From the IMG/VR virus record IMGVR_UViG_3300033144_006348: 64,000 nt of DNA. The stretch is one strand, 5' to 3'. The notes beneath the pieces are model-generated. The model was not told where the DNA came from. It ran no database searches and was given only the letters and a program-made list of their open reading frames with translations. The translations under genes were made by a program, and so were the position numbers. Source of the stretch: a virus. Taxonomy: Duplodnaviria > Heunggongvirae > Uroviricota > Caudoviricetes. Positions 1 to 64,000 of the stretch are shown here, piece after piece. Position 1 is the first letter of the stretch. Every line of letters starts with the position of its first letter.

Positions 1-749
1 ACTATACAATCTCCATTTATCCAGCTATATGTACATCCATCTGGAGGATTGGCTCCACCTAATAGATTCTGACCATTAGTTTGCCATGAATTAGTGTATA
101 TCCACAGTTTGTCACCCTCATAAACATATTTTGACACAGTATCAGTTGGGGGACCATTACTACAAATACCACATTGACTATCATTTACAGAGCCACTATA
201 AAACCACTCATATGTCCATTGACCGCCAGTATTTCTTATTACGATATTTATATCATTACCACACTCATCAACTACATGAACTGTGGCGGTTGGATCATAA
301 TTTACGCCGCATATTCCAGATTCAGAAGTCAGAATATTTTCTCCTGTGCTATCAGACCCATGAGCAAGACTATAACCGGTATCTCCAACAGACCAATAAT
401 AAGGAGGGCAACCACCTTGGACATACAATGTTATAGTTAATCCTGGAACTATAGTACTAGGAGTCCCAATGTCAGTTAAAACTAAACCTGTTGTGTCACA
501 GCAAAATTTAGTAGAACTTGATGAGCTTGAGCTTTGGAATGTATCAGTCCAAATACAAGAGATAGAAGATTCGCTAGAACTACTAGAAAAGGCAGAACTA
601 CTAGAGCTTGATGAGCTGCTTGAACTTGATCTACTTGAACTAGAGCTACTTGAACTTGAACTTGATCTGCTTGAACTTGAACTTGAACTAGAGCTTTCTG
701 AACTTGAACTAACTGAACTTGAACTGAAGAATAAGCTTGAATTACAAGT
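1..749 (-). CDS. Partial CDS running off the window start: poly-Ser linker then a Cys-containing C-terminal domain (..GGCPPYYWSVGDTGYS..CTYSWINGDC..). Likely the in-frame continuation of the tail-fibre gene 482..2752 after a -1 frame discontinuity near 726-750
   Basis: The minus-strand frame whose codon low coordinates are multiples of 3 contains no stop from 749 down to position 1. There is a stop at 750-752 and no ATG/GTG/TTG start downstream of it. The translation looks protein-like rather than random. Confidence 0.45.
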
Positions 750-2752
750 TTAGGTCTGCATCCTACATCAGGAGCTTCACTACTACAAAACTGAACTAAA
801 CCAAATGTTCGATTCCCACCTATCTTGGGATATCTTAAAATCCATCCGTATGGTTCATGATTTGCAAAAGCATATTGTACAGCTCTAGTGACATCCCAAT
901 CATACTCAGTGTTAGCTGCAGTTGGTATAATAGTGTCTTCAGCGTCATCTAAATGATTGGAACGACCAATAGCTCCTTGCGGTACCCAATAAATTCCTTC
1001 ATAAGGATTACTATTATAAATTCTAAACATCCAACTGACTTCGCCTTCTTGAACAGGGTCGCCAACTCCAGTTCCAGGCTCCCAATTGTCCAACATTCTA
1101 TGGACAGATATTTTAAATCCCGCTGGAACTACACTTGTAGTCTTTAGTATTAAAGTTGCTTCTGTTATGATCGGATTACTACTGTTAAGGAGGGTATATA
1201 AATCATTAAGACTAAACTTAAGTAGAGGTACAGATATTTCAGCTTGTTCTCTAACAACATCTAAGGTAGGATATGCTCCATAATTTGTATCTTGATCATT
1301 ACTATCAATAAAGGTGTCTTCAAGATCAAGGATATACCCAGAAGTTGAACTACTTGACTCACTTGAGCTAGAAGAACTCATACTTGATGAGCTAGAAGAG
1401 CTACTTGAACTTCTAGAACTACTTGATGAACTACTGCTTGAAGAACTTGACGAACTTGATTTACTAGATCCACTTGACGAACTAGAGGAACTTGAACTAG
1501 AGGAACTTGAACTGCTAGACAAACTGCTTGAACTACTACTACTTGAAGAAGATTTTGAGCTTGATGAGCTGCTTGATGAACTCATACTACTACTTGAACT
1601 ACTAGATGAATTTAGACATCGCCTAGCTGAAACATTATCAATATACCATGTAGAAGTTGTAGAATCTGGAGCTAAAAACTCAACTCGAGAACTAGGTCCA
1701 CCTTCTGGTTCTGACTCTTTGTATCTTCTGATGTAGTTCCACTGACCAAGACTAAGGCCGGTTATTTCAAACTCTAAAGTATTAGTTGAATCAATTCCGC
1801 TTCCATCGTACCATTTAACTGTGATACTATTATTATCTACTGGCCAAATCCAAAAACGTAGTATATAGAAAGCTCCTAACACTTGTGCAAAATCATCTGA
1901 TCTAATTCCATCACCAGTATTGTCAGTTCTTACCTTTCTCGAATATGGAAGGCCAGGAACATCTGTTGATCTTCTATTAATTAGTGGTGTGCCTACACTA
2001 TCCCAACAGCAAGTTGAGTCCATTGTTCCATTTGAAATTAATTCGCCACCAACAAAAAGGCACGGTGTAGATGAAGAACTAGATGAAGAACGACTACTAG
2101 ATGAAGATGAACTGGATAAGGAACTACTGCTCATTGACGAACTCGAACTACTTGATGAACTAGTTTCTCCAATATCGAGGTCTTTTGTGAATCCAACACT
2201 CGGATTTGTAATGGATGGGACACCAGTTGACATAACAGGATAGATATATTCATACGATTCAGTGATAGGCGTATCTAAAACAAGGAATTGTATAATAGAA
2301 GTTCTATCAGAATCTTCATATATTTCTAATGAACAAGTACTATCTGTTAAATCTCTATTAAGAGAACAGTAGTAATTTCCAGATGTCATATCAACTGCAG
2401 TAGAATTAGCTGCTGTTTCAAAGTCTCTTAGCGTTAAAGAAAATTCTCCATCAACCTGAGTTCTATATACTGCAAGACCATCTTGATTAACTACACAATC
2501 TGTAAGGGTTGTATTTGTCTCATCATCATTAACTAACCAGTGTACTTGTCTTGAAAAGTTAGCATCTAGTTCTAAACTAATTGTAAAAAGATGAGTAAAC
2601 GTTCCGAAGAAGTCTGGACCATAACTTTTTCTTGAATAGACGTTAGCAGCTCCATACAAATTATTTGCAGTGATCTTTGTAGGTGGGGCAACTACAAGAA
2701 AATTAGCAGTTGTGTCAATTGTCTCATATGTATTAAAATTTTGGAATGTCAT
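482..2752 (-). CDS. Tail fibre-like structural protein with two very long poly-Ser linkers. The C-terminal ~90 aa (VQVQLVQVQ...) look like an out-of-frame reading of a third Ser-coding repeat
   Basis: 756-aa ORF. Residue runs of about 30 and about 100 Ser. Globular segments between the linkers. Sits in the block with the other fibre genes. Confidence 0.6.
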   Translation of the reverse strand: MTFQNFNTYETIDTTANFLVVAPPTKITANNLYGAANVYSRKSYGPDFFGTFTHLFTISLELDANFSRQVHWLVNDDETNTTLTDCVVNQDGLAVYRTQVDGEFSLTLRDFETAANSTAVDMTSGNYYCSLNRDLTDSTCSLEIYEDSDRTSIIQFLVLDTPITESYEYIYPVMSTGVPSITNPSVGFTKDLDIGETSSSSSSSSSMSSSSLSSSSSSSSRSSSSSSSTPCLFVGGELISNGTMDSTCCWDSVGTPLINRRSTDVPGLPYSRKVRTDNTGDGIRSDDFAQVLGAFYILRFWIWPVDNNSITVKWYDGSGIDSTNTLEFEITGLSLGQWNYIRRYKESEPEGGPSSRVEFLAPDSTTSTWYIDNVSARRCLNSSSSSSSSMSSSSSSSSSKSSSSSSSSSSLSSSSSSSSSSSSSSSSGSSKSSSSSSSSSSSSSSSRSSSSSSSSSSMSSSSSSESSSSTSGYILDLEDTFIDSNDQDTNYGAYPTLDVVREQAEISVPLLKFSLNDLYTLLNSSNPIITEATLILKTTSVVPAGFKISVHRMLDNWEPGTGVGDPVQEGEVSWMFRIYNSNPYEGIYWVPQGAIGRSNHLDDAEDTIIPTAANTEYDWDVTRAVQYAFANHEPYGWILRYPKIGGNRTFGLVQFCSSEAPDVGCRPKLVIQAYSSVQVQLVQVQKALVQVQVQADQVQVQVALVQVDQVQAAHQALVVLPFLVVLANLLSLVFGLIHSKAQAHQVLLNFAVTQQV
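500..745. repeat. Tandem hexanucleotide repeat (GAACTTGAACTAGAGCT-type), the third poly-Ser-coding repeat of the fibre gene
   Basis: Period-6 repeats read directly. Encode Ser-Ser in the minus frame whose codon low coordinates are multiples of 3. Confidence 0.8.
1330..1625. repeat. Tandem hexanucleotide repeats encoding a ~100-residue poly-Ser linker
   Basis: Period-6 (AGTTCA/AGCTCA-like) repeats. SSSSSS... in the minus-strand ORF. Confidence 0.8.
2085..2175. repeat. Tandem hexanucleotide repeats encoding a ~30-residue poly-Ser linker
   Basis: Same repeat type as 1330-1625. Confidence 0.75.
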
Positions 2753-2880
2753 TCAGCTCCTTCTTTTATAATGGTCTACGCCGAACTACTTGAACTTCTA
2801 GAATTGTAGCTGTTCTAAAATTATCAAGTTTAAGAAATAAGTTCTATGTCTCCACATGCTCCAGCTAAATAGTTTAGAAT

Positions 2881-5800
2881 TTAGTAAATCAATAAATCTT
2901 TTACTTTAGCTTCTGTAATCCAGTCAGGAAAGATAAACTCCTGCCCCATTGTGGGATATAAATACCTATAACTTATACTAGTACCTGTGACGTTTAGAGT
3001 GTCAAGTAAAGCAAGCCTAGTCTCATCAGTATATATTTTTAGAGTTGTTGTTGTAATTGTTCTTTCAAGTGTCATATAGTATGATGTGGGATATGGTGGT
3101 GGTGCAAAAGTAAAATAAGTATCAACATTTATTACACCACCACCAGGTAAATCATAAAGGTATATAATTGTGCTACCTGCATCGAAATTTACTATTGCAT
3201 ATATTCCTTCATCCTTTGCAAAAAAGTCGAATTCTGTATTACTAGTACCATCGTTGCCTAGGGCAATAAACGGCATATTTCCCTGAATGCTATAATCAAT
3301 TATCTCGACAGTTATATCTATAAGCGTTGTTGTATCAAAATAATTAGATCCATAATCTCTTTGTATATAGCTGTCTGAAGTAGAAGGGATGTCATTTGCT
3401 GTTATAACTCTTGGAGATACAGAGAAATATCCTTCACTATCTGATTCTGTAAATTCTGTAAAATCTTCAAATGGTATTACTGATGTTGAACTGCTACTGC
3501 TGCTAGAAGAATTACTTGAAGAACTACTTGAGCTTCTAGATGAACTACTTAAACTACTTAAAGAAGATGAACTACTTGAGCTATTACTTGAACTTGAGCT
3601 ACTAGATGAACTACTTAAACTTGAAGAGCTACTTGAAGATAAGCTTGAACTACTTGAACTACTTCTAGAACTTGAGCTACTTGATGATCTTGAGCTTGAT
3701 GAACTAGAAGATGATCTTGAACTTGAACTTGAACTGCTTGATGAACTTCTACTTGAACTTGAGCTACTTGATTTTGATGAACTTGATGAACTACTCAATG
3801 AACTAGATGAACTACTTGAACTACTTCTAGAACTTAAACTACTTGATGAACTTGAGCTTTCAGATGAACTACTTGTTGATGATGAAGAACTGCTTGTACT
3901 TGTACTTGAGCTAGATGAACTAGAGACAGTTAGTAGTTTGTAGTATAGCATTAATGTAATATAATCTACATTGTTAGCTCCACCAGATGGAGACCCTTCA
4001 ACTCTGATTACATATCCTTCATCTTTAGTTACCGAATCAAACTCATTTTCGTCACCTGTAAAATAGTTATCAAAATCTAACTGTTTTAGAGTGACTATTG
4101 TATTGTTCGCCCAGATCTGACCAACAGAAGGATTATAAGATCTATCAAATAAACCAGTTCTGAGATGATCAGTAATCTGATCTGCACCCGACCCTGAATC
4201 AATACCTATATCTTCAAGTCGAATAAAAGATGCTTTTCTATTCCCATCATCTTGTACTTTCCACATTATTAACTGGAAGTCCCCGCTGTTGTTTTGAGCA
4301 AAGGCATCTAACCTGTAACCAATGATCTTGAAATCCCTATTTCCAAGGTCTGGATAGCCGATAACTCCATAATCATAATCTATGCCAGAAATTGTTCCAC
4401 TAGTAACATCAATATTTGTAACTTCCCACCACTTTTTAGTTGTCTGATAGTACTGACTAGCTGTTGTATCAATGTCAATTATTTCAGTATCACCAATGAC
4501 TGGTATTGCAGTAGATTCGCTTAGTGATGTACCTGTGATTATCATCTCACCACCAGTTGTTATTGAGTTAACTAAAATAAAAACATGTTGATTAGACACT
4601 GCCCAATCAGCTGCTACGTCTCCAGTTTCTCCTGAATCAACAGTCCTAAATTCTCCAGCAAGGGGAATTTGGTTGTCGGTGACACCAGCCATCGGAAGAG
4701 TATAAGTTACGACTCTTAGTCTATCTTTTAAATTATCATCAACATAAGTCTTTACAGCTGCCTGAGTTGGAATTGTAGTATTAGATGATCCCTCTCCATC
4801 CATACCGGAATTGGTTGAAATGTTATTAACTGAAGCTCCAATAGGTAGGGTTAGATTTCCTCCAACATTTACACCACCATCAACTTCCAAATCTCCAGCA
4901 GATTCACTTAAACTAACTGTACCTGAACCAAGATTAATAAGAGTTGAAATAGTTGCTGTACCATCAACAAATAAATCATTATTAATTGTAACGTCGCCTT
5001 CAAATCTATTTTGAGAAGTTGCGCCTGCCGAATAAAGATTGTAATCATTAGCAAAACCAGCTGCTGATTGGTCTTCAATATATAATCCATATAGATTAGT
5101 TTGTGTTCCAGTTGGATTAAAACCAGGAGCTTGAACTAAAACACCATATCCATCTGTAATATCAACTTCTCCTGAACCAAGATCAAGTAGTTGAAAGCTT
5201 CCAGCTATTGCTGTAGTAAGAGTAACTCCTGACATACCAAATGAACTACCAACAGCAAACTTACCACCTATTATTGTAGAAATTGTTGCGCTATTACCAG
5301 TGACTACGCCAGAACCTGATATACCAATTGCTTCTGTAACGGTACTACCTGTATTTATTGCAGCTGCAGCATTTATACCATTAACTAAAAGATGCTGTGC
5401 GCCTGCTGTATGGTTGGCTTGTAATAATAAACCAGTTGTAGTATTTGCAGCTCCACTAGCTTCAGAGTTTGCTACTAATACTACACCAGTCGCACCACCA
5501 GTGAAAGTAGAATCAAAAGTATCTCTAATATTTAAAATAACCCCATATGTTGGAAATCCTGGTACATCTATATCTGCATCTCCACCTATAGCGCTATGAC
5601 CTTCAATTTTAGCACCACCACTGACAAGTAAATCACCAGCAGATTCACTTAAACTAACTGTACCAGAACCAAGATTTATAAGATTTGTTATAGTTGCAGT
5701 TCCATCAACAACTAGATCTTGAGTTGTAATTTCAAAATTTCCAGCATCCCAGTTAGCTGTTAAAGGAGTAGTTCCATTTTTCTTTAAAAACGCCGTATCA

Positions 5801-7692
5801 GCATAATCATAGATTAACTTAGCTGTAGATAACTGATCATCAGTAGAAGCAGCACTAATTGAATCAGAATCAAGAACACTTAGAATCTCATTTACAGTGG
5901 CTTCATTGCCACCGGTCTGTAAGCCGAGACCGTCCGCAGTAAGATACATAACATTACTACCACCAGCCTCGAAGTATATTGTTTCATTTGTCTGATGTAC
6001 CTTGATTCCAAACGAGGCACCTGAATACATACCAGTAACGCCAGAGGTAGCATAGAATAGTGAATTATCTGCATTGGCGCCATAGATGTCGAAATCACCA
6101 TAACTAGCACCAGCCTCTGTATACCAAGATATAGAATTGGCATAACTATTGAAATCTTCACCAAGGAATAAGTAATCCCAAGGTACATTCAAACCGAGCA
6201 CTGGGTTACCATCAACTTCTACTAGAAAAGTATCATTAGCATAATCAAGATTAAAATTGGTATTAGTGGTTCCAAGTGAAATAACATTAGGAGTTATTGT
6301 TAGATGATTGGTACCAGTAATATCTACAGTGAATACATCATTTCCATAGTCTACTTCTATATTGGTTCCCACGCTTGAACCAAGCCCTATAACTGGACTT
6401 GCTGAATATAAACCATCATGAATAGATTGAGTTAAATGATAAAATTCGTCTGCTGTACTATCTCCACCTTGAAGTCCTAGAAGTTCATTATGTTCATCAA
6501 CTGTATCTATTTGAGCATCTACATAAGTCTTAACAGCCTTCTCTGTAGGGGCCGCATCATCTGAATTACCGGCGAGGGTTCCATCAATTGAGAACTCATT
6601 TATAGAAGCACCGGCTTTCAGAGAGACACCGTCCGTATCAATTCGCATCTCAGCAACATTGTCTGCCTCAAACTGTATCGCCGTAGAGGCTTGCCATATT
6701 TGTATATTGGTACCATTCGTAGGACCTAAAAAGGTTGTACCCGCAGAAAGCTGTAAGTACAAAGCATTTGGCTTTATGAAGCCTTTAATCTGGCCAGCTC
6801 CTTCCGCATCAGAATCTACCTCAATATAAGTATCCGCCGGAGTACCTAATTTAATTACCGTATTTTTAGTAGCAGAAATCTGAAGCTCTTCGTGAAGATT
6901 AAGATGATAGTATTCATCAGTATCTCCACCTTGAAGACCTTGTAGTTCATTATGTTCATCAACTGTATCTATTTGAGTATCAACATAAGATTTTATTGCT
7001 TGTTCAGTTACTAAGAGTGATGTACTATCGCCAGTTAAACTATTATTAGTTGAAACTCCAGTAATAGTTGGACCAGATGATAAAGTTATATCTGAAGTTA
7101 AAGTTCCTCCGCTAACTACTAAATCTCCAGCAGATTCACTAAGACTAACTGTACCAGAACCAAGATTTATAAGATTTGTTATAGTTGCAGTTCCATCAAC
7201 AACTAGGTCTTGAGTTGTAATTTCAAAGTTTCCAGCATCCCAATTACCTGTAAGTGGTAATGAACCATCTCTGAGTAAATAGTCATTATTTACTATAGAG
7301 TTATAATCGGCAAGCGTTAGATGGTAATATTGATTAGTACTATCTCCACCTTGAATATTTAGAAGCTCATTATGTTCGTCTACTCCAGCTATTTGATTAT
7401 CAACGTAAGTTTTTACAGCGTTTTCAGTTGGCAACGAAGTTGAAGAAGCACCCGCTAAAGTTGTATCATTAGAAAACTCATTAACAATAACTCCTGCTGT
7501 TACAGCTAATGTCGTAAACTCTCCTGTACCTGAAACTAAATCACCGATAGGACCAGGTTTTCCAAGTAAGTTTTGTTTTGAAATATTTTTAGTATTTGCG
7601 AAAGGCTGGTCAAAGTCAACAATGGCAAGTAAATCTGCTGGAGCAGCCTGTGCTAATGATACTAAATCTCTGATCTTTTCATCGTCGGCCAT
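2881..7692 (-). CDS. Giant tail fibre / structural protein (1603 aa) with internal repeated modules and a ~170-residue poly-Ser linker
   Basis: N-terminus MADDEKIRDLVSLAQAAPADLLAIVDFD.. looks fibre-like. The module GNFEITTQDLVVDGTATITNLINLGSGTVSLSESAGDL occurs 3 times, and KTYVDxQIxxVDEHNELxGLQGGD..YHL occurs 4 times. Long uninterrupted ORF. Confidence 0.7.
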   Translation of the reverse strand: MADDEKIRDLVSLAQAAPADLLAIVDFDQPFANTKNISKQNLLGKPGPIGDLVSGTGEFTTLAVTAGVIVNEFSNDTTLAGASSTSLPTENAVKTYVDNQIAGVDEHNELLNIQGGDSTNQYYHLTLADYNSIVNNDYLLRDGSLPLTGNWDAGNFEITTQDLVVDGTATITNLINLGSGTVSLSESAGDLVVSGGTLTSDITLSSGPTITGVSTNNSLTGDSTSLLVTEQAIKSYVDTQIDTVDEHNELQGLQGGDTDEYYHLNLHEELQISATKNTVIKLGTPADTYIEVDSDAEGAGQIKGFIKPNALYLQLSAGTTFLGPTNGTNIQIWQASTAIQFEADNVAEMRIDTDGVSLKAGASINEFSIDGTLAGNSDDAAPTEKAVKTYVDAQIDTVDEHNELLGLQGGDSTADEFYHLTQSIHDGLYSASPVIGLGSSVGTNIEVDYGNDVFTVDITGTNHLTITPNVISLGTTNTNFNLDYANDTFLVEVDGNPVLGLNVPWDYLFLGEDFNSYANSISWYTEAGASYGDFDIYGANADNSLFYATSGVTGMYSGASFGIKVHQTNETIYFEAGGSNVMYLTADGLGLQTGGNEATVNEILSVLDSDSISAASTDDQLSTAKLIYDYADTAFLKKNGTTPLTANWDAGNFEITTQDLVVDGTATITNLINLGSGTVSLSESAGDLLVSGGAKIEGHSAIGGDADIDVPGFPTYGVILNIRDTFDSTFTGGATGVVLVANSEASGAANTTTGLLLQANHTAGAQHLLVNGINAAAAINTGSTVTEAIGISGSGVVTGNSATISTIIGGKFAVGSSFGMSGVTLTTAIAGSFQLLDLGSGEVDITDGYGVLVQAPGFNPTGTQTNLYGLYIEDQSAAGFANDYNLYSAGATSQNRFEGDVTINNDLFVDGTATISTLINLGSGTVSLSESAGDLEVDGGVNVGGNLTLPIGASVNNISTNSGMDGEGSSNTTIPTQAAVKTYVDDNLKDRLRVVTYTLPMAGVTDNQIPLAGEFRTVDSGETGDVAADWAVSNQHVFILVNSITTGGEMIITGTSLSESTAIPVIGDTEIIDIDTTASQYYQTTKKWWEVTNIDVTSGTISGIDYDYGVIGYPDLGNRDFKIIGYRLDAFAQNNSGDFQLIMWKVQDDGNRKASFIRLEDIGIDSGSGADQITDHLRTGLFDRSYNPSVGQIWANNTIVTLKQLDFDNYFTGDENEFDSVTKDEGYVIRVEGSPSGGANNVDYITLMLYYKLLTVSSSSSSSTSTSSSSSSTSSSSESSSSSSSLSSRSSSSSSSSSLSSSSSSSKSSSSSSSRSSSSSSSSSSRSSSSSSSSRSSSSSSSRSSSSSSSLSSSSSSSLSSSSSSSSSSNSSSSSSSLSSLSSSSRSSSSSSSNSSSSSSSSTSVIPFEDFTEFTESDSEGYFSVSPRVITANDIPSTSDSYIQRDYGSNYFDTTTLIDITVEIIDYSIQGNMPFIALGNDGTSNTEFDFFAKDEGIYAIVNFDAGSTIIYLYDLPGGGVINVDTYFTFAPPPYPTSYYMTLERTITTTTLKIYTDETRLALLDTLNVTGTSISYRYLYPTMGQEFIFPDWITEAKVKDLLIY
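3485..3905. repeat. Tandem hexanucleotide repeats encoding a ~170-residue Ser-rich linker in the giant fibre gene
   Basis: Period-6 repeats with occasional R/L/K/N/T interruptions. Confidence 0.8.
5636..5762. repeat. Intragenic direct repeat copy A (~125 bp, ~95% identical to copy B at 7126-7257)
   Basis: AGATTCACT[T/A]A[A/G]ACTAACTGTACCAGAACCAAGATTTATAAGATTTGTTATAGTTGCAGTTCCATCAACAACTAG[A/G]TCTTGAGTTGTAATTTCAAA[A/G]TTTCCAGCATCCCA. A more diverged third copy lies at 4895-4980. Confidence 0.75.
7126..7257. repeat. Intragenic direct repeat copy B
   Basis: See copy A. Confidence 0.75.
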
Positions 7693-7712
7693 ATCTCTGT
7701 GTCCTATTTTCC

Positions 7713-8012
7713 TTAAATTTTAAATAAAACTTGTGTTCCGACACTTGTCGGATCTTTGTCATATAAGTCTTGTAACCTATTTCCAATAAGGGTGGGAGAT
7801 TTACTAGCTCTTTGCTTCGCTAGGGCTTCCAATGTCTGCAATTTTTCTAATGCTTGATACGCAGCCTCAAAGATGTGAATCTCCTCCGGATCAGGGTCCT
7901 CTTTATTCTCTAAATGCTCTAAAAGAAAAGTAAGAGATTCTAACATAGGTTTGACTTCTTTTGAGTGCAGCTCCTGTAGAAATATGGAGATAATCTTATT
8001 TGAGTTTGGCAT
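7713..8012 (-). CDS. Hypothetical protein (99 aa), possible fibre assembly/accessory protein by position
   Basis: ORF immediately downstream of the giant fibre gene. No recognisable motif. Confidence 0.35.
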   Translation of the reverse strand: MPNSNKIISIFLQELHSKEVKPMLESLTFLLEHLENKEDPDPEEIHIFEAAYQALEKLQTLEALAKQRASKSPTLIGNRLQDLYDKDPTSVGTQVLFKI

Positions 8013-8092
8013 AACCTAAATGCTCCTCTGGTTTATGAAATATTCTAAACATATATTTTTATTTTTAATTCTTAAAAAACACTCTTACTAAT

Positions 8093-8971
8093 TTATGCAA
8101 CAACTGTTACATGGACTGTAACTGTATCAACTGGCATCCAAATCCTTACATTTGTAGCACTTGTAAACTCTATATTTGCAGGAGTAATAATGTAATCATC
8201 ACTATCTCTTCTAACACTTACAATGGCGTTCATAGTAGATAGTGTTGTAATATCCACATCGGCACGAAAAATCCCTGCATCAGCTGTCCAACCTCCTGGA
8301 GCCGTGATTGTTTGGTTTACACTTATAACATTCCCTGCAAATGTCCAACCTGTTTCACCACCGTAATAGTATTGGTCCGTACTCTTCACATATAAAATTC
8401 TACCTTGATGTTGTAATCTGACAAAGGTTGGAAGGAATATTTCTGTACTGGCATATTGTTGGATAGATATTCGTTGAACATCTGTGTCTTCAGGATCATA
8501 GTCCCATAGACTTACTATTACATTAAAACCGCCAACATCTTCGACTTTGGCTGCTTTTAGGAAGGTTAAATTTGAATTGGGGTAGGTTCCTCTTTCTGAA
8601 GGTCTCAAAATTTTAATACGACCTTGTGGGGCAGGTCTCGATTTTATAAATTCGTATTCAAAAGTTATATAATAATAACCTGTTTCATTTAAAGTACCAT
8701 TAGGATTAAAATAGTGATTGGAGTCCATAAAATCAACAGTGAAATCAGATGTAATAAATATTTGCATATCATCTTTAAATATGATACCTGTAGTAACAAT
8801 AGCTTGTGTTGCTACGGTTCCATCAGTTACATCTAAATCATTTGGCCCGTTAAGCCAACCACTTTGATCTGTGACTCTAGTCACCATTCTAGTCAACTGA
8901 TTCACTATATCACTACCATAAGATGCAAATGGGTCTACCGTTCTTTCTTGATCTGGGATATTAGTAGCCAT
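8093..8971 (-). CDS. Putative tail/baseplate structural protein (292 aa)
   Basis: Beta-rich composition (T/V/N/G rich). Located in the fibre block. Its RBS is CTCCTT read on the plus strand. Confidence 0.4.
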   Translation of the reverse strand: MATNIPDQERTVDPFASYGSDIVNQLTRMVTRVTDQSGWLNGPNDLDVTDGTVATQAIVTTGIIFKDDMQIFITSDFTVDFMDSNHYFNPNGTLNETGYYYITFEYEFIKSRPAPQGRIKILRPSERGTYPNSNLTFLKAAKVEDVGGFNVIVSLWDYDPEDTDVQRISIQQYASTEIFLPTFVRLQHQGRILYVKSTDQYYYGGETGWTFAGNVISVNQTITAPGGWTADAGIFRADVDITTLSTMNAIVSVRRDSDDYIITPANIEFTSATNVRIWMPVDTVTVHVTVVA

Positions 8972-9046
8972 TAGATAAACTCTCCTTACTTAAAAACTCT
9001 AGTTTTTATATATTATGACGATAAGAATAGTACCGGAATCTTTATT

Positions 9047-9056
9047 TTTTGTTCTA
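9047..9056 (+). promoter_or_regulatory. TTTTGTTCTA box copy
   Basis: Same 10-mer at 9261-9270, 9963-9972, 21724-21733 (with T) and 35259-35268. Lies 30-80 nt from gene starts, in either orientation. Confidence 0.3.
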
Positions 9057-9117
9057 AATTTTTATTCTTATTGGATATCAACGAAAGGAAATTGGATTAG
9101 TTTAAAGTTCCTTATTC

Positions 9118-9132
9118 TATATATATTAATAA
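9118..9132 (+). promoter_or_regulatory. Conserved 15-mer TATATATATTAATAA (copy 1 of 4), promoter/TATA-box-like
   Basis: Exact 15-mer recurs at 21734, 45567 and 49546, always intergenic. Position anchored on the stop of 9288..9932. Confidence 0.35.
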
Positions 9133-9174
9133 CAAATAGGAGCTTGTTCTTATTGTTTGGTAGGATTTAATCAG

Positions 9175-9210
9175 CGAAAAAAGCGGGGTACCACTCATCC
9201 GTAGTACCCC
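9175..9210 (-). terminator. Intrinsic terminator for minus-strand gene 9288..9932
   Basis: Hairpin GGGGTACCACTCATCCGTAGTACCCC. On the minus strand it is followed by TTTTTTCG. Confidence 0.5.
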
Positions 9211-9287
9211 ATAACATAGTCGATAATTTCATACTTTTAAGTGAATTGTAAATATTTAATTTTTGTTCTAAAAAAATATGGACATTG

Positions 9288-9932
9288 TCATAAACTATTT
9301 AATACCTTCTCAATGTCTTTATCACTTGGAGCATTGGATTTAAACTTGAGAATTCTCCAACCATAACTCTCAAGTTTATAGTCTCTATTTAGATCTGGAG
9401 CAGCATCCATATTATGCCAGAATGTATCTGGAAAGTCAAAAACAATCTTGAGAACAGGATCGCAGAAGTCAGTTGTAAACTCAAAATCTAGGTTGTTGTC
9501 CCCACCTCTAAATTGCCTTATCAAATAGTCTTGCTGAACACTTGCTGAATATAGTCTAAGATAGTCTAGAATATTTCCTTTCATTTTTTCAATCGGGTTT
9601 AGACTTTTTTCTTCCTTAGCATATATTTCTTTAATGTCTAAATCCTCAATTTCTGGTTCCTCATCTTCAAAATCAACAATCAGATTAGGATCAAGTTTGA
9701 GATCATCTTCTATCTCAGGCCGATAAAACAGTTCTTTATTTTTTCCATATAATCCACGTTTTGCAAACTCAGTATTTGCAAGTGGTGCATCTGGAAATTT
9801 TTCTTTATATCTCTCATATTTCATTTTGTGAGAGAACAGATGCTTTGGTGAAATTACTAAATATGACTTTCCACATAATTGACAGTTAACTTTCCCTTTA
9901 TCGTCAAAAAACGGATATTTATATTCGCTCAT
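9288..9932 (-). CDS. C2H2-like zinc-finger protein with a C-terminal DUF559/Vsr-like endonuclease-type motif; possible homing/nicking endonuclease
   Basis: N-terminal CQLCGK..H..H motif. C-terminal ..YGWRILKF.. resembles the GWRVLRF signature of very-short-patch-repair-like endonuclease domains. A minus-strand terminator lies at 9175-9210. Confidence 0.4.
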   Translation of the reverse strand: MSEYKYPFFDDKGKVNCQLCGKSYLVISPKHLFSHKMKYERYKEKFPDAPLANTEFAKRGLYGKNKELFYRPEIEDDLKLDPNLIVDFEDEEPEIEDLDIKEIYAKEEKSLNPIEKMKGNILDYLRLYSASVQQDYLIRQFRGGDNNLDFEFTTDFCDPVLKIVFDFPDTFWHNMDAAPDLNRDYKLESYGWRILKFKSNAPSDKDIEKVLNSL

Positions 9933-9962
9933 TTAAATTTCTCCTCAGTATTCAAATTTAAA

Positions 9963-9972
9963 TTTTGTTCTA
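9963..9972 (+). promoter_or_regulatory. TTTTGTTCTA box in the 55-bp divergent junction, 15 nt upstream of ATG 9987
   Basis: Exact 10-mer, then AAAAAAGGAGTG. Confidence 0.3.
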
Positions 9973-9986
9973 AAAAAGGAGTGTTA

Positions 9987-10406
9987 ATGGATACAAATGA
10001 TTATATAAAACTGTATAATCTAAAAGTAGATCCAAAAATTCCTCATCATTACATTATTGGTCTCGCTACACAACCAATATTAAGTAAAAATCCAGGTAAA
10101 ATATTTTTAAAGTATGGACCTATACATTTCACAAATGATGAGGTAGTAAGTATGTCAGAAGTAAACCAACTGATGTCAGATGAAATATTTAAAACAACTG
10201 CAAATGAAGCTATAAATAGTCGTGAGGTAGGAGAATTAATAGCTTCTATATCTGGACTATTTATGGTTGCTAGAATGAATGAAGCATCCCTTCATCATTT
10301 CTCTTCAGAATATATTATTACGGATGAATGGTTTGTATCTTTTATAGAAACGGCACATATGAAACATACAAAAAAACTTTTAGATGAGGCAAGAATAAGA
10401 CCATGA
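9987..10406 (+). CDS. Hypothetical protein (139 aa)
   Basis: Start moved from the track start 9879 to the ATG at 9987, preceded by AAAAAGGAGTG. This avoids overlap with the divergent gene. Confidence 0.45.
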   Translation: MDTNDYIKLYNLKVDPKIPHHYIIGLATQPILSKNPGKIFLKYGPIHFTNDEVVSMSEVNQLMSDEIFKTTANEAINSREVGELIASISGLFMVARMNEASLHHFSSEYIITDEWFVSFIETAHMKHTKKLLDEARIRP

Positions 10407-10900
10407 TAGGTTCTTTTACGGGTAAATATAAAGGGTTTAGTAATTTTGAGCCTGTTGTTATATATTATAAACATTATACCTTTCCTTCAGTTGAACATGC
10501 TTATCAGGCTTCAAAAGAATTGTATCCTGGTTATTATTTTTATAAAATATTAGCTGTTCCAGCAGGCGAAGCGAACATTGCAAGAAAGTTGGGAAGGAAA
10601 TCAAAGTTAAGACCTGATTGGGGTAAATTTAAATTGAAATCAATGGAAAAATTTTTAAGACAAAAGTTTGAATATAAAAAATTTAAAAATTTACTCATAT
10701 CTACAGGAGATGAAACTCTTGTAGAAGGTAACTGGTGGCATGATAATTTTTGGGGAGATTGCCACTGTAAAAAATGTAAAGACATAGAGGGACAAAATCA
10801 TTTAGGAAAAATTTTGATGCGGCTAAGGGAGGAATATAACACAAATCGTGAACGTAATAATAACCGGAGACATCCACGGGGAATTTGGACGTCTCAATGA
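10403..10900 (+). CDS. NADAR (YbiA/DUF1768) domain protein
   Basis: Motifs GKYKGFSNFEP, SVEHAYQASK and LVEGN..D.FWGDC match the NADAR family signature. Confidence 0.6.
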   Translation: MIGSFTGKYKGFSNFEPVVIYYKHYTFPSVEHAYQASKELYPGYYFYKILAVPAGEANIARKLGRKSKLRPDWGKFKLKSMEKFLRQKFEYKKFKNLLISTGDETLVEGNWWHDNFWGDCHCKKCKDIEGQNHLGKILMRLREEYNTNRERNNNRRHPRGIWTSQ

Positions 10901-11510
10901 CCTTATTAACAGAAAGAGAAAGTATTTAGATTTAGTAATATGCTGTGGTGATTTTGGATATTGGCCAAATCATCCATATGAACAGATCTCTAATATAAGA
11001 AATCATGGAATACCTATCTTATGGTGCGATGGAAATCATGAAGATCATTGGGCTTTAAGAGAAAGAGATACAGATGAGCTAGCTCCTAATGTATTCTATA
11101 TGCCGAGAGGAAGTACTTATACTTTAGACGATGGAAGAACAATTATGTTTATGGGTGGAGCTGATTCAATTGACAAGCATTCAAGAGTTTATGGAAGAGA
11201 CTGGTTCCCGGAAGAGATTATAACACAGAAAGACTTAATGCATCTTCCGGATATAAAAATTGATATTTTCATCACGCACACTTGTCCAGATGAAGTATAT
11301 CCTATCATGGTCAAATTCTATATTGGCAAAGAAATGGAGCCTTCTAATTATGCTCTAAGTGAACTATGGAAAATTTATAAGCCTGATTTGTGGTTTTTCG
11401 GGCATTGGCATTATTTTCATCATGGTAGTCTAGAAGATACCAAATGGTATGCTTTGAGCCATCCCGGTGAGGGAACTCGTTGGTGGATGTGGCTTCCAAA
11501 GCCTAACTGA
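10848..11510 (+). CDS. Calcineurin-like metallophosphoesterase
   Basis: Motifs GDIHG, CCGDFGY and GNHED are the phosphoesterase metal-binding motifs I, II and III. Confidence 0.6.
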   Translation: MNVIITGDIHGEFGRLNDLINRKRKYLDLVICCGDFGYWPNHPYEQISNIRNHGIPILWCDGNHEDHWALRERDTDELAPNVFYMPRGSTYTLDDGRTIMFMGGADSIDKHSRVYGRDWFPEEIITQKDLMHLPDIKIDIFITHTCPDEVYPIMVKFYIGKEMEPSNYALSELWKIYKPDLWFFGHWHYFHHGSLEDTKWYALSHPGEGTRWWMWLPKPN

Positions 11511-11541
11511 AACTTTTAACACTTTGAATAAGGAGTTTAAA

Positions 11542-13353
11542 ATGATTTGGATTATTTTAGGACTAATTTTACTGATTGCAGCCACTCTGGCTTTTATTAA
11601 AATGCCAGCGACAAAAGACGTAGACGGCACCGAATACTCACTTACAACGGCCAAATATATTGCGACGGCAGTTTGTGTTGTTTTGGCTTTTCTATGCTTC
11701 TTTGCGACCAGTTTTGTCTTTATTGGTCAAAATGAAGTTGGGCATTTAAAGAGGATCTATATGGCCAGTTCAATGAAACCCGGACAGATAATTGCTGCTC
11801 CGTGGCAGAAAGGTGCCCAAGCAAGAATCATCATGCCTGGTTTTAATATTATTCCTTTGGTTTCTGTTCTATTTGATGTAGAGAAGTTTGACATTGTTAG
11901 AGTTCCCGAGGGAGAATATGGATTCGTCAAAACCAAAGATGGAAAGCCTTTAGAGGATGGTCAATATCTTGCCAGAAAGTGGGACGGAACTATAAAGCAA
12001 TTTACGAATGCCAACTATTTCCTTGGGTTTGATAAGGGTGAAGATAAATATACCGGTCCACGTGGTCAAATGGGACCGCAGATAACCGTATTGAGACCAG
12101 GAAATTACAGGATAAACAGATACCTATACGATATTGGTTCCGCCAAAGCCACCGAGGTCAAAGCTGGATTTGTTGGAGTTATCAAATCCAATGTTGGCGA
12201 CAAATACAAAGGAAAAGCCATTCTTCCCGCCGGGGTTAGTGAGACTGATCTCTCTGTTCCCATCGTTCCTAAAGGGTTTAAGGGTGTTTGGCAAGAAGTT
12301 CTGGAGCCTGCAACATACTACATCAACAGAGCTGCATATCAAGTTACCAATATTGATACTCGTGTCCAGGTGTGGAAATATCTTGGTGGATATACCAAAC
12401 GATGGATAGATCTTGAGATCACCGATGATGGAAAAATTAAACAAACGCCTGGTTCGGAACCTTTTGAGCCTCCGCAGGGTGTAGCAGATAAAGCAATCCT
12501 TCTGAGAGTTGAAGGTTGGGATGTTCCTCAAGATTGTAGAATTCAGGTTCAGGTTACACCAAATAATGCTCCATTTGTTGTTGCAGCGGTTGGAACTCTA
12601 CAGCAAGTCGAGGATAAGATCATCACTCCAAATCTTCGTTCCATTATGAGGAATGTGGTGGCGGCAGATACGATCATTGAGGTACCTGTACTGGATGAAA
12701 ATAAAGAACCTGTTCTAAATGTCGACGGAACTCCAAAGATTCGACTGATTCCACGCCCAAGAAAGGTTTTAGACCTTCTATATCAAAGGGAAAAATTGGA
12801 GACCGCTGTAGCGGACAAATTGATTCCTCAAGGTAAAAAGACTGGATTGATAGTTCAGTGGGTTCGGTTTGGTGATCCAGCTGTTCCGCCAGAGTTATTG
12901 GTTCCTGGAAAACGGAAACAATTGGCAGAGCAACTGAAGGATACATATATTCAGGAAAAACTGGCACAGACGGAACGAGTTGCTACTGAAAGTGAAAGAG
13001 CTAGAGCGGATCAACAGGTAGTTTTGATGAAGTCTGAGATTGGTATTACCGTTGCCACGAACCAAGCGACTGCAAGAGAGAAAATTGGGATAGGTGAAAA
13101 GAAATATCTTGAGGCCCTTGCTACGGGTCAAAAAGCACAGGCTATGGTTCTTGGTGTGGAGAAGACCTTTGAACTTGCATACCTCAAAGAGCTTCTTGGT
13201 GCTGCAATCAACAATCCTGAAATCGTTAAGATGAACAACATCTTGGTTATGGGTGCGGATAGTGGAATGTCCGGCCCAGCAGCTATTCTTGGTGCCAGTA
13301 ATCTCAGCTTGGGATTAATAAAACCAGCCAAAGCACCAGTTGCACCAAAGTAA
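11542..13353 (+). CDS. Membrane protein with SPFH/Band-7 (flotillin/HflKC-like) features
   Basis: Start at ATG 11542 after AAGGAG. N-terminal TM helix, large central domain, Ala/Glu/Gln-rich C-terminal coiled-coil segment. Confidence 0.35.
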   Translation: MIWIILGLILLIAATLAFIKMPATKDVDGTEYSLTTAKYIATAVCVVLAFLCFFATSFVFIGQNEVGHLKRIYMASSMKPGQIIAAPWQKGAQARIIMPGFNIIPLVSVLFDVEKFDIVRVPEGEYGFVKTKDGKPLEDGQYLARKWDGTIKQFTNANYFLGFDKGEDKYTGPRGQMGPQITVLRPGNYRINRYLYDIGSAKATEVKAGFVGVIKSNVGDKYKGKAILPAGVSETDLSVPIVPKGFKGVWQEVLEPATYYINRAAYQVTNIDTRVQVWKYLGGYTKRWIDLEITDDGKIKQTPGSEPFEPPQGVADKAILLRVEGWDVPQDCRIQVQVTPNNAPFVVAAVGTLQQVEDKIITPNLRSIMRNVVAADTIIEVPVLDENKEPVLNVDGTPKIRLIPRPRKVLDLLYQREKLETAVADKLIPQGKKTGLIVQWVRFGDPAVPPELLVPGKRKQLAEQLKDTYIQEKLAQTERVATESERARADQQVVLMKSEIGITVATNQATAREKIGIGEKKYLEALATGQKAQAMVLGVEKTFELAYLKELLGAAINNPEIVKMNNILVMGADSGMSGPAAILGASNLSLGLIKPAKAPVAPK

Positions 13354-13362
13354 ACCTGTTTG

Positions 13363-13395
13363 TGGGAGGGACTCCGGTCTCTCCCATCCTTTATT
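13363..13395 (+). terminator. Probable intrinsic terminator after the SPFH-like gene
   Basis: GC-rich hairpin TGGGAGGG-ACTCCGGTC-TCTCCCA followed by TCCTTTATT. Confidence 0.4.
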
Positions 13396-13408
13396 AAGTG
13401 GAGGCATC

Positions 13409-13594
13409 ATGAAGATTGAAAATGATTTAACTCGCATCGAGCAAATTAATACTATTAGACTCATTTTAGGAGATTATAAGTTTGAATTTAATGAAAACGG
13501 AATGACCGATATGCAAATGTTTGAGACCGAAGATGAATTATTTGAGCATATGGCTGAAGAGATTATAGATGCTATGGAAAAAGGAAGGATGTAA
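13409..13594 (+). CDS. Small hypothetical protein (61 aa)
   Basis: Internal ATG at 13409 preceded by GGAGG. Confidence 0.3.
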   Translation: MKIENDLTRIEQINTIRLILGDYKFEFNENGMTDMQMFETEDELFEHMAEEIIDAMEKGRM

Positions 13595-13603
13595 GGAAGC
13601 ATA

Positions 13604-13786
13604 ATGAAAATCAACACTGAAGAATTAGCAGAAAAAATTGTATCCCTTATAAAAAACGATTTAGCAGCGCTATTTTCATTGGGATCTGTTGAACCTATAT
13701 TAAAAAGTAGTTATGGAAAAAGTATTATGGATAATTGGATACCCATAATTGACGGATTTATTCAAGACGCAATTAAAAAAGAGTAA
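13604..13786 (+). CDS. Small hypothetical protein (60 aa)
   Basis: ORF with RBS GGAAGCATAATG. Confidence 0.3.
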   Translation: MKINTEELAEKIVSLIKNDLAALFSLGSVEPILKSSYGKSIMDNWIPIIDGFIQDAIKKE

Positions 13787-13800
13787 GAAAAGGAGAAGAA

Positions 13801-14631
13801 ATGAAGAATCACTTAATGATTGTTGATCCACAAAACTGTTTTTGCTTTCCAGGAGAGTCATTATATGTTACCAATGCTGACCGTGACATGTCCAATGTTG
13901 CAAAAATGATTATACGTCTTAATGAAAGAATATATGAGATTCACGTCACTCTCGACTCTCATCATCTCATTGATATAGCTCACCCCATTTTCTGGGTGAA
14001 CTCTCAAGGGACGGCTCCAGATCCCTTCACTATCATCACAAGAGACGATGTTTTGAATGGAGTCTGGATGCCAAGCATACCTGCTTATCTAAATCGAACG
14101 ACAATGAAAACAGCAGGTATAGATCGTGATGGAGTTGTAGAATATGTAACAACCCTTGAAAAAAATGGAAGATATCCTCTTTGTATCTGGCCTCCACATG
14201 GTCTTATAGGAAGCTTTGGTACACAAGTGTTTCAAGAACTTTTGGAAGCACTTTGGAAATGGGAAAAAGATAACTATGCAATGGTTAACTTTGTAACAAA
14301 AGGCTCGAATTTCATGACAGAACACTATTCGGCAGTTCAAGCAGATGTTCCCGATCCAGAAGACCCAAACACCCATTTAAATGAAGGTCTTATCGAAATT
14401 CTGAAAACAGCAGATGAAATCATATGGACTGGAGAAGCACTATCTCACTGTGTGGCTAATACAATAGAAGATATTGCCAATAACTTTGGAGAAGAAAACA
14501 TCAAAAGAATGATTCTTCTTATAGATGCCACTTCAAATGTTACAGGTTATGACCAGTTGGGTAAAGACCTTGTGAAAAAAATGGTTGGACGTGGGATGAG
14601 AACCTCAACAACAGTTGAGTATATGAAATGA
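13801..14631 (+). CDS. Isochorismatase-family cysteine hydrolase, nicotinamidase (PncA)-like
   Basis: IVDPQNCFCFPGESLYVTNA matches hhhDhQNDF..G.L.V of the family. LDSHHLIDIAHP is a metal-binding D-x-H..H motif. A candidate catalytic Cys lies in GEALSHCV. Confidence 0.45.
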   Translation: MKNHLMIVDPQNCFCFPGESLYVTNADRDMSNVAKMIIRLNERIYEIHVTLDSHHLIDIAHPIFWVNSQGTAPDPFTIITRDDVLNGVWMPSIPAYLNRTTMKTAGIDRDGVVEYVTTLEKNGRYPLCIWPPHGLIGSFGTQVFQELLEALWKWEKDNYAMVNFVTKGSNFMTEHYSAVQADVPDPEDPNTHLNEGLIEILKTADEIIWTGEALSHCVANTIEDIANNFGEENIKRMILLIDATSNVTGYDQLGKDLVKKMVGRGMRTSTTVEYMK

Positions 14632-15143
14632 AAACTGCAAAAGTCATAATGCACTGTAAGATATATACCGAAAGTTTTCCTGACTTTGATTATGAAGAAG
14701 GTGCCACTGGAGAGCAGATAATGGAATTTCTTCTTGATGATTGTGGTCAGGCCTTCAATTCTGGAGGAACTATAACACCGGGAGATTTAAATCTATGGTA
14801 TCTCGCAACTAATGAAAAACATGGTATCCTATCTATAAATGGATCAGAAGAAACATGGAAATGGGGAGAATCATCTTGGGAACGAGTTGAAGGTTTTGTT
14901 GAACTACTGAAAAAGTTTAAGGTTTTTTCAGAAGATCAGTACGATCTCATTATGGAAAAAATTAAGGAAGGTAAAGACAATTTTAATTTCATGTATGACA
15001 TTTCTAACTATTTAGAATCAAAAGAGCTTGGAACCCCTTGGCAGCATCCGGGTAATAAAGGTCGAGATGATTCTTTAAAGTTTTTTGGAAATATTATAAA
15101 AACATTAAAAGACGGAGGATATAAAACCGTATGCCCAGATTAG
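14628..15143 (+). CDS. Hypothetical protein (171 aa)
   Basis: ORF whose start overlaps the upstream stop by 4 nt. Confidence 0.4.
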   Translation: MKTAKVIMHCKIYTESFPDFDYEEGATGEQIMEFLLDDCGQAFNSGGTITPGDLNLWYLATNEKHGILSINGSEETWKWGESSWERVEGFVELLKKFKVFSEDQYDLIMEKIKEGKDNFNFMYDISNYLESKELGTPWQHPGNKGRDDSLKFFGNIIKTLKDGGYKTVCPD

Positions 15144-15901
15144 CACCAACAGACGACGAACAAATTATGACCATTCCTGGTGCAGGAAATATTCAATTCT
15201 CTGCGGTTCGTATGGACAAACTGGGAGCATCTCAGTACTCCCTTATCACAGTTGTTGCAGATAGATCAGGAAGTACCGAACCGTTTGAGAAATCTTTGAA
15301 TAAGCTTGCTCAAGCAGTAGTTGAAACATGCAACGACAAAAACAATCCCAGGAGAGAAAACCTACTTCTCCGGTATCTTATATTTAACGATACCATCACT
15401 GAAGTCCATGGCTTTAAGCTATTGTCATCAATAAACCCCGATGATTATGACTTATTAGAGTCTCGTGGAAGTACAGCTCTTTTTGGCGCAACAGATGATG
15501 CCGTTGGAGCAACATTGACACTGGCAGAAAGATTGATAAGCCAAGATTACGATGTCAATGGAGCTATATATATCATCACAGATGGTATGAATAACGTCTA
15601 CAGTTCTGCAACACCAGAAACAATTATGGACAGGATTAAAAACGCTCTTGGAAAAGAGACTATTATTGATTCTCTGCTAACAATTCTAATCGGACTCTAT
15701 GATCCTAAAATACCATGGAGTAATGAAACTAAAAAGGCTCTGGAAACCTTCAAAGATGATGCAGCCCTTGATGATTATATTGATGCTGGCGAAGCAACTC
15801 CAGAGAACCTTGCGAAAATATGCAACTATGTAAGTGGAAGTGTAAGTAGCGTCAGTCAAGGTCTACAGTCTGGCGTACAAAGTCAACCCTTAACATTTTA
15901 A
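15131..15901 (+). CDS. von Willebrand factor A (vWA) domain protein
   Basis: MIDAS-like ITVVADRSGST (DxSxS), then GSTALFGA and IITDG. Confidence 0.5.
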   Translation: MPRLAPTDDEQIMTIPGAGNIQFSAVRMDKLGASQYSLITVVADRSGSTEPFEKSLNKLAQAVVETCNDKNNPRRENLLLRYLIFNDTITEVHGFKLLSSINPDDYDLLESRGSTALFGATDDAVGATLTLAERLISQDYDVNGAIYIITDGMNNVYSSATPETIMDRIKNALGKETIIDSLLTILIGLYDPKIPWSNETKKALETFKDDAALDDYIDAGEATPENLAKICNYVSGSVSSVSQGLQSGVQSQPLTF

Positions 15902-15915
15902 GGAGAAAATTATCA

Positions 15916-17031
15916 ATGACAGAACCGAAAAAAATTGCAGCAAGTCTCAAAAACTTACTGGACTCTAAGTTGGTGTTAGATATTCTTGACAGAACATCTG
16001 ACATTGTACCAGCAGCAGATCTAGTTAAGAGCTTTTGGGATTATGATTTATTTACCAGAAAACCGTCGCCCGCTTATAATGAATACGGAATATTTCACGG
16101 GACGGATCTAGATTTGGCCTGTTTCCTATACTCACTTTCAGGTCGGGGTGCAGTTATCAATATCCCCTGGTACAAGGCAGCGACCCAGAAGAAGAAAAGA
16201 AAAGATCAGGAGTTATCTTCCTCAAGAAATCGACATGGGGAGCTTCTTTCAGTGGTTGGGAATCAAACATTCTTTAAGTTCAACGTAAAAATCATAGACC
16301 AAAATGTGATTGGCGCCGATAGGGTTGGAGACCCCAGGTTATTCACTATGACGGACTATGATGGAAACTGGTACCCTGGATGGGAAAAGATCGAATTTGT
16401 TCCCACTCTCAATGAAAACAAATTCATCACAGAGAACAAGTTGTGGAGCGGGCATCGGATCGTTTTCAAAAACTTTGTTCATCCAAACAGATGGACCAGC
16501 TTCTTCGGGCAGTATTATATCATCAGCAAATTGATGAGCGAAAGGATTACAGAGGAAGCGAAGTTTCTCAACAGGGAAATCAAAGAGATGAACCTTGAAG
16601 GGATTAAATTTGCTGTTGGCGAAGGGATACAGTCACACGACTATGAGCCGCCCGGTGAAACAAAATCAGTTACATTCAACGCCTTTGAGGCCAAAATCCA
16701 TGTTCCTGAGTTGGGTTTAAAGGGTGAATTTGTTAAACCGGAACACAACCAGAAAACCCTCCTTGAGATATATGAAAAGAGAAAAGGTCTAAACAGAATC
16801 AAGGAAGGTCTTACATTTATGACCCGGGCCACCGAATACGCCCATCACATTGTTCCAGATCGTATGCCAGCGTGGATTCAGAATGCCAAATGGGAAGATG
16901 ACTTCGTTGAACCAGGTAAGAGAATCAAATGGACCAGACTGAAACTGTTTCAGCCGGGAGTCGGAAAACATGCGGTTTCAATCTTGAAACGTGTATATCC
17001 AAAAGCGGCTCAAGTTGACATCGACTACTAA
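15916..17031 (+). CDS. Hypothetical protein (371 aa)
   Basis: ORF preceded by AAGGAGAAAA. Confidence 0.45.
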   Translation: MTEPKKIAASLKNLLDSKLVLDILDRTSDIVPAADLVKSFWDYDLFTRKPSPAYNEYGIFHGTDLDLACFLYSLSGRGAVINIPWYKAATQKKKRKDQELSSSRNRHGELLSVVGNQTFFKFNVKIIDQNVIGADRVGDPRLFTMTDYDGNWYPGWEKIEFVPTLNENKFITENKLWSGHRIVFKNFVHPNRWTSFFGQYYIISKLMSERITEEAKFLNREIKEMNLEGIKFAVGEGIQSHDYEPPGETKSVTFNAFEAKIHVPELGLKGEFVKPEHNQKTLLEIYEKRKGLNRIKEGLTFMTRATEYAHHIVPDRMPAWIQNAKWEDDFVEPGKRIKWTRLKLFQPGVGKHAVSILKRVYPKAAQVDIDY

Positions 17032-17082
17032 CGTCAAAGGGAGGGGTATATATTAATTATATATCCCTCCCATATAAAGGAG

Positions 17083-17571
17083 GTGAAAATGGAAAACAGA
17101 AATAAAGGAATAATAAAACTCGCATTGGTTTTTATAGGGGTTATTTTATTTGCAACTGGTTTATATTTATTATGTAAACCAGACTGGGAATATGAAGTAA
17201 ACACTACAATTAAAGCTAAAATTCTAATATCAAGTATTAACAGGTTGGGTATTCAATACAATCTTGGTAATATTAATGTTCTTGATGACTGGCTCAACGG
17301 ATCACCCTCTTATGTTAAATATTTAGAAAATCTTAATAAAAAACACGGATATATTGAATTCGAGTTGAATGTTTATGACAAACACGGCAGAGTTGTAGAT
17401 CCTATATTTACCTACTATCTTCCTAATGGAGTAGAACTTTTTGCAAGTTATCAACCATTAAGAAAGCAACTTGTAAAAAACTACAAAACAATTCCAGGTT
17501 TCAGGTGGTTAATCAAAGACGGGAAAAAAGTTACTTATAAACCTACTATAAGAAGGGGGAATGCTCTGTGA
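17083..17571 (+). CDS. Membrane-anchored hypothetical protein (162 aa)
   Basis: N-terminal TM helix. RBS AAGGAGGTG. Confidence 0.4.
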   Translation: MKMENRNKGIIKLALVFIGVILFATGLYLLCKPDWEYEVNTTIKAKILISSINRLGIQYNLGNINVLDDWLNGSPSYVKYLENLNKKHGYIEFELNVYDKHGRVVDPIFTYYLPNGVELFASYQPLRKQLVKNYKTIPGFRWLIKDGKKVTYKPTIRRGNAL

Positions 17572-18401
17572 CAACCATTAGTTTAGATACTTTCTTAAAA
17601 ATTGGACACAACCACAAAATATGTGAAGACTACGTTTTATCCGGAATGACTCCTACTCCATATATCATCATATCTGATGGATGCTCATCTTCAACCAACA
17701 CTGAAATGGGAGCTCGATTACTATGTTATTTAGCAAAACAATTCATGGTTTTAAAAGATATTAAGTGTTCAACATATGAACAAATGGGAACATGGATAAT
17801 TAACAACGCTGAAATGACAGCAAGACAACTCGGATTAAATCCTTCTTCTTTAGATGCCACTCTTATCGTATCATATTATAATGAAACAACGAACGAAATC
17901 ATTACCAGATTTTATGGAGATGGATATCTTATTGGAATTTCAAAAAAAGATAAAGTAGTCATCTTTGGACAAAAATTCACAGATAATTATCCATATTATC
18001 TATCTAATAAGATTGATCCAAAAAGAGCTAATGCTTACCATAATATGAAAATAGATTTGATTCTATCAAATCTACTCTTTGGTGACGATACAGGAAAAAT
18101 AACATATTCTGTAAGAGCTTATGATTTTGAAAACCAGATCCATATGAATCTAAGTGATAACAAACTTATTATGATATGTTCCGATGGTCTAGAGTCATTT
18201 TACAATGAAAAAATACGCAGTGATAACCTTATAGAGGTGAAAGATTTGGTTTCAGACTTCACCAACTTTAAAAATACAACTGGAGTGTTTCTTCAAAGAA
18301 GAGTTGGCAAGGCAATAGAAAAATATGAAAAGCAAAATATCTTTCATTTTGATGATCTTTCAATGGGTACTTTTCTTATAGAGGAGGAACAAGAAGAATG
18401 A
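17568..18401 (+). CDS. PP2C-family (PPM) Ser/Thr phosphatase-like protein
   Basis: IIISDGCSSSTNTEMGA and MICSDGLESF resemble PPM metal-binding motifs (xxDGxGG and LLxSDGL). Confidence 0.4.
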   Translation: MTTISLDTFLKIGHNHKICEDYVLSGMTPTPYIIISDGCSSSTNTEMGARLLCYLAKQFMVLKDIKCSTYEQMGTWIINNAEMTARQLGLNPSSLDATLIVSYYNETTNEIITRFYGDGYLIGISKKDKVVIFGQKFTDNYPYYLSNKIDPKRANAYHNMKIDLILSNLLFGDDTGKITYSVRAYDFENQIHMNLSDNKLIMICSDGLESFYNEKIRSDNLIEVKDLVSDFTNFKNTTGVFLQRRVGKAIEKYEKQNIFHFDDLSMGTFLIEEEQEE

Positions 18402-20080
18402 TCTATCATGCAAATGGAAAAAAAGTAGTACTGACTGATCAGGATTTTGTATTCAAAGGAGGTCAAGCGAGAATCTATGAAAAAGGAAATGTAGCATATA
18501 AAATATACATAAATCAGTCAGATATGATTCCAGAAGCAAAAATTCAAGAGTTGCAGTGTCTAGATGATCTAAGAATTGTTAATCCACAACATGTTCTTTT
18601 TAACGAAAAAAAGAAGATGGTAGGATTTTCTATGGAGTGGTTGGGAAATGACTGTATTACTATCTGTAGACTCTTTACAAATACATTTAGAGAGGACAAT
18701 AATGTAGAAGACGATCAGGTAATAAAACTGGTTGAAAATATTAAAACTGGAACTATATCAGTTCATGGTAAAAAGTGCTTGATAGTCGATGGAAATGAAA
18801 TGAATTACATGGTTTCTCAAGACTTTATAACGCCACATTTCATTGATGTCGATTGTTATAAAACTCCAAGCTTTCCTCCCACAGCAATAACACCATCAAT
18901 CAGGGACTGGACAACCACAAAACTTTCAGAATTAACCGATTGGTTTTCATTTGCTGTAGTAACCTTTCAACTGTTCATTGGAATACATCCATTTAGGGGA
19001 GGGCATCCAGACTATTCTAAAAATGACTTTGAAAAGAGAGTTAAGGACTGCGTTTCTGTATTAAACTCCAAAGTTAGCTGTCCACCTCCCACAAGAGACT
19101 TTAATCTAATTCCTTCAGCATACAGAGATTGGTATTATGATTTATTTGAAAAAGGAAAAAGAACAGAACCACCTCTACTGCCAGGAGAAGCCGGAGTTGT
19201 TCAAGTTGAAGTCATCTTAATCAAAAGTACAGATAATTTTAAAATTGAGCTGATAAAGAAATTTGGGCAGACTATAAATTATTATCATGTTCTTCATGGG
19301 AATGAAATTGTTAAAACAAAAGGAAAAATTCATTTTAATGAAAAAGAATACAATGTAACACCAGATGTTGAATTTATGCTAACAATTCCAGAATTAGAAC
19401 CAATTCTTATCAAGATTGAAGACAGAAGAATTAAATTTCATTCTTTAAATGGATTAAAGATAAGAAATTTAGATATTAAGTGCTCAGATAAAATGATCAT
19501 TGACAACACATTATATCTAAAAAGTGGTGGAAAGTTGGTTCAAATAGCTATTGACAAATTCGGAAACACATTAGTTCCATCAGTAAACAAGGATTGGAAT
19601 ATTGGGCTTAAATCAAGTCATTTATTTTCAGGTTTGGTTTATCAAGATCTTTTAGGAAAAGTCTATTTTTCAATACCAGTACCTGGTAAAAAATCTCTAA
19701 TGTTATCATCAATTCATGAACTTGATGAATACAGAGTGGTGGATGCAAAACATGATAATATGGTATGTGTTGTAACTGCTACAAAAGGTGGAGTATATAC
19801 ACGCTTTATCATCATATTTGCGCCTGATTATAAATCCTACAAGTTCAGGACAATAGAAGATATTAATTACTCGCCTATTAACTTTGTGACTCTTGACAAT
19901 GGAATTTGTATAATGATAAATGACGACGATTCAATTGAGATATTCTCAAACCAAATTGATAAGGATTCAATTAAGAAAATTCAGGATCCTCAAATTAATT
20001 CATCAATGAGGTTATGCAAAGATGGAATGCGAGTTCTATTTTTCAAGGAGAATAAATTATTCTCAATAAAAATGAAATGA
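18398..20080 (+). CDS. Protein-kinase-like protein (560 aa), tentative
   Basis: N-terminal KGGQARIYEKGNVAYKIY resembles a Gly loop plus a VAxK lysine. LTDWFSFAVVTFQLFIGIHPF resembles kinase subdomain IX. Translationally coupled to the PP2C-like gene. Confidence 0.3.
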   Translation: MIYHANGKKVVLTDQDFVFKGGQARIYEKGNVAYKIYINQSDMIPEAKIQELQCLDDLRIVNPQHVLFNEKKKMVGFSMEWLGNDCITICRLFTNTFREDNNVEDDQVIKLVENIKTGTISVHGKKCLIVDGNEMNYMVSQDFITPHFIDVDCYKTPSFPPTAITPSIRDWTTTKLSELTDWFSFAVVTFQLFIGIHPFRGGHPDYSKNDFEKRVKDCVSVLNSKVSCPPPTRDFNLIPSAYRDWYYDLFEKGKRTEPPLLPGEAGVVQVEVILIKSTDNFKIELIKKFGQTINYYHVLHGNEIVKTKGKIHFNEKEYNVTPDVEFMLTIPELEPILIKIEDRRIKFHSLNGLKIRNLDIKCSDKMIIDNTLYLKSGGKLVQIAIDKFGNTLVPSVNKDWNIGLKSSHLFSGLVYQDLLGKVYFSIPVPGKKSLMLSSIHELDEYRVVDAKHDNMVCVVTATKGGVYTRFIIIFAPDYKSYKFRTIEDINYSPINFVTLDNGICIMINDDDSIEIFSNQIDKDSIKKIQDPQINSSMRLCKDGMRVLFFKENKLFSIKMK

Positions 20081-20187
20081 GGTGAAAAATGATAGGATTA
20101 TTTGGATGGTTGCAAACGATTGGTATAATTTTTGGGGTTGTTCTAACGGGATTTTTGATTTTAGAAGATGACTTTTAGGGAGAAAAA

Positions 20188-20529
20188 ATGGAGGAAATAA
20201 AAATTATCACAGCGGCTGAGTTAGCAGAAAGAATGAAAAACGGAGAAACAGTTGAGCTTGTACATGCCTTCTCTTCTCCAAATGATGTTTTAAAACCAAG
20301 AGGTTCAATGCAAAAAAATTCAATTGGAGAGTATATGTTTCAAAAACTTGTAGATTCTTGGGAATCGTGGACAGACCCCAAGTACTCTGATAACCCTCCA
20401 GTTGATATGCTTATGGAAATATTATGTACCAATTTTAGAGGTGAGTGTACAGCAGCACTGGAAAAGTTTTTCGATCACGAACAAGTTAGGAAAGCTTTTC
20501 CAGAGAAATTTTCGATACCACCAAAATGA
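20188..20529 (+). CDS. Hypothetical protein (113 aa)
   Basis: ORF with RBS GGGAGAAAAAATG. Confidence 0.4.
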   Translation: MEEIKIITAAELAERMKNGETVELVHAFSSPNDVLKPRGSMQKNSIGEYMFQKLVDSWESWTDPKYSDNPPVDMLMEILCTNFRGECTAALEKFFDHEQVRKAFPEKFSIPPK

Positions 20530-21068
20530 ATGAAAGGAGAAAAAAAATGTACGAAAGATTAGAAAAGACTCCAGTGCAAGAGTTGATAGAAGCGCTGGAA
20601 ACTCCCACTATAGAATATATTTGGGATGGTAAAAAAGAGAGCGGAAGAAAAAAGAGAGGTGTCCTAATTGCTTCTGTACAGTATGGACATGTTCTCATTG
20701 GTTTTTCCATATGTCATAAAACTCTTGATCGGTTTGATTATGTTGATGGTATACATAAACCTGGTCGTGGGTTGGAATGTGCTATCGCCAGATCAGAAAA
20801 ATGGGCCGACTGGAAAAAAGCTTTCGTTGTGGAACCAAACAGGAAAAAAGCAGGAAAGAAAGCGGTTCCAATCCCCAGTCTGATGTCAACTGAAATAGAG
20901 GAATTCATCGGAAAATGTACGACCCTTAACCGCTATAAAAAGAAGAATTTTCCAGAATGGGCAATGGATCTATTGGCTTTTAACAGCGACGTTATTGATT
21001 TTGACAAAGGAGATGCCCATATTGAAACAAAAGTGGTAGAACCAATGCAAACACAAATACAACCATAA
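20526..21068 (+). CDS. Hypothetical protein (180 aa)
   Basis: ORF with RBS AAAGGAGAAAAAAAATG. Confidence 0.4.
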   Translation: MNERRKKMYERLEKTPVQELIEALETPTIEYIWDGKKESGRKKRGVLIASVQYGHVLIGFSICHKTLDRFDYVDGIHKPGRGLECAIARSEKWADWKKAFVVEPNRKKAGKKAVPIPSLMSTEIEEFIGKCTTLNRYKKKNFPEWAMDLLAFNSDVIDFDKGDAHIETKVVEPMQTQIQP

Positions 21069-21088
21069 ATCTTTTAGGGGGAAATACT

Positions 21089-21574
21089 ATGAAAATTTTG
21101 ATGATGTTACTAATAGTTTTATTAGTCCCAGTATCGTGCTCTGGGCAGTTACATAATGTACCTCTTGTATCTTCACACGGAAATCTAGATTCGAGCATAG
21201 TTGTGGGATGGATGGAGGATTTAGACATACTTAATGAAGACTCCTATGCTTTATCACTGGCGCTAAGACCTGCGGATTTTACCTCAACTGATCCTACTCT
21301 CCAGTTCTATAGAAACAAAATTGAAGTAGTTCAATTACTCACTGCTTCAACGGGAGCACTATTAGCTATGTCATTATATTGTGATCGAATGAATCAGATG
21401 ACAAAAACGTTAATAATCGAATATGCAAAAATTCTTGAAAATGACATGATTGAAGCTAAAATACATAATGAGTTTGTTAAAAAGCACAAGCACCTAACGA
21501 CCACGGCAACAGTTGTTATATCATCTACTTACTCGATGTTTTTAGAAATGAGTCTGAGCTTTAGAGATGAATAA
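21089..21574 (+). CDS. Secreted / signal-peptide protein (161 aa)
   Basis: N-terminal hydrophobic signal-like segment MKILMMLLIVLLVPVSCSG. An intrinsic terminator follows at 21591-21623. Confidence 0.4.
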   Translation: MKILMMLLIVLLVPVSCSGQLHNVPLVSSHGNLDSSIVVGWMEDLDILNEDSYALSLALRPADFTSTDPTLQFYRNKIEVVQLLTASTGALLAMSLYCDRMNQMTKTLIIEYAKILENDMIEAKIHNEFVKKHKHLTTTATVVISSTYSMFLEMSLSFRDE

Positions 21575-21590
21575 AGAATAGGGAAAAAAT

Positions 21591-21623
21591 AAATCCGAGT
21601 AATTTAATCGGATTTATTTTTTT
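21591..21623 (+). terminator. Intrinsic terminator
   Basis: Hairpin AAATCCGA-gtaatttaa-TCGGATTT followed by ATTTTTTT. Confidence 0.55.
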
Positions 21624-21723
21624 GGTTTGCAATCGTGACATTTACCACACGGATTCTTCTCTAAAGCTTCTAGGTAATCTTTCCAAATCTTTTTTATTTT
21701 TTTAATTATTTTTTTCATTTTTG

Positions 21724-21748
21724 TATTTTGTTCTATATATATTAATAA
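21724..21748 (+). promoter_or_regulatory. TTTTGTTCTA box fused to TATATATATTAATAA; candidate promoter for the 21792 gene cluster
   Basis: Lies 10-60 nt upstream of RBS/ATG 21792. 15-mer copy 2. Confidence 0.4.
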
Positions 21749-21791
21749 ATGAAAAGTGAAAAGATTATTCTATTTTTTTAAGGAGGTTAAA

Positions 21792-22034
21792 ATGATTACA
21801 TGGCTTTTATTTCTGGTTGTTTGTGTTTATCAAGCTCTTGATGTCTGGCAAAGCTGGTGGTTGTTTCATTTTGGAGCCGGAGAATTAAATCCTCTTGTGG
21901 CTTTAGGAATAGAAGGTGGAGGAATAATGTTCGTAGTTTATCTTAAAACATTATTTACATTGCTACTTTTACTAGGAATCATAATTCAAAAACGAAAAGA
22001 AAAGGAGAAAAAAAATGGAATGGGACAAGATTAA
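21792..22034 (+). CDS. Small membrane protein (two TM helices, holin-like topology), function unknown
   Basis: ATG 21792 after AAGGAGGTTAAA. Downstream of the TTTGTTCTATATATATTAATAA promoter-like motif. Confidence 0.35.
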   Translation: MITWLLFLVVCVYQALDVWQSWWLFHFGAGELNPLVALGIEGGGIMFVVYLKTLFTLLLLLGIIIQKRKEKEKKNGMGQD

Positions 22035-22365
22035 ACTTTCAATTTCAGAGTTTACAAATGCGTTTGTTATTCAGATATTATCTCAAGATATGAGTTATTC
22101 AAACCGAGTTACGAAAGAAGGCTTAGTGAATTTTGATGGATGGCGTATAGAATGTCAGAATAATCCTATGTTATATCCCTCAGAAAAAAAAATATTCCTT
22201 AGAGGTAGAAACCGGGGAGGACATTATAAATTGCTCATTTATGAAGGAGAACACAATCACGCTGTACTAGAAGAGGTCTTGAGAGCAATTAAACTATGGG
22301 CAAAAGCCTTAGACAAAAAAACCCTGTCAGAAAAAGGAGAAAAATGTTACGAAATATCTTTCTAA
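22015..22365 (+). CDS. Hypothetical protein (116 aa)
   Basis: ORF with RBS GGAGAAAAAAATG. Confidence 0.35.
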   Translation: MEWDKIKLSISEFTNAFVIQILSQDMSYSNRVTKEGLVNFDGWRIECQNNPMLYPSEKKIFLRGRNRGGHYKLLIYEGEHNHAVLEEVLRAIKLWAKALDKKTLSEKGEKCYEISF

Positions 22366-22534
22366 GGAGGTGAAATGAATATGCGATGAGACATAGACCT
22401 GAAATTCTAAAAAAATATTCCTTCAATCCATCACGTCAACCCAGCCGTCCTACCGTTTTCGATAAGCTGGATATAAAATCATATATAGATAACCTATTCT
22501 TACAACTATAAATCCCTATTAAGGAGGTAAAAAA

Positions 22535-23197
22535 ATGACAGAGGAAGTACAAGAATGCACAGTATATGCAGAAATTAACGGAACAAATTACGTTATAGAT
22601 AAATATGAAGGAATTTTGATTAACGCGGAAGATGAAACTATAACCTTTAAGATAGATGTGACTCCATACTGCCTCAAATGTAACGATCTTATGGAATTCT
22701 ATCATACAATTGACGAGAAATATGATCGGTATAGTTGTCCTAATCCTTGTAGAGAAGACAGATGGGTTCTAAAGGAGTTCACTCCGAGGACGATAGACGC
22801 TGAAGTAATTAATCCAGATTATGAATATATCGACCCTGTTGAAATGATCAATAGGTTAGAGGGTATGGGATCTTGTATTGCACACAGTACTTGGGACCCT
22901 TTTGATCTACGTCTATTTCTGGAATTTATTACAGCATCAGAATTACATTATTTCTATTTTGTCAAGGTTTTGGTGATGTATAAAAATGATTCAGATGTCT
23001 TTGTTTCCGGATCATGTATCCATAACATAGCAATGAATAGGTATCAGCCTTATAAAGACAGATCGGATTATCAAGGAAATCACCATATAGACCAAAAATA
23101 TGTCTTTAACTCAAAACATTATCCCAGACCCCCTCGCCCTATTATGCCGCCACATCAAGTTGATAATTATATTGAGTCTCTATTTAGTAGTATGTAG
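22535..23197 (+). CDS. Paralog A of a duplicated 220-230 aa Cys-containing protein family
   Basis: Shares NGTNYVIDKYEG..CLKCNDLMEFYHTIDEKYDRYSCPNPCREDRWVLKEFTPR.. with 23964..24656. RBS AAGGAGGTAAAAAAATG. Confidence 0.5.
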   Translation: MTEEVQECTVYAEINGTNYVIDKYEGILINAEDETITFKIDVTPYCLKCNDLMEFYHTIDEKYDRYSCPNPCREDRWVLKEFTPRTIDAEVINPDYEYIDPVEMINRLEGMGSCIAHSTWDPFDLRLFLEFITASELHYFYFVKVLVMYKNDSDVFVSGSCIHNIAMNRYQPYKDRSDYQGNHHIDQKYVFNSKHYPRPPRPIMPPHQVDNYIESLFSSM

Positions 23198-23221
23198 AGA
23201 TTCACAAAAAAGAGGTCTCTG

Positions 23222-23425
23222 ATGGTGAAAACCGATAAAATATGTCCAGGATGTTTAGATGTATGTGCTTGGTTTTTCTATGGTACACTTCAAGCACATC
23301 AGATTAGAAAAATGAAATCATGCCCATGTGGATATTGTATTGTCAAGGCTATGTGCTGGGACAACCAGGATTGTATTCTTTTTAGAGAAAATTTTAAATA
23401 TAAGGTTGGAGATCAATTAAAATGA
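23222..23425 (+). CDS. Cys-rich zinc-ribbon mini-protein, double CxxC type (C-x2-C..CPCGYCIVKAMC)
   Basis: Member of the recurrent P-C-x2-C-[IL]-V family. Tandem with 23422 and 23625. Confidence 0.45.
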   Translation: MVKTDKICPGCLDVCAWFFYGTLQAHQIRKMKSCPCGYCIVKAMCWDNQDCILFRENFKYKVGDQLK

Positions 23426-23628
23426 TAAATAAATCAGATGAACCTTGTGGTGGTTGTTCAATGAGATGTGCGTGGATTATGTTTAGACAACTTCAAGAAT
23501 ATCAGACCAAAAAGATGAAAACATGTCCATGTGGATACTGCATTGTCATGTCAATGTGCAAAAGTAAAAATACTTGCATTCTTTTTCAGGAGAATTTTAA
23601 ATATAAGGTTGGAGATCAAGTAGAATGA
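23422..23628 (+). CDS. Cys-rich zinc-ribbon mini-protein (MINKSDEPCGGC..CPCGYCIVMSMC)
   Basis: Paralog of 23222. Start overlaps the upstream stop (ATGA). Confidence 0.45.
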   Translation: MINKSDEPCGGCSMRCAWIMFRQLQEYQTKKMKTCPCGYCIVMSMCKSKNTCILFQENFKYKVGDQVE

Positions 23629-23858
23629 TAAATGAATCAGATGAACCCTGTGATGGTTGTTTATTATTATGTAATTGGTGGCATGGTTACTATAATAAAA
23701 CGGATGTAAAACTAACTCCTTATGCTCTTAAAAAAATGAAAGAGTGCCCCTGTGAATACTGTTTAGTAAAAGTAATGTGTAAAAAATTTAAGTGTATTTT
23801 ATTTGTTGAACATTTTGAAAACAGAACAGGACAGACTTCCATTTGGAGAAAGAAGTAA
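23625..23858 (+). CDS. Cys-rich zinc-ribbon mini-protein (MINESDEPCDGC..CPCEYCLVKVMC)
   Basis: Paralog of the two preceding mini-proteins. Confidence 0.45.
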   Translation: MINESDEPCDGCLLLCNWWHGYYNKTDVKLTPYALKKMKECPCEYCLVKVMCKKFKCILFVEHFENRTGQTSIWRKK

Positions 23859-23963
23859 TGGCAGCAATAAGACGATGGGCGTTAATATTAGAAGATAAAC
23901 CGTGCAATATTCAGAAATTAGATAAGTATTACAAGGTAAGTTATTAAAAATAATCACTAGGAG

Positions 23964-24656
23964 GTGAAACAAATGAGCGAGGAAATACCTGACCTTATGG
24001 AATTAATTGACATCAATGGAATATCTTATACCATTGACCCAAAAACAAATACTCTACATCACTCATTAGACACAGATATAAAATATGACCTAAATAAAAC
24101 TCCAGTATGTATGGCATGTAAAAAAATTATGAACTTCTACCATGCGGTTGATACAATATATGATCGGTATGATTGTCCATGCGGAGAGGATAGGTGGAGC
24201 ATATTACGAGAGTTCACACCGAGAGGGGAGAAGGTTGAGGAAGATATTAAGGAAGATCTCGATTGTAATCATCGGAGATTTACACCAGAAGAAATGTTCT
24301 TAAAGTTGGAGGAAATGGCGGTCTGTGTATCTAGAGGCTTATGGGACTCGAGAGACTTGAAAATATATCTAGAGTTTATCACATATTCAGACCAACATTT
24401 CTATTACTATATAGAATGTTTGAATCTGTTCCTTCGTAATTCAGATGTCTTTGTTGCATCAACAGCTATCCATATCCTGGCGGCGGCTAGATACCCCCCG
24501 TATGGTTCAAGACTGAAATTTCAAGAAGACTACAAAACTGCTATAGCCAGTGTGTATACTTTCGACCCACAAAATTATGATACACATAATCGTCCGGAAT
24601 TAGCAACTGGACAAGTTAATACATATGTGAGGGATCTATTTGATCTAATGGTGTAA
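23964..24656 (+). CDS. Paralog A' of the duplicated 220-230 aa family (see 22535..23197)
   Basis: NGISYTIDPKTN..CMACKKIMNFYHAVDTIYDRYDCPCGEDRWSILREFTPR aligns with paralog A. RBS AGGAGGTGAAACAAATG. Confidence 0.5.
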   Translation: MKQMSEEIPDLMELIDINGISYTIDPKTNTLHHSLDTDIKYDLNKTPVCMACKKIMNFYHAVDTIYDRYDCPCGEDRWSILREFTPRGEKVEEDIKEDLDCNHRRFTPEEMFLKLEEMAVCVSRGLWDSRDLKIYLEFITYSDQHFYYYIECLNLFLRNSDVFVASTAIHILAAARYPPYGSRLKFQEDYKTAIASVYTFDPQNYDTHNRPELATGQVNTYVRDLFDLMV

Positions 24657-24883
24657 TGGAGGTTCAAATGAACAACAAAGACCCATGTTTCGGTTGTCAT
24701 ACTAACAAGATATGTGAAATAAGAAATTTTCTCATCATTAAAAACTTCGAGATGATATTGGAAGTCTGCCCCTGTATAGAGTGCATTGTAAAACCTTCAT
24801 GTATGAAAGATTGTGATAGGAGGGGTCAATTTTCAAGTTTATTTAGTAAAACTCATTTTGGAGAAATATTTTTCAGTAAGTGA
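24656..24883 (+). CDS. Cys-rich zinc-ribbon mini-protein (CFGCH..CPCIECIVKPSC)
   Basis: Family motif present. Start overlaps the stop of 23964..24656. Confidence 0.4.
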   Translation: MEVQMNNKDPCFGCHTNKICEIRNFLIIKNFEMILEVCPCIECIVKPSCMKDCDRRGQFSSLFSKTHFGEIFFSK

Positions 24884-24926
24884 AGGAAAGAAATAAATGA
24901 CATCTGAAGTATGCTAGGGACATAAG

Positions 24927-25106
24927 ATGAAAAGAATAAAAAATGAAATCTGTCATTTCAGTTGCTATTGGAAGAATAGAATTGGAGAATGTACATATCT
25001 CCAATTCTATTCTAAGAAAAATCAATGCCCATGTATTGTTTGTATAGTTAAAGTCATGTGTCAAAAACCATGTGATATCCAATATAAATGGCGTCTTAAT
25101 TTTTGA
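24927..25106 (+). CDS. Cys-rich zinc-ribbon mini-protein, 59 aa, below the ORF-track size cutoff (..CHFSC..CPCIVCIVKVMCQKPC)
   Basis: Hand-translated. Carries the family core motif. Sits in the gap between 24883 and 25121. Confidence 0.35.
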   Translation: MKRIKNEICHFSCYWKNRIGECTYLQFYSKKNQCPCIVCIVKVMCQKPCDIQYKWRLNF

Positions 25107-25120
25107 AAGGAAATAAACGA

Positions 25121-25579
25121 ATGAGAGAACTACCAAAAAAACCACCACACCAAATTGATGGAGACCCCCATAATTTGTACCCAACACATACACATGGTCT
25201 TGAACAGGTTGGGTTACCAGAGATGTTTATCAATGGAAAAGCTTTCGGAAACGTTGATAATGCTAATATGCTTAACTATATTGTTGCATATCTTTATCTC
25301 AATGAATCAGAATGGGAAAGATGTGTTAAGGGCGAAGATATGGAAATAACTCTATATGAAGATCCCTCCGATCCAGTCTTTTGTTTAAGAAAAGTTGATC
25401 GAAAGTTTTCTGGAGTTACAACTTCATATTATCACGAAGATCTTAATTGTATAACCGGTTTTCGACAGTTATATGTGAAGGGAGATGATCATGTTTTAAC
25501 AGATGAGTACTTTCTTGAAGAAAACAGAAAATCTAAGATGACAGAGTGTGGCCCTGGTTGCTCAGGGTATGATAAATAA
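25121..25579 (+). CDS. Hypothetical protein (152 aa)
   Basis: ATG 25121 after GAAAGGA. The track start 25103 is a TTG. Confidence 0.4.
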   Translation: MRELPKKPPHQIDGDPHNLYPTHTHGLEQVGLPEMFINGKAFGNVDNANMLNYIVAYLYLNESEWERCVKGEDMEITLYEDPSDPVFCLRKVDRKFSGVTTSYYHEDLNCITGFRQLYVKGDDHVLTDEYFLEENRKSKMTECGPGCSGYDK

Positions 25580-25805
25580 ATTAGATGAACCCTGTGATGG
25601 TTGTTTAATTACATGTGCTTGGTGGAATAATATCTATGATAGTAACATTAAAATAAAACTAACTCCTTACGCTCTTGAAAAAATGAAAACATGTCCATGT
25701 TCATATTGTTTAGTAAAAATGATGTGTAATAGGATAAAATGCGATTTATTTCCTGAGCATTTTAAAAACATAACAGGATCGAAATCTATTATAATCATGA
25801 GTTAA
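25569..25805 (+). CDS. Cys-rich zinc-ribbon mini-protein (MINKLDEPCDGC..CPCSYCLVKMMC)
   Basis: Internal ATG 25569 gives the MINKLDEPC N-terminus shared with 23422 and 23625. A terminator follows. Confidence 0.45.
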   Translation: MINKLDEPCDGCLITCAWWNNIYDSNIKIKLTPYALEKMKTCPCSYCLVKMMCNRIKCDLFPEHFKNITGSKSIIIMS

Positions 25806-25821
25806 AGATAAGTCAGCGGAA

Positions 25822-25862
25822 AATAACCCTAGAAGGATTACTCCAACTAGGGTTATTTTTTT
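25822..25862. terminator. Terminator at the convergent junction between the plus block and the capsid-gene block (likely bidirectional)
   Basis: Hairpin ATAACCCTAG-aaggattactccaa-CTAGGGTTAT followed by TTTTTTTT. Confidence 0.55.
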
Positions 25863-25866
25863 GGTC

Positions 25867-27393
25867 TTATTTTCTCAATTCTGAGCTTGAGGCTGAGCAA
25901 TCCACACCAGAACCTTCTGGTCCACATGGAATATTACCACAGTTATTAGTGATACTAAGAGTAGCAATACCTGCACTTCTAATCAATGCTGTCGCATATC
26001 TTGACAGGATTGTTAGACTTGGAGTGAATCCTAGTGGATATGGATGCAGAACAGCTGGTACATAAGGACTATATACATAAATAGCCTTTAGTTCCTCAAC
26101 TGGTTTGTATACCATTACCATTGTGCCTTGTGTTACAACTGCTGATGTTAGAACTTTCCATTTTCCACCAGCTACTGTAGCACTTCTATATCCCAGGTCT
26201 CCATCAACTGAAGATGTTCCTGTATAATTAAACGTCTGTAAATCTTCAAGGATAGCAACATCTAGTGGGTTCGCTAGAATTGTATTTCCAGCTTCAATGT
26301 TAGTATCAGTGTAAATTTGTCCAGATAGTCTGTTCAGGACAGGGATAATGTTTTCATGCCAGTATTTGGTTCCCCAAGTATACGTTACAGGGGGGGTACA
26401 AGAGAATGTGTCTGTATGACAGATATTATTCAGTCTTGTATTTGCGGTAATAAGAGCATTGATAATTTCTCTATCAATATCTAGCGCCACTTGCTGTCCT
26501 AGAATATTTACTATTTCAGCTTGCATTGAGATATCAAACAGAGCTCTCATGTCTTGCTCCATGTTGATTGTCCAGTTTGCAGAGATCTGGCGGTCTCTAG
26601 CATATAGACGAATCTTTTCAACTGATAGTTCAACTCTTGGGTTGATTTGGTTTTCTTCTAGTGAAGTAGTTACTGTGAAACGAGCGTACAGTACAGTTCC
26701 TACTGTGCTGGAAATGACAACTGTTCCATTTAGATAATCTACTTGACCAGAAACAACATCTGCAACTCCACCGATGCTTACACTTGATGAAAAGTGACCT
26801 TCAACAGCAGGTACGATACAAACATCTGTAAAATGAGTTCCGTCAGCCGAAACAGCGTCAATTTCAAAGTCTCTCTCGAGATGTGCTTGAGCGGGTACTA
26901 GTCCTGCTGTAGCAAGTACGTCATAACCGCTGCTTGGTACAGGCATTATAGCTGCAACCTGTGTTCCAAATGCGACACCCTGTGAAATGTCAGGTGTAAT
27001 AACAGGAGCATTATATTGCAAATCGCTATTTGATGGACTAAATTTTGCTTTAACAAACGCTTTAACTGTTTCTGGTTTATCCATTGGTGAAACAGTAATA
27101 GCTTCTTTGGCAACTAGTTTCGGATAGAACACACGAAGAATAGGCAGAGTCAGTGTTTCATACGGGTTGATCTGAAACATTGAATTTTCAAGCAGATTCA
27201 CTCTAGTATTTTCTGCTAGTTGAATAAAATCTTTTCTGTCTTTCTTATTCTCAATAGATTCGGCCAGGCCAGTTACATATGTTTCAAAGGCAGCATCATC
27301 AACAAGAATAGCTTTTAAATTACCGGGCTTTGATGGGTCTATTCCACTGATTTTTTTAGTGGTTCTATAGACTTCGGTCAGTAATTCTTTCAT
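25867..27393 (-). CDS. Putative major capsid protein (508 aa)
   Basis: Large protein at the end of the head-gene block. Strong RBS GGAGGAAAATAATTATG on the minus strand. The bidirectional terminator lies downstream. Assignment is by size and position, with no motif evidence. Confidence 0.45.
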   Translation of the reverse strand: MKELLTEVYRTTKKISGIDPSKPGNLKAILVDDAAFETYVTGLAESIENKKDRKDFIQLAENTRVNLLENSMFQINPYETLTLPILRVFYPKLVAKEAITVSPMDKPETVKAFVKAKFSPSNSDLQYNAPVITPDISQGVAFGTQVAAIMPVPSSGYDVLATAGLVPAQAHLERDFEIDAVSADGTHFTDVCIVPAVEGHFSSSVSIGGVADVVSGQVDYLNGTVVISSTVGTVLYARFTVTTSLEENQINPRVELSVEKIRLYARDRQISANWTINMEQDMRALFDISMQAEIVNILGQQVALDIDREIINALITANTRLNNICHTDTFSCTPPVTYTWGTKYWHENIIPVLNRLSGQIYTDTNIEAGNTILANPLDVAILEDLQTFNYTGTSSVDGDLGYRSATVAGGKWKVLTSAVVTQGTMVMVYKPVEELKAIYVYSPYVPAVLHPYPLGFTPSLTILSRYATALIRSAGIATLSITNNCGNIPCGPEGSGVDCSASSSELRK

Positions 27394-27562
27394 AATTATT
27401 TTCCTCCATTTTGATTAACGTTAATAAAAATGTAAAACCCACACTTGATTTCAATTATGTTCTATGTTTTCAGACTAGTTAGTTTTATCCTTAATATGTT
27501 CGGGAGGCAGTTTAATTCTGAAGCAGTTTTTGAGTCTCAGAATTAAACTGAAATATGAAGAT

Positions 27563-27976
27563 TTATCGGGAGAACCTCTTTCTTATTTTTTGGAGGGTTT
27601 GATTTAAATGATCATCTATTTGTTTGTTCGATAATTTTGGTATTATTTTCAATAGGATAACAGTTTCATTTTTTAAAGTTCCATCATAAACAAGGCCAGA
27701 AGACACCAATTTATCAAGTCTTTCAAGAAGTTTTGAGATCTTCTTCTGACGTTTATATTCTATCATAGTTTTTTCTATAGAACCTTTCTGAGACTCCATT
27801 TTTTTTCTATTAGTTTGAATCTCTATTTTCAGATCATCAACTTGATCTACTTTCTCCGTATATATCTCATTAAATAGAGGATAAACATTATGAATTATAT
27901 TGTTTGCTAAGGTAAGTTTTGATTGATCTAAATTATCCGGCGTGACATCAGGAATGTTTGTTTCTATAATGTTCAT
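27563..27976 (-). CDS. Hypothetical head-block protein (137 aa)
   Basis: ORF overlapping the upstream gene by 4 nt. Confidence 0.35.
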   Translation of the reverse strand: MNIIETNIPDVTPDNLDQSKLTLANNIIHNVYPLFNEIYTEKVDQVDDLKIEIQTNRKKMESQKGSIEKTMIEYKRQKKISKLLERLDKLVSSGLVYDGTLKNETVILLKIIPKLSNKQIDDHLNQTLQKIRKRFSR

Positions 27977-28263
27977 AATTCGCTCCCTAAAGCTTCTAAC
28001 ATTCTACTCTTCAATTGAAAATTATTTTCGCTCAATAGATGTAGTCTCTCATCTAAATTTCTTTTCAATTCTGTAGACTGAATTAAAATAGCTTCTTGAC
28101 TTTCTTTTTTCTTCTCCAAATCTTCAACTATATCTTCTGCTACTCTCATTTCTTTTTTTATTGGAAAATGTTCATCGTTTTTACAGATAGCAAATATTCT
28201 GTTTACTATTTCAGGTAATAACTCTTTTTTTGGTTCCCTATGTTCTAAAAGTTCGATTTTCAA
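27973..28263 (-). CDS. Hypothetical head-block protein (96 aa)
   Basis: ORF with RBS AAGGGAGAACG. Confidence 0.35.
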   Translation of the reverse strand: MKIELLEHREPKKELLPEIVNRIFAICKNDEHFPIKKEMRVAEDIVEDLEKKKESQEAILIQSTELKRNLDERLHLLSENNFQLKSRMLEALGSEL

Positions 28264-28282
28264 GACGTTCTCCCTTCATATA

Positions 28283-28642
28283 TTAATATTTCTGTTTTTT
28301 TAGTTGGACTATCCTATTTTTTAGGTTGCTAAGATCTGTAGAGATATTTTGAATTTTACCCTTCAATTTTTCTTTACATGTTGGTTTTGCACATTTTCCA
28401 GACAACGATTTTATTTTAGAAAGTTCTGCCTGCTTAGCTATTGCTTTGGACTGTAGCATACAAATAGCTTTTTCTTTTTCAGGAAGATTTTTACAACGTC
28501 TGGCAGCTCGGGTGAAAAAATTTTGATATGTTTGATATGATAAATTTAGAAGACTGCCAGCACCTATTGCTACCCCTATCGCTAGAGGTTCAATTTCTTG
28601 TTGAACTTGTATTTCATTTAAATAATCTTCTAATATATTCAT
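28283..28642 (-). CDS. Lys/Cys-rich small protein (119 aa), paralogous in its C-terminal part to 28644..29192
   Basis: Shares a ..C..K.KAIC..KA.AK..C.KP.CK.KLKGK.. pattern with its neighbour. Confidence 0.35.
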   Translation of the reverse strand: MNILEDYLNEIQVQQEIEPLAIGVAIGAGSLLNLSYQTYQNFFTRAARRCKNLPEKEKAICMLQSKAIAKQAELSKIKSLSGKCAKPTCKEKLKGKIQNISTDLSNLKNRIVQLKKQKY

Positions 28643-28643
28643 T

Positions 28644-29192
28644 TTATGATTGCCCCAATTTAGCTTTTTCTTTTGCTATTCTTACCTGTAATTTACCTTT
28701 ACATTTAGCTGGATTTTTTGTTTTGCTACACGCTGCTAATCCTTTTTGCATAACCATTATTTTCGCTTTTTGAGCATCTATTTTAAATTTATTCATACAA
28801 GCTTTCTTTTCTGGACCTTTTCTGTTAGCACATGATTTAGATGCTGCTGAAAATTTCTTTCTATAAGCTATCATGCCGGCCGCTGCAGCAATGGCTGCAA
28901 TACCCAATATAGCCCATGGTTTAAAGCTATCTGGAATTAGTCCTTTACTTAAAAATAGTTCAACTTTTTGTGCGAAAGAATATCCACTTTCACCCATAAA
29001 TTCAAGAAGTTGATCTACTTCTTCTGTAGTAACATTTCTTTTAGCTTCTCCAGAAATCAATAAATGTATCACTTCGTTATCATTAGCTTCTGTAATAAAG
29101 TTTCCCAACCCTAATTTATTTTCTTTTGTTAAATTTTCGTGCTCCAAAACATAATACAAGGCTAGTACCTTTAAGTTTGTATTTCCGGTCAT
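28644..29192 (-). CDS. Membrane-anchored Lys/Cys-rich protein (182 aa)
   Basis: Central TM helix (WAILGIAAIAAAAGMIAY), then a basic Cys-containing tail. Confidence 0.35.
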   Translation of the reverse strand: MTGNTNLKVLALYYVLEHENLTKENKLGLGNFITEANDNEVIHLLISGEAKRNVTTEEVDQLLEFMGESGYSFAQKVELFLSKGLIPDSFKPWAILGIAAIAAAAGMIAYRKKFSAASKSCANRKGPEKKACMNKFKIDAQKAKIMVMQKGLAACSKTKNPAKCKGKLQVRIAKEKAKLGQS

Positions 29193-29204
29193 TTTTTTAT
29201 CTCC

Positions 29205-29870
29205 TTAAATCCACTTTTGAAAAAACTGAATAACTTTTGTTTCTACTAGCTTATCAAAATAATCTGGTACAAAACACCTATCTCCAACACAAACTATACC
29301 AGACTGAGACTCAAATAAAGTACTATATTCAAACTTCATTTCATTAAAGTCAACAACTGCAGATTTATGTGAAGGCATAGAGACAGCATCAAAGGCAATA
29401 ATTGTTAATGGAGATTTAACCACATTGTGATCTTGTAATCTTTCAAGCTCAGCTAGACCCCTCATGGAAAAACCAACGCCAGTTCTATCCTTCAGCAGTC
29501 CTAGTAAAATCCCTCCATTGGGTGTACTTGTAGTTTCCATTTCTCCAACAAGATGATTTCCTGTAAAATCGAACTCTCTTACAATATGTGATACCTTCTC
29601 TAAAGACACTGTAGTTTGTCTTATACCATCAATTTGTTCGTTTCCAGTTGGAAGAGGATGGTCTAATTCAGAATAAAAAGCTCTTCTCTTAATTCTTCCT
29701 TCACAATTACTCATTCCTTCTTTTAATACTCCTCTAGGATACATTCTATTATTTTGATTGACCTCATCAACTGATTGTATAGGACATCTGAATATAGCTT
29801 TAGATGGTGTTTCTTTAATCATTTTGGCTTCTGAAAAAACACTTTGTTCTATAATAAGTTTACTTGACAT
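29205..29870 (-). CDS. Head-morphogenesis protein (possible prohead protease or core protein), tentative
   Basis: Placed between the putative scaffold and the small head proteins. No confident motif. Confidence 0.25.
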   Translation of the reverse strand: MSSKLIIEQSVFSEAKMIKETPSKAIFRCPIQSVDEVNQNNRMYPRGVLKEGMSNCEGRIKRRAFYSELDHPLPTGNEQIDGIRQTTVSLEKVSHIVREFDFTGNHLVGEMETTSTPNGGILLGLLKDRTGVGFSMRGLAELERLQDHNVVKSPLTIIAFDAVSMPSHKSAVVDFNEMKFEYSTLFESQSGIVCVGDRCFVPDYFDKLVETKVIQFFQKWI

Positions 29871-29879
29871 AGTGACTCC

Positions 29880-30905
29880 TTAATCATCGTTCTTTGCATC
29901 ATTTTTATAGTAACTACGGAGAATCTCATAAGTTATATCCAAAAACTTATAAAAGGTAACTATGATTTCATTTATTTGTTCTTTATATTGGTCAAAGTTT
30001 ACTACTACAGTTTCAAATAAATCCATAGCTTCTGAAACCATTCCTCTCATTGTTAGTAAAGATACATCAGTTGTAGCTGATAGATGTGCTTCAAGAGAAG
30101 ACATTCTTGAATATATTTTCTTCATTTCATATACTTTTCCAATTTCACTTGAAGTAAGGGTTTGCTCTCGTTCTTGCCCCATTCCCATTCCCATCATTCC
30201 ACCCATTTCTCCACCAGCTCCCATTTCTCCACCAGCTCCTAAATCTTCACCCGCTCCCATATTCTCTTCGCCTGGTACTGGAGGAATAGTTTCAGTTGTC
30301 TTGGCTTTTTCTTTTGTGTCTTTCTCTACTTTCGCTGGAGGTTCTTGCTCAGTTAGTTCATCATGTTCCTTAATCTTCGCTCTATCTATCAGATTATATT
30401 TTGAGATTTTTCCATTTCGGACTACCATCTGAATGGCATTTCTAGAAGAAAGCCCTTTCACACCATAATATAAATATATAGCACTTGGTGTAAAATGTAG
30501 GGATAATGGTTCAACACCTGTTCCACTCTTTTCATCAGCTACCTTAGTCCAACTCTGAAAATTTTTAGCAATAATATCTTTTTGTTTAGTGGATGGTTTT
30601 CCTGTGAATTTTGGAATCTGGTATCCCTGGCCTTTCTTACCCCCAAAAATTTCTTGTATTTTCATGTCTTCTTCTGCTGTATTTAGTTCAGAATCATCTT
30701 GTTCCATTGCTTTATATGTTTGATATTCTTTTGGGTCTTCAATATATGGGAAATCTTTAAACTGATCTTGACTTCCTTCATAATCATCTCTATCACCAGC
30801 TAAATTTGGAGTAGTTCTTGAAGTAGCGTAAGGAGCCTCATTAATATCAACTTCAACATCTACAGCACCTTTTAATTGGTCCCAAACATCTTGCGATCTT
30901 GCCAT
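29880..30905 (-). CDS. Putative scaffolding protein (341 aa)
   Basis: Acidic protein with a Gly/Met-rich repeat (GAGEDLGAGGEMGAGGEMGGMMGMGMG), located next to the putative portal. Confidence 0.3.
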   Translation of the reverse strand: MARSQDVWDQLKGAVDVEVDINEAPYATSRTTPNLAGDRDDYEGSQDQFKDFPYIEDPKEYQTYKAMEQDDSELNTAEEDMKIQEIFGGKKGQGYQIPKFTGKPSTKQKDIIAKNFQSWTKVADEKSGTGVEPLSLHFTPSAIYLYYGVKGLSSRNAIQMVVRNGKISKYNLIDRAKIKEHDELTEQEPPAKVEKDTKEKAKTTETIPPVPGEENMGAGEDLGAGGEMGAGGEMGGMMGMGMGQEREQTLTSSEIGKVYEMKKIYSRMSSLEAHLSATTDVSLLTMRGMVSEAMDLFETVVVNFDQYKEQINEIIVTFYKFLDITYEILRSYYKNDAKNDD

Positions 30906-30919
30906 TTTTTTATCCTCAT

Positions 30920-32845
30920 TTAAATTCCTGGAGTTCCTCCAAAATTACCCATTCCTCCAAGACCTCCCATTTCATCTTCTTTCTTTTCTGGATCAATAAT
31001 TTCATCAATTTTAGTATCGACTTCATATTTCTCAACATCTCCCCAATCAATTTGAGGTAAGTATCTTTTCTTTGAATACTCTTTTGGAATTCCAATTCTT
31101 TCAAGGTTTTCAATTAGAGTGGTTATTTCTCCCATGTATCTAGATTCTCTTTCAAATTGGAGTGACCTAGGTGGAGGTAGCGAAATATCTACATTATCTA
31201 AAATAGTTAATGCTTCCTCAGGATTTATAATTTGAAAAACTTTTAGTATTAACTCTCTAAGTTGATGACTTAAATATTTTTGATGTCCAATTACAGTTCT
31301 AGCAAATAAAATATTTTCTTCACTTAATGCAGCTTTATTTGAAAGGTTCTCTTCAATACCGATAAAAGCTGGTGGAACTCCCAAACTAGCTACCATTTGA
31401 TCTCTCATAAATTTTAGTTCATCAACTTTACTTCTAATATCTACATTTCCTTCATTAAAGGTTGAAATATCTACAAATGGTTTCCCATCTTTTTGTGGAA
31501 TATATACATCCTCAAATGTTGTGATCATACTTGGAATTGTATCTACTGTTCCAAAACTATCGAGACTAACTTTTCTTTTTCTGAACTCTTCTTTCATTAA
31601 CTCAATAGCTTTTCTTGCGTCTCTTGGGAGACCGATTTCAATAGCAATTTTTCGTTTTTCTGTGGATCTTGAAAGTCTTTGAACTGCTAATGCTGTTTCT
31701 AATGAAATTAATACCTTAGCAGAATATTGAGTACTATCAAAAATTGATTCTCCATATGGATAATATTTTGTTGTCGGTAATATAAAATGGACCATTTTGT
31801 CAGGTGGAATATAGCGAATATTTACTGATTTGTTATAGTCAGAATTTGTTAGCATTGATAACACCAAATCTTTTATTTCTTTGTTATCTTTAAAATCTGC
31901 CATTTGTGGGAGTTTATTTGCTAAACTTTTTAGAATAGCGATACATATGTTATTAATGGCTTCATCTGCTAAAGTGGCACCAGGAACTGCAGTAATGGAA
32001 GGAAAAACTAAATAACCAAAGCAAATAGGGAACATTGCACTTTGTAGTTTAACAACAAACTCTGGAGTGTGAAATATCAACTGTAGATTTTTTAATAATT
32101 TTTTCTCTTTTGCCTTTTCTTTTTTGGTAGGTTTATCTAGATCGGCTTCTTGAAGAGCTGTATAATCCATGTTAATTTCATATTCTTCTTTATCAATAGT
32201 TTGAGTTATTGTTTCTCTAAATCCATTGATGTACTGATCTTTGATTACTTGCTGATATAGTGGAGCTTCATTTAATAGGGTCTGACTTGTTAGAGCTTCC
32301 TTCGGACCTCCGATTTCACAAAATAAATCTCCATACATTAGAGTGTTTCTAACAATAAGATCCAAACGCCTTTCCAAATCTATTAGTTTTATAACTTCTT
32401 TGACATATCTTGTTCTTGAAGCTGTGGGTACCTCATCCTCAAGAAAGGTTTGTGGTTTTACTTCCAATACCATTTTTGTAATATCATCAGGTGATAAAAT
32501 GTTATCGACTAATACATTTAAAGCTCTATAAGCATAATTTATTTGAGATACAATTGCTTGATATGCTTTATACCTCATAATTCGACTACCCTGACCAAAT
32601 GCTGTAGGAGTTACACCTTGAGCAAATAACCCACCACCTGCACCTGTTATTTTCACATCTGCTGTTTTTGAAATTAAACTACGAACTAGTTGGATATAAC
32701 CATTTCGGCCTGAGTTGTTTTTAAAAACTAAAATATCTTTAACAGCTTGATCTAATTTAGCATCAATTTTACTAGTTTGTGTCTTAACGATAGTGGATTT
32801 TAATTTCTGTAGTGTGTTCTGTACTGATGTTAGAGGACCTGCCAT
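30920..32845 (-). CDS. Putative portal protein (641 aa)
   Basis: Size and position upstream of the scaffold/capsid genes. Gly-rich C-terminal tail. No Walker motif, which argues against a terminase. Confidence 0.35.
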   Translation of the reverse strand: MAGPLTSVQNTLQKLKSTIVKTQTSKIDAKLDQAVKDILVFKNNSGRNGYIQLVRSLISKTADVKITGAGGGLFAQGVTPTAFGQGSRIMRYKAYQAIVSQINYAYRALNVLVDNILSPDDITKMVLEVKPQTFLEDEVPTASRTRYVKEVIKLIDLERRLDLIVRNTLMYGDLFCEIGGPKEALTSQTLLNEAPLYQQVIKDQYINGFRETITQTIDKEEYEINMDYTALQEADLDKPTKKEKAKEKKLLKNLQLIFHTPEFVVKLQSAMFPICFGYLVFPSITAVPGATLADEAINNICIAILKSLANKLPQMADFKDNKEIKDLVLSMLTNSDYNKSVNIRYIPPDKMVHFILPTTKYYPYGESIFDSTQYSAKVLISLETALAVQRLSRSTEKRKIAIEIGLPRDARKAIELMKEEFRKRKVSLDSFGTVDTIPSMITTFEDVYIPQKDGKPFVDISTFNEGNVDIRSKVDELKFMRDQMVASLGVPPAFIGIEENLSNKAALSEENILFARTVIGHQKYLSHQLRELILKVFQIINPEEALTILDNVDISLPPPRSLQFERESRYMGEITTLIENLERIGIPKEYSKKRYLPQIDWGDVEKYEVDTKIDEIIDPEKKEDEMGGLGGMGNFGGTPGI

Positions 32846-32848
32846 TAA

Positions 32849-33088
32849 TTATCTCCTTGCTTGGCTTCTGACTCTCGGTGAGTATTTTTTATGGATCATA
32901 TTTCTATATTTAAAATAGTTATCTCTAAAATAAATCATCCTTTTATACATAGGATCATTCTTTTTCCTTGCTGTTGTAGTCGATAGTTGCCCAGTAACCC
33001 TTTTGATTTTAGTTTGTCTAGAGATGGTGTACCGTGTCGTTTTCTTTGGCTTTTCTTGAAGAAATTGTAAGTATCCTTCTAATATCAT
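32849..33088 (-). CDS. Small basic protein (79 aa)
   Basis: ORF with a Lys/Arg-rich composition. Confidence 0.3.
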   Translation of the reverse strand: MILEGYLQFLQEKPKKTTRYTISRQTKIKRVTGQLSTTTARKKNDPMYKRMIYFRDNYFKYRNMIHKKYSPRVRSQARR

Positions 33089-33519
33089 TGTAGTCCCTCT
33101 GTATTTTCTTCCTCCATTAGATTACTCATCGAATTCTTTCTTATTTCATCATTCTCATATTTAGTATTAAAATATTCTACCATATTAAATACTAAGGTAT
33201 CATAATCACCGTAAAAAAATTCGAACTCTTTCAAAAGGGAGGGTCCCATAATTTTTTGTGCTAATCTTAGAAATACTTTAGAATATTCATTAAACTCTTT
33301 ATCTGGAAGAGTAGTAGCTTCTAATGAATATATTAATATCTTATCTTTATGAACAAGTTCATAAGCTCTTTCTAAATGGTAATCCAACACAGTTGAATAT
33401 GCAACAAAGTTCTTTACTATCCTCTCTCGCTTCAAATCATCATATGATCTTTTCAAGATGTATAGCACTCCACTTCCAAGTATAACCAAGCAAATAACTA
33501 ATAATATGCTATTTAACAT
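33085..33519 (-). CDS. Membrane-anchored hypothetical protein (144 aa)
   Basis: N-terminal TM helix. Confidence 0.35.
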   Translation of the reverse strand: MLNSILLVICLVILGSGVLYILKRSYDDLKRERIVKNFVAYSTVLDYHLERAYELVHKDKILIYSLEATTLPDKEFNEYSKVFLRLAQKIMGPSLLKEFEFFYGDYDTLVFNMVEYFNTKYENDEIRKNSMSNLMEEENTEGLQ

Positions 33520-33523
33520 TTTC

Positions 33524-33811
33524 TTATTTATCCGTAATAGAATCTTTTATTTTTTGGTCCCCTTTTAAAGGATCTTTAATTTCTTTTTCTATTTTAGGTT
33601 CTTCATCTTTTGCTTCTACCTCTTGAACTAAAATAGATTGTATTTGGCTTGGTCTTACAATGGCAGTAGAATATGTAGATTGAAGTAATGATATATTATT
33701 TATGATTAGAAGCTTAGATAAAGAATTACAATATTCATCAAAATCAACATCCGACTCATCATAAACTATAGTCTTACTGCCGTTACAATGGTCAAGACAA
33801 ATTTTTCTCAT
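33524..33811 (-). CDS. Hypothetical protein (95 aa)
   Basis: ORF. Confidence 0.3.
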   Translation of the reverse strand: MRKICLDHCNGSKTIVYDESDVDFDEYCNSLSKLLIINNISLLQSTYSTAIVRPSQIQSILVQEVEAKDEEPKIEKEIKDPLKGDQKIKDSITDK

Positions 33812-33828
33812 ATTTATTCTCCAATTCG

Positions 33829-34125
33829 TTATTTTGTTTCAAGAAGTTGGCTAAGGATTGATTTATTATCTTCATCTATATTTGTAACCAACTCTTCAAT
33901 AAGGATTTCTTCCTCTTCTTCTGTAATAGTATAGGAGTCGTCAATAACATCTTCTTCATTTCTAATATAACATTTTATATCAAGTCTTTTTGTTTGAGAT
34001 TTTAACAAGTCCAACTCTGCTTTAGTTATATTTTCAAACTCTACGGGAGATCTTACTTGTCTATTTCTCAAAAATATTATATGATTTGCATCGGGAATCT
34101 CTACTCTATACCTTTTCTCATTCAT
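33829..34125 (-). CDS. Hypothetical protein (98 aa)
   Basis: ORF. Confidence 0.3.
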   Translation of the reverse strand: MNEKRYRVEIPDANHIIFLRNRQVRSPVEFENITKAELDLLKSQTKRLDIKCYIRNEEDVIDDSYTITEEEEEILIEELVTNIDEDNKSILSQLLETK

Positions 34126-34187
34126 TTTACATCCTTTTGCATAATAGATTAAGAAGTTTTATAATCTTAATCTATTATGCCATTAAA

Positions 34188-35201
34188 TTAGACTTTAATA
34201 TTGTCTGTATCTATATCTTCGATTTCTTCCTCAATAGCTTCTTTGAAAATCTTGAAAGCTTCTTCGTAGACATCTTCTTCTGCATCTTCACCTGTTTTCT
34301 TTGGGGATGGACCACCAGGAACTGCGCTAGGTGCTGCTTGTTCTTTCATCTCTTTATCTACGTCAAGTTTTTCATCTTCATCTTCATCTTCGTCACCAGT
34401 TGGTGCTGGCGGTTCGTCTTCTTCATCTTGCTCTAGAATACTTACTTCTAGATCGTCAAGAGCTGCTTGAACTGAATCAGAAATTTTGTCGTCTTGAGGA
34501 ACATCAGCTGATTTTACAGCTTGATCCGCTCTATCTTTTCTAGGCGGAAGTTCTTTTGTTGCATTACCAGTACCTGCTTGTTGCGTACCAGCACCTTTAG
34601 CATCTTCCTCTGACGATGTTGCTTCTTTTTCCTCTTTTACAGGAGCTTCTTCTTCTATGGCATCTTTTACGTCACCACCGTGAAAATCCTCTGCTTCTTC
34701 TACATCTTCCATTTCTGCTATCAGTTTTTCGATAATAGCATTTTCTAATTCAAGACCTTCTTCCATTTCTTCTTTTTCATCTTCATCTTCATCTTTTGCC
34801 ATTTCTACATCTTCTTCATCTTGTTCAGAAAGATCTACATCTTCTTTGGCAATATCTTTCTCTTTGTCTTTCTTTGCCCCTTGGATGTTTTTGGCAGGAG
34901 AAGTTCCAGCTTGCTCTGTTCCTTCACCTTCTGCATCTTTCATTGCTTTACTATCACCAATTTGACCTTTGTCATTTTCATAACCCATTTCATCTAGGAT
35001 TCCAACTCCTTCATCTCTGTTTTCGTTGAAGTAGTATCTCTCTAAAATGCTAGCAGCATCTTTGTTGGTCGGCAGTTCGCCGTCACCTTGCCATGAGAGA
35101 ATGGGATCTAGCATTGGGCCTTTGACATCAACTGTATCACTCGTGTCAAATTCTGCAATAGCTTCTTTCAGTAAATTAATGTAAGTTACTTTTTTACTCA
35201 T
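34188..35201 (-). CDS. Extremely acidic protein (337 aa; long D/E tracts)
   Basis: Runs such as DEDEDEKEEMEEG and EEDEPPAPTGDEDEDEDEK. RBS GGAGGAATTAGAAAATG. Confidence 0.45.
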   Translation of the reverse strand: MSKKVTYINLLKEAIAEFDTSDTVDVKGPMLDPILSWQGDGELPTNKDAASILERYYFNENRDEGVGILDEMGYENDKGQIGDSKAMKDAEGEGTEQAGTSPAKNIQGAKKDKEKDIAKEDVDLSEQDEEDVEMAKDEDEDEKEEMEEGLELENAIIEKLIAEMEDVEEAEDFHGGDVKDAIEEEAPVKEEKEATSSEEDAKGAGTQQAGTGNATKELPPRKDRADQAVKSADVPQDDKISDSVQAALDDLEVSILEQDEEDEPPAPTGDEDEDEDEKLDVDKEMKEQAAPSAVPGGPSPKKTGEDAEEDVYEEAFKIFKEAIEEEIEDIDTDNIKV

Positions 35202-35311
35202 TTTCTAATTCCTCCATCTATTTTATTCCTAGAATATAGATAACTTTTTTGATTTGTTTTTTGTTCTATATTTTTCCCACCTTTACAGTCAGTTTGATTC
35301 TCAAAAAATTA

Positions 35312-36796
35312 CTATAGACCAGTAAAACCAGTAAAACATTCTATGAGTTGATCTGTTGATGCGTCTGGCTTTCTTTTATTTGCTAATGGTGATACTTCTT
35401 TAAATTTAAATTTTGAGAAATCAACAGTAAAATTAACAGATATGTTTGCTTTACCACTACGGTTTTTTCCTATTTTACAAAATACTATATCTTGATCTGT
35501 TTGACTCTTAGCTAGAAGAGCTACCAAATCAGCATGCTCTACTTTTTTGATTGATTCTGACATTTGATCAAGATTTAAACTTTGAGCATCAGGGATTTTA
35601 TACACGCCTCTTCCCAGTTGTGAAGCAGTTATTACCGGAATATTATATTGAACTGCAAGAGTTTTTAATGAAAGTGTTATATGACCAAGTTCTAATCTAT
35701 ACATATCATATTTTATATCAGTTTTTAATAGATCAAGATAATCAATGTATAGTCCAGCAATACGTTCTTCCCCATATTCATTGATTACATCATCAACAAC
35801 TGCCATAATATCAAGTGTACTTATACTCATTGCAGGGAAATACTTCATTATAATTGTAGAACCTTTTTTAGCAAGCTCATTATTTATTAGTTGCTTAATA
35901 TCAACACCTTTCATAATATCATCAATCATTTGTGGAATTGTTCTATCAAACATTGGTTGATATGTTCTCATTAGAGATTCTTCAATAGTATTTTCCATAG
36001 TGATATAAATATAAACTTTAGTTATCTCTCCAGGTTTTGGAATCTGATCTTCTAGAGTTGGGGATTTTGTAGCAGATTTGTAGATTGTATTATTTAAAAA
36101 AGTAGATTTACCAGCACCTGAGCCACCTCCAAAAACATATAGTCTTGAAGGTTCGTATCCTCCAGACATTACTTCTTGATCTAAATAAGCAAACCCCGTT
36201 GACGTAGTGTTTTTAGATTGATATTTACTTTTGATCATATCTATAACATGAGTGTAATCGTCTTTGACTAAATCAAGAGAAGCAGCAGCTTCAAGAGTAA
36301 TTGATCTATTACTCTCCATCACATTTGTATATAGTTTTTTAATGGTTACCTCATAGTCTTCAACCATATCATCTATTGAATCAAATGAACCATCCCTGAT
36401 AGAATCTAACACTCTACTAAGTTCATCATAGTTGTTGAACAAAGCATTAATCTTTTTTCTGAGTCTTATTTGTTTTATTATATCCTGAAAAATTTGTTCA
36501 TTAATATTTTCATTCATTTTGAGATCTAAAAAATCAACATGCTGCTTGAACTTTTCACTAAATAAAATACTATCTATAATATTTTCAATAGTTTTATCTT
36601 CAAGAGCCATTGAAGAAATCTTTTTAAGGCAATCTAATTTATTTTTTACAGTTATTGGAACATCAATTGTTTCTTTCTCTGAATAAAAATCTAAAATATC
36701 AAGTATGTCTCTATATAATGCCTTACTTCTCTTAATCATTGACTTTTTATTCAATAGTATTGAAAAACATGAATTTAAAAAAGATTCAGTTATCAA
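35312..36796 (-). CDS. DnaB-like replicative DNA helicase
   Basis: Walker A LYVFGGGSGAGKSTFLNN. Walker B/H2 LYIDYLDLLK resembles DnaB hhIDYLQLM. PVITASQLGR resembles DnaB PVIALSQLNR. Confidence 0.65.
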   Translation of the reverse strand: MITESFLNSCFSILLNKKSMIKRSKALYRDILDILDFYSEKETIDVPITVKNKLDCLKKISSMALEDKTIENIIDSILFSEKFKQHVDFLDLKMNENINEQIFQDIIKQIRLRKKINALFNNYDELSRVLDSIRDGSFDSIDDMVEDYEVTIKKLYTNVMESNRSITLEAAASLDLVKDDYTHVIDMIKSKYQSKNTTSTGFAYLDQEVMSGGYEPSRLYVFGGGSGAGKSTFLNNTIYKSATKSPTLEDQIPKPGEITKVYIYITMENTIEESLMRTYQPMFDRTIPQMIDDIMKGVDIKQLINNELAKKGSTIIMKYFPAMSISTLDIMAVVDDVINEYGEERIAGLYIDYLDLLKTDIKYDMYRLELGHITLSLKTLAVQYNIPVITASQLGRGVYKIPDAQSLNLDQMSESIKKVEHADLVALLAKSQTDQDIVFCKIGKNRSGKANISVNFTVDFSKFKFKEVSPLANKRKPDASTDQLIECFTGFTGL

Positions 36797-36811
36797 ATAG
36801 TTATCCTCCTT

Positions 36812-37222
36812 TCATTTTATTGTTTTTTCTAAATCCTCTATAATAGGATCTGAGGTTTTAGCTTCTGGTAGTATTTTTCTAGCAAAATATTTTCCTATTT
36901 TTTTAGCATACTCACGTAAATCTTCAGTTCTTGGATCAGGTGGATATTTATGTTTTAGAATAGAAGATGAGATAGATGTAGCAGAGACAGAATTACTAGA
37001 TTGACTAGTGGATGTAGAAGAACAGGTATAATCAGGTTCTGGTACTCCCATGATATTAGTAACCCAATCAGTTTTTCCTTCTCCATCACATTGATAACAA
37101 GGAACCTCATATTCTCCTTCCATCCAGTAGTCATTTGTAATAAAAGTTACTCCAGTTCCATCACATAAACTACATATTACTTCGCCTTCTTCAAGATTAA
37201 GTTCCTTCATTGTAATCTCCAC
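36812..37222 (-). CDS. DnaJ-type zinc-finger (CxxCxGxG) mini-protein with a Ser/Thr-rich tail
   Basis: CSLCDGTGV..CYQCDGEGKTDW: two CxxCxGxG repeats plus the conserved KTDW motif. Confidence 0.45.
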   Translation of the reverse strand: MEITMKELNLEEGEVICSLCDGTGVTFITNDYWMEGEYEVPCYQCDGEGKTDWVTNIMGVPEPDYTCSSTSTSQSSNSVSATSISSSILKHKYPPDPRTEDLREYAKKIGKYFARKILPEAKTSDPIIEDLEKTIK

Positions 37223-37475
37223 ATATGTTTTTTATAATGTCTCTATCAATATCTTCCTTTAACTTTTCAGCCATCACTTTAAAAATCTCAAATTCTCCAG
37301 TGAACCAACATATATCAGGACGTTCTCCCATAGCATTAGTAATCCAATCAGTTTTTCCTTCTCCATTACATTTTGAGCATGTAAATTGAGCATATTGGTA
37401 TCCCAAATATGGAGTACACCCTTCTCCCTCACACTTAGAACATATTACTTCGCCTTCTTCAAGTACAATATCCAA
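37197..37475 (-). CDS. DnaJ-type zinc-finger (CxxCxGxG) mini-protein
   Basis: CSKCEGEGC..CSKCNGEGKTDWITNAMGERPD, a paralog of 36812 and 39119. Confidence 0.45.
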   Translation of the reverse strand: MDIVLEEGEVICSKCEGEGCTPYLGYQYAQFTCSKCNGEGKTDWITNAMGERPDICWFTGEFEIFKVMAEKLKEDIDRDIIKNICGDYNEGT

Positions 37476-37694
37476 TTATTCTTCCCCCTTAATTAGTTTC
37501 CCATTTTCTTTTAAGACCTCATTAGCTATATTATACTGATCTTCCTCACTAAATTTACTAATATCAAGATATGAAATCAGATGATTTATAAAGTCGTCAC
37601 AAGATTCTTTGCACATTCCTCTAACTATGCATGTTTTACAAGGAGTGGGATGTTTAATTGAAGTATTAAATTCATCAAGTCTTTTATAGATCAT
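37476..37694 (-). CDS. Cys-rich zinc-ribbon mini-protein of the P-C-x2-C-I-V family (PCKTCIVRGMCKESC), encoded in the replication block
   Basis: Same core motif as the tRNA-array mini-proteins. Confidence 0.4.
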   Translation of the reverse strand: MIYKRLDEFNTSIKHPTPCKTCIVRGMCKESCDDFINHLISYLDISKFSEEDQYNIANEVLKENGKLIKGEE

Positions 37695-39079
37695 ACTGTT
37701 AATACCCTTTTTCTTTCATCAAGTTCTACAAATTCATCTTTTGCTAAAACTTTATTGATAAGATACTCACAATAATCTTCATCAAGATTGGTTAACATAT
37801 CCAACGATCTTGCTATACTGAAAGACTTAATCTTTTGTTTTTTTGTTATTTTTCCTTGGTTAAGAATGCTTGTAGCATGGAGGCAAGATTGATGAAATTC
37901 TTCTATTTCTCCATTTACATATAATGGATAAATATCGCCTGCGTAATCTCGCAACCACCCTTGAATTTCAGAAAATAAAAGGATTGGATAAAATAAAGTA
38001 AGATAAATTTTTAAATCTTCATTATATGTATTGGTTTCATCATTATATATTCTATCAACATCAATTCGTTTGAAGTTGAGAGTATCTGCTACATGATCAA
38101 CTAACCTCTGTGCAGCATCAATACATCTTTCTCCTTTGTAGAATCTTTTATCAATATCGGCAGACTTAAGGCTCATTTTCCTAACATATCCATCACCATC
38201 TTTAACATGAATATATCTTGCCATTTGACTTTGCTTATAAGGACCAGATGAATCATAAGTCATATTCAATTTAATTTTATGCTTATCCCAAACAATTTTA
38301 GTAAAAAATTCATAGAATAAAATATCTCTCCAGTTTGCACCTCCTAAAATATGGAAGTTGAGAAAGTCTCTATTATATTTTTTACATTCATTTAAGAGCG
38401 GGATTAATGGAAGGACATAGATAATACAGGGGATAGACATATCAGTAGCCATATTAGCTACTATACCACCTGTTCCATGTGATTGAAAATAAGGAAATAG
38501 TTCATTGTCTCTCATGATTCGAGTATATATATCCCAAAGTTTAGGAGTTCTAAAATGATGAATATATACAATTTTATCACGAACTACTTTTGGAAGGTCT
38601 CTTGCTTGTGTGTATGACTCTAAATTGAGTTTATAAACATCGTAGAAATTATGGAATATTTTACATCCGGGTCCAGGTGGAATATCTAAAATAAAAGCTT
38701 TGGCAAATAACTCATGATTATTTTTCAACCATTCATAATACATTTTAAATAAATTCTCTGATCTTTCTCTGGAAAATCGACCAGTAGATATTTGAAACCC
38801 GCCGCTATCAACATAAAAATCACATTTATCAAATATACCCATCTCTATACACTGATTAAACATTCGGGTTTCATTTATATCATGTTTTTCAAGTTTCTTT
38901 TTCTTATCGAAGTTTTGTCCATATGAGTGAAGAAAACCAGAGCAAGTAGTCGACAAAAATTTCGCTACATCTGCCCTAGTAAAGTTATCATGAAATTGTC
39001 CTCTTTCTCCCTTAATAAATCTATCAACAATGCCTGCTAAGGTTTCAAATCCAGCAAGGATATAACCACTTCTAACCAT
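37691..39079 (-). CDS. tRNA-guanine transglycosylase superfamily protein, DpdA-like (candidate DNA 7-deazaguanine transglycosylase)
   Basis: FYVDSGGFQIS matches the TGT catalytic-region signature TDSGGFQ. 462 aa with no obvious Zn-binding C-terminal motif, consistent with the DpdA-type branch. QueE-like gene nearby. Confidence 0.45.
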   Translation of the reverse strand: MVRSGYILAGFETLAGIVDRFIKGERGQFHDNFTRADVAKFLSTTCSGFLHSYGQNFDKKKKLEKHDINETRMFNQCIEMGIFDKCDFYVDSGGFQISTGRFSRERSENLFKMYYEWLKNNHELFAKAFILDIPPGPGCKIFHNFYDVYKLNLESYTQARDLPKVVRDKIVYIHHFRTPKLWDIYTRIMRDNELFPYFQSHGTGGIVANMATDMSIPCIIYVLPLIPLLNECKKYNRDFLNFHILGGANWRDILFYEFFTKIVWDKHKIKLNMTYDSSGPYKQSQMARYIHVKDGDGYVRKMSLKSADIDKRFYKGERCIDAAQRLVDHVADTLNFKRIDVDRIYNDETNTYNEDLKIYLTLFYPILLFSEIQGWLRDYAGDIYPLYVNGEIEEFHQSCLHATSILNQGKITKKQKIKSFSIARSLDMLTNLDEDYCEYLINKVLAKDEFVELDERKRVLTV

Positions 39080-39118
39080 TCTAAAACTCCCTTTTATTAT
39101 TTTGTTCCCAATTCACAT

Positions 39119-39334
39119 TTAAAATTCTATAGCACCAATTGCTAAATCTTTTATACCAACTGCTTTTTCAATCCAATCTACTTTACCATGACCAGAACAT
39201 TTAAAACATATTTTTTTATGATCCTTGATATTTAAAATAGATCCTACTTCTATTCCGTAACCATTACACTCAGGACATAACTCTTCTCCTTCTTTTACAA
39301 TTACAAAATCTCTCGTCCAATAATTAAAGGCCAC
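39119..39334 (-). CDS. DnaJ-type zinc-finger (CxxCxGxG) mini-protein
   Basis: CPECNGYG..CFKCSGHGKVDW. Confidence 0.45.
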   Translation of the reverse strand: MAFNYWTRDFVIVKEGEELCPECNGYGIEVGSILNIKDHKKICFKCSGHGKVDWIEKAVGIKDLAIGAIEF

Positions 39335-39900
39335 TATTCCATAACCTCAATAGTATAAGGCTCACCAACAGCGAAAGAAAATTCTGCAGCAGCTTTAAGA
39401 GCAGTCAAAACTCTTTTAGATGGAGACTTAACTCTTTTAGAAGTAAAAAATGATCCCAATGCTGTATTTGCTCCTGACCCTATAGCATTATAGTATCCAT
39501 ACGTTTTATTCATTTGGAAATCAAGTAAAATGTCATAGAGCTCACCTTTCCATGCTATTAAAAAATTGGACTGTTGTATTACAGCTCCATCTTCATCATT
39601 ACATATAACTCCCTTTTTAGTAAAATACTCATACATAGCATCAGGCATTTCTTTTATATCTTTAGGTGGAGTAAAGTAATCAGGTTTTATAAGTTGGCCA
39701 GTTCTAATACTTCCAGTAAATCCAATAAGATAGTCTCCATTCCAAAAAAGCTTTTCACAAAAAACAGGTCTATATTCAGCACGAGGATTAGTTGCAACTC
39801 CATCCGCACCCATATAAACTTTGCCATTTTGTAACAAACCAACAACACATGACATACTTATTCTCCCTTTAACTGTATATTTTCTTGCATCCTTAAACAT
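39334..39900 (-). CDS. HslV/proteasome-beta-like Ntn-hydrolase peptidase
   Basis: VYMGADGVAT and AIGSGANTALG parallel the HslV motifs (GDGQAT, AIGSGG). An N-terminal Ser (MSCVVG) sits where HslV has Thr. Confidence 0.45.
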   Translation of the reverse strand: MFKDARKYTVKGRISMSCVVGLLQNGKVYMGADGVATNPRAEYRPVFCEKLFWNGDYLIGFTGSIRTGQLIKPDYFTPPKDIKEMPDAMYEYFTKKGVICNDEDGAVIQQSNFLIAWKGELYDILLDFQMNKTYGYYNAIGSGANTALGSFFTSKRVKSPSKRVLTALKAAAEFSFAVGEPYTIEVME

Positions 39901-40661
39901 TTTGCTAAGTCAAAAACATAATCGTAAATATGCAGACCCTTAGACGAAGCTATCATTTCTCCATCTTCAACTCCAATTTCTGCTGCAACATACTCTTTTA
40001 ATAATTGAATTGCTGCTAAATTTGCTGGTAATCCATTCCACATATCCCATGATCTAAAATATGGATAAAAATGTAATTTGCCGTCCTGTATTCGTGTGTC
40101 TATATGTCTTAAACATGGAGGATCTTTAAGTAACATATCTGTTGGATGTGCCACCTGTAAAACCATTTGATTATTTCTAAACCCTTTATTTTTATAAGTC
40201 CATATCAGTAGATCTATTTGATTAAGACAAGTACACTTAAACTCTTTATCATAAAAAATTATCTCTAACTCAGATAATGTATCTAGTTCATTAATATAAA
40301 TATCAACCTTACCAATATAATGCAACGCTGCTGGAGGAATAGGATATCTTGTTAATCTCTGACCATAAGTGTAACTCTCCCCTTCTTTTAATTCTCCAGT
40401 CATCAAATAAGGAAGATACCCATCTAAATAATCATCTGCAACTGGATTTGGAATCCCATACTGTGGTTCAATTTGTGGTAGTAAAGGTCTTTCGCCAGGA
40501 TGTGTAATATGAATATCAACATAATCAAATTCCAACCTTTTTTGACCAGCATATGACCCTCTATCAATTGTAAAAACGCTTCCCTCAGTTATCATTCTAA
40601 ATAATGTTTGAAACCAAGCATCTCCTAAATGTGTAGCTTTTATATCTTGTTTATTTAACAC
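39858..40661 (-). CDS. Thymidylate synthase (ThyA) family enzyme; may be a dNMP hydroxymethylase rather than a true TS
   Basis: DPPCLRHIDTRIQDGKLHFYPYFRSWDMWNGLPANLAAIQLL parallels ThyA LPPCH..DGKLS.QLYQRS.D.FLGLPFNIASYALL. Confidence 0.55.
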   Translation of the reverse strand: MLNKQDIKATHLGDAWFQTLFRMITEGSVFTIDRGSYAGQKRLEFDYVDIHITHPGERPLLPQIEPQYGIPNPVADDYLDGYLPYLMTGELKEGESYTYGQRLTRYPIPPAALHYIGKVDIYINELDTLSELEIIFYDKEFKCTCLNQIDLLIWTYKNKGFRNNQMVLQVAHPTDMLLKDPPCLRHIDTRIQDGKLHFYPYFRSWDMWNGLPANLAAIQLLKEYVAAEIGVEDGEMIASSKGLHIYDYVFDLAKCLRMQENIQLKGE

Positions 40662-41010
40662 CGTGAAGAATACCTCCTTGTGGGATTACTACAGCAGTTC
40701 CTTCTTGGGACATTAATTCTACAGAAGTCAATTGACTTATTAAATTTTTATCAGTAAGTTTCCCATATACGTCTTCGTATCTGAGAACTTTAAGAATCCT
40801 GTTTTTAATAACTATAGTCTGGCCTCCATGTTGAAGATGAAAAATTAAAACATCTCCAACTTTAATTGCAGAGACATCTTCTCCAACTGTTACAACTCTT
40901 CCATAACCTTGAGGATCTATAATTGCATCAGTAGGAGCAATTATTCCTCCACTAGATTTTTGTCTCTTTAATTCTTCAACGATAATCTTGTCTTTTACTG
41001 CTTCCAGCAT
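40651..41010 (-). CDS. GroES/gp31-like co-chaperonin
   Basis: Size about 110-120 aa. N-terminal MLEAVKDKIIVEELKRQKSSGGIIAPT fits the GroES pattern (roof hairpin, mobile loop GGI). Confidence 0.5.
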   Translation of the reverse strand: MLEAVKDKIIVEELKRQKSSGGIIAPTDAIIDPQGYGRVVTVGEDVSAIKVGDVLIFHLQHGGQTIVIKNRILKVLRYEDVYGKLTDKNLISQLTSVELMSQEGTAVVIPQGGILHGVK

Positions 41011-41296
41011 CTTGTTTTCTCCTTTTCATTTGATATTTTCTTGCTCTATCTTGCATCTCTTTCTTTTTTTCTTCCTCTTTTTTGAGCATTCTGATTGCTC
41101 TAGCTCTTTTCTTCCTCTTTTTTATACTAGGTTTTTCATGAAACATAGAATCTCGAAACTCTTTTGCGATTCCGCTTTTAGAATACTTTTTCCTGAACCT
41201 CTTGATAAGTTCGTGAGTAGATTCTCCCTTTTTCTGGACAACACATATTCCAAAATTCTCTTCTGGCTGATAATGTTCAGGTCTTTCTAAGTGCAT
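40976..41296 (-). CDS. rpsU: Ribosomal protein bS21-like protein with N- and C-terminal extensions
   Basis: ..ICVVQKKGES..LIKRFRKKYSKSGIAKEFRDSMFHEKPSIKKRKKRARAIR aligns with bacterial bS21 (..VIKV.[41 protein letters not shown]). Confidence 0.5.
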   Translation of the reverse strand: MHLERPEHYQPEENFGICVVQKKGESTHELIKRFRKKYSKSGIAKEFRDSMFHEKPSIKKRKKRARAIRMLKKEEEKKKEMQDRARKYQMKRRKQDAGSSKRQDYR

Positions 41297-41583
41297 TTTT
41301 AATCATCTCCTTCCTTAACCTCTTCACGAAAGTTATAATTAGGTGTCCTAAAAGAGGCACACCCAGACCAACGATTACTGGACTCAAACTACCAAGAACC
41401 CATGCAAGATCTGTGTTCATATTTAACATCCTTTTAACGAGGAAATAACAATTTTGTCCTCGCCCTTCTTTTTAAATAGTAAAAACCATATAATCTTCCA
41501 AACATTTTGATCAGGCCTATTACTTGCAGACCCTCCGTCTTTAGATTCTAGTTGAATACTATATTTTCTCATTTCTTTCCTCC

Positions 41584-42270
41584 TTATACAAAACCATAAA
41601 TTATATGACTTCGTGACGAAAAATTGAATTTGTACTTCTCTGCAACATCAAAAACTTCTCCTGAATTTTTGATTAGCGTACTTCTATTTGTACCCTCTGG
41701 CATTAACCAAACTCTTCTACTTGCGAATCTATCTTTTTTCATTAATTGAGATAATATTTCTAAATAATCAATCACAGTAGATCGAGTCTCATAAACAATC
41801 TTAATATAAACATCATCAAAATCTAATAATTCTTTAGTTTTTTCAACCGCTTCTCTGAGATCTTCAGGTGTAAATATTTTTGGTGAATATATAAACTTTA
41901 CATTTTTAGCCTTAGATGTTGATAAAACTAGTCGTGGTAATTTATATCCATTTGACTCAACATTTACAATTGGATACTCTAATTCATTTAATAATGCAAG
42001 AGTTTCAGCATAATGTTTCGGTACCGTAGGTTCTCCACCTGTTATTAACAAACCGCAATTTGTATCATCTATCTGTTTTTGAATGTCTGATAAAAGGTGG
42101 GGTGCCTCTGCTGAGATACGCATTTTTACAGATGTATCACACCAAGAGCATTTGAGGTTACACGTTTTGAACCTGAGGATAAGCATTGCTCGGCCCATAT
42201 CTGGACCTTCCCCTTGAAAACTCCTAAAATTTTCGATTAGTCTTACCGATTCCATAAATTCCCCTTTCAT
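41584..42270 (-). CDS. queE: Radical-SAM 7-carboxy-7-deazaguanine synthase (QueE)-like enzyme
   Basis: IENFRSFQGEGPDMGRAMLILRFKTCNLKCSWCDT fits the QueE N-terminus (F.T.QGEG..G.P..F.R..GC.L.C.WCDT). A GGEP motif is also present. Confidence 0.55.
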   Translation of the reverse strand: MKGEFMESVRLIENFRSFQGEGPDMGRAMLILRFKTCNLKCSWCDTSVKMRISAEAPHLLSDIQKQIDDTNCGLLITGGEPTVPKHYAETLALLNELEYPIVNVESNGYKLPRLVLSTSKAKNVKFIYSPKIFTPEDLREAVEKTKELLDFDDVYIKIVYETRSTVIDYLEILSQLMKKDRFASRRVWLMPEGTNRSTLIKNSGEVFDVAEKYKFNFSSRSHIIYGFV

Positions 42271-42286
42271 TTTTTATTTGTTCTAA

Positions 42287-45200
42287 TTAAAAAGTCAATA
42301 CTTCCATGTTTTTCTGTACATCTAATAACGGTTTTAACATCAATTCATATCTATCAACAAATACAAATTTTAGAGTTGCTTTAGTATCTCTTATGAAATA
42401 ATCTGGTAATTTTTCCTCTTCGTCGGGGATTGCTATTACTTGTAACTTTTTCCCTTCTGAAATAAACTTATGATACTTGTTCCTAACATCTTCTGGAGCT
42501 TTCATAATATCAACGCCTGAAACCCAATACATATATGCTCTAGCACCAGGTCTATGACTCATATACATTATTTCATTCCATGCTTCCATAGCCTTAACTC
42601 CCTGTGGAATGAGTTTATAATCTTTCAATGGTCTTCCATATGACACAGGCCTTGCTATGGTTTTACTTCCTTCCTTAATTAATCTGATAAATTCCCCTTC
42701 TTTACTTTGGACAAATTTTAATAGGCCTGATATTAATATCTTTTCAGATTTTAAAATTAACTCTGAAAGTTCAGTTAGAAACTCTTTTGATTTACTTGGG
42801 TAGTCTGATCTTTTAATCTCTACTCCCATATAACTAATTTCGTCCACATCTTCTCCTTCTATATTTATAACACGAATTGCATATCTCTTTTTAGCTAAAA
42901 ATAAGCCTCTTGAAATAACCAACTCATTTTTTAACATCAATCTGTTAAAGTCCATATCTGTATTATGTTTCTTTACAACTTCAATAATTTTATCATTGTT
43001 TAAAAACTCTTTTATTTTAGAACACCAAGAAAGAATATTTTCAACTGTCTTATCTTCTGGAAAATTTTCAAAACAACAAAAAATTGAGTCAGTATCACCG
43101 GTTACAATGTATTCATTACTTCTATCTGGCATTGCCTTTTCAAACATTTCTTGTTTAGTTAGAGGATTTGGTTTTACATATGGTAGTCCTGTACTTAAAT
43201 GCCTCATAAAAGCATCAGCCTCAATGATAGAAGTTTTTAGAGCTTCTTGCCCTGATAGTGTTACTGCAGCAGCTAGAGATGTATCAAAAAATCTGAATGC
43301 TTTATTTGCAACAACTCCATATAAAGTATTAGCTAGCACTTTATAAACTAATTGCCTTGTATAAAAGAATGCTCTTCCATCTTGATCTTTCTTGTCGATT
43401 GCCTCAAACATCTTCTTTTTATATTCTTTTCTGGACTTCATTAAATTATCAACAATTTCTCCAAAAACAGAAAACTCTTTCTTCTGAGGTTTGAAAAAAC
43501 AACCATTAATAGTAAATATTAATTCATCATCTTTTATTTTTTTAAACAGTTGATCCTTAGAAACTTTAACTAATTTATTTTCATACAATGGGTCAATATA
43601 CACTTCAATTTTTTCTGGTAGATTGTCTGGATAATATGTCAATTCATATCCTAAATGAGGATCTTTTGTTTTCATTACATAACTATTTACCCCTATATTG
43701 TATGTAATCATTAAACTTGGATATAGTGAAGCAAAATCAAAGTCTGTGATATGATCATAGATTCCAGGAATTGGTTCAAATACAAATGCTCCTGGATAAT
43801 CTTTCTTTTTAACATGAGGATCAGCATTTTTTGATGCAAGTCCCTTTTTATTCAAGTATGAAACCATCAATGTATCAATTTGTCCGAACGGTGAAGATCC
43901 TGTATCAAAACTTGCATTACAAATAATCCTTAACTCATTCAACAAATTTATATGAGATAATTTATTTTCAAGACTCTCCAAAATTTCAGCATCTCTAATA
44001 TTATACTCTATCGTTGTATTTAACATCTTCCAGTACATTTCGTTAAATTTAAGAGGAAGTTGTATCTTGGTTATTTCTAATTCATGTTGTGCAATAAAAC
44101 CAAGCTTATAGTTCTCCATCTTTGTGAATGTAAAAAATTTATATAAAAACTCTTGATCCAAAATAACACAACCTGGAATATGGCAAATATATTTAGAACC
44201 ATCAATATACACTTCTCCAAAATTTGAAAGTGAATTAGGCGGCATCCCTATTTTATTCATACGGTTATAAATATAGTCCATATCAAAGTTAATGAAGTTC
44301 CACCCACTCATAAAATCTGGATCATCTTTTTTAAAGTCTTTAATAAAAGTATTTAATAACTGTCTTTCATTACTGAATATTTTAATTTCAACTCCTTCTT
44401 GATCTTTAATTGGTTCAGTTTTATTATCAATAACGTAAGTAGTTTTCTTTCCATTTAAAATTGTAGTAATCATATTGATCGGAAACAATGATTTCTTTGG
44501 ACTGGGGAATATAGTTTCTTTTCCAGTATCAACCTCAATATCACAAAACATCACATTATTTTGTGATTTCTGTGGTTCTCCCTCATTAAAGAAATAATAA
44601 TCCATTGTATGTTTCGCTGTAATTTTATAGTCGCCTTCATATGTAATCTTTGGATCTAAACTAAATCTGTCTTTGTATGGAATTGAAATCTGATTCAGGT
44701 CATCATATGGAACTAATTTCCTTGCTTCAACTCCCTCTGGAACTTGATAACATACAAACTCATCACTTTCTTGGTGATAACATTTAAAATTATGTTTGTC
44801 TCTAAAAATATATAAAACTTTACTCTTTTTATTTAAATACTGAACATCTATTAATCTATACTCATCCGTATAAAACTTATCTGGAATCCTGTATCTATGA
44901 ACGCCTTTTCCTAGCGTTTTCCCTTTTACAGTTGCTTTTATATCAATCTTCTTTCCACTAATTAATTCAGCAACCTTTGCTATATCAGCTTCAAATTTTG
45001 GCATCCATAAATTTTTATTTCTATTTACAAACGATGGATGAACTGTCAAGAATAATTTATAATCCTCCCACTCAAAAATCTGTCCGTGGATATTAGTTAT
45101 TCCACTCTTGGCAATTCCAAAAGCAGACATTGGGCTTCCGCCCATCAAAAGAACTAAATCTGGATTGCATACTCGAATCATATTCATACAATTCTCTTTA

Positions 45201-45550
45201 CATCTTTCAATAACATCATCAGTTGGATTTCCTGTAGTTCCATCTGGATTTAATGTCTGACATAAAACAACATTTGTTAAAAGATATTTAATTTTATTCA
45301 ACCCAAACATTTCAAAATATTGACGAAATACTTTTCCCGCAGTTCCTATCAATGGTTGTCCTTTCTTGATTTCATTCTTTCCAGGATTTTCAGCTACAAC
45401 CACAAGAGAAACTTTAGATAAATCATCTTCTGAATTAGTTTCTATCATACAAGAAGGTGTATCTAAAAGAGGACACACTGAACAGTTTGCAAATGATTTT
45501 TTTATTGATTCCAAATATATACCCCTTTCTTTTTGATTGTTTGTTCCCAT
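42287..45550 (-). CDS. Family-B DNA polymerase with 3'-5' exonuclease and an N-terminal family-4 UDG-like domain
   Basis: N-terminus: C..C.L, VVAENPGKNE..GQPLIGTAGKVF and HPSFV, as in UDG family 4. Exo I DIEVDTG. Motif B KVLANTLYGV. Motif C VTGDTDSIF. Confidence 0.75.
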   Translation of the reverse strand: MGTNNQKERGIYLESIKKSFANCSVCPLLDTPSCMIETNSEDDLSKVSLVVVAENPGKNEIKKGQPLIGTAGKVFRQYFEMFGLNKIKYLLTNVVLCQTLNPDGTTGNPTDDVIERCKENCMNMIRVCNPDLVLLMGGSPMSAFGIAKSGITNIHGQIFEWEDYKLFLTVHPSFVNRNKNLWMPKFEADIAKVAELISGKKIDIKATVKGKTLGKGVHRYRIPDKFYTDEYRLIDVQYLNKKSKVLYIFRDKHNFKCYHQESDEFVCYQVPEGVEARKLVPYDDLNQISIPYKDRFSLDPKITYEGDYKITAKHTMDYYFFNEGEPQKSQNNVMFCDIEVDTGKETIFPSPKKSLFPINMITTILNGKKTTYVIDNKTEPIKDQEGVEIKIFSNERQLLNTFIKDFKKDDPDFMSGWNFINFDMDYIYNRMNKIGMPPNSLSNFGEVYIDGSKYICHIPGCVILDQEFLYKFFTFTKMENYKLGFIAQHELEITKIQLPLKFNEMYWKMLNTTIEYNIRDAEILESLENKLSHINLLNELRIICNASFDTGSSPFGQIDTLMVSYLNKKGLASKNADPHVKKKDYPGAFVFEPIPGIYDHITDFDFASLYPSLMITYNIGVNSYVMKTKDPHLGYELTYYPDNLPEKIEVYIDPLYENKLVKVSKDQLFKKIKDDELIFTINGCFFKPQKKEFSVFGEIVDNLMKSRKEYKKKMFEAIDKKDQDGRAFFYTRQLVYKVLANTLYGVVANKAFRFFDTSLAAAVTLSGQEALKTSIIEADAFMRHLSTGLPYVKPNPLTKQEMFEKAMPDRSNEYIVTGDTDSIFCCFENFPEDKTVENILSWCSKIKEFLNNDKIIEVVKKHNTDMDFNRLMLKNELVISRGLFLAKKRYAIRVINIEGEDVDEISYMGVEIKRSDYPSKSKEFLTELSELILKSEKILISGLLKFVQSKEGEFIRLIKEGSKTIARPVSYGRPLKDYKLIPQGVKAMEAWNEIMYMSHRPGARAYMYWVSGVDIMKAPEDVRNKYHKFISEGKKLQVIAIPDEEEKLPDYFIRDTKATLKFVFVDRYELMLKPLLDVQKNMEVLTF

Positions 45551-45581
45551 TTAAAAAAATAATTACTATATATATTAATAA
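45543..45581 (+). promoter_or_regulatory. GTTCCCATTTAAAAA box + 18-nt spacer + TATATATATTAATAA; candidate promoter driving rightward into the GC-rich non-coding segment
   Basis: Near-identical composite to 49522-49560, with the same spacer length. Overlaps the polB start codon on the other strand. Confidence 0.4.
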
Positions 45582-45590
45582 CTGTCATAG

Positions 45591-45982
45591 TCAATTCTTG
45601 TGATTGGCAATTATAGAAACTGCCATGGTTTCTGGGCTTTTAGTTTCACAAGAGATATCTAAGGCCGAATTCGATGCTAGGGATGTACAGCATTGGATTG
45701 CCCGGTCGGGTCTAACTTTTACTCCGGTACATGGCTTAGTTTTCCCAAATTCCATATTTTCCCAAATTCTACTAGTGGCTTTAAGGAGGGCCAAAGACAA
45801 TGTAAAATAATTTTATAGAGGCTGCAAGGAAGTGCGCCAATAGAGCGTTGCGTATTGATCCTCGGTATACCCGAATGCCTGATAGGAGGGGGCAAAAAAG
45901 TCATGAGATTATAAAGCAAAATAATCATTTTAAATAATACAGCCAGAGATACCTTTAGTGGGGAAGCGCTTGGTAGCGTGCC
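45591..45982 (+). ncRNA. Candidate structured non-coding RNA (~390 nt), class unknown
   Basis: GC content far above genome background. Only short mutually overlapping ORFs on both strands. Bracketed by the promoter-like composite motif and a strong terminator. Confidence 0.3.
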
Positions 45983-46033
45983 GAGGGAGAGAAGAGCCGG
46001 TGACGACGGCCATGACTCTCTCCCTCATTTTTT
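45983..46033 (+). terminator. Intrinsic terminator closing the 45.6-46.0 kb non-coding segment
   Basis: Hairpin GAGGGAGAGA-agagccggtgacgacggccatgac-TCTCTCCCTC followed by ATTTTTTC. Confidence 0.55.
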
Positions 46034-46167
46034 CAATGCATGTCTGATCAACGACTGTGTTGGAACTGGTGAGGCATAGAGATATGATTGCCTGATCACT
46101 CTATGCCTCAGCAGTCTCAACAGATTTCATTTTTATAAAATCAACTTTATATGAAAGGAGATACACC

Positions 46168-46806
46168 ATGTCAACAGAGTTAATACCTTTAGCTGAAGCG
46201 GAGAAATTTTTGGGTATGGGTAACCTCCCATACGATAAAGATAGAGTTCATAAAAATTGTGACATTTTAGTAGAATGCGCTACAGAAAATGAGGAAGCTG
46301 AAAAAATTCCTCTTTATTATGACGCGAGATTTATTTGCTTGAATGTTATAGGTGAAGCTCAACTTGTCAAAACGGGACAGTTTCATCTTGAATCTCCGCT
46401 AGCAGATGCCTGTGATCGGTGTAAAGGTGTTGGACGAATGCTAAAGCGGGAAATGAAGGAAATAGAAGTTGGATGTCACGACTGCGGCGGCGAGGGTGGG
46501 ACCAAAGAGGAATGCCCTGCATGTAATGGAACCAGGCGACATGTTAGAAAATTTCCAGGGTTGACAATTTCTGTTAACTGCACTCAATGTGATAATAATG
46601 GAGCGAAGATCGCAAAATGCGAAGTTTGCCGAGGATCTGCTAAGGTTAAAAAATCAATTAGCACAGGCAAATTCGCTTCTTCAAGCCAATGTAAATCATG
46701 TAAAGGAACCGGAAAGAAACCTCCAAAGAAACCAAAACGAATTTTTCATGACGATTTTCAGAGTCAATTGGCCGGTTTTCTTAAAAATGCAGCTAACGTA
46801 AAGTAG
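46168..46806 (+). CDS. DnaJ central-domain-like zinc-finger protein (four CxxCxGxG-type repeats)
   Basis: CDRCKGVGR, CHDCGGEGG, CPACNGTRR, CTQCDNNG, CEVCRGSAK, CKSCKGTGK. Lone plus-strand gene after the ncRNA-like segment. Confidence 0.45.
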   Translation: MSTELIPLAEAEKFLGMGNLPYDKDRVHKNCDILVECATENEEAEKIPLYYDARFICLNVIGEAQLVKTGQFHLESPLADACDRCKGVGRMLKREMKEIEVGCHDCGGEGGTKEECPACNGTRRHVRKFPGLTISVNCTQCDNNGAKIAKCEVCRGSAKVKKSISTGKFASSSQCKSCKGTGKKPPKKPKRIFHDDFQSQLAGFLKNAANVK

Positions 46807-46822
46807 AGGCAAGGGAGCATTT

Positions 46823-47338
46823 TTATACTTTCATAGTAGAAAAGTGCTCCCTCAAAAATTGTTTTAATGATATTTTTTTCTTCTCTATTTTTTTCTTTCT
46901 TATTTTTTGTTTTTTTGGTTTATCAATCCCAAGAGATTCATACACTATATCCTTATCTTCTGATTTATTAATTATATCACATAATAAAGAAACATCTCCA
47001 TTTTTCAACGTTGGAGTTTTCTCTCTCAGTTTTTCATATAATTGATTTCTTGCTCTTCTTGGGTAATAAACTATATCTCTTTTATTCACTCTAAAGTCCA
47101 ACACACATCTCTTTATAAAATAAAACAACTCTTCTTTTAAAAGATATCTTAAATCAATATTATTAAAGTAGTTGTTTAAATAATGATTTAATTTTGCATT
47201 TCTTAAAAATAATGAAATAACAAACGTATGAGTTATAGGACTATTATATTTAAGAATATCAACTCCATCTTTTTCTTTTGGTATTGGAGTTTTTATATTT
47301 CCATCAAACAACCAAGTGTTGAACGTTTTAAATGGCAT
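46823..47338 (-). CDS. Hypothetical protein with a Lys-rich C-terminus (171 aa)
   Basis: ORF. Confidence 0.35.
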   Translation of the reverse strand: MPFKTFNTWLFDGNIKTPIPKEKDGVDILKYNSPITHTFVISLFLRNAKLNHYLNNYFNNIDLRYLLKEELFYFIKRCVLDFRVNKRDIVYYPRRARNQLYEKLREKTPTLKNGDVSLLCDIINKSEDKDIVYESLGIDKPKKQKIRKKKIEKKKISLKQFLREHFSTMKV

Positions 47339-48271
47339 TTAAGACTCCTTCATTATTTGTATTATGTTCCTATAGAAATCTTTCATATCCTGCCAACATA
47401 AGATTTCAGGAACTTCTAACTCTCCATTTAAAGCTTTTCTTAACTTTCTAAATAAATCTCTCTTGCTTGTGTACAAATATTCTTTTGGTAATAATTCTGG
47501 ATAAGAACACCTTTTTGGAGCTATTGGAATACAACCATTTAAGACAGCATCAACAATCTGGTAGCCAAAAGTCTCTTCCTGTGCTGTAATAAGAAGAACC
47601 TTTGACTCTGCTAAAAATTCATAATAGTTATGCCATTCTTTTGTTTCTTTTCTAATAATTTTAGAAAACTCAAACTCAACCTCTTGCTCAAGACCTGAAT
47701 CAACTTTTTGAATGGATGGTCTTGAAGCTGAAACTATATCAAATTGCTTACGCATTCCTATATATATTTCTAATGGAGGAATTGGGAGTCTAGTAACAAC
47801 TGTATTATCCCAAAGCTTCTTTTGATGATACTTACTTCCTACAAATATTTTCTTAAAAAATCTAGAGTGAGATGTTTCTACTGGAAATTTTATACATTGA
47901 ACTCCAGCAAAATAATCATATTTATTAACACTTGTAGCATGACAAAATGCAAACATCTTTGGAACTAATTTATGATATAATGCACTACAAAATAAACCAG
48001 GAAAACTTATATCTGCTAAAAATAAAATATCATCTGAAAATATATCCATATTCATATATTCTCTTATTTGCTCAGTTTCAAATTCAATTGCTTCACTTAT
48101 AGGAGCAAACATTGATGCTGTTGCTGCTTTATTTTTCATCTTCTTAAAATATGTTTCTCCAAGAGTTACAACTGTAGCGACCTCTCTAAATTTTTTTTGA
48201 AACTCTGAAATCCACCACTCTTGATATCTCATTGGAGTTGGATACTGAGGTACAAAAATTATCCTTCTCAT
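47339..48271 (-). CDS. Putative GT-B fold glycosyltransferase
   Basis: C-terminal EETFGYQIVDAVLNGCIPIA resembles the GT4/GT1 E-x7-E nucleotide-sugar binding motif. 310 aa. Confidence 0.4.
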   Translation of the reverse strand: MRRIIFVPQYPTPMRYQEWWISEFQKKFREVATVVTLGETYFKKMKNKAATASMFAPISEAIEFETEQIREYMNMDIFSDDILFLADISFPGLFCSALYHKLVPKMFAFCHATSVNKYDYFAGVQCIKFPVETSHSRFFKKIFVGSKYHQKKLWDNTVVTRLPIPPLEIYIGMRKQFDIVSASRPSIQKVDSGLEQEVEFEFSKIIRKETKEWHNYYEFLAESKVLLITAQEETFGYQIVDAVLNGCIPIAPKRCSYPELLPKEYLYTSKRDLFRKLRKALNGELEVPEILCWQDMKDFYRNIIQIMKES

Positions 48272-48570
48272 TAAAATTCTCCCATATGATCTAAAATGCT
48301 CTGTTCAAATAACTCTGGATCAATTTCTGATTCTTTATCCTCTTTCTCCAAATAAGATTTTACTTCGTCAAGCATCTCTCTAACCTTATCTTTGGATAGG
48401 TTGATTTTTAACGCTTCTGTCATTATTGCGGCTATTTCATCTAGTACTAGACTATCAACTCCTCTTTTCAAATCATACTCTGGATTTATAGTCCAGTCTT
48501 CTCCTATCCTTTTCGCAATTAAATTCTCTTCTTCATCAAATAAACACACACCCACTTTTAAATGTTTCAT
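48271..48570 (-). CDS. Hypothetical protein (99 aa), paralog of 48575..48910
   Basis: VGVCLFDEEENLIAKRIGEDW aligns with KLGICFLDMEDNIIAKKVVEANW. Confidence 0.35.
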   Translation of the reverse strand: MKHLKVGVCLFDEEENLIAKRIGEDWTINPEYDLKRGVDSLVLDEIAAIMTEALKINLSKDKVREMLDEVKSYLEKEDKESEIDPELFEQSILDHMGEF

Positions 48571-48574
48571 TTCA

Positions 48575-48910
48575 TTATCCTTTCTCTAGTTCACTTCTAC
48601 ACTCTAGTAACATTTCTCTAATTACATCTGGAGTTGTTTCTAATTTTAAATGTTCCGCTAATATAGTTGCAACTTCTTTCTGAATATCAATATCAAAAAA
48701 TTTGTTCACATCAGTCTCAAGATTGATACTCCAGTTTGCTTCAACTACTTTTTTGGCGATTATATTATCTTCCATGTCTAAAAAACATATTCCTAATTTT
48801 AAAGTTTTCATTTGATCTCCTCTCTTACACTCGTCACATGGATCTCCAATAGCATCACTTCCCATAAATTCTGTCCCACATGATGGACATCTCTGTTTGG
48901 TTGGCATCAT
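48575..48910 (-). CDS. Hypothetical protein with an N-terminal CxxC..CxxC zinc ribbon (111 aa)
   Basis: CPSCGTEF..CDECKRG. The C-terminal part is paralogous to 48271..48570. Confidence 0.35.
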   Translation of the reverse strand: MMPTKQRCPSCGTEFMGSDAIGDPCDECKRGDQMKTLKLGICFLDMEDNIIAKKVVEANWSINLETDVNKFFDIDIQKEVATILAEHLKLETTPDVIREMLLECRSELEKG

Positions 48911-48925
48911 TCTAAAATCCTCCTT

Positions 48926-49465
48926 TTAAAATATCCATTTACAATACCCTTCAAATAATATATATTTTTTATCATATTCCCACAAGCTTTTTTGATTTGG
49001 ATATACATTATTTAACAACTCTTCTTTTTTATCTGGTTCCTGAACTTCATGAATATATGGAGCATTCATATTAGTTGTATAAAAAGTTACATTCATTCCA
49101 GCTCTTGCCAGTTGTTCTCCCATCAGTCCATATTGTCTATGAATTGGATGAATCTCATATATAGGGTCTGGAAAATAAAAAGTAGTGTTTTGATTAATAA
49201 AGGTAGGGGGAACTGTCATAAGAAAGTGTTGCATTTTAACAGAGATGTATTCTTGAATTTTAAGAGCTTCTTCTCTTCTTTTAACATCTGTATTTCCGGA
49301 GTAAATAATAATTAAACTAGATCTTTTCTTCAATACTTCGTAGCAACCAATAATTTCATCATCTGGATGTGGTGCTATTATTACAGTATCGTTTTGAGGT
49401 TGTTTTACTTGCTCTTCATATATGTCATCTTTTTGCACTAATTCTATTATATTATCTTTACTCAT
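48926..49465 (-). CDS. PIG-L/LmbE-family N-acetylglucosaminyl deacetylase-like protein
   Basis: VIIAPHPDDEIIG carries the family hallmark HPDDE. Confidence 0.5.
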   Translation of the reverse strand: MSKDNIIELVQKDDIYEEQVKQPQNDTVIIAPHPDDEIIGCYEVLKKRSSLIIIYSGNTDVKRREEALKIQEYISVKMQHFLMTVPPTFINQNTTFYFPDPIYEIHPIHRQYGLMGEQLARAGMNVTFYTTNMNAPYIHEVQEPDKKEELLNNVYPNQKSLWEYDKKYILFEGYCKWIF

Positions 49466-49486
49466 ACATTACTCCTTTTATATTTA

Positions 49487-49560
49487 TGTTCCCATTCATT
49501 AAAAAAATTACCCATTTATATGTTCCCATTTAAAAATTGATAATCTATATATATTAATAA
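49487..49560 (+). promoter_or_regulatory. Two GTTCCCATT boxes + TATATATATTAATAA; candidate promoter for the 49.57-50.2 kb non-coding RNA / tRNA array
   Basis: Composite motif shared with 45543-45581. Confidence 0.4.
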
Positions 49561-49566
49561 CTAATG

Positions 49567-50143
49567 ATAGAGTGTTTGTTAGTTTTATAATTACTTCGGA
49601 GATGGGATAGCTTTGGGTTGTGATCCCCAAAGTGAACTCCGTGAATTCATAGCCAGGATTATGAGTGGCCAGAGCTTAATCTCTCTAGGTACCACTGTAA
49701 CTGGCCCCTATATTTAATATAGAACAAATTGAAAATTTGTGGGGTTTTGCTCGTTTGTGGAAATAACGAGACCTCCGGATTAGGATGCGTTATATGCCGG
49801 CTTTTAAAAATATGACGGGTTGCTAGTATGGAGGGATGTATAGAAGGAGTACAGGATACAGTCCTGGTATTTCGCGGATACAAAAACTGAGACGGTATGC
49901 TATAGTCAGTTGTGACGTTTGGGCCTCATCGCCGACGGACCACAGACCGAGAAAGACTCCGGTTCGTCCTCCGCCTCCCTGCCGCCGGATACGAAAGCGG
50001 CTATGTGGGAGTGCGTTATCGGCTTCGGCTGGGATTTTTCCCCCGCCAGAATGAAACCGCAATTGGAATAGAATCCGTCCCCCACTTTATTTTAGCAGGT
50101 GACTAAGACTAATTCTCACTGATAGAGTTTTAATTTTCCTGCG
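49567..50143 (+). ncRNA. Candidate structured non-coding RNA (~580 nt), class unknown
   Basis: Locally ~55-60% GC around 49.9-50.06 kb versus ~33% background. Four short mutually overlapping ORFs on both strands. Promoter-like motif upstream, terminator downstream. Confidence 0.3.
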
Positions 50144-50206
50144 AATTGATAGGGATGCTAAGGATGCTGTCAGTGCTAGAGAGCATCCTTCCTATCAATT
50201 TTTTTA
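50144..50206 (+). terminator. Intrinsic terminator closing the 49.57-50.14 kb non-coding segment, upstream of tRNA-Pro
   Basis: Long bulged hairpin AATTGATAGG[gatgct]AAGGATGC...GCATCCTTCCTATCAATT followed by TTTTTTAG. Confidence 0.55.
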
Positions 50207-50303
50207 GTAACTTTAATTTGAGAATGAAACTTATTTTTACAGTTTGTTTCTAGAATCTATCTATTAAAAAGTTTAGAACATATGAAAAATGTAGTTAGTA
50301 TCT

Positions 50304-50381
50304 CGGGGTGTAGCTCAGTCTGAGTAGAGCGCTCGGTTTGGGGCCGAGGTGTCGGAGGTTCGAATCCTCTTACCCCGACCA
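50304..50381 (+). tRNA. tRNA-Pro (anticodon TGG)
   Basis: Hand-folded cloverleaf. Acceptor CGGGGTG/TACCCCG, anticodon loop TTTGGGG, T-loop TTCGAAT, A discriminator, encoded CCA. Confidence 0.8.
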
Positions 50382-50422
50382 TTTTAGAAGTAAACTAAAA
50401 CAGTGAAAGGGAGAATTAGTGA

Positions 50423-50698
50423 ATGAATCTTAGGAAAAAAAGTTATAAAAGTATTGTTGCACCATTGGTCAAAATGGCAGGGGATCTAAAAGATTACGCC
50501 GACAGTCAAAAAACTGTAATCTTAGATTTGGTAGAGAAGAAAACCAAGATTGAGAGCGACATGGAATCATCACAGCTTGAAATAACAAGATCACAATACA
50601 CCTCAGAAAAGATTTCAGAATTGTTAGCTTCTGATGGGGTTGACGACTATGAAGAAGATCCAGAACAAGATGAAACAAAACCAGAAATAACAGAATAG
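50423..50698 (+). CDS. Small acidic hypothetical protein (91 aa)
   Basis: Lies between two tRNAs. RBS GAAAGGGAG. Confidence 0.4.
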   Translation: MNLRKKSYKSIVAPLVKMAGDLKDYADSQKTVILDLVEKKTKIESDMESSQLEITRSQYTSEKISELLASDGVDDYEEDPEQDETKPEITE

Positions 50699-50706
50699 AG
50701 ATGAGT

Positions 50707-50791
50707 GCCAGTGTGGCGTAACTGGTAGGCGCGCATGATTTAGGATCATGTGTCTTAGGGCGTGGAGGTTCAACTCCTCTCACTGGCACCA
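50707..50791 (+). tRNA. tRNA-Leu (anticodon TAG), type II with long variable arm
   Basis: Acceptor GCCAGTG/CACTGGC, anticodon stem CATGA/TCATG, loop TTTAGGA, encoded CCA. Confidence 0.8.
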
Positions 50792-50822
50792 TTTTTAATT
50801 CACGAATTGCGAAAGGAGTATT

Positions 50823-51059
50823 ATGAAACAAGATGAAATTGATAGAGTAGAAAAAGTAAAACAGGAACACGCACAAAATTTAAAAGAAAAGATGAAATCA
50901 ACTGGAGATAAATTTCAGGATTTCGTAAACTGTTTAGAATATATGAAACACGAGTTTTGTTATGATGAAATAAAGGTAATAATATCAAGCTCCTCTAGTA
51001 ATCCAACGCTTGAATGGTCCATAGAAACCTCTAGAGAAAATATAGAGACTAAAAAATGA
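50823..51059 (+). CDS. Hypothetical protein (78 aa)
   Basis: RBS GCGAAAGGAG 7 nt before the ATG, directly after tRNA-Leu. Confidence 0.4.
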   Translation: MKQDEIDRVEKVKQEHAQNLKEKMKSTGDKFQDFVNCLEYMKHEFCYDEIKVIISSSSSNPTLEWSIETSRENIETKK

Positions 51060-51454
51060 GTCAAGAATTTGTACAATTTACTTTTCCATGTTCTGATTGT
51101 ATAGTCAGAGCAGCATGTAAAGACCAAGAAAGATTAACAGTTAAGGATCTATATAACACTAAATCTGCCAAATGTCTTACAATACCAAAACTCGAAGATG
51201 ATAAATCATATCATAAAGTCTTAATGGAATGTATGGCAAATTTATTCAAAGATATAATGGGCAGTGTACAAAAAGATGAAGATCCAATAGGAGTGAATAA
51301 AGAAAACAAACTTCCTTACAGATATGTTACATTATTTTATCAGATGGCATGTGCTATGCAATACATGGTAAATTCAACAAGCTGGAAAATAGGTGAATTG
51401 AAAGATTTTGATAGGGATGAAATAAATAGAAAGTTGAAGCTTGCTAAACTGTGA
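51056..51454 (+). CDS. Cys-motif protein related to the P-C-x2-C-I-V family (FPCSDCIVRAACKD)
   Basis: Core motif present; 132 aa. Confidence 0.4.
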   Translation: MSQEFVQFTFPCSDCIVRAACKDQERLTVKDLYNTKSAKCLTIPKLEDDKSYHKVLMECMANLFKDIMGSVQKDEDPIGVNKENKLPYRYVTLFYQMACAMQYMVNSTSWKIGELKDFDRDEINRKLKLAKL

Positions 51455-51798
51455 AAAAAAATATTCATGAACTTCTAAAAATATGTAATGAAAATAGTGG
51501 AAAAATCCTAAGATCAAAAGAGATTTTAAAACTATTTGGATATTCTACAAACACTAATGTTAATGAAACAACAGCTGGCTATTTTTTAACAATGGCGGGT
51601 AATTCTCCTGGTTCTGGTACGCCACAAATGTGGAAAATAGGTAGTTGGGTAATTGTTACAAGAGATGAACTAAATAGTTTAGTAAATCCGAAAGACATAT
51701 GGGAAGGTAGATGGACAACAATAAAATATAATCAATATTTATTTCCTAGAGACCGTATTCCATGGTGGAGACTAAAGGAATATGGTGGAAAATTATGA
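51451..51798 (+). CDS. Hypothetical protein, tandem paralog 1
   Basis: LLKICNENSGKILRSKEILKLFGYS..WKIGSWVIV..WWRLKEYGGKL. Confidence 0.4.
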   Translation: MKKNIHELLKICNENSGKILRSKEILKLFGYSTNTNVNETTAGYFLTMAGNSPGSGTPQMWKIGSWVIVTRDELNSLVNPKDIWEGRWTTIKYNQYLFPRDRIPWWRLKEYGGKL

Positions 51799-52130
51799 AA
51801 GACATATATGATCTGCTTAGAATATGTAATGAAAATAGTGGTAAGGTTTTAAAAACTCCAGAGATTTTAGAACTATTTGGATACTCTATAAAAAGTAGCA
51901 TATTTCAGACAAAAGTTATAGAATTTTTGTTTTTTCAAGGATATATACATCCATCAAACTATTGGAAAATTGGAAGTTGGGTGCTTCTCTCTTATAAAGA
52001 ATTAAGAGAATATGAACCAGAAGAAAGACAAGCATATTTTGAGGCAAGTAAAATATCTAAAAATCTATATCTATATGATAAAAATAAAGTTGAATGGTGG
52101 AATCTAAAGGAATATGGAGGTAATCTATGA
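51762..52130 (+). CDS. Hypothetical protein, tandem paralog 2
   Basis: LLRICNENSGKVLKTPEILELFGYS..WKIGSWVLL..WWNLKEYGGNL. Confidence 0.4.
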   Translation: MVETKGIWWKIMKDIYDLLRICNENSGKVLKTPEILELFGYSIKSSIFQTKVIEFLFFQGYIHPSNYWKIGSWVLLSYKELREYEPEERQAYFEASKISKNLYLYDKNKVEWWNLKEYGGNL

Positions 52131-52302
52131 CTATAGAGGCATTTCAAATATTATCTAATTTTTATTCTACAATAGTTCTAATAGGAATGGCGGTATGGTG
52201 GAGTCGTAAGAGTAAAATAGATAGACTTGTAAAGGGTATTCTCTTAATCGGTGGTATGATGGAAATTTTTACTATTATTTTAAATTTGTAGAAAGGAAAT
52301 GT

Positions 52303-52680
52303 ATGTTAAGACAAGATGGAGAATATATTATCTTTATTATACAACATAAATATAAAGATAAAAAAGTTGAAGGCTGGAGTAATTCAGGAGATTGTGGTCA
52401 GTTTTTTCCTAACGGGCCATTTACAGAAAAGGAATGGAGAACCAAACATAAAGAAATAGATTATTTTAATGCATCGGGGGATTGCTGGCAAGATACTGGA
52501 GTACATGGAACATATGATCTAAACGAGGCATTTCAGCTTTTAGTGAAGGTAATTCAATGGGCTCCAGAACACAGATTCCGTATTGCAAGAATAGAAATAA
52601 AACAAAAAACAGAACAGGTTGCAGAAGCCAAAGGGAACGAAAGTAAATCAAAAGAAGAAGTAGAAGCAGTATTAACATAG
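52303..52680 (+). CDS. Hypothetical protein (125 aa)
   Basis: RBS GAAAGGAAATG. Its stop abuts tRNA-Thr. Confidence 0.4.
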   Translation: MLRQDGEYIIFIIQHKYKDKKVEGWSNSGDCGQFFPNGPFTEKEWRTKHKEIDYFNASGDCWQDTGVHGTYDLNEAFQLLVKVIQWAPEHRFRIARIEIKQKTEQVAEAKGNESKSKEEVEAVLT

Positions 52681-52681
52681 T

Positions 52682-52758
52682 GCCGATGTAGCTCAGCAGG
52701 CCAGAGCTGGGGTTTTGTAAACCTCATGTCGCAGGTTCGATTCCTGTCATCGGCCCCA
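52682..52758 (+). tRNA. tRNA-Thr (anticodon TGT)
   Basis: Acceptor GCCGATG/CATCGGC, D-stem GCTC/GAGC, anticodon loop TTTGTAA, encoded CCA. Confidence 0.8.
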
Positions 52759-52776
52759 TTTATGAAAGGAGAATCA

Positions 52777-53301
52777 ATGCAAAAACACACCGATATTACA
52801 GTTGGGTTATTTGGCACATGTGACAACATTCCTTGGCGTATACCCTTTATCGAACGGTATGAAAAAGAAGGAATAAAGTGGTTTAATCCCGATTATGGTT
52901 CTGGATGGCATCCAGGATGCATACCTGAAGAGAATTATTTTTTAAACAACGCTGAAATCATCTTATTTCCTATCCTAAAAGACTCCCTAGGGTCTGGTAG
53001 TCTTGCAGAGATAGGGTTCAGTATACAGAACGTAGTACGAAATATTCAAAATGGTAAACAACAGTTCCTTATAGTACTCATAGATGATGACTGTACTGAT
53101 GAACGCAAAACGGATGAAGAAAGAAAAAGGTCTATCAAGGATAGAAAGTTAGTCAAAACTAAGTTAATGGAAAAACTGTCATATCCATCCATAACCATAG
53201 TTAATTCGCTTGAAGAGATGCTTGATCTTAGTGTCGATCTTTACATACTTGCGAAGAAAGGGGAGACAGTAGAAGATAACAGCGAAAGTACGGCTTCTTA
53301 A
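52777..53301 (+). CDS. Hypothetical protein (174 aa)
   Basis: ATG 52777 lies 18 nt after the tRNA CCA, with RBS GAAAGGAG. Confidence 0.4.
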   Translation: MQKHTDITVGLFGTCDNIPWRIPFIERYEKEGIKWFNPDYGSGWHPGCIPEENYFLNNAEIILFPILKDSLGSGSLAEIGFSIQNVVRNIQNGKQQFLIVLIDDDCTDERKTDEERKRSIKDRKLVKTKLMEKLSYPSITIVNSLEEMLDLSVDLYILAKKGETVEDNSESTAS

Positions 53302-53307
53302 TTTAAT

Positions 53308-53399
53308 GCCCCTGTAGCTCAATGGATAAAATTCTTAACAGAAAACAGAGCACCTGAACTGTCAGGTAGACGTTGGTTCGAATCCTGCCGGGGGCACCA
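53308..53399 (+). tRNA. Atypical tRNA-like gene (92 nt): perfect acceptor stem and T-arm, ~20-nt insertion in the D-loop region, non-canonical 6-nt anticodon-region loop AACTGT; identity undetermined, possible pseudo-tRNA
   Basis: Acceptor GCCCCTG/CGGGGGC, A discriminator, encoded CCA, T-loop TTCGAAT. D-region reads GCTCAATGGA[taaaattcttaacagaaaac]AGAGC. Confidence 0.4.
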
Positions 53400-53420
53400 T
53401 TTAAAAGAAAGGAGTGAAAA

Positions 53421-53639
53421 ATGGGATATGATCTCAATACAGTTGGAGATATTAGAAGAAGATTAAAACAATATCCATCAGACTTAAAAGTATTAACTCT
53501 TCACGATGGACTTGGTTATCCAATTAATGAAATTAGAGTTACTTATGTTAAACCAGATAAAAATTGGTCAGGTGACGACTGTTTCATAGGGGCTGAAGAA
53601 GATGATCCTGATGCTATTCAAGTTCTGGAGATTGACTAA
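53421..53639 (+). CDS. Small hypothetical protein (72 aa)
   Basis: RBS AAAGGAGTGAAAAATG 22 nt after the tRNA-like gene. Confidence 0.4.
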   Translation: MGYDLNTVGDIRRRLKQYPSDLKVLTLHDGLGYPINEIRVTYVKPDKNWSGDDCFIGAEEDDPDAIQVLEID

Positions 53640-53872
53640 TGAAATATCATATTGCTTATCAAGATGGTGATGATGCAATACTTTCCAGTTTTAATTCCAT
53701 GGAAGATTTAAAAAGGTTTATGACATCATGTAATCTACAACCAGATGATGTATGGTTAATTGAAGGAGGTGAACTAATTTCTGGGATTGGAAATAAACAC
53801 ATGCCAAAGGAATTTTTTGATGATAAAAGAAAACGGAAAAATAGTAAAATGCCCCGAATGCGGAAGCGATGA
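53639..53872 (+). CDS. Small hypothetical protein (77 aa)
   Basis: ATGA overlap with the upstream gene. The C-terminal basic tail overlaps the next ORF, so its true end is uncertain. Confidence 0.3.
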   Translation: MKYHIAYQDGDDAILSSFNSMEDLKRFMTSCNLQPDDVWLIEGGELISGIGNKHMPKEFFDDKRKRKNSKMPRMRKR

Positions 53873-53984
53873 TATTGAAGCGCCTATGCCATTTGATTAT
53901 ATAAAGCGATGTAATAATGATGAGTGCCCATTTTATTTAGAGAATAATATGAGAAATGAATTTATGACCGGTGAACATAATTAA
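53820..53984 (+). CDS. Small zinc-ribbon protein (CPECG..CNNDECP)
   Basis: Internal ATG of track ORF 53787..53984. Its stop abuts tRNA-Arg. Confidence 0.3.
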   Translation: MIKENGKIVKCPECGSDDIEAPMPFDYIKRCNNDECPFYLENNMRNEFMTGEHN

Positions 53985-54064
53985 GCCTCTGTAGCTCAGT
54001 CCGGAAGTAGAGCAGCTGGTTTCTACCCAGCATGTCGGGGGTTCAAATCCCTCCAGGGGCTCCA
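53985..54064 (+). tRNA. tRNA-Arg (anticodon TCT)
   Basis: Acceptor GCCTCTG/CAGGGGC, anticodon stem GCTGG/CCAGC, loop TTTCTAC, encoded CCA. Confidence 0.8.
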
Positions 54065-54080
54065 TTTTGAAAGGATCTTT

Positions 54081-54266
54081 ATGAAGATATTCAACATATT
54101 TTGGGTAGAATCTCCATGCAAAAAATGTATCATTCGACCATGCTGTCATAGAAGAGATGATTGTGACACAAGATTTGAATTTGAAGAAGGAATATTTTTT
54201 AGGATATTAAGTGCTGGGTTTGCAGGAATTATATTTGGAATTATAAGAAACATAACTGGAATTTAA
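54081..54266 (+). CDS. Tail-anchored Cys-rich zinc-ribbon mini-protein (SPCKKCIIRPCCH + C-terminal TM)
   Basis: Family motif. TTTGAAAGGA RBS directly after the tRNA. Confidence 0.45.
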   Translation: MKIFNIFWVESPCKKCIIRPCCHRRDDCDTRFEFEEGIFFRILSAGFAGIIFGIIRNITGI

Positions 54267-54284
54267 AAGAGAAAGGAGTGAAAA

Positions 54285-54458
54285 ATGTCAATTAATGTAG
54301 AGGATATTGTTGTTGATTTTGAATGTCCAGAATGTAAGTTAACACAACAATCTTCAGTTGGTGATATAATCGAAGTAGGATGCCCTGTATGTACCGTATG
54401 TCAACACAATCCTATAATGTGTCATGGAGATGCATGGATTTATGAAAACAGAACGTGA
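54285..54458 (+). CDS. Small double CxxC zinc-ribbon protein (57 aa, below the ORF-track cutoff)
   Basis: Hand-translated MSINVEDIVVDFECPECKLT..GCPVCTVCQHNPIMCHG. RBS GAAAGGAGTGAAAAATG. Confidence 0.35.
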   Translation: MSINVEDIVVDFECPECKLTQQSSVGDIIEVGCPVCTVCQHNPIMCHGDAWIYENRT

Positions 54459-54480
54459 ATTAATTGGAAAGGAGTGAATA

Positions 54481-54912
54481 ATGGAAACATTTACATCAGG
54501 TGCATCAGTATTTGAAGAAATGCTTGGAGACATTGATTATCCAGAAGATAGTTTTGCGGGAAAATTATATAAATTTAAATGTAGGGTAGGTTGTGTTAAA
54601 AGACGACCTCCTCGTCATGACTATTTTGAATATATTCTTGAGATGGGAGTTGGAGATATTGATAAAGTATTTAAAGGTGAGTCTTTTGATGGGAAAACAC
54701 ATTTAACATTTGTATTTCCTGAGAGATATATGGCAGTTACTGAGCAACAGGCATTTACAAGTATTTTAAACAACCATCCAGAGGCAGATTCTTTAGAACA
54801 AGTCGATATTATAACATCTTGCCCTATGCTAATTGGTTCTTTTCACAACGTACAAATTAGAATTCTAACATGGGAAGACGATCATCTATATGATTGTGGT
54901 AATACTGGTTAA
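54481..54912 (+). CDS. Hypothetical protein (143 aa)
   Basis: RBS GGAAAGGAGTGAATAATG. Confidence 0.4.
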   Translation: METFTSGASVFEEMLGDIDYPEDSFAGKLYKFKCRVGCVKRRPPRHDYFEYILEMGVGDIDKVFKGESFDGKTHLTFVFPERYMAVTEQQAFTSILNNHPEADSLEQVDIITSCPMLIGSFHNVQIRILTWEDDHLYDCGNTG

Positions 54913-54931
54913 AATTTGAAGTGAATTTATA

Positions 54932-55171
54932 ATGCGATACTTAATATTGAATATTAATGAAAATTTTACTCTGCTATGTCATAAAGACCCGTGTAAAAAA
55001 TGTATCGTCCAACCAGCATGTAGTATGTTATGTAAAGAAAAAATTCAACTGGATATTATGTTATATCCATACAATTCTTGGTTTGTAAGATTTCTGGCAG
55101 GAGTGGTTTTATTTGTTCCCTTAAGTATGGTAGTTTATACCTTTGTAATGATATATAAAGGGCTAACATGA
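54932..55171 (+). CDS. Tail-anchored Cys-rich zinc-ribbon mini-protein (DPCKKCIVQPACSMLC + TM)
   Basis: Family motif with a hydrophobic C-terminus. Confidence 0.45.
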   Translation: MRYLILNINENFTLLCHKDPCKKCIVQPACSMLCKEKIQLDIMLYPYNSWFVRFLAGVVLFVPLSMVVYTFVMIYKGLT

Positions 55172-55190
55172 AAATATTAAGAGGTTTAAT

Positions 55191-55430
55191 ATGGGAATAA
55201 TAAAGTGGTGGATTGACGAAATCCAAAAAGCAATAATTATTTTATTTTATAAAAACCCATGTAAAAAATGTATTGTCAGAGCAGGCTGCTCAGTTGGATG
55301 TGACCAAAAAATATATTTGACCGATCCTATTACCTTGTTAAAAATAGAAGCTACCCTGAAGTTGATAGTATTTTTCGAGATACTCTCATTACTCTATGTT
55401 TTTATATATAGAGGGATCCTTGGAGCGTAA
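55191..55430 (+). CDS. Tail-anchored Cys-rich zinc-ribbon mini-protein (NPCKKCIVRAGCSVGC + TM)
   Basis: Family motif with a hydrophobic C-terminus. Confidence 0.45.
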   Translation: MGIIKWWIDEIQKAIIILFYKNPCKKCIVRAGCSVGCDQKIYLTDPITLLKIEATLKLIVFFEILSLLYVFIYRGILGA

Positions 55431-55432
55431 AT

Positions 55433-55714
55433 GTGAAACTCATATCTTCAATGAAAGGATATAGCATCACTTCCAGCCTTCTTTGTTCTATACTTGCTGC
55501 GATGTTTATTATTCCTTTCATAAAAGAACCATGTAAAAAATGTATCGTGAGAGCTTGTTGTAGAGAATACTGTGATGAAAAAACAGAGTTTAACTCCCTT
55601 ATTAGCAATTCAAGTTTGATTGAAATCAGAATATGCGCAATAATTCTATGGTTAGGATTTATTTCCATAATTATAGCTACTTTTGCAATCACAGGAATAA
55701 TAGAGTTAACATAG
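55433..55714 (+). CDS. Cys-rich zinc-ribbon mini-protein with N- and C-terminal hydrophobic segments (EPCKKCIVRACCREYC)
   Basis: Family motif. Its stop codon overlaps the 5' end of tRNA-Gln. Confidence 0.45.
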   Translation: MKLISSMKGYSITSSLLCSILAAMFIIPFIKEPCKKCIVRACCREYCDEKTEFNSLISNSSLIEIRICAIILWLGFISIIIATFAITGIIELT

Positions 55715-55790
55715 GGGTGTTGCCTAGTCTGGCTAAGGCACGAGACCTTGGATCTCGCATTCGTTGGTTCGAATCCAACCACCCCTTCCA
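55713..55790 (+). tRNA. tRNA-Gln (anticodon TTG)
   Basis: Acceptor AGGGGTG/CACCCCT, anticodon stem CGAGA/TCTCG, loop CCTTGGA, encoded CCA. Confidence 0.75.
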
Positions 55791-55806
55791 TATGAAAGGA
55801 GAACAT

Positions 55807-56043
55807 GTGAAAAATTTTATACAAGACTTATTCTATGACTATGTAACTGTAATCTTTATCAAAAATCCATGTTATACATGTCTAGTCGCCCCTTCATGTA
55901 CAACTTGTTGTAATATATGTGAAACCACCAGAAATTATATTTGTAAAAAAGATATAGAATCTAAACAAGCCAATGCTCTTTTTGCATGGTCTTTTGTAAT
56001 ACTATTTATTATCGTTGTGTCAATTAGTTTATATATCAGTTGA
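55807..56043 (+). CDS. Tail-anchored Cys-rich zinc-ribbon mini-protein (NPCYTCLVAPSCTTCC + TM), GTG start
   Basis: RBS GAAAGGAGAAC 17 nt after the tRNA CCA. Family motif. Confidence 0.4.
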   Translation: MKNFIQDLFYDYVTVIFIKNPCYTCLVAPSCTTCCNICETTRNYICKKDIESKQANALFAWSFVILFIIVVSISLYIS

Positions 56044-56053
56044 GAAGAATAAT

Positions 56054-56138
56054 GGGGGAGTGGCGTAACTGGTAGGCGCGCGGGATTTAAGATCCCGTGT
56101 CTTAGGGCGTGAGGGTTCGACTCCCTCCTTCCCCACCA
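56054..56138 (+). tRNA. tRNA-Leu (anticodon TAA), type II
   Basis: Acceptor GGGGGAG/CTTCCCC, anticodon stem CGGGA/TCCCG, loop TTTAAGA, long variable arm, encoded CCA. Confidence 0.8.
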
Positions 56139-56153
56139 TTTGAAAGGATAAAA

Positions 56154-56507
56154 ATGTCAAGAAATCAAATTTATATAGTTTCAATTCCTAAAGAATGGGA
56201 ACCAAAAAGAAATGAGATCAAAGAAATCTATGAAAAAGAAGGTATAGGAGAAAGGGGTTATTCTTTTAATGATGCTCACAAAGATGTTCTTGAAAATATT
56301 GAAGACTTAAAATCTGAAATTCCTTTTACAGACTTTAGGGATAATTTTGAACTAGAACAAACTCGAATGATTGAGGTATTATGTGAGCGTCATAAGTTTA
56401 TACTTCATTATGATGAAGTATCATCAAATAGTTATGCTGTTATATTTGGAATAAGTCCGAAAACTTTACCAACAATAAAAGATGCTAAGAAAGGGCGAGT
56501 GAAGTAA
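56154..56507 (+). CDS. Hypothetical protein (117 aa)
   Basis: ATG 16 nt after the tRNA CCA. RBS TTTGAAAGGA. Confidence 0.4.
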   Translation: MSRNQIYIVSIPKEWEPKRNEIKEIYEKEGIGERGYSFNDAHKDVLENIEDLKSEIPFTDFRDNFELEQTRMIEVLCERHKFILHYDEVSSNSYAVIFGISPKTLPTIKDAKKGRVK

Positions 56508-56508
56508 T

Positions 56509-56697
56509 TTGGATATATACTGGTTAAGAAACCCGTGTAAAAAATGTTTGGTAAGGGCATGTTGTAGTTTGACATGTTTGAAAAAATATGAATCGGTAGA
56601 TTTTAACATAATTGCCTTATGTTTTCTCATTCTTTTTATATCATCATTTCTAGGGATTATGGAAATAATAAGAATCTTAAATGGGCGAGTGGCGTAA
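56509..56697 (+). CDS. Tail-anchored Cys-rich zinc-ribbon mini-protein (NPCKKCLVRACCSLTC + TM)
   Basis: Family motif. Its 3' end overlaps the start of tRNA-Leu(CAA) by 15 nt. Confidence 0.45.
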   Translation: MDIYWLRNPCKKCLVRACCSLTCLKKYESVDFNIIALCFLILFISSFLGIMEIIRILNGRVA

Positions 56698-56769
56698 CTG
56701 GTAGGCGCGCAGGGTTCAAATTCCTGTGAGATAATTCTCGTAAGGGTTCAACTCCCTTCTTGCCCACCA
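56683..56769 (+). tRNA. tRNA-Leu (anticodon CAA), type II
   Basis: Acceptor GGGCGAG/CTTGCCC, anticodon stem CAGGG/TCCTG, loop TTCAAAT, variable arm with GAGA/TCTC stem, encoded CCA. Confidence 0.75.
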
Positions 56770-56788
56770 AATAAATTAAGGAGTCAAC

Positions 56789-57421
56789 ATGAAAAGATTA
56801 TTAATCTTAGTTATTTTAATATTATTTATAGCATCATGCGCAACTATGGGAGAAAAAGAGACTACAGGAATGGTAACTGGTGCAGTCATCGGAGGAGTAT
56901 TAGGAGCAGTTGTAGGTCATAATACCGGTGGTAACACTGCAGCAGGAGCAGCTATAGGGGCTGCAATTGGCGGAACAGTTGGAAATAGAGCTGGCGCCTA
57001 TATGGATAAACAAGAGGCAGCGCTGAACAATGCTCTAGCTTCAGCACAGGCTGCAAATCAGGTTTCTATTCAAAGAAGTAACGACGTACTGATGGCTACA
57101 TTTAAAGGAGATGTGTTTTTTGCTAATAACTCCGCCATCGTTAAACCTGGTGGTTATGCAGAATTGGATAGGGTGGCTACAGTCCTAAATTCATATCCAA
57201 ATACAAGTATTAGAATAGAAGGACATACAAGCCTAGCTGGATCTGAGGGATATAACCAACTCTTATCAGAAAGTCGAGCTGTTAATGTAAGGAACATCCT
57301 CATTCAAAAAGGGGTTGCTTCTTCAAGAATGGTTGCGATTGGGTTTGGTAAGTCTATGCCTATATCTTCAAGTCCATCAATTAACCGGAGAGTTACGATT
57401 GTAATTACTCAAAACGCTTAA
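56789..57421 (+). CDS. OmpA-family lipoprotein (lipobox, glycine-zipper segment, C-terminal OmpA/peptidoglycan-binding domain)
   Basis: LFIASC lipobox. GAVIGGVLGAVVG glycine zipper. OmpA-like signature ..IEGHTS..GSEGYNQLLSESRA..V...L...G.....GFGKS.P......NRRV. Confidence 0.55.
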   Translation: MKRLLILVILILFIASCATMGEKETTGMVTGAVIGGVLGAVVGHNTGGNTAAGAAIGAAIGGTVGNRAGAYMDKQEAALNNALASAQAANQVSIQRSNDVLMATFKGDVFFANNSAIVKPGGYAELDRVATVLNSYPNTSIRIEGHTSLAGSEGYNQLLSESRAVNVRNILIQKGVASSRMVAIGFGKSMPISSSPSINRRVTIVITQNA

Positions 57422-57444
57422 ACAGAAAGAAAGGGGAATTTGTA

Positions 57445-57963
57445 ATGAGAAAATTGAATATGAGTATTTTGGCCTTGATTCTTGGTGGGACCATTGTTTT
57501 ATTTGGATTAAGCAGTTGCTGTTTTTTGGATATTTGTACCATTCCAAAGAGGGGCAGTAACAGTATAGCGAATGTCGTCCCAATGGAATATACCGTTCCA
57601 CAACTGGCAAGTGTAGAAGCGCCTCCACTACTCATGAAGGTCAATATTGCCGAACGTGTCTTGTTTGACTTTGATTCTTCCGATATTGATGCAAGGGGAA
57701 TCATTACCATCAGAAAAGTTGCGTTCTTCATCGACCAGTATCCGGATACGACCATCGTTCTCAAGGGACACACAGATCCGGTCGGGACAGATTTTTACAA
57801 CCAGGGTCTCTCTGAGCGAAGAGCTGAATCGGTTAAAAATGCTCTTATGGAAAATGGTGTCGATCCCGCTGCAATTGTCAGCGTGACTGGTTTTGGAGAA
57901 AGTAAAATTATCTCCGAGATCAACAGGCAAAATCGCCGGGTTATGATTCTGAACATTGAATAA
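57445..57963 (+). CDS. OmpA-family lipoprotein, second copy
   Basis: LFGLSSC lipobox. LKGHTDPVGTDFYNQGLSERRAESV..L...GV......GFGE.........NRRV. Confidence 0.5.
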   Translation: MRKLNMSILALILGGTIVLFGLSSCCFLDICTIPKRGSNSIANVVPMEYTVPQLASVEAPPLLMKVNIAERVLFDFDSSDIDARGIITIRKVAFFIDQYPDTTIVLKGHTDPVGTDFYNQGLSERRAESVKNALMENGVDPAAIVSVTGFGESKIISEINRQNRRVMILNIE

Positions 57964-58220
57964 CCTTTTTCTAAGAAGCGATCCATGTGAGAACATAATT
58001 CACATGGATCACTTCTTGTAAGTTAAAAGGAGTTATAATTGGTAAACAAAAAAGAATTATTAGAGAAAGGAGTGAAAGTTTTCAAGGACTCTGAGCAAAA
58101 AACTGATGATTATATGCAACTATTTTTAGTTGTAAGAAAAGTTCTACAACCAGCAGATGGATTGCTCTGGTCTACTATAAAAGAAGTTCTTGATGAGGTT
58201 CTTAATGAAGTATAAAATGG

Positions 58221-58299
58221 CGCGGGGTGGAGGAGTTTGGTCGTCCTCGCTGGGCTCATATCCCAGAGATCACGGGTTCAAATCCCGTTCCCGCTACCA
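58221..58299 (+). tRNA. tRNA-Met (anticodon CAT) with initiator-like features
   Basis: Anticodon stem CTGGG/CCCAG gives three consecutive G:C pairs next to loop CTCATAT. Position 1:72 is an unpaired C.U. A discriminator, encoded CCA. Position anchored on the GTG of track ORF 58227. Confidence 0.7.
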
Positions 58300-58421
58300 A
58301 TTTTTGCGTGAAGGATGCCGAATGTGCTAAGGTAGCGAGAAATAGTGGCATGGGTCGTAAGGCGACAGGCCGAGTCTTTGGCATACTGAAATCTCTCTTG
58401 ATCCGACACGCATTGAAAGGA

Positions 58422-58637
58422 ATGAATATGGGCGAAAAATATTTAATAAAAATGATGTTATTCAGTTTGTCACTTCACTCTAAAATATTCATACCAGTGT
58501 CTGAAAAATTGTTGGAAAAATATGGGAAAGGGCACTTTTTTGTAAAAGCATGGAGTGAAGTAGCTCTATTATTTTGTGGCTTAAGTAAAACTTTTGCATT
58601 AATATACTTGTTTTTATATATGGCAAAGGAGAAGTGA
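58422..58637 (+). CDS. Small membrane protein (71 aa)
   Basis: Internal ATG 58422 after GAAAGGAATGAAT. The upstream part of track ORF 58227 overlaps the tRNA and is rejected. Confidence 0.35.
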   Translation: MNMGEKYLIKMMLFSLSLHSKIFIPVSEKLLEKYGKGHFFVKAWSEVALLFCGLSKTFALIYLFLYMAKEK

Positions 58638-58639
58638 AT

Positions 58640-58813
58640 ATGGCGAATCTTGATAAAGTAATAATTTTCTTTCAATGCAAACATTGCCAAGATAAAATGG
58701 AGATGACCGCAGCTAAGTTAATGGAAGCTAGTACTAAAAGTCCTCCCATATGCTATTGTAACGAAGAAAATGATGAATTGAATGTTATAGGCGCCTATTT
58801 TAAAAGAAAATGA
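58640..58813 (+). CDS. Small CxxC..CxC zinc-ribbon protein (57 aa, below the track cutoff)
   Basis: Hand-translated MANLDKVIIFFQCKHCQDK..PPICYCNEEND. ATGA overlap with the next gene. Confidence 0.3.
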   Translation: MANLDKVIIFFQCKHCQDKMEMTAAKLMEASTKSPPICYCNEENDELNVIGAYFKRK

Positions 58814-59049
58814 AATGTCCATGCGAAAATTGCATTACATTATCTATGTGTAAAAATTTATATCCTCATAGCAAGACTGGAAATGTAATGCACGCAATAA
58901 CAAAATGCTCTCTTTTATATGATTACATAAATGTTAAAAAAATAAACACTCCAACTAATGAAATATGGTCTGATTTGGAACATGAAATACTAACCGAACG
59001 AATGGATATATTACACGAATTTTTACCGTGGAAAGAGGAGAAAAAGTGA
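58810..59049 (+). CDS. Cys-rich mini-protein of the P-C-x2-C-I family (MKCPCENCITLSMCKNL)
   Basis: Family motif at the N-terminus. Confidence 0.4.
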   Translation: MKCPCENCITLSMCKNLYPHSKTGNVMHAITKCSLLYDYINVKKINTPTNEIWSDLEHEILTERMDILHEFLPWKEEKK

Positions 59050-59426
59050 TTGAAAAGAACGTAATGAAGGTTGATGAATATAAAGATTCTATTACATTTC
59101 GTATAGCATGTGACTGTGGAGATCCTGAGCATGATACAACAATAGATTTTGAAAAAGATAAAGATCTCCCAACAATGTATTTTATGACCATTTCTAAAAA
59201 TATGGCATGGTCATGTTACTGGAAAAATAATAATTGGTTTGATGCACAATGGAGAAAACTAAAAGCTATTTTTAAGCTTTTCTTTACAGGTTATATTGAA
59301 TTGGGTGATGACTTTATTATCAAAGGTGAAGAACATATTGATTCGTTCATAAAAGCCCTTGAAGAAGGAAAAAGGCATATGAAAGGAGAAACCAGTGAAA
59401 ACTCAAGTGAAATTCAAAAAGAATAA
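59046..59426 (+). CDS. Hypothetical protein (126 aa), GTG start
   Basis: GTG 59046 after AAGAGGAG. The track start 59028 is an upstream GTG inside the previous gene. Confidence 0.35.
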   Translation: MIEKNVMKVDEYKDSITFRIACDCGDPEHDTTIDFEKDKDLPTMYFMTISKNMAWSCYWKNNNWFDAQWRKLKAIFKLFFTGYIELGDDFIIKGEEHIDSFIKALEEGKRHMKGETSENSSEIQKE

Positions 59427-59622
59427 TGATGTTGAAGTTCATACTCCAGAAAATGATACAACATTACATATGAAAAAAGATGTGTTTGATCATTTGCAAA
59501 AAATAATCAATGGGGATTATGAAACCGTTGATTATGAGGAAGATTTTAAAAGTTTTAACAATTTCAATGTTTTAATTACAGTCGAAGGGAAGTATGAATT
59601 CAATAGGATAGAACTATGTTAA
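59395..59622 (+). CDS. Small hypothetical protein (75 aa)
   Basis: RBS GAAAGGAGAAACCAGTG. Ends 9 nt before tRNA-Ser. Confidence 0.35.
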   Translation: MKTQVKFKKNNDVEVHTPENDTTLHMKKDVFDHLQKIINGDYETVDYEEDFKSFNNFNVLITVEGKYEFNRIELC

Positions 59623-59631
59623 AAAATAATT

Positions 59632-59719
59632 GGCGAGGTGCCCGAGTATGGTAAGGGAACTGTTTGCTAAGCAGCCGGGTGTAAAAGCTCCGCAGGTTCA
59701 AATCCTGTCCTCGCCTCCA
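59632..59719 (+). tRNA. tRNA-Ser (anticodon GCT), type II
   Basis: Acceptor GGCGAGG/CCTCGCC (perfect), 3-bp D-stem CCC/GGG, anticodon loop TTGCTAA, 16-nt variable arm, encoded CCA. Confidence 0.75.
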
Positions 59720-59736
59720 TTTTGAAAGGAATGAAA

Positions 59737-60018
59737 ATGGAAATTTTAGACGAAAAATTTATTATCAATAATGAAGTAACCCAAGAATTAATAAGAGGAA
59801 ACTTTGAAGAATTTCCAGAAGTCAAAAATGGAGTATGGTCTTGTGTTCAAAGAGACTATAGATTTATGTTTTTCAAGTACAAAACATTGAAAAGCATAAT
59901 TAATCATACAGATGCTATTTCAAATAAAGAATTAGAAGCAACAATAGCAATCTGGATTGACGGAAAATGTTTTATAGAATCCTCTCCTTGTCTACATTTT
60001 GAAAGGAGTGAATCGTGA
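59737..60018 (+). CDS. Hypothetical protein (93 aa)
   Basis: ATG 59737 six nt after GAAAGGA. The track start 59722 is a TTG inside the RBS. Confidence 0.4.
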   Translation: MEILDEKFIINNEVTQELIRGNFEEFPEVKNGVWSCVQRDYRFMFFKYKTLKSIINHTDAISNKELEATIAIWIDGKCFIESSPCLHFERSES

Positions 60019-60341
60019 ATGAATTATACAAGTTTCTACATAATTTTACCAAAATAGAGTTAAAAGAAATAGGCGGTGGTAATTTTGATATTGGTCAAGA
60101 ATCTGATGTATATATTGATGAGATGTTCTTGGGGTTGTCTTTAAAAGATGATCTTCTTTATATTTATTTTCATAATTGCCCAGGAAGAGATTATGTTGTC
60201 TATAAATGGCCGTGGGGAAAAGAAGAATTTGATTACTTTATAGATATTATAAACGAGGTAGAAGAAAGATCAACCATCTTAGGAATATCTTTAAAGCTTC
60301 TAACTAAATATGTAGGATTGAAAAATGTCAAACCCATGTGA
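60015..60341 (+). CDS. Hypothetical protein (108 aa)
   Basis: RBS GAAAGGAGTGAATCGTG. GTG/ATG start. Confidence 0.4.
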   Translation: MNELYKFLHNFTKIELKEIGGGNFDIGQESDVYIDEMFLGLSLKDDLLYIYFHNCPGRDYVVYKWPWGKEEFDYFIDIINEVEERSTILGISLKLLTKYVGLKNVKPM

Positions 60342-60627
60342 TGATTGTGTAGTCAAACCATCATGTACATCTGTTTGTCCTGATAAAGAAAACTATGGGG
60401 TTTTTTTAGAAATGGGTGCAAGACAGTTAAAATCATCTTTAAGACATTATACATCAAAAGGAACACAAGTTCCCAAAAGCATTCAGGATCAGAGTCTATT
60501 TCATGGTAGAAAATTAATAATTCATAACCTTGAAGTATATCGTATACAGAACAATAACAAAGGTAAGAGACTTTATAAAGATGAACATGTACCATTTCCA
60601 ATTACGAAACGAGGTAGGTTCCTATAA
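60325..60627 (+). CDS. Cys-rich protein of the P-C-x2-C-V-V family (SNPCDDCVVKPSCTSVCPDK)
   Basis: Family motif at the N-terminus. Confidence 0.4.
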   Translation: MSNPCDDCVVKPSCTSVCPDKENYGVFLEMGARQLKSSLRHYTSKGTQVPKSIQDQSLFHGRKLIIHNLEVYRIQNNNKGKRLYKDEHVPFPITKRGRFL

Positions 60628-60646
60628 AAATAGAGAAGGGAGAATA

Positions 60647-61000
60647 ATGAAAAAAATAATACTGTTTACAATTATGTTACTATGGATGTCATCTACAATT
60701 TGTTTAGCGATGGATCTGAATGAAACTGTAGGGACAATAAACTCTAAAATCAAAGTGCTATATGACTATAATCATAATGCATTTATTCTTGGACACCCTC
60801 ATCATGGAGTAATAAATGTATCAGTACCAACTAAAATGCTTCTGAAGATTAGCTTCAAATGTAGAGTAGAAGCTTTAAAATCTATTTTCGATAAAGTTGG
60901 ACCCTACATTCAAGAAGTTCGTATGATTAATGAACGAAATACTATCATTATGTATATCAAAAAGGTAGGCCGCGAAATAGAGTTACTATATCTCTTTTAA
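60647..61000 (+). CDS. Secreted protein with signal peptide (117 aa)
   Basis: Internal ATG 60647 after GAAGGGAGAATAATG. N-terminus MKKIILFTIMLLWMSSTICLA. Confidence 0.4.
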   Translation: MKKIILFTIMLLWMSSTICLAMDLNETVGTINSKIKVLYDYNHNAFILGHPHHGVINVSVPTKMLLKISFKCRVEALKSIFDKVGPYIQEVRMINERNTIIMYIKKVGREIELLYLF

Positions 61001-61016
61001 TAGAAAGGAGTGAATT

Positions 61017-61406
61017 GTGAGCGAATCATATATACATCTATTTGTAGTTCCTAAAAACTATAAAATAGAAGAAGATCGTTTTAAACAAGTATTTGAAAAT
61101 CAATACTTTAAACAAACATGCTCTCATGAGATATTTGAAGAAGTATGTAAAGTTATTGAGAATCTCGCAGGTGGTGGGAGATATATCCATTGTCAAGATG
61201 TTTTTGATGATATTGATGCAAGTGGAGATGTATGGGAGTCAATGATAGATATATTGAAAGAGGATCTAGTTCTTGTACATGAGTTTGTAGATGGAGCTAA
61301 TGGAGCGAATGACTCAATTGAATCTCTATCAAAAGAAAAATTTCAAGAAATTGTTTTGGCAATGACAGAAGTTAATAACATAATGGACCTACTGGATAAA
61401 GTTTAA
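61017..61406 (+). CDS. Hypothetical acidic protein (129 aa), GTG start
   Basis: RBS GAAAGGAGTGAATTGTG. Confidence 0.4.
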   Translation: MSESYIHLFVVPKNYKIEEDRFKQVFENQYFKQTCSHEIFEEVCKVIENLAGGGRYIHCQDVFDDIDASGDVWESMIDILKEDLVLVHEFVDGANGANDSIESLSKEKFQEIVLAMTEVNNIMDLLDKV

Positions 61407-61605
61407 AAGAAAAACTATTGGAAGGGTAGGAGGGTTCTATGAAAAGAAATAATGTGAATTTTCGAGGAATAAAATATAAAATCTTTGATTATTTTATGAA
61501 GTATCTTTTAGCGTGCGGAATTGGTGCCAACATATTTTTCATTTTTGTAATTATTTGGAAGATTACTTCGTGAAAGGATCTCAACAATTTAAAAGATAAA
61601 ATAAA

Positions 61606-61695
61606 GGAGGGGTGGCCGAGTCTGGTTTAAGGCGCTAGTTTTGAAAACTAGAGTGTGTAAAAGCTCCGGGGGTTCAAATCCCTCTCCCTCCTCCA
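61606..61695 (+). tRNA. tRNA-Ser (anticodon TGA), type II
   Basis: Acceptor GGAGGGG/TCCCTCC, anticodon stem CTAGT/ACTAG, loop TTTGAAA, long variable arm, encoded CCA. 3' end anchored 16 nt before ATG 61711. Confidence 0.75.
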
Positions 61696-61710
61696 GGTGA
61701 AAGGCGAAAT

Positions 61711-62124
61711 ATGATAAGAATTATAATCGACTGGGATTTTATGAGTCCTGTACTTGGAGTATCAAGTGGAATAGTATCAATAGACGATACTGATTATACT
61801 CGACCATATGGAGGTCAACTAATCAATATCCTAAAATTTAGAATAAAAGTTGAACCTGGTTGTTTGGGTTTTTCAGGAATAGAAGAAGGTACAGGAATCC
61901 CATCAAAACTATTTGATGTTTTTCGAGAACAAGTTTCCCAAATGGCATATTCATTTCATAGAGGGATGTTATTAGAAAATTGTGATTTCTACTGGTACGA
62001 ATCAGAAGAGATTAATCTTGAAGATCTCGAAAAAGAAAATAAAAATTACATGGAGGAAGTATCAGAGCCAGGAAAGAACACTTTTATTTATAGAGAGACA
62101 AAATCAGTAGTGATATCCCTTTAA
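61711..62124 (+). CDS. Hypothetical protein (137 aa)
   Basis: RBS GTGAAAGGCGAAATATG after the tRNA. Stop is 2 nt before tRNA-Val. Confidence 0.4.
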   Translation: MIRIIIDWDFMSPVLGVSSGIVSIDDTDYTRPYGGQLINILKFRIKVEPGCLGFSGIEEGTGIPSKLFDVFREQVSQMAYSFHRGMLLENCDFYWYESEEINLEDLEKENKNYMEEVSEPGKNTFIYRETKSVVISL

Positions 62125-62126
62125 AT

Positions 62127-62202
62127 AGGTCCTTAGCTCAGCTGGGAGAGCGCTGCCCTTACAAGGCAGATGTCGCAGGTTCAATCCCTGTAGGACCTAC
62201 CA
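62127..62202 (+). tRNA. tRNA-Val (anticodon TAC)
   Basis: Acceptor AGGTCCT/AGGACCT (perfect), D-stem GCTC/GAGC, anticodon loop CTTACAA, encoded CCA. Confidence 0.8.
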
Positions 62203-62221
62203 TTTTTCAAAGGAGTGAATA

Positions 62222-62503
62222 TTGAAATACCCATGCAGAACCTGTATAGTAAAAGCGATGTGTATGAGTAAAGGAAAAGAGTTCTTTGGTTTATATGTTA
62301 TTATAGACGAATGTAGTCTTTTACAAGATTTCTTAAAAACTACTGAAATCTATCCTATAATAAGACAAATTACTACATTTCTAAGAAAAAGAGATTTCAA
62401 AATAAAAATAAGAGATATAATTAAAGATTTAAACATTAAACAATCTAATGAACCATTATGTTGCTTATCACATAAAGATGGTTATGATAATTTTGATATC
62501 TGA
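62222..62503 (+). CDS. Cys-rich mini-protein of the P-C-x2-C-I-V family (MKYPCRTCIVKAMCMS), probable TTG start
   Basis: RBS CAAAGGAGTGAATATTG 20 nt after the tRNA CCA. Family motif. Confidence 0.4.
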   Translation: MKYPCRTCIVKAMCMSKGKEFFGLYVIIDECSLLQDFLKTTEIYPIIRQITTFLRKRDFKIKIRDIIKDLNIKQSNEPLCCLSHKDGYDNFDI

Positions 62504-62514
62504 AAGGAACGAAT

Positions 62515-62769
62515 ATGAGTGAATTACCAAAAGAAGTCAAAGAAAAATTAGATGAATGGTTTAGTGGAGATGACAAATATTCTATTCTTCATTTTTGGGA
62601 AAGTCATTATAAAGATACTTACTATATTGTATGCAGACGTTTTGATATAACTGAAGAAATAACCTTTATAAGGGTCTTTAAACTTGGAAATGAATGGGCC
62701 CTTTCTCAAGATGGAAACACTATATTACTACTGACAGATGGAAAGAACATTTCCTTTGGTTATTGCTAA
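62515..62769 (+). CDS. Hypothetical protein (84 aa)
   Basis: RBS GAAAGGAACGAATATG. Confidence 0.4.
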   Translation: MSELPKEVKEKLDEWFSGDDKYSILHFWESHYKDTYYIVCRRFDITEEITFIRVFKLGNEWALSQDGNTILLLTDGKNISFGYC

Positions 62770-62771
62770 TA

Positions 62772-63053
62772 ATGGAATGTCCATGTGAAAATTGTATAGT
62801 TCTAGCAATATGTAAAAGTATAGACCATGGACCATTAACAATATTTGAGCTCATAGACCATTGTAGTATTTTAAAAGAATTCTTGCAGATCCGCGGTTGT
62901 AATAAATTCCCTAGAGAAATCAGGACTGATCTCACAATACTATACTTTAAACTTGCAATTAGAGAAATAAATAAATTCTTAAATACACAATCGTCTGGTA
63001 TATTGATAGCCTTTTATTCATTTCATGATGGTGTTTATAATTTTTATTTGTAG
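62772..63053 (+). CDS. Cys-rich mini-protein of the P-C-x2-C-I-V family (MECPCENCIVLAICKS)
   Basis: Internal ATG 62772 gives an N-terminus parallel to 58810 (MKCPCENCITLSMCK). Confidence 0.4.
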   Translation: MECPCENCIVLAICKSIDHGPLTIFELIDHCSILKEFLQIRGCNKFPREIRTDLTILYFKLAIREINKFLNTQSSGILIAFYSFHDGVYNFYL

Positions 63054-63217
63054 CATATATAAGTTTGTGCGAGGAACCTAATGGAGGATGGTGGTTGCAA
63101 TTCTTAGTGAGTACTTGACTTGTTCATGTGGAAACGACTGACAAGAATGTGTAGAACAAAACCATGATAAGATTGGGGCGCTAATCTTATTAAATTGGAT
63201 ACACCCGCACAATTAAT

Positions 63218-63304
63218 GGGAGCGACAACAAATGTGGTAAAGATAGCTGGCTGTAAACCAGTGGCCTGAGTGCTGTGTAGGTTCGATTCCTTCCGCTCCC
63301 ACCA
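63218..63304 (+). tRNA. tRNA-Tyr (anticodon GTA), type II, with a weak D-stem
   Basis: Acceptor GGGAGCG/CGCTCCC (perfect), anticodon stem GCTGG/CCAGT, loop CTGTAAA, T-loop TTCGATT, encoded CCA. D-arm pairing is poor (AACA/AGAT). Confidence 0.6.
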
Positions 63305-63342
63305 CTTTTAAATTAGAACAAAATATAAAAAAGGAGTGTAAT

Positions 63343-63420
63343 CATGGAACTAGAATGTAAATATCCAGCAGGATGGAAATATCCATCATTACCTCGACCA
63401 ACAAAGGAGAAAGTAATATG
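63343..63420 (+). CDS. Possible 25-aa upstream mini-ORF, translationally coupled (ATGA) to the Cys-rich peptide gene
   Basis: RBS AAAAAAGGAGTGTAATCATG. Confidence 0.2.
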
Positions 63421-63564
63421 ACAAAAGAAGAAGAAACTGGAAAACCAACCGGTGGCAATTTGATAGACGAGGCATGTGGCTGCTGCTCGGGATGTTGTGG
63501 AATATATGAACCAGATCGTAACGATCCAGATGAAAATAAGAAACCAACAGAATCTGGTCCGTAG
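63418..63564 (+). CDS. Cys-rich 48-aa peptide (..DEACGCCSGCCGIYEPDRNDPDENKKPTESGP)
   Basis: RBS AAAGGAGAAAGTAATATG. CGCCSGCCG cluster. Confidence 0.35.
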   Translation: MTKEEETGKPTGGNLIDEACGCCSGCCGIYEPDRNDPDENKKPTESGP

Positions 63565-63654
63565 ATGATTCCACCGTAGGGTCGTTCTAGAGATCCTCCT
63601 AAAATGATTTTTAACCGCATCTACTGTTTAAAAATCAAACGGAGGGTCATCAAG

Positions 63655-63966
63655 ATGACTTTTAAAGAACTAAAAAATAAAATCAAAGAAGAACAAAAAA
63701 CTTTAGCACAAAACATAAGAAATGGAAAATCGGGGAGAAAACCTGACAATCGGGGAGATGACAATTTAAAAGATTATAAAAATTTAGATTGGAATCGAGA
63801 TCATTATAGACATACTCATGTTGCTTATTGTTTATTTTTCAATAATACCCCATATGAAAAGATTGAAAATCCAAGAGAAGAGAATAGCCCAAGATCATCT
63901 ACCATTGAAAGTTTGAAAGAAAAATGGTCAGGAGAAATTGATGAAGCTCTTCGTAACTGTGCGTAA
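63655..63966 (+). CDS. Basic hypothetical protein (103 aa)
   Basis: Internal ATG 63655 after AACGGAGGG. Confidence 0.35.
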   Translation: MTFKELKNKIKEEQKTLAQNIRNGKSGRKPDNRGDDNLKDYKNLDWNRDHYRHTHVAYCLFFNNTPYEKIENPREENSPRSSTIESLKEKWSGEIDEALRNCA

Positions 63967-64000
63967 GGATTTGTCTAGTTCTCAACAGGCCGTGCAAGCA

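Follow-up and report, generated by a model that had tools for sequence, protein, structure and literature searches.

Does the replication block of this phage encode the means to modify the phage's own DNA? The window, by which we mean the whole 64,000-nt stretch of DNA that was analysed, comes from an uncultured T4-like phage in which a QueE-like and a DpdA-like gene lie within the DNA-replication gene block, and an earlier note had read the two as a 7-deazaguanine DNA-modification module. 7-Deazaguanine modifications block many restriction enzymes and, in viromes, can distort sequencing and nanopore base-calling, and DpdA is a signature gene for detecting viral genomes modified in this way.

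Organization of the locus

Both open reading frames are present on the minus strand (Table 1). QueE starts 16 bp downstream of the polymerase gene, and the DnaB gene closes the PolB–DnaB segment that contains QueE and the DpdA-like gene. The cargo between these two consists of two small ORFs together with genes for ribosomal protein S21, a GroES-like protein, a ThyA-like protein, an HslV-like peptidase, and a CXXC mini-protein, which are co-directional and overlapping, with gaps of -43 to +39 bp.

Table 1. Features of the PolB–DnaB segment
Feature	Coordinates	Strand	Basis
DnaB-type replicative helicase	35312..36796	-	Pfam DnaB_C, 3.8e-21; PHROG 19, 1.6e-43
Divergent DpdA/TGT-like transglycosylase, 462 aa	37691..39079	-	Fold, catalytic Asp, Motura-family profile match
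Variable cargo between QueE and the DpdA-like gene	39119..41572	-	Pfam, NCBIfam, and PHROG matches
QueE-like radical-SAM enzyme (7-carboxy-7-deazaguanine synthase), 228 aa	41584..42270	-	Motifs, PHROG, PDB profile matches
Family-B DNA polymerase with N-terminal family-4 uracil-DNA-glycosylase domain	42287..45550	-	Pfam UDG, DNA_pol_B_exo1, DNA_pol_B

The radical-SAM gene encodes a divergent phage-type QueE

The QueE N-terminal signature reported earlier is indeed there, with FRSFQGEGPDMGRAMLILRFKTCNLKCSWCDT at residues 15-46 and GGEP at residues 78-81, such that the radical-SAM CX3CX2C is preceded by the QueE-specific F-x-Q-G-E-G...G....R substrate-binding signature. The full set of motifs comprises QGEG, Arg33, C37-x3-C41-x2-C44, GGEP, ETNG, and SPK; residues Q19, E21, G26, R33, C37, C41, C44, and D45 are invariant among 35 sequences, bona fide phage QueE included, as are the SPK signature residues.

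PHROG 2076 ('QueE-like') matches the protein over its full length at 5.7e-33, and its top NCBIfam matches are QueE subfamilies, every one under its curated cut-off (TIGR03963, the best QueE model, gives 60.6 bits versus an equivalog cut-off of 260). A single-sequence search of the PDB matched only the QueE structures 5TGS and 6NHL, and the family profile (A12) matched three solved QueE structures (5TGS, 2e-26; 6NHL, 3e-22; 4NJG, 2e-15), with the next match ten orders of magnitude weaker at 9e-6. The earlier note had named NrdG-type activases as the assignment that would speak against its reading; profile searches instead point to QueE, with the NCBIfam NrdG2 model at only 1.2e-7, ranked behind three QueE models, and no NrdG or other activase among the A12 matches to the PDB at E<=0.01. 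Using the window QueE as a tblastn query, 223 of 50,697 phage records match, in every case at the QueE gene of a deazaguanine phage. The gene thus codes for a divergent phage-type QueE, with a predicted activity of turning 6-carboxy-tetrahydropterin (CPH4) into 7-carboxy-7-deazaguanine (CDG), although its radical-SAM chemistry could have diverged because its QueE scores lie far under the NCBIfam equivalog cut-offs.

FolE, QueD, and QueC had been reported as missing from the window, and this holds: Pfam scans of all other ORFs identified none of the three, tblastn of the window with phage reference proteins recovered QueE only, and clade-trained HMMs for FolE, QueD, and QueC found nothing in the window even at E<=10.

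A zinc-less family of DpdA/TGT-like proteins

The 462-aa protein is composed of a TIM barrel (residues ~1-345) followed by a family-specific helical C-terminal domain (~350-462). The VDSGGFQ motif reported earlier lies at residues 90-96, in register with the DSGGFQ of the TGT/DpdA family typified by Achromobacter phage Motura. Among 100 diverse family members with 18-46% identity to the window protein, the catalytic Asp residues are nearly invariant (D91, 100%; D132, 99%; D276, 100%), conservation is 94% or higher for S92, G94, and Q96, and the base-stacking positions F/Y95 and L245 are conserved at 98% and 100%, respectively. This conservation and the register with the Motura family show that the motif is no chance resemblance. 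With residue roles in the TGT/DpdA active site taken from PMC10164549, D91 is predicted to be the general acid/base, D132 to recognize the base, D276 to be the nucleophile, and F95 and L245 to stack on the base.

Structure comparison reveals a (beta/alpha)8 barrel whose closest relatives are TGT-family members; among solved structures DpdA matches best, and generic barrels score clearly behind the DpdA/TGT matches. The barrel thus belongs to the TGT/DpdA superfamily and not to an unrelated TIM-barrel family, another outcome that the earlier note had named as speaking against its reading. Its neighbours among viral structures are DpdA/TGT proteins of phages, one of them from Vibrio phage nt-1 (BFVD R9TGF0, E 1e-6). 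We conclude that this is a TGT-superfamily enzyme with an intact catalytic set, for which DNA base exchange is predicted.

Standard searches are blind to this protein. It has no match among Pfam and NCBIfam models, tblastn against the 50,697 phage records returned nothing, none of the 100 family members matches PF01702 (Pfam TGT) or PF20314 (DUF6610, DpdA4) even at E<=0.1, and sequence similarity to bacterial DpdA is undetectable in an HMM search against PDB sequences. It is nonetheless a member of a large, previously unannotated zinc-less subfamily that falls into ~300 clusters when grouped at 50% identity and more than 500 at 90%, on contigs of up to 300 kb. Since Pfam, NCBIfam, and tblastn against the deposited phage genomes all fail to detect the family, an entire clade of environmental T4-like phages escapes surveys of DNA hypermodification. 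A motif-based call could not reveal this divergence, with the protein falling outside the Pfam TGT and DpdA3 profiles and being distant from DpdA2.

The zinc motif is absent, as reported: the 462 aa contain no CxCxxC, and no Cys column is at least 50% conserved in the 100 family members. The accompanying generalization, that zinc loss is expected of DNA-acting DpdA enzymes, does not stand, as both bacterial DpdA (PMC10164549) and the Motura-type family keep the site; the validated nt-1 DpdA2 has no zinc site, so the site is dispensable for DNA-acting members. A predicted zinc-free DNA transglycosylase scaffold could be put to use for exchanging DNA bases at chosen sites.

Relationship to known transglycosylases

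The closest known proteins by sequence profile are those of the Motura type (Motura gp026, YP_009903615, and ~20 jumbo-phage homologs), which are of similar length at ~470 aa. The window and Motura families (A2 and A6) align by hhalign at 98.9% and E 1.6e-17 over 189 columns, with the catalytic motifs DSGGFQ, LD-P, a conserved His, GG, HILG, and T-DSS in register. The Motura-type family lies in complete QueD-QueC-TGT-QueE-FolE clusters, with ThyA and GroES as neighbours in the deazaguanine cluster, as in the window, and the Motura enzyme is predicted to put deazaguanine into DNA (PMC7824862). In contrast to the window family, Motura-type proteins keep a CxCxxC...H zinc site and some reach PF01702; their C-terminal domains do not align with that of the window protein, and Motura has a full FolE-QueD-QueE-QueC and amidotransferase set by the gene, of which only QueE is present in the window.

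DpdA2 of phage nt-1 (YP_008125322), which inserts preQ0 into DNA by experiment (PMC10516641), resembles the window protein in being zinc-less, in its length of 464 aa, and in belonging to a T4-like myovirus. The direct hhalign match is weak (13%, E 2e-3), with VDSGGLQ, HMLG, and SYDSS in register, but the Motura family links to both (92.9% and E 3.7e-7 with nt-1 DpdA2). The nt-1 gene is flanked by FolE and QueC within a complete preQ0 cluster that lies far from PolB, whereas the window gene is between PolB and DnaB and has QueE as its one pathway companion.

DpdA3 (Cellulophaga phage phiST CGPG_00065; Campylobacter CP220; Flavobacterium immuto) is likewise a distant TGT homolog that standard annotation overlooks, is encoded between the polymerase and the genes of the CDG pathway in phages without QueC, and has the four-motif scaffold (DNGAGD, PxD, HFLG, STDS) in common with the window protein. 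However, it has only 259 aa, and its phages encode FolE, QueD, and QueE plus DpdL or QueC*, unlike the window. Single-sequence comparison found nothing, and hhalign of A2 with the DpdA3 family (A5) is not significant (6.4% over 28 columns, covering the HxLG motif only).

Bacterial DpdA (Salmonella Montevideo, PDB 7UI4), part of the Dpd restriction-modification system, differs from the window protein in its structural Zn site and requires the ATPase DpdB (PMC10164549); we saw no DpdB/ParB-like partner near the window gene. Bacterial Tgt (Z. mobilis 3UNT/1P0B) has a zinc subdomain, PF01702, and another C-terminal domain, none of which the window protein shares, and is accompanied by queA, yajC, and secD rather than by replication genes and QueE.

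Conservation of the gene pair among relatives

Of 57 distinct family members, 48 have QueE within 10 kb of the DpdA-like gene; by comparison, only 223 of the 50,697 phage records contain any match to the window QueE. Most loci have the order PolB-QueE-[variable]-TGT-like-DnaB-portal, with the PolB-QueE adjacency kept. In an otherwise variable PolB–DnaB segment it is the pair that stays constant, and PolB and DnaB are its constant neighbours. The two genes are merely 35-400 bp apart in L042, L039, and L029, and the TGT-like gene is directly downstream of QueE in L062-L065 and L074; nearby QueE is missing from L008/L009 (a 32.6-kb phage), L034, L056, L059, and L061.

Some relatives, from independent lineages, carry further pathway genes. 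The distant members L068/L069 have a QueD (PHROG 2389, 1e-30)-QueE-FolE-PolB-TGT-like cluster, L057 has QueE, QueD, and FolE together, and L058 has FolE and QueD; QueC is present in L039 (PF06508, 2e-58) and L066, and a divergent QueC-like gene in L011, L012, and L042. Genes for a dNMP kinase and MazG-like proteins lie near the module in some relatives. In ~50 loci of the same T4-like clade neither FolE nor QueD is found within 10 kb, and pathway completeness therefore rests on host or unseen genes; completion of partial pathways by the host is documented for DpdA phages (PMC6884629; PMC7824862).

A proposed pathway and its alternatives

The QueE assignment, the TGT/DpdA barrel, the conserved pairing, and, in distant relatives, the FolE/QueD/QueE(/QueC) clusters by the polymerase all support the module proposed in the earlier note, as do the placement between PolB and DnaB among overlapping co-directional genes and the lack of GUN anticodons among the window tRNAs. 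Speaking against it are the missing Pfam and NCBIfam matches of the DpdA-like protein, its weak direct link to named subfamilies, the low NCBIfam scores of QueE, the absence of FolE, QueD, and QueC from the window, and the family members with no QueE nearby. We regard the pair as probably a phage 7-deazaguanine DNA-modification module in the replication block, with which the phage most likely modifies its own DNA, escaping host restriction. By homology, QueE would make CDG from CPH4 by radical-SAM chemistry. Because FolE, QueD, and QueC are missing from the window, CPH4 would be supplied by host FolE/QueD or by phage genes beyond it, and CDG would either be used directly or first be turned into preQ0 by a QueC that is distal or belongs to the host. 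The DpdA-like enzyme, with the fold and catalytic residues described above, would then swap phage-DNA guanine for a 7-deazaguanine by TGT double displacement: D276 would attack C1' to give a covalent enzyme-DNA intermediate, D91 would act as general acid/base, D132 and H175 would read the Watson-Crick edge, and F95 and L245 would sandwich the base. We infer both DNA, not tRNA, as the substrate and the identity of the inserted base. Given what is established for 7-deazaguanine phages (Hutinet 2019, 2023), the modified DNA should resist host restriction endonucleases.

We give a considerably smaller chance to a functionally distinct role for the zinc-less family, in which it inserts CDG, or a non-preQ0 CDG-derived base, into DNA in step with replication. 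The usual companions, QueE alone or FolE-QueD-QueE without QueC, recall the DpdA3 phages that replace 100% of G, and coupling to replication is suggested by the fixed position of the gene between PolB and DnaB. On this reading, a large and widespread clade of uncultured T4-like phages would have heavily or fully 7-deazaguanine-substituted genomes. These QueE-only and CDG-only contexts and the fixed polymerase-helicase position provide a test case for which base is inserted and for the route to high substitution.

It is improbable that the enzyme instead acts on host or phage tRNA, inserting preQ0, preQ1, or a queuine-type base in a translational take-over along with the phage S21, GroES, and tRNA genes, with QueE raising precursor supply. 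None of the 11 tRNAs in the window has a GUN anticodon, the family is without the zinc subdomain common to all tRNA TGTs (PMC10164549) and does not reach Pfam TGT, and the top solved structural match is the DNA enzyme DpdA. Moreover, S21 and GroES are dispensable cargo compared with the constant PolB and DnaB neighbours, the related nt-1 DpdA2 modifies DNA, and queuosine-specific genes were found in none of the viruses analysed in PMC6884629.

We doubt still more that the base is swapped on free dGMP/dGTP or a salvage intermediate, with the polymerase incorporating 7-deaza-dGTP to give complete G replacement. The adjacency of QueE to PolB, the constant location of the pair in the replication block, and the dNMP kinase and MazG-like genes of some relatives would fit, as would the resemblance of the QueC-less, CDG-only contexts (L068/L069, L057) to the 100%-replacement DpdA3 phages, whose mechanism is unproven (PMC10516641). 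However, every DpdA tested so far acts on DNA post-replication, and the field at present regards each of the known 7-deazaguanine DNA modifications as post-replicative (PMC10516641); the protein shows no evident nucleotide-binding motif, and no gene resembling a dGTP-depleting enzyme was seen in the window.

The absence of any deazapurine system, with an NrdG/PflA-type or other radical-SAM enzyme beside an unrelated or dead TIM barrel (a QTRT2-like pseudo-enzyme or a glycosidase), is very unlikely and largely refuted by the 99-100% conserved catalytic Asp, the hhalign match to the bona fide phage TGT family of Motura, and the QueE structure matches, and is further opposed by the lack of activase matches, the invariant QGEG, Arg, and SPK, and the FolE, QueD, and QueC contexts in relatives.

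Variable cargo genes

Across 52 loci, the cargo genes come and go independently of the QueE/TGT-like pair. Because they are not conserved with the pair, those in the window probably have no function in the modification pathway, with the ThyA-like gene, as nucleotide metabolism, a possible exception. S21 and GroES, together with the many tRNAs that this phage encodes, leave room for the pair to have a translation-related role.

A QueE gene within a phage replication module

The window is phage DNA (GC ~34%), coding for a T4-type major capsid protein (Gp23), portal (Gp20) and prohead protease, together with a family-B polymerase (PolB), a DnaB helicase and 11 tRNAs. Both open reading frames that the earlier note had paired as a candidate 7-deazaguanine DNA modification module, a 228-aa radical-SAM protein (QueE) and a 462-aa TGT/DpdA-like protein, are present on the minus strand. 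The 228-aa product carries the QueE N-terminal signature claimed for it (FRSFQGEGPDMGRAMLILRFKTCNLKCSWCDT, residues 15-46) and GGEP (residues 78-81). A Pfam scan returned only a generic Radical_SAM domain, and the best NCBIfam matches are QueE subfamilies (TIGR03963, 1.7e-16; TIGR04349, 1.9e-11; TIGR04322, 7.5e-8), with NrdG2 ranking after these three (1.2e-7) and all scores far under the curated cut-offs. PHROG 2076, 'QueE-like radical SAM domain', matches over the full length (5.7e-33). By tblastn the protein matched 223 phage records, and each of the matches listed is a QueE gene from a lineage with known or predicted 7-deazaguanines (Rosebush, phiST, CP220, immuto, the 9g/Seuratvirus group and Motura). 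As a lone query against every PDB sequence, the protein matched only QueE structures 5TGS and 6NHL; a 35-sequence QueE family profile recovered three solved QueE orthologs (2e-26, 3e-22 and 2e-15), the next match lying at 9e-6, with no NrdG/PflA activase among its PDB matches. Because QueE comes out best in the NCBIfam, PHROG, tblastn and PDB searches, we reject the NrdG-type activase that had been named as the competing identity, and on sequence comparison we assign the radical-SAM gene as QueE.

From PolB to DnaB every gene is co-directional, with intergenic gaps of -43 to +39 bp, in the order PolB (UDG fusion), QueE, two small ORFs, S21, GroES, ThyA-like, HslV-like, CXXC protein, TGT-like, three small Cys-rich ORFs and DnaB. 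Scans for promoters and terminators over 34-50 kb gave counts no different from chance (79 vs 73 +/- 8 and 7 vs 5.8 +/- 2.6, respectively). The UDG-PolB fusion is kept in relatives (L004, L006). By eye, the ThyA-like protein has PPC and GLPAN motifs, and may be an ordinary thymidylate synthase or else a hydroxymethylase; its gene lies within the module in 26 loci, and the Motura deazaguanine cluster likewise has ThyA and GroES as neighbors.

Features of the window, by coordinate
Feature	Coordinates	Strand	Remarks
756-aa ORF	482..2752	-	Very long poly-serine tracts; no family match
NADAR domain protein	10403..10900	+	Pfam scan
Calcineurin-like phosphoesterase	10848..11510	+	Pfam scan
SPFH/Band-7 protein	11467..13353	+	Pfam scan
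PP2C-like phosphatase	17568..18401	+	Pfam scan
Cys-rich small ORFs	23222..23858, 24656..25106, 25548..25805, 37476..37694, 51056..51454, 54932..55430, 56509..56697, 58810..59049, 62222..62503, 62694..63053		C-x-x-C-[IL]-V-[KR]-x-x-C
DnaJ-type CXXCXGXG mini-proteins	36812..37475, 39119..39334, 46168..46806
DpdA-like (TGT-like) protein	37691..39079	-	462 aa
Archaeal-type thymidylate-synthase-like protein	39858..40661	-	TIGR03283 5e-29 (below cut-off); Pfam Thymidylat_synt 6e-12
GroES-like co-chaperonin	40651..41010	-	Between QueE and DpdA-like genes
Ribosomal protein S21	40976..41296	-	Pfam 3.6e-12; between QueE and DpdA-like genes
QueE	41584..42270	-	228 aa
Family-B DNA polymerase with N-terminal family-4 uracil-DNA-glycosylase domain	42287..45550	-	Single 1087-aa ORF; Pfam UDG 8e-17, NCBIfam Arch_udg 7e-21
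310-aa protein upstream of PolB	47339..48271	-	Weak glycosyltransferase match (PHROG 2170, 7e-4); conserved in 28 loci
179-aa protein upstream of PolB	48926..49465	-	APHPDDE motif, PIG-L/LmbE deacetylase-like by eye; conserved in 14 loci
Eleven tRNAs among small ORFs	50304..62202	+	Pro, Leu x3, Thr, Arg, Gln, Met, Ser x2, Val; no GUN anticodon
Two adjacent OmpA-family lipoproteins	56789..57963	+	Glycine-zipper segments; Pfam OmpA 1.9e-40

A divergent, zinc-less transglycosylase family

The 462-aa protein contains VDSGGFQ (residues 90-96) and lacks the CxCxxC zinc motif, as the earlier note had reported. It has no match in the Pfam or NCBIfam models and no tblastn match among 50,697 phage records; PHROG 887, 'queuine tRNA-ribosyltransferase', matches it in part (8e-7, residues 68-176). 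Its relatives come from metagenomes only, fall into 534 clusters when grouped at 90% identity and 300 when grouped at 50% (E<=1e-3), are all unannotated, and lie on contigs reaching 304 kb, one of which (L044, IMGVR_UViG_3300027881_000007) carries two paralogs of 468 and 497 aa. In a diverse alignment of 100 members, which share 18-46% identity with the window protein, D91 and D276 (100%) and D132 (99%) are conserved, as are H243 and L245 (100%), F/Y95 and G205 (98%), G204 (95%) and H175 (93%). D91, D132 and D276 correspond to Asp95, Asp130 and Asp256 of Salmonella DpdA, and F/Y95, L245 and H175 to its Phe99, Leu236 and His181; Asp95 and Asp256 mutants of the Salmonella enzyme lose activity (PMC10164549). 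Neither Pfam TGT nor DUF6610 matches any of the 100 members. One member scores against the Pfam Fpg/Nei H2TH DNA-binding domain (3.7e-4); such a fusion, if real, would argue for DNA as the substrate.

Profile comparison places this family beside the 'tRNA guanine transglycosylase' of Achromobacter phage Motura, with 98.9% probability (E 1.6e-17) over 189 columns and every motif in register, a link that needed the diverse alignment and family alignments on both sides. The Motura-type HMM also matches the window protein directly (residues 86-296), and the Motura-type alignment matches the experimentally validated DpdA2 of Vibrio phage nt-1 (92.9%, E 3.7e-7); the match of the diverse alignment to nt-1 DpdA2 is weak (13%, E 2e-3), though in register. 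The diverse alignment gave no significant match to a DpdA3 alignment, and we reject DpdA3 membership; a shallow alignment (A1, Neff 2) matched neither single DpdA3 nor single DpdA1 sequences by hhalign. Searched against PDB sequences, the HMM of the diverse alignment matched TGT in its DSGGFQ stretch alone (E ~1-2). The 462-aa protein is thus a divergent enzyme of TGT/DpdA fold and superfamily; an unrelated or dead TIM barrel is rejected by the conserved catalytic Asp residues and the Motura-family match.

The earlier note had taken the missing zinc motif to be as expected of DNA-acting enzymes, which holds in part only: the window family and nt-1 DpdA2 lack the site, whereas Motura-type proteins keep a CxCxxC...H site, as does bacterial DpdA (PMC10164549).

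Systems in which a DpdA transglycosylase installs 7-deazaguanines in phage DNA are well known (Hutinet 2019 and 2023). The new element here is the transglycosylase family, a zinc-less branch of ~460 aa with its own helical C-terminal domain, akin to the Motura-type and DpdA2 enzymes yet separate from them; we found no description of such a subfamily in the literature searched. Neither standard profile libraries nor tblastn searches of deposited phage genomes detect it. The family is abundant among uncultured T4-like phages, in which it holds a fixed place between PolB and DnaB and QueE is usually the sole biosynthetic gene nearby.

Linkage of QueE and the transglycosylase in related phages

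Subclade alignments (A3, A9 and A10) served to gather related loci. Across 52 of these, PolB-QueE-[variable]-TGT-like-DnaB-portal is the usual order, and S21 (27 loci), GroES (38 loci), ThyA and HslV are variable cargo. QueE lies within 10 kb of the DpdA-like gene in 48 of 57 distinct family members, distant-subclade loci included, and the two are merely 35-407 bp apart in L042, L039 and L029. Lineages outside the core clade provide independent support: QueE is directly upstream of the TGT-like gene in L062-L065 and L074, two contigs of 195 kb and 357 kb (L068/L069) have the order QueD (PHROG 2389, 1e-30)-QueE-FolE-PolB-TGT-like, and L057 codes for QueE, QueD and FolE, and L058 for FolE and QueD. 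QueC is present in L039 (PF06508, 2e-58) and L066, with a divergent QueC-like gene in L011, L012 and L042 (1.5e-12). The sister Motura-type family is found in QueE-QueD-FolE-QueC-TGT-PolB clusters. Members with no QueE nearby (L008/L009 from a 32.6 kb HK97-type phage, and also L034, L056, L059 and L061) are similar in this to 'DpdA singleton' phages, which are believed to draw on host preQ0 (PMC6884629). In L012 (1487-3181) an intein with Hint/PT-HINT domains splits the QueE gene, for a total length of 564 aa, and GIY-YIG/NUMOD3 homing endonucleases (cluster c18) are dispersed over 20 loci.

FolE, QueD and QueC, which the first reading had failed to recognize, are indeed absent from the 64 kb window by Pfam on all ORFs, tblastn and clade-trained HMMs (E<=10), and the same searches found no QueF. 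Neither FolE nor QueD lies within 10 kb in ~50 loci from this T4-like clade. The host, or phage genes located elsewhere, must therefore supply CPH4 and any QueC step, and host-complemented partial pathways are on record for DpdA phages as well as for jumbo phages (PMC6884629; PMC7824862). The exact right-end 34-mer had no match in IMG/VR or in the metagenome collection, no record was found for the two end proteins, and a 12.6 kb JGI contig (L003) holds no sequence past the window.

Predicted role of the module

We consider that QueE and the DpdA-like enzyme probably act together in anti-restriction by 7-deazaguanine exchange into phage DNA. QueE would convert CPH4 to CDG, and the DpdA-like enzyme would swap guanine in phage DNA for CDG, or for preQ0 after conversion, through a TGT double displacement in which D276 serves as the nucleophile and D91 as the acid/base; the modified DNA would be shielded from restriction. 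The analysis establishes which genes these are, the fold, how well the catalytic residues are conserved and the genomic linkage; we infer DNA as the substrate, which base is inserted, how far substitution goes and the role against restriction. That the enzyme instead targets tRNA is unlikely, with no GUN tRNA among the 11 of the window, the zinc subdomain missing from the family, and replication genes as the constant neighbors. Exchange at the nucleotide level, before replication, is a quite improbable alternative. The conserved catalytic Asp residues, the Motura-family match and the QueE profile against PDB essentially refute the reading that there is no deazapurine system at all.

Other genes in the window

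The 310-aa neighbor fills the slot occupied by the QueC-like gene in three relatives, and was rejected as a QueC homolog, being weakly glycosyltransferase-like. The 310-aa and 179-aa proteins, taken with the ThyA-like gene, might hint at a second, sugar-type DNA modification. More than 12 paralogous small ORFs in the window carry the Cys-rich motif, one of them directly downstream of the DpdA-like gene, and small zinc-finger ORFs of this kind form the largest paralog cluster in the related loci (83 ORFs, 34 loci).

Follow-up and report, generated by a model that had tools for sequence, protein, structure and literature searches.

Among the described relatives of the ThyA superfamily, the canonical thymidylate synthases (E. 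coli ThyA; TIGR03284; PF00303) carry their catalytic Cys in an A-L-P-P-C-H motif, and every one aligned for the current report has Leu at position 143 (E. coli numbering). The C-terminal lid of these enzymes is needed for hydride transfer. The archaeal, or methanogen-type, thymidylate synthases (TIGR03283) have a shorter architecture, and their biochemistry has been little studied (PMC9931769). The dUMP hydroxymethylases, as exemplified by SPO1 gp29, YuA gp17 and the ViI-like enzymes, combine Asn177 with Asp143 in a K-D-x-P-C motif, retain R126, have Asn at positions 147 and 165 and are lengthened by C-terminal extensions to a total of 346-383 aa; the genes for the ViI-like enzymes adjoin kinases. 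To our knowledge, the dUMP hydroxymethylases of the hmU phages have no housekeeping orthologs in bacteria. T4 gp42 and the flavin-dependent 5-hydroxy-dCMP synthases (RB69 gp48 and HY126 AfhB; PDB 9iqc/9iqu) represent a short ThyA fold without the C-terminal lid of the thymidylate synthases; position 143 is acidic in them and position 177 is Asp (cytosine), and the 5-hydroxy-dCMP synthases RB69 gp48 and AfhB have Asn169.

Three positions are in use for telling these enzymes apart. The identity of the residue at position 143 reportedly correlates with methyl versus hydroxymethyl products (Lee et al. 2026, PMC13326640), Asp at position 177 confers a preference for dCMP (PMC8670742; PMC13326640), and Asn at position 169 is diagnostic of the flavin-dependent 5-hydroxy-dCMP synthases (PMC13326640). 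We describe here a phage-encoded ThyA-like protein that combines the marks of more than one of these types, and that probably, although with no great assurance on our part, represents a thymidylate synthase, converting dUMP to dTMP, from a deep and uncurated lineage, to which we refer as the "short ThyA" lineage.

Family assignment and active-site residues

The window (the whole stretch of 64,000 nucleotides of viral DNA that was analysed) encodes a member of the ThyA superfamily, with homology far above chance. The family assignment made in the earlier note from the motif DPPCLRH..DGKLHFYPYFRSWDMWNGLPANLAAIQLL is borne out: the ORF is present, with its Shine-Dalgarno sequence ~8 nt upstream of the start codon; the motif lies at aa 180-221 of the translation; there are matches to Pfam PF00303 (45.7 bits, E 5.9e-12, above the cut-off of 24.3), to the PHROG thymidylate synthase families (E 4.5e-15) and to NCBIfam TIGR03283 (E 4.9e-29, aa 7-250 against profile positions 3-198 of 201); and the AlphaFold2 model (pLDDT 94.8) has the ThyA three-dimensional fold. 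A variable insert of 40 residues occupies aa 105-145.

The protein falls short of both curated equivalog models for thymidylate synthase, scoring 37.2 bits against the canonical TIGR03284 (cut-off 108.35) and 101.3 bits against the archaeal TIGR03283 (cut-off 174.55). The latter is nonetheless its best-scoring curated family, matched over the full length and similarly short in architecture, but the carriers of the window lineage are bacteria and phages. Since ten other family members score 64-110 bits against TIGR03283, all under the cut-off, we place the lineage as a sister of TIGR03283 rather than within it. Cluster look-ups trace nine of the short relatives under this cut-off to Deltaproteobacteria MAGs. 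When solved structures in the PDB were searched with a sequence profile, the best matches were bona fide thymidylate synthases (69 bits), and no hydroxymethylase was among the top 60 matches.

Table 1. Positions in the window of the ThyA-like gene, its active-site motifs and neighbouring genes of interest (residues of the window protein are equated with those of E. coli ThyA)
Feature	Positions	Strand	Remarks
ThyA-fold gene	39858..40661	(-)	267 aa; GTG start; AAGGAGG ribosome-binding site; best read as a thymidylate synthase from a non-canonical lineage of short ThyA proteins
KDPPCLR motif	40107..40127	(-)	C183 = catalytic Cys (C146); D180 at the L143 site; L184 at the H147 site
YFRSWDMWNGLPANL motif	40017..40061	(-)	R203/S204 = phosphate-binding R166/S167; D206 = D169; N214 = N177; A213 replaces F176
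KGLHIY motif	39924..39941	(-)	H244/Y246 = H207/Y209, ligands of the deoxyribose 3'-OH; G242-L243 replaces the canonical D-T/A
ESYTYG motif	40362..40379	(-)	Y99 = Y94, general base for removal of the C5-H; E95 invariant
RNNQ motif	40167..40178	(-)	N164/Q165 at the canonical inter-subunit phosphate-binding pair R126/R127
QueE-like radical SAM enzyme (7-carboxy-7-deazaguanine synthase)	41584..42270	(-)	phrog_2076, E 5.7e-33; same conserved block
Divergent DpdA-like DNA-guanine transglycosylase, 462 aa	37691..39079	(-)	fold match only; same conserved block
310-aa protein conserved in the clade; weak GT-B/GT1 signals of a glycosyltransferase	47339..48271	(-)	sub-threshold profile matches

The residue equivalences in Table 1, which are established for the C-terminal half of the protein, were drawn from alignments in which hhalign placed the N-terminal half at low confidence. 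As in canonical ThyA, the catalytic Cys lies in a P-C context and the equivalents of R166, S167, D169, N177, H207, Y209 and Y94 are kept; the residues aligned with C146, R166/S167 and H207/Y209 are invariant in the family. The differences from canonical ThyA are nevertheless numerous: the catalytic motif reads K-D-P-P-C-L, and the window protein has Asp for L143, Leu for H147, Phe for Q165, Ala for F176 (a firm alignment call), Gly-Leu for D205-T206 and Asn/Gln for R126/R127. Of these departures, some match dUMP hydroxymethylases, i.e. Ala176 (SPO1 and YuA) and Leu206 and Gln127 (both in SPO1 and the ViI-like enzymes); at positions 205/206, the hydroxymethylases have S/N followed by L/F. The Asp at the position-143 site is invariant across the phage and bacterial members of the family and is shared with each of the five hydroxymethylases that were aligned (T4 gp42, SPO1 gp29, YuA gp17, a ViI-like enzyme and AB434P3). 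In the hhalign comparison (of low confidence in the N-terminal half), nothing aligned with the W80-W83 segment or with E. coli residues 231-264, and the lineage probably lacks the C-terminal lid as well as the Trp80 segment.

The uracil-versus-cytosine switch at position 177, which the earlier note had singled out as the residue to inspect, is Asn in the window protein, as it is in 82/82 related viral proteins and in every bacterial ortholog. In the N-terminal half, where counterparts of E58, R21 and W80 were sought, R42, E44 and E95 are the invariant candidates; E65, which was considered as a catalytic residue specific to the phage clade, was rejected because only 15 of 22 clade members have Glu at this site. 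In some homologs the catalytic Cys (P0125) or S204 (P0121) is immediately preceded by an intein insertion; essential and conserved positions are the typical sites for such elements.

Orthologs in bacteria and in other phages

The short ThyA lineage is by no means confined to phages. A pattern scan of the GTDB species genomes matched at least 600 stretches, and among the matches listed 592 encode a relative of the window protein; the chromosomal relatives, which occur in over 590 bacterial species, show 52-68% identity, and more than 7,700 protein clusters match the lineage in a homolog search. Besides the phage clade to which the window belongs, its carriers are Desulfobacterales, Spirochaetota, Thermodesulfobacteriota, Patescibacteria and a wide range of further phages; carrier genomes include Desulfatibacillum alkenivorans DSM 16219, Desulfatitalea alkaliphila M08but, CP070768 and CAXXCO010000002. 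The usual setting of the chromosomal copies is dnaN-gyrB-X-asnS; extended to dnaN-gyrB-X-asnS-htrA, it is conserved in more than 50 Desulfobacterales-type genomes, which include the isolate Desulfatitalea alkaliphila, whose ortholog is WP_246906655.1, and contigs of Mb size. The Spirochaetota copies likewise sit among ordinary cellular genes. The bacterial orthologs bear the name thymidylate synthase in RefSeq.

Comparison of 121 proteins of the phage clade with 51 bacterial proteins yielded 95 positions that are conserved and identical in both sets, including every active-site motif residue, and revealed no catalytic-site residue that is specific to the phage clade. Mean identities are 60.5% between the phage and Spirochaetota groups, 55.1% between the phage and Desulfobacterales groups and 53.9% between the two bacterial groups, values that show no accelerated divergence. 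Because the 95 shared residues encompass all of the active-site motifs, the phage enzyme most likely acts as the bacterial one does, and most likely makes dTMP. No member of the lineage is known to have been assayed, and the databases have, for the archaeal type that is nearest to it, only putative thymidylate synthases with an unknown cosubstrate; activity confined to 5-H exchange or to dehalogenation of BrdUMP has been reported for that type.

Genes of nucleotide metabolism are found near various members of the family. Thymidylate kinase is the gene immediately upstream in two unrelated genomes, one of Patescibacteria (Pfam, 167.9 bits) and the other of a phage; 12 phage loci have dCMP deaminase at a distance of no more than 10 kb; an RNR-like match occurs within 10 kb in 4 phage loci and adjoins the gene in two bacterial loci; and dUTPase, NDK and dNMP kinase are also encountered near some members. 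DHFR was found beside the gene in 0 of ~165 loci, as compared to 3 of the 6 canonical phage thymidylate synthase genes that were fetched. This missing adjacency is weak evidence, because many bacteria keep thyA and folA apart.

The reaction and its product

As a thymidylate synthase, the window protein would attack dUMP at C6 through C183, read the face of the uracil with N214, hold the phosphate with R203/S204 (probably together with R42) and the 3'-OH with H244/Y246, and remove the C5 proton with Y99 after one-carbon transfer. The gene would then serve the phage as an auxiliary function of nucleotide metabolism by which the supply of dTMP is raised during replication. We infer not only the product but also the one-carbon donor and the reductant of such a reaction. 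The whole lineage is atypical for thymidylate synthases in that it is missed by both curated models, has Asp143, lacks the Arg126/127 pair and has no adjacent DHFR. The donor and reductant may not be those of the canonical enzymes: L143 and the elements that contact folate (the W80-W83 segment, F176 and the lid) are missing or replaced, and the gene has no DHFR in its company.

A special case of the thymidylate synthase reading is therefore a dTMP-forming enzyme of non-canonical chemistry, which would use another one-carbon carrier or reductant and might, for example, regenerate H4folate. This version, which we regard as quite improbable, draws on the lineage-wide loss or replacement of the folate contacts (the W80/W83 segment, F176 and the lid) and of L143, on the lack of DHFR in the ~165 loci and on the methanogen type of the nearest curated family. 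Against it, D206 retains the Asp of D169 where the flavin-dependent 5-hydroxy-dCMP synthases have Asn (PMC13326640), and the separation of thyA from folA that is common in bacteria weakens the argument from adjacency. The use of ordinary tetrahydrofolate by the Desulfobacterales also counts against such chemistry.

The earlier note had suggested a pyrimidine hydroxymethylase rather than a thymidylate synthase. A cytosine-specific version of this proposal, in which a dCMP hydroxymethylase or methylase, or a flavin-dependent 5-hydroxy-dCMP synthase, feeds the glycosylation of cytosine, could draw on the ThyA fold and on a possible glycosyltransferase gene in the same module, but it is effectively refuted by two residues and we give it hardly any credence. 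Throughout the viral and bacterial members, the specificity residue at position 177 is Asn instead of the Asp that favours dCMP (PMC8670742; PMC13326640), which argues against a dCMP enzyme, and the Asp kept at position 169, in place of the diagnostic Asn, argues against a flavin-dependent 5-hydroxylase.

The dUMP version of the proposal is a more serious candidate, although we consider it unlikely and do not favour it over the thymidylate synthase reading, given housekeeping orthologs in bacteria that are 55-60% identical. A dUMP hydroxymethylase would transfer the methylene of CH2-H4folate to C5 of dUMP and then add water instead of transferring hydride, with D180 admitting or activating the water at the exocyclic methylene intermediate; the product, 5-hydroxymethyl-dUMP, would be phosphorylated and incorporated as hmU into the phage DNA, where the GT-like protein might glycosylate it, such that this DNA would bear both modified T and 7-deazaguanine. 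The pairing of Asp143, as in 5/5 aligned hydroxymethylases, with Asn177, as in the dUMP-specific ones (PMC13326640), is what such an enzyme would be expected to have, and Ala176, Leu206 and Gln127 are all shared with SPO1 gp29, which also finds the family loci with better tblastn E-values (4e-9) than does E. coli ThyA (1e-6). The missing counterparts of the thymidylate synthase lid and W80 segment, the lack of nearby DHFR, the clade-wide conservation of the GT-like gene in the same module and the location of the gene between those for PolB and a DnaB-type helicase point in the same direction; the last of these is a loose positional analogy to T4, where gene 42 and beta-gt lie between genes 43 and 41.

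Against this, the same residues are all found in bacterial chromosomal orthologs, across hundreds of species and in housekeeping settings where a dUMP hydroxymethylase has no known role. The window protein and all bacterial orthologs share the combination of Asn177 with an acidic residue at 143 (N214 and D180), so the pair may not be diagnostic within this lineage, and the phage clade is not set apart from the bacteria by any residue of the active site. Two genomes have thymidylate kinase directly adjoining the gene, the long C-terminal extensions of the known dUMP hydroxymethylases are missing here, and the evidence for a glycosyltransferase is sub-threshold. The usual companion genes were also not seen in the scanned ORFs of the window or within +/-10 kb of the related clade loci: dNMP kinase, dUTPase/dTTPase, 5-hmU DNA kinase and aGPT-Pplase were all without a match among the ~65 window ORFs scanned. 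For dNMP kinase, dCMP deaminase and Tmk, seed searches covered the window and +/-10 kb of the viral clade loci, in genomes of 130-300 kb, whereas for 5-hmU DNA kinase and aGPT-Pplase the Pfam scans were of the window ORFs. In four more distant clade members, dCMP deaminase is present near the gene.

If the protein is an ordinary thymidylate synthase, the gene is a routine auxiliary gene of nucleotide metabolism, and the idea of a hypermodified pyrimidine in the DNA of this phage falls away, leaving 7-deazaguanine as its only modification. It is conceivable, if doubtful in our estimation, that the short ThyA lineage departs from the classical folate- and hydride-dependent synthases, either as a phage dUMP hydroxymethylase whose hmU is glycosylated by the GT-like protein next to 7-deazaguanine inserted by the DpdA-like protein, or as a route to dTMP without dihydrofolate in cells and phages alike. 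The latter would add a third mechanistic class to those of ThyA and ThyX. The analysis has in any case exposed a very large and highly conserved ThyA lineage of bacteria and phages that is annotated by default as thymidylate synthase and that bears the residue pattern in current use for calling hydroxymethylases. At stake are the reach of the position-143 rule (methyl versus hydroxymethyl) outside of canonical ThyA, the question of whether the carrier bacteria make dTMP by the classical route, and the existence of doubly modified DNA in a globally distributed clade of jumbo phages.

The phage clade and its candidate modification genes

The ThyA-like gene belongs to the core of a large clade of uncultured T4-like phages with genomes of 130-300 kb, in which the gene order PolB(UDG)-QueE-bS21-GroES-ThyA-like-HslV-DpdA-like-DnaB is fixed. 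Genomes of the clade include JBHLRM010000001.1 (255 kb), IMGVR_UViG_3300040801_004532 (248 kb) and IMGVR_UViG_3300001782_000005 (277 kb), and the JGI samples 3300071331 and 3300033388 are rich in its members. A 7-deazaguanine module had been proposed for the window, and its QueE and DpdA-like proteins are real, but FolE, QueD and QueC were not found among the ~65 window ORFs scanned. A DpdM-type link between the ThyA-like gene and 7-deazaguanine was also considered and was rejected, since DpdM, the preQ1 methyltransferase described by Hutinet et al. (2023), is a DUF3109 protein (PMC10516641).

The other modification genes that had been suggested fared less well. The glycosyltransferase assignment of the 310-aa protein is weak, with 16.9 bits for Glycos_transf_1 (cut-off 26.4) and 19.7 bits for phrog_2170; a profile built from the clade matches a GT1 protein in the PDB (E 0.0015), and the gene plausibly encodes a divergent GT-B enzyme. 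The PIG-L deacetylase called at 48926..49465 is unsupported, its match amounting to 19.9 bits against a cut-off of 28.2 and extending over a stretch of just 30 residues.

A tblastn search of 50,697 phage records brought up no close cultured relative: the ThyA-like protein met only distant canonical thymidylate synthases (28-43% identity over less than half of the protein), and the PolB of the window is only 25-27% identical to its matches. The exact ThyA-like and PolB products match no protein on record and a 45-mer has no match in IMG/VR, but nearly identical sequence occurs on a JGI contig of 12.6 kb. An Asgard-archaeal origin or host was entertained and rejected, because the related contigs with Thorarchaeota or Heimdallarchaeaceae labels share the synteny of the phage clade, with a T4-type portal and bS21; these archaeal labels are probably binning artefacts. 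The window encodes two OmpA-family proteins, and a Gram-negative bacterial host is the more likely one.

Identity and active site of the ThyA-like protein

The translation of the ThyA-like gene contains the motif string quoted in the earlier note, and the ThyA fold named there is borne out by matches to Pfam Thymidylat_synt (45.7 bits, E 5.9e-12, above the cut-off), to four thymidylate synthase families of PHROG (best E 4.5e-15) and, most strongly and over the full length, to the methanogen-type model TIGR03283 (101 bits, E 4.9e-29). An AAGGAGG ribosome-binding site lies ~8 nt 5' of the start codon, and the AlphaFold2 model, with 67 homologs as input, has a mean pLDDT of 94.8. The protein misses the cut-off of TIGR03284 (37 bits vs 108), and the curated TIGR03283 cut-off of 174.55 is reached neither by it nor by its bacterial relatives or short relatives of 213-224 aa, which score 64-110 bits. 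Because the members tested miss the latter cut-off and the phage protein the former, the family, here called the short ThyA lineage, is a separate ThyA branch that no curated model covers and that stands nearest the archaeal type.

Alignments to the E. coli and L. casei thymidylate synthases (TSs) with HMMER and hhalign were confident in the C-terminal half. In E. coli ThyA numbering, the protein keeps C146 (as C183), R166 and S167 (R203, S204), D169 (D206), N177 (N214), H207 and Y209 (H244, Y246) and Y94 (Y99). The reference TSs were E. coli ThyA and those of phages phiM19, WH1 and an SPbeta-like phage (the three of six fetched with a DHFR neighbour); the five reference hydroxymethylases were T4 gp42, SPO1 gp29, YuA gp17, a ViI-like enzyme and AB434P3.

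According to published residue rules, Asn at position 177 selects dUMP and Asp dCMP, Asn at 169 marks the flavin-dependent 5-hydroxy-dCMP synthases, and position 143 is bulky and hydrophobic in TS and Asp or Glu in hydroxymethylases (PMC8670742; PMC13326640). The ThyA-like protein has Asn at 177 and Asp at 169, which excludes the cytosine enzymes and the 5-hydroxylase; the dCMP hydroxymethylase entertained in the earlier note fails at the Asn/Asp switch proposed there as a check. Of the residues named in that note as diagnostic of a bona fide TS, the conserved Asn is present and the folate-site F176 is Ala. Position 143 is Asp (D180), in a K-D-P-P-C motif, as it is in SPO1 gp29 (K-D-R-P-C) and T4 gp42 (S-D-F-M-C) and unlike the four canonical TSs tabulated, which have Leu143 in A-L-(A/P)-P-C-H; a fifth canonical TS, from phage D22, keeps Leu143 in D-L-P-P-C-H.

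Residues at positions that differ from the TS state (E. coli ThyA numbering)
Position	TS	Hydroxymethylases	ThyA-like family
143	L	D	D
147	H	N or T	L
165	Q	N or M	F
176	F	A, I, N or Y	A
205-206	D-T/A	S/N then L/F	G-L
126-127	R-R	R-R or R-Q	N-Q

In TS, W80, L143 and the C-terminal lid protect the exocyclic-methylene intermediate from solvent and allow hydride transfer. The global hhalign alignment, of low confidence in its N-terminal half, contains no counterpart of the W80-W83 segment or of E. coli 231-264. Taken naively, the residue signature would be that of a dUMP hydroxymethylase. Since all 82 viral members compared, representing ~45 phage lineages, and all bacterial orthologs show it uniformly, this hydroxymethylase-like signature is a trait of the lineage and no viral innovation.

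Relatives in bacteria and phages, and the probable product

Searched exhaustively with HMMER, 1.84 billion cluster representatives yielded 1,275 related clusters, and with each GTDB species represented by one genome, at least 592 stretches encoding a relative were found among the 600 matches listed; the carriers among these matches are mostly Desulfobacterales and other Thermodesulfobacteriota, together with Spirochaetota and one contig each of Patescibacteria and Aenigmatarchaeota. More than 50 of the 80 loci fetched have the chromosomal context dnaN-gyrB-(family gene)-asnS-htrA, which was found in the isolate Desulfatitalea alkaliphila and on contigs of 2.6-5.7 Mb. Two loci have an RNR-like match between gyrB and the family gene, and on a 417-kb Spirochaetota contig the gene lies amid transporters and peptidases. 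The bacterial relatives are named thymidylate synthase in RefSeq.

In an alignment of 121 phage-clade, 51 Desulfobacterales-type and 11 Spirochaetota/Thermodesulfobacteriota proteins, 95 positions carry the same residue, conserved at 90% or more, in the phage-clade and Desulfobacterales-type proteins. Consistent differences are few (residues 20, 65, 101, 245, 255-256 and a short C-terminal tail, the last common to the phages and the Spirochaetota group); residue 65 was rejected as clade-specific, being Glu in just 15 of 22 clade members. R42, Y82, E95, Y97, Y99, N164, Q165, L184 and N214 are invariant in the phage clade, other phages and both bacterial groups, and E44, D180, F202, W205, A213, G242 and L243 have one to four exceptions, confined to other-phage sequences. 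Because mean identity is 60.5% between the phages and the Spirochaetota group, 55.1% between the phages and the Desulfobacterales group and 53.9% between the bacterial groups, the phage proteins have diverged no faster. Judged by sequence, the phage enzyme almost certainly shares the function of the bacterial one, whatever that function might be.

Several family members carry inteins (P0125, 641 aa; P0121, 679 aa; other homologs of 550-990 aa), at two independent points, both in active-site motifs: directly before the catalytic Cys (DPP/C...HN/CLRS) and between R203 and S204 (YFR/C...HN/SWD). In one genome, Desulfatibacillum alkenivorans DSM 16219 (locus L033, 5090-6118), bacterial QueE and QueD lie ~4 kb from the ortholog, a resemblance to the phage layout that is probably coincidental.

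Some neighbours of the family gene speak for dTMP synthesis. On the Patescibacteria contig (nusG-rplK-tmk-(family gene)-ileS) tmk lies 27 bp upstream (Pfam Thymidylate_kin, 167.9 bits), and in an unrelated IMG/VR phage (locus L143) 3 bp separate the end of a tmk homolog from the family gene that follows. Within 10 kb, 12 phage loci have a dCMP deaminase, an enzyme that yields dUMP, and four have an RNR-like match. In other phages, 149 genes immediately next to a family member were classified with Pfam; they include dNMP kinase (3), NDK, dUTPase and thymidylate kinase, and also glycosyltransferases (3) and NDP-sugar enzymes. In some unrelated phages (IMG/VR loci L104-L163), GT4 glycosyltransferases and NDP-sugar enzymes (DegT aminotransferase, epimerases, cytidylyltransferase, hexapeptide transferase) lie within 3 kb of a family member. 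Searches with five DHFR seeds (tblastn and phmmer) found DHFR in none of ~165 family loci; three of the six canonical phage TS genes fetched adjoin it. Neither Tmk, dNMP kinase, a second TS nor DHFR was found in the window or the clade loci, of which ~20-64 kb is visible per genome of 130-300 kb.

We lean towards the ThyA-like protein being a thymidylate synthase, counting in part enzymes with a non-canonical carrier or reductant, because hundreds of bacteria carry the gene as a core part of the chromosome, the active site is identical in the phages, and tmk adjoins it twice. It would be no textbook TS, and looks hydroxymethylase-like, because of the residue signature and the missing DHFR. That same absence, and Asp143 in company with Asn177 and other positions off the TS state, are what might be expected of a genuine dUMP hydroxymethylase; we nevertheless consider such an enzyme unlikely, as the signature is common to the bacterial orthologs too, and a TS lineage whose active site is built differently is a much more plausible occupant of hundreds of bacterial genomes than a housekeeping dUMP hydroxymethylase. 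A cytosine enzyme, with Asn177 and Asp169 against it, is very improbable. The suggestion of a pyrimidine hydroxymethylase in place of a TS finds support in Asp143, but bacterial orthology and the tmk neighbours favour thymidylate synthesis. The phage gene belongs to an already known kind of auxiliary gene, and the short ThyA lineage is abundant, uncurated and at odds with the residue rule that predicts methyl versus hydroxymethyl products.

Other putative modification genes

The three further elements of a multiply modified DNA cited in the earlier note fared unequally. QueE and the 462-aa protein (DpdA-like by fold; 534 homologs, all unannotated, and no sequence match in Pfam or PDB) support 7-deazaguanine DNA modification in this phage. 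The window ORFs scanned gave no FolE, QueD or QueC. The proposed glycosyltransferase, a 310-aa protein, gives three weak, concordant signals in the same C-terminal region: Pfam GT1 (16.9 bits, below the cut-off, with 3 of 14 clade members matching), phrog_2170 (19.7 bits) and, for the clade profile, the PDB GT1 entry 5i45 (E 0.0015); a divergent GT-B enzyme is a plausible reading. The PIG-L deacetylase at 48926..49465 amounts to 30 residues and 19.9 bits and is not upheld. In more distant clade members (L105, 1930-3253; L119-L121, 1328-2654) the gene immediately before the GT-like gene, and overlapping it, encodes a dCMP deaminase; none was detected in the window.

The phage clade and its gene order

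Features of the window
Feature	Position	Strand	Remarks
ThyA-like gene	39858..40661	-	267 aa, GTG start
B-family DNA polymerase with N-terminal UDG-family domain	42287-45550	-	1087 aa
QueE	41584-42270	-	replication block
Bacterial ribosomal protein bS21	40976-41296	-	
GroES co-chaperonin	40651-41010	-	
HslV-like peptidase	39334-39900	-	
462-aa protein	37691-39079	-	
DnaB-type helicase	35312-36796	-	
Prohead protease	29205-29870	-	
T4 gp23-type capsid protein	25867-27393	-	
GT-like 310-aa protein	47339-48271	-	conserved in whole clade
Adjacent OmpA-family proteins	56789-57421, 57445-57963	+	one with N-terminal glycine-zipper domain
Three small proteins with zinc-finger motifs (see below)	39119-39334 (-), 46168-46806 (+), 36812-37222 (-)		
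Four genes on the plus-strand block (named below)	10403-10900, 10848-11510, 11467-13353, 17568-18401	+	

No close cultured phage was found for the window. Identity to the ThyA-like protein is 67-99% among its 120 best homologs, and the order PolB(UDG)-QueE-S21-GroES-ThyA-like-HslV-462aa-DnaB ... Portal_T4 is identical on all related contigs inspected (among them one of 255 kb, from a Thorarchaeota MAG, and several of 31-131 kb for a protein that is on record from a 304-kb contig as well). Because this order is shared, and IMG/VR holds further contigs of 142-277 kb, the window is assigned to a large, widespread clade of uncultured T4-like phages, in which the ThyA-like gene is part of a conserved replication module. 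The UDG domain (PF03167) and the T4 portal were assigned through the Pfam annotation that these genes carry on related contigs.

The two OmpA-family proteins and bS21 suggest a Gram-negative bacterial host, and archaeal labels on clade contigs are probably binning artefacts. The phage gene order is present on both L004 (JBHLRM010000001.1, 255 kb, 'Candidatus Thorarchaeota' MAG), which also has bS21 and a T4-type portal, and L009 (filed under Thermoplasmatales); P0036, named Heimdallarchaeaceae and known here from the protein alone, is 75% identical. All three most likely represent phage genomes placed by mistake in Asgard or Thermoplasmatales bins; such contigs could mislead archaeal ThyA surveys.

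Beside bS21, GroES and the HslV-like peptidase, the replication module includes three small proteins with DnaJ-type CXXCXGXG zinc-finger motifs, and all of these keep their position across the clade. The plus-strand block encodes, in the order of the coordinates tabulated, a NADAR domain protein, a calcineurin-like phosphoesterase, an SPFH/Band-7 domain protein and a PP2C-type phosphatase.

What the first reader, a model, noticed from the sequence alone, without database searches (positions are those of the whole stretch)
40976..41296. Phage-encoded ribosomal protein bS21 homologue with terminal extensions
The ORF aligns by eye with bacterial bS21 across its conserved core (FKR..EK.G...E.R.R.F.EKP...RK....A). 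It has about 15 extra N-terminal residues and a highly basic C-terminal extension. It lies immediately upstream of the GroES-like gene (40651..41010) and is flanked by the QueE-like (41584..42270) and HslV-like (39334..39900) genes.
Basis: partly seen in the sequence, partly recalled or inferred. Interest (0 to 1): 0.6.

Follow-up and report, generated by a model that had tools for sequence, protein, structure and literature searches.

The report
Phage-encoded ribosomal protein bS21 with extensions
This is a real copy of the small bacterial ribosomal protein bS21 carried by an uncultivated large phage, with extra conserved tails at both ends; phage bS21 genes, including ones with N-terminal extensions, are already well documented, so it is a new lineage-specific example, not a new phenomenon.

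Summary
The ORF at 40976..41296 (minus strand, 106 aa) is real and is a bS21 homologue. It scores 46.2 bits against PF01165 (gathering score 27) and 39.7 bits against TIGR00030 (cut-off 28.95). It scores 54.6 bits against a profile of cellular bS21, versus at most 15.4 bits for 2000 shuffles of the same sequence. Relative to cellular bS21 it has about 15-16 extra N-terminal residues and about 33 extra C-terminal residues. AlphaFold predicts that the C-tail continues the last helix.

Both extensions are conserved in more than 100 metagenomic protein clusters; the N-terminal motif is [HY]-Y-x-P-[DE]-E-x-x-G-I-C-V-V. All examined relatives lie in one syntenic phage module: UDG-PolB, QueE-like, bS21, GroES-like, ThyA-like, then DnaB and the portal. 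They sit on contigs up to 248 kb. A sister clade has QueE-like directly next to GroES-like with no bS21, which marks a discrete gain or loss at that junction.

No cellular genome searched carries the extended form. The phage uses strong AAGGAG Shine-Dalgarno sites and has Arg at the Bacteroidota Tyr54 position, so this is not the published Bacteroidota-phage type.

The most likely function, which is inferred, is replacement or supplementation of host bS21 on the 30S platform. Phage bS21 and its N-terminal extensions are already published, so this is a new member of a known kind.

The parts
40976..41296 (-). Complete bS21-homologue gene (106 codons plus a stop at 40976..40978)
   Evidence: ORF listing. 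PF01165 46.2 bits and TIGR00030 39.7 bits, both above their curated cut-offs. 104 homologous clusters, all carrying PF01165.
41249..41296 (-). N-terminal extension, residues 1-16 (MHLERPEHYQPEENFG). It carries the lineage motif [HY]-Y-x-P-[DE]-E-x-x-G that leads into I-C-V-V.
   Evidence: Alignments A1 and A3. Among 105 sequences: Y9 in 91, P11 in 75, E13 in 100, G16 in 101, C18 in 100. AF2 predicts coil with pLDDT 57-72. Absent from the cellular bS21 genes inspected.
41078..41248 (-). Canonical bS21 core, residues 17-73, including R33-F34-R35-K36 and E54-K55-P56
   Evidence: Profile matches. Invariant columns R33, F34, K36, K40, E46. AF2 helices at 27-41, 43-51 and 58 onward.
40979..41077 (-). 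C-terminal K/R/E-rich extension, residues 74-106. It is predicted to continue the last helix to residue 105.
   Evidence: It lies beyond the end of both family profiles. 13 K/R and 7 D/E, net +6; family median length is 37 residues. AF2 gives a single helix 58-105 with pLDDT 95-97 for residues 61-90.
41307..41316 (-). Shine-Dalgarno sequence AAGGAAGGAG, 10 nt upstream of the bS21 ATG
   Evidence: Read from the sequence. GGAGG-type sites also precede bS21 in L001 and L005.
41019..41024 (-). Shine-Dalgarno AAGGAG for the GroES-like gene, embedded in the codons for the bS21 C-tail (K-R-R-K)
   Evidence: The 35-nt overlap of the two genes is identical in L169 and L170. Overlaps in other relatives are 50, 44 and 8 nt, and in L007 the genes are 2 nt apart.
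40651..41010 (-). GroES/Cpn10-like co-chaperonin gene (119 aa). It overlaps the bS21 3' end by 35 nt and is always the next gene downstream in relatives.
   Evidence: PF00166 E=1.3e-8. phrog_3188 co-chaperonin GroES E=2.5e-10, and phrog_931 head morphogenesis E=9.7e-6. Synteny.
41277..41572 (-). Two small ORFs (49 aa and 50 aa) between the QueE-like gene and bS21. The 50-aa ORF overlaps the bS21 start by 20 nt.
   Evidence: no Pfam match. Two ORFs of similar size (49 and 47 aa) occupy the same place in L169. In L001, L003, L005 and L007 the radical-SAM gene is followed directly by bS21.
41584..45550 (-). Upstream genes of the same tightly packed co-directional block: the UDG-family-B DNA polymerase fusion (42287..45550) and the QueE-like radical SAM gene (41584..42270)
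   Evidence: Pfam domains PF03167, PF03104 and PF00136 on the orthologues. A sigma-70-like site (TTGACT-18-TATAGT) lies at 45594..45565 just upstream of the polymerase, but such sites are no more frequent than chance in this region.
39334..40661 (-). Downstream genes of the block: ThyA-like (39858..40661) and HslV-family peptidase (39334..39900)
   Evidence: PF00303 E=5.9e-12; TIGR03283 101 bits, below its cut-off. phrog_1040 E=1.3e-13.

Best explanation
The gene encodes a functional, selectively maintained homologue of bacterial small-subunit ribosomal protein bS21, carried by an uncultivated T4-like, probably jumbo, myovirus.

During infection the protein is most likely made from the same transcription unit as the replication and nucleotide-metabolism genes and the GroES-like co-chaperonin. 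It then most likely binds the host 30S platform at the bS21 site, next to the 3' end of 16S rRNA (the anti-Shine-Dalgarno sequence). There it would replace or supplement the loosely bound, exchangeable host bS21.

The canonical core would provide the 16S rRNA anchor. The lineage-specific N-terminal extension and the roughly 50 Angstrom longer charged C-terminal helix would project from the platform towards the mRNA exit and SD-helix region and the 30S head. From there they could bias initiation towards phage mRNAs, which carry strong AAGGAG SD sites, or help the phage protein out-compete the host copy.

Shown here: homology, conservation of both extensions, fixed synteny, phage origin and SD usage.

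Inferred: expression timing, ribosome incorporation, and any selectivity for phage mRNAs.
For: - Homology: PF01165 and TIGR00030 are above their curated cut-offs. All PDB sequence hits are bS21. The shuffle control gives 54.6 versus at most 15.4 bits.
- Selection: 104 clusters at 40-97% identity keep the core and the N-terminal motif. dN/dS against L170 is 0.22 overall and 0.13 in the core, from small counts.
- Fixed position: QueE-like, bS21, Cpn10-like, ThyA-like is the gene order in L001, L003, L005, L007, L169 and 13 distinct IMG/VR contigs. PolB identity across them is 53-71% and portal identity is 62-75%.
- Sister clade: five contigs (PolB 45-48% identical, up to 277 kb) have QueE-like directly followed by Cpn10-like with no bS21. 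bS21 is therefore a clade-defining insertion or loss.
- Phage context: gp23-type MCP, T4-type portal, DnaB.
- SD usage: SD motifs of at least 5 nt precede about 35 of 91 ORF starts, against about 3% background.
- The position equivalent to the Bacteroidota ASD-sequestering Tyr54 is Arg in 102 of 105 family members; E. coli has Lys there.
- Structure: AF2 mean pLDDT 82.8, with helices matching the bS21 layout and a 48-residue terminal helix.
- Published knowledge: phage bS21 from HTVC008M incorporates into E. coli ribosomes (PMC6375957). The E. coli bS21 C-terminal helix lies beside the SD helix and contacts h37/A1167 of the head (PMC7550191). N-terminal extensions of phage S21 were proposed to aid competitive binding or phage-mRNA initiation (PMC7162821).
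Against: - There is no experimental evidence for this protein. Expression, timing and ribosome binding are not shown.
- The host is unknown.
- The Foldseek match of the AF2 model to bS21 chains is not significant (best E=0.5), as expected for a small extended helical protein.
- The N-terminal extension here is acidic (net -3) and about neutral across the family. That does not fit the published 'basic and aromatic, RNA-binding' description, so direct RNA binding by it is doubtful.
- Ribosomes carrying the heterologous HTVC008M bS21 were only about 5% active in vitro. Incorporation therefore need not stimulate translation.
- Promoter and terminator scans were not above chance, so the operon assignment rests only on tight gene packing and overlaps.
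Confidence: 0.7

Rival explanations
1. The protein does bind the ribosome, but its role is to shut down or throttle host translation. Ribosomes carrying it would become poor at initiating on host mRNAs, or generally less active, with no positive selectivity for phage mRNAs.
For: Ribosomes carrying HTVC008M phage bS21 had about 5% of wild-type activity in vitro (PMC6375957). The long extra helix and N-terminal extension could obstruct the SD-helix chamber or restrict head movement, given where the E. coli C-terminus lies (PMC7550191).
Against: The phage's own genes depend on strong SD sites and need the same ribosomes. The low activity may reflect a heterologous mismatch, as those authors state. 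The gene sits with biosynthetic and chaperone genes rather than obvious host-shutoff genes.
Confidence: 0.15
2. The protein has left the ribosome and acts elsewhere as a small RNA-binding or chaperone-like protein. It might bind phage transcripts, or act together with the translationally coupled GroES-like protein in capsid-protein folding.
For: bS21 has reported non-ribosomal partnerships (OLE ribonucleoprotein complex, PMC12054373, title and abstract only). The gene is strictly adjacent to, and usually overlaps, the GroES-like gene, which also matches a head-morphogenesis PHROG. The conserved, non-basic N-terminal motif with an invariant Cys looks more like a protein-contact motif than an RNA-binding tail.
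Against: All hallmark 16S-contacting core positions are retained (RF[KR]K, EKPS, the basic helix), with near-invariance across the family. That conservation is what continued ribosome binding would predict. No domain other than S21 is detected.
Confidence: 0.1
3. The similarity is a chance match of a lysine/arginine-rich low-complexity ORF, or the ORF is not a gene.
For: The C-terminal third is compositionally biased. tblastn with low-complexity filtering found nothing significant in GenBank phages.
Against: 54.6 bits versus a maximum of 15.4 bits in 2000 shuffles. Curated thresholds are passed. There are 104 conserved homologues in fixed synteny. A strong SD site is present. dN/dS is below 1.
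Confidence: 0.01

Closest known systems
Bacterial ribosomal protein bS21 (RpsU; PF01165 / TIGR00030)
   Same: The core of about 57 residues carries the hallmark R-F-[KR]-[KR] and E-K-P-S motifs and the helix layout. It scores above the curated family cut-offs.
   Different: It is 106 aa, against about 54-75 aa for the cellular proteins inspected. It has 15-16 extra N-terminal and about 33 extra C-terminal residues. The best cellular matches are only 43-49% identical over the core and are spread over several phyla. It is encoded by a phage rather than a cellular rpsU locus.
Phage-encoded bS21 of huge and aquatic phages (Mizuno et al. 2019, PMC6375957; Al-Shayeb et al. 2020, PMC7162821)
   Same: A bS21 homologue in a large lytic-type myovirus from metagenomes, with an N-terminal extension. 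The proposed role is the same: substituting for host bS21.
   Different: The published N-terminal extensions are described as basic and aromatic. Other IMG/VR phage lineages retrieved here fit that description, for example MSYRDRKFMPKGNKPSHVTV. This lineage instead has a neutral-to-acidic, aromatic motif [HY]YxP[DE]ExxGICVV, plus a long K/R/E helix.
bS21 of Bacteroidota-infecting jumbo phages, clades a-e (Chen et al. 2022, PMC9723584)
   Same: Low-GC (about 31-34%) large phages with many tRNAs, chaperone and protease genes, a thymidylate synthase and a bS21 gene.
   Different: In those phages bS21 is on the reverse strand inside the TerL/portal/protease/MCP module, and it keeps an aromatic residue at Tyr54. 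Here it is co-directional, sits between QueE-like and GroES-like genes downstream of the DNA polymerase, and has Arg at the Tyr54 position. The phage uses SD sites, which Bacteroidota ribosomes do not recognise according to PMC9976891.
E. coli bS21 C-terminal helix with RLY motif (Watson et al. 2020, PMC7550191)
   Same: The C-terminal residues beyond the conserved core form a helix. In E. coli this helix runs beside the SD helix to the 30S head. Here the predicted helix simply continues further.
   Different: The tail is about 17 residues longer than in E. coli and does not end in RLY/KLY. This window's protein ends in DYR, and family C-termini are variable.

Membership tests
Ribosomal protein bS21 (PF01165 / TIGR00030) | Sequence match above the curated family thresholds | tested here: met
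   PF01165 46.2 bits against 27; TIGR00030 39.7 bits against 28.95. A cellular-bS21 HMM gives 54.6 bits against at most 15.4 for shuffles.
Ribosomal protein bS21 (PF01165 / TIGR00030) | Hallmark conserved residues (R-F-K/R-R/K in helix 1; E-K-P-S/T before the last helix) | tested here: met
   R33-F34-R35-K36 and E54-K55-P56-S57 are present and invariant or nearly invariant across the family.
Ribosomal protein bS21 (PF01165 / TIGR00030) | Small helical fold like that of solved bS21 chains | tested here: inconclusive
   The AF2 helices at 27-41, 43-51 and 58 onward fit the layout. The top Foldseek PDB hits are bS21 chains, but E is 0.5 or worse.
Ribosomal protein bS21 (PF01165 / TIGR00030) | Typical length of about 54-75 residues without terminal extensions | tested here: not met
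   The protein is 106 aa, with 15-16 extra N-terminal and about 33 extra C-terminal residues. This is a variation on the family, not a reason to exclude it.
Ribosomal protein bS21 (PF01165 / TIGR00030) | Physical component of the 30S subunit at the platform near the 16S 3' end | not testable with these tools
   This needs ribosome purification with mass spectrometry, or cryo-EM, from infected cells.
Phage-encoded bS21 (Mizuno 2019; Al-Shayeb 2020) | Encoded on a bona fide phage genome | tested here: met
   A gp23-type MCP (PF07068, E=3.5e-32), a T4-type portal (PF07230 on the orthologues) and DnaB lie in the same window or block. Relatives are on IMG/VR contigs of 223 and 248 kb.
Phage-encoded bS21 (Mizuno 2019; Al-Shayeb 2020) | [quoted passage not shown] | tested here: inconclusive
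   The extension is present and aromatic (4 of F/W/Y/H), but its net charge is -3 here and the family median is 0. It is therefore not basic.
Bacteroidota-phage bS21, clades a-e (Chen 2022) | Aromatic residue at the F. johnsoniae Tyr54 position | tested here: not met
   An ungapped alignment to a Bacteroidota-type bS21 (9i5v_9, Y54) places R69 there. The residue is Arg in 102 of 105 family members.
Bacteroidota-phage bS21, clades a-e (Chen 2022) | bS21 on the reverse strand within the TerL/portal/protease/MCP module | tested here: not met
   The gene is co-directional with its neighbours, between QueE-like and Cpn10-like genes and downstream of PolB. The portal starts about 8 kb downstream.

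The most novel reading that the evidence does not exclude
The clade-specific N-terminal motif ([HY]YxP[DE]ExxGIC, non-basic, with an invariant Cys) and the extended K/R/E helix turn host ribosomes into phage-specialised ones by a mechanism different from that proposed for other phage bS21 proteins. One possibility is that they recruit a phage or host protein partner to the 30S platform. Candidates are the translationally coupled GroES-like co-chaperonin or the nearby HslV-like peptidase, which might remove host bS21. In this reading bS21 acts early, alongside replication genes, rather than late.
Probability: 0.12. Interest if true: 0.6.

Novelty: new member of a known kind. Interest (0 to 1): 0.3.

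Why it matters
Phage-encoded bS21 is the most common virus-encoded ribosomal protein, yet its mechanism has not been demonstrated.

This lineage offers a clean comparative system. bS21 was inserted at, or lost from, one fixed junction (QueE-like | GroES-like) in a clade of large phages. Sister phages lack it. Two conserved extensions define testable truncation constructs. The host apparently uses SD sites, unlike the Bacteroidota systems studied so far.

None of this changes the current picture. It adds a well-delimited subfamily and a different genomic context, in a replication and proteostasis module rather than the late structural module.

Tried and rejected
- GenBank phages: megablast of 12 kb around the gene and tblastn of the protein found no significant match. 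The phage has no cultivated close relative; its portal is only 27-29% identical to those of Bacillus phages AR9/PBS1.
- Source contig: the exact-product look-up for the window protein found nothing. Exact 39-mer scans of IMG/VR and of JGI metagenome contigs also found nothing, so the source contig and genome size of this phage were not recovered.
- Cellular donor or host: the GTDB species-genome scan found only ordinary short bS21 genes at 32-49% identity (best 43-49%) in several phyla (Armatimonadota, PVC group, Cloacimonadota, Desulfobulbia, Clostridia). Apparent upstream matches were non-coding read-through. No donor or host can be named. Cluster-member names gave no organism.
- Fold search of the AF2 model was not significant.
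- Promoter and terminator scans were at chance level. Rfam found only tRNAs.
- dN/dS against the 97%-identical L169 is uninformative, with 4 differences.
- The 100-aa plus-strand ORF 40988..41290 is the antisense shadow of the K/R/E-rich gene (F/L/S-rich translation) and was dismissed.
- A literature search for a described bS21 and GroES pairing in phages found nothing relevant.

Full report
**1. Observation**

The window has an ATG-initiated ORF at 40976..41296 on the minus strand, encoding 106 aa. Reading the sequence shows no other in-frame ATG/GTG/TTG before codon 51. The N-terminal residues therefore cannot be an artefact of start-codon choice. An extended Shine-Dalgarno sequence, AAGGAAGGAG, lies 10 nt upstream at 41307..41316.

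The protein matches the following:
- Pfam PF01165 Ribosomal_S21: E=3.6e-12, 46.2 bits against a gathering score of 27; residues 20-69 match profile positions 3-52 of 55.
- NCBIfam equivalog TIGR00030: 39.7 bits against a cut-off of 28.95; residues 22-73.
- PHROG 21469 'ribosomal protein S21'.
- bS21 chains and nothing else among solved structures.

I tested it directly. Against an HMM built from 13 cellular bS21 sequences the protein scores 54.6 bits. The best of 2000 shuffles of the same residues scores 15.4 bits (mean -9.1, sd 3.2).

**2. Anatomy**

Alignment with E. coli bS21 puts M1 opposite I17. An ungapped alignment with a Bacteroidota-type bS21 (PDB 9i5v_9) puts its V3 opposite C18.

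Both family profiles end by residue 73, which leaves a 33-residue C-terminal extension. That tail is mixed-charge rather than simply basic: 13 K/R and 7 D/E, net +6.

AlphaFold2, run with a 105-sequence alignment, gives a mean pLDDT of 82.8:
- Residues 1-26 are coil, with pLDDT 57-72 over the first 20 residues.
- Helices span 27-41 and 43-51.
- One uninterrupted helix spans 58-105, with pLDDT 95-97 for residues 61-90.

At about 1.5 Angstrom per residue, the extra 33 helical residues add about 50 Angstrom.

Foldseek ranks bS21 chains first but without significance (E=0.5). That is expected for a small protein that only folds on rRNA, so I rely on the sequence evidence.

**3. The family and its extensions**

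A search of 5.8 billion proteins found 104 clusters, all metagenomic, all carrying PF01165, and 66-151 aa long (most 100-145 aa). Across the 105 aligned sequences (including this protein) the core is nearly invariant: R33, F34, K36, K40, E46, E54, K55, P56.

The junction of the N-terminal extension with the core is just as conserved: Y9 in 91, P11 in 75, E13 in 100, G16 in 101, I17 in 103, C18 in 100. The motif is [HY]-Y-x-P-[DE]-E-x-x-G-I-C-V-V.

The extension has a median length of 14 residues, a median net charge of 0 (-3 in this protein) and 3-4 aromatic or His residues. The C-tail has a median length of 37 residues and a median net charge of +8.

An exhaustive HMMER scan of 1.84 billion cluster representatives found 272 hits at E of 1e-3 or better. 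The top hits are again extended forms (80-145 aa), many with G-[IV]-C-V-V. Canonical 64-65-aa proteins first appear at E of about 1e-7.

A codon comparison with an 89%-identical relative (L170) gives dN/dS of 0.22 overall, 0.13 in the core and 0.26 in the N-terminal extension. The counts are small, so this is weak support.

**4. Genomic context and evolution**

The gene lies in a long minus-strand block with minimal spacing:
- UDG-PolB fusion at 42287..45550, followed by a 16-nt gap.
- QueE-like radical SAM gene at 41584..42270.
- Two small ORFs.
- bS21, overlapping the upstream small ORF by 20 nt.
- GroES/Cpn10-like gene at 40651..41010, overlapping the bS21 end by 35 nt. Its AAGGAG SD site lies inside the K-R-R-K codons of the bS21 tail.
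- ThyA-like gene, then an HslV-family peptidase, a zinc-ribbon protein and a TGT-like protein.
- DnaB, then the T4-type portal (30920..32845) and the gp23-type MCP (25867..27393).

The same order (PolB, QueE-like, bS21, Cpn10-like, ThyA-like, TGT-like, DnaB, portal) is found in metagenome contigs L001, L003, L005, L007 and L169, and in 13 distinct IMG/VR contigs. Two of those contigs are 223 kb and 248 kb. PolB identity is 53-71% and portal identity is 62-75%.

Anchoring a search on the ThyA-like gene found a sister group of five contigs (L188-L190, L192, L236), up to 277 kb, with PolB 45-48% identical. They have the same module, but QueE-like is followed directly by Cpn10-like. In L190 the two genes end and start 14 nt apart, and there is no bS21.

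One intermediate contig, L185, has a shorter 79-aa version.

bS21 is thus a discrete gain or loss at one junction, and it has been retained throughout a deep clade.

The phage has no cultivated close relative. There is no DNA match in GenBank phages, and the portal is 27-29% identical to those of Bacillus jumbo phages AR9/PBS1.

**5. Relation to cellular bS21, and the host**

A scan of one genome per GTDB species found no cellular gene of the extended type. The best matches are 43-49% identical over the core only. They are ordinary 54-75-aa rpsU genes from Armatimonadota, the PVC group, Cloacimonadota, Desulfobulbia and Clostridia. Apparent matches to the N-terminal extension were untranslated upstream sequence. 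No donor or host can be named.

Two features argue against the Bacteroidota host type described by Chen et al. 2022:
- SD motifs of 5 nt or more (mostly AAGGAG) precede about 35 of 91 ORF starts, against about 3% of random 17-mers.
- The residue aligned with F. johnsoniae Tyr54, which sequesters the anti-SD, is Arg in 102 of 105 family members. E. coli has Lys there.

**6. What is already known**

Phage-encoded bS21 is well documented.
- Mizuno et al. 2019 found it on about 1300 viral genomes and contigs. They showed that the pelagiphage HTVC008M protein enters E. coli ribosomes, which were then only about 5% active in vitro (PMC6375957).
- Al-Shayeb et al. [quoted passage not shown] - Chen et al. 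2022 described Bacteroidota jumbo phages with bS21 in the late structural module. They also noted that chaperone and protease genes often neighbour phage bS21 (PMC9723584).
- Watson et al. 2020 showed that the E. coli bS21 C-terminal helix runs beside the SD helix and touches h37/A1167 of the 30S head. They suggested phage homologues may contact mRNA 5' of the SD (PMC7550191).

Other phage lineages retrieved here from IMG/VR carry unrelated, truly basic N-terminal extensions, for example MSYRDRKFMPKGNKPSHVTV, with the gene 2-3 kb from the MCP.

The present subfamily differs in four ways: the extension sequence, its non-basic character, the long K/R/E helix and the genomic context.

**7. Mechanism**

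Best-supported explanation (confidence about 0.7): the protein occupies the bS21 site on host 30S subunits. The retained core provides rRNA anchoring. The two extensions project from the platform near the SD-helix chamber and the head, and they modulate competition with host bS21 or the choice of mRNA.

Co-transcription with the polymerase-to-ThyA block, and translational coupling to the GroES-like gene, are inferred from gene packing alone. Promoter and terminator scans were uninformative.

Rival explanations:
- Inhibition of translation rather than selective stimulation (0.15).
- An extraribosomal or protein-partner role suggested by the non-basic, Cys-containing N-terminal motif and the invariable GroES-like neighbour (0.10).
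- Chance or non-gene (0.01, refuted).

**8. Verdict**

The feature is a new, well-delimited subfamily of an already described kind of phage gene. Interest is modest (0.3). Its main value is as a comparative system with a with-or-without sister-clade contrast and an apparently SD-using host.

Noticed in passing
window 42287..45550 (-): The 1087-aa DNA polymerase is a fusion of an N-terminal uracil-DNA glycosylase domain (PF03167 on the orthologues) with a family-B polymerase. The fusion is conserved in all relatives examined, which are 1075-1087 aa.
   Followed up: partly
window 37691..42270 (-): A QueE-like radical SAM gene, a ThyA-like gene (archaeal-type TIGR03283, 101 bits, below cut-off) and a 462-aa protein weakly similar to queuine tRNA-ribosyltransferase (phrog_887, E=8e-7) are conserved together around bS21. 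This may be a DNA base-modification module (7-deazaguanine or modified pyrimidine). No FolE, QueC or QueD was looked for.
   Followed up: no
window 50304..63301 (+): A dispersed array of 13 tRNA genes by Rfam (11 by ARAGORN; the extra two are at 53308..53396 and 63218..63301), interleaved with many small ORFs.
   Followed up: partly
window 53407..62220 (+): The 13-mer GAAAGGAGTGAAT (up to 1 mismatch) occurs 8 times, all on the plus strand, against 0.23 expected by chance. Where checked, copies lie just upstream of small ORFs in the tRNA region. It is probably a shared leader or ribosome-binding-site element.
   Followed up: partly
window 41277..41572 (-); L169 1458..1753: Two small ORFs (49 aa and 50 aa; the 50-aa one looks hydrophobic) are inserted between the QueE-like gene and bS21. 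ORFs of similar size at the same place were seen only in the closest relative, L169. More distant relatives have QueE-like directly followed by bS21.
   Followed up: partly
L188, L189, L190, L192, L236 (e.g. L190 2007..2956): A sister clade of large phages (contigs up to 277 kb) has the same PolB, QueE-like, Cpn10-like, ThyA-like module but lacks bS21. It also showed no tblastn hit to the HslV-like gene within the 3.5 kb flanks.
   Followed up: partly
window 36812..37475 and 39119..39334 (-); several places in L001-L099: The small proteins at 39119..39334, 37197..37475 and 36812..37222 cross-hit the same stretches of related loci, so they look like paralogues. They recur in variable copy number between the TGT-like and DnaB genes of relatives. 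The 71-aa one weakly matches the DnaJ CXXCXGXG zinc-ribbon family.
   Followed up: no
window 40651..41010 (-): The GroES-like protein also matches a PHROG annotated 'head morphogenesis' (phrog_931, E=9.7e-6). This suggests a role like the phage T4 gp31 co-chaperonin (from general knowledge) in folding the gp23-type capsid protein.
   Followed up: no
window 2881..7692 (-) and 482..2752 (-): Very large ORFs (1603 aa and 756 aa) have no Pfam match at E of 1e-3 or better.
   Followed up: no
window 11467..13353 (+): A 628-aa protein carries an SPFH/Band 7 domain (PF01145, E=1.5e-7), which struck me as unusual for a phage structural region.
   Followed up: no
window 40988..41290 (+): A 100-aa ORF lies antisense to bS21 (F/L/S-rich). 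It is the mirror image of the K/R/E-rich coding strand and is very unlikely to be a gene.
   Followed up: yes
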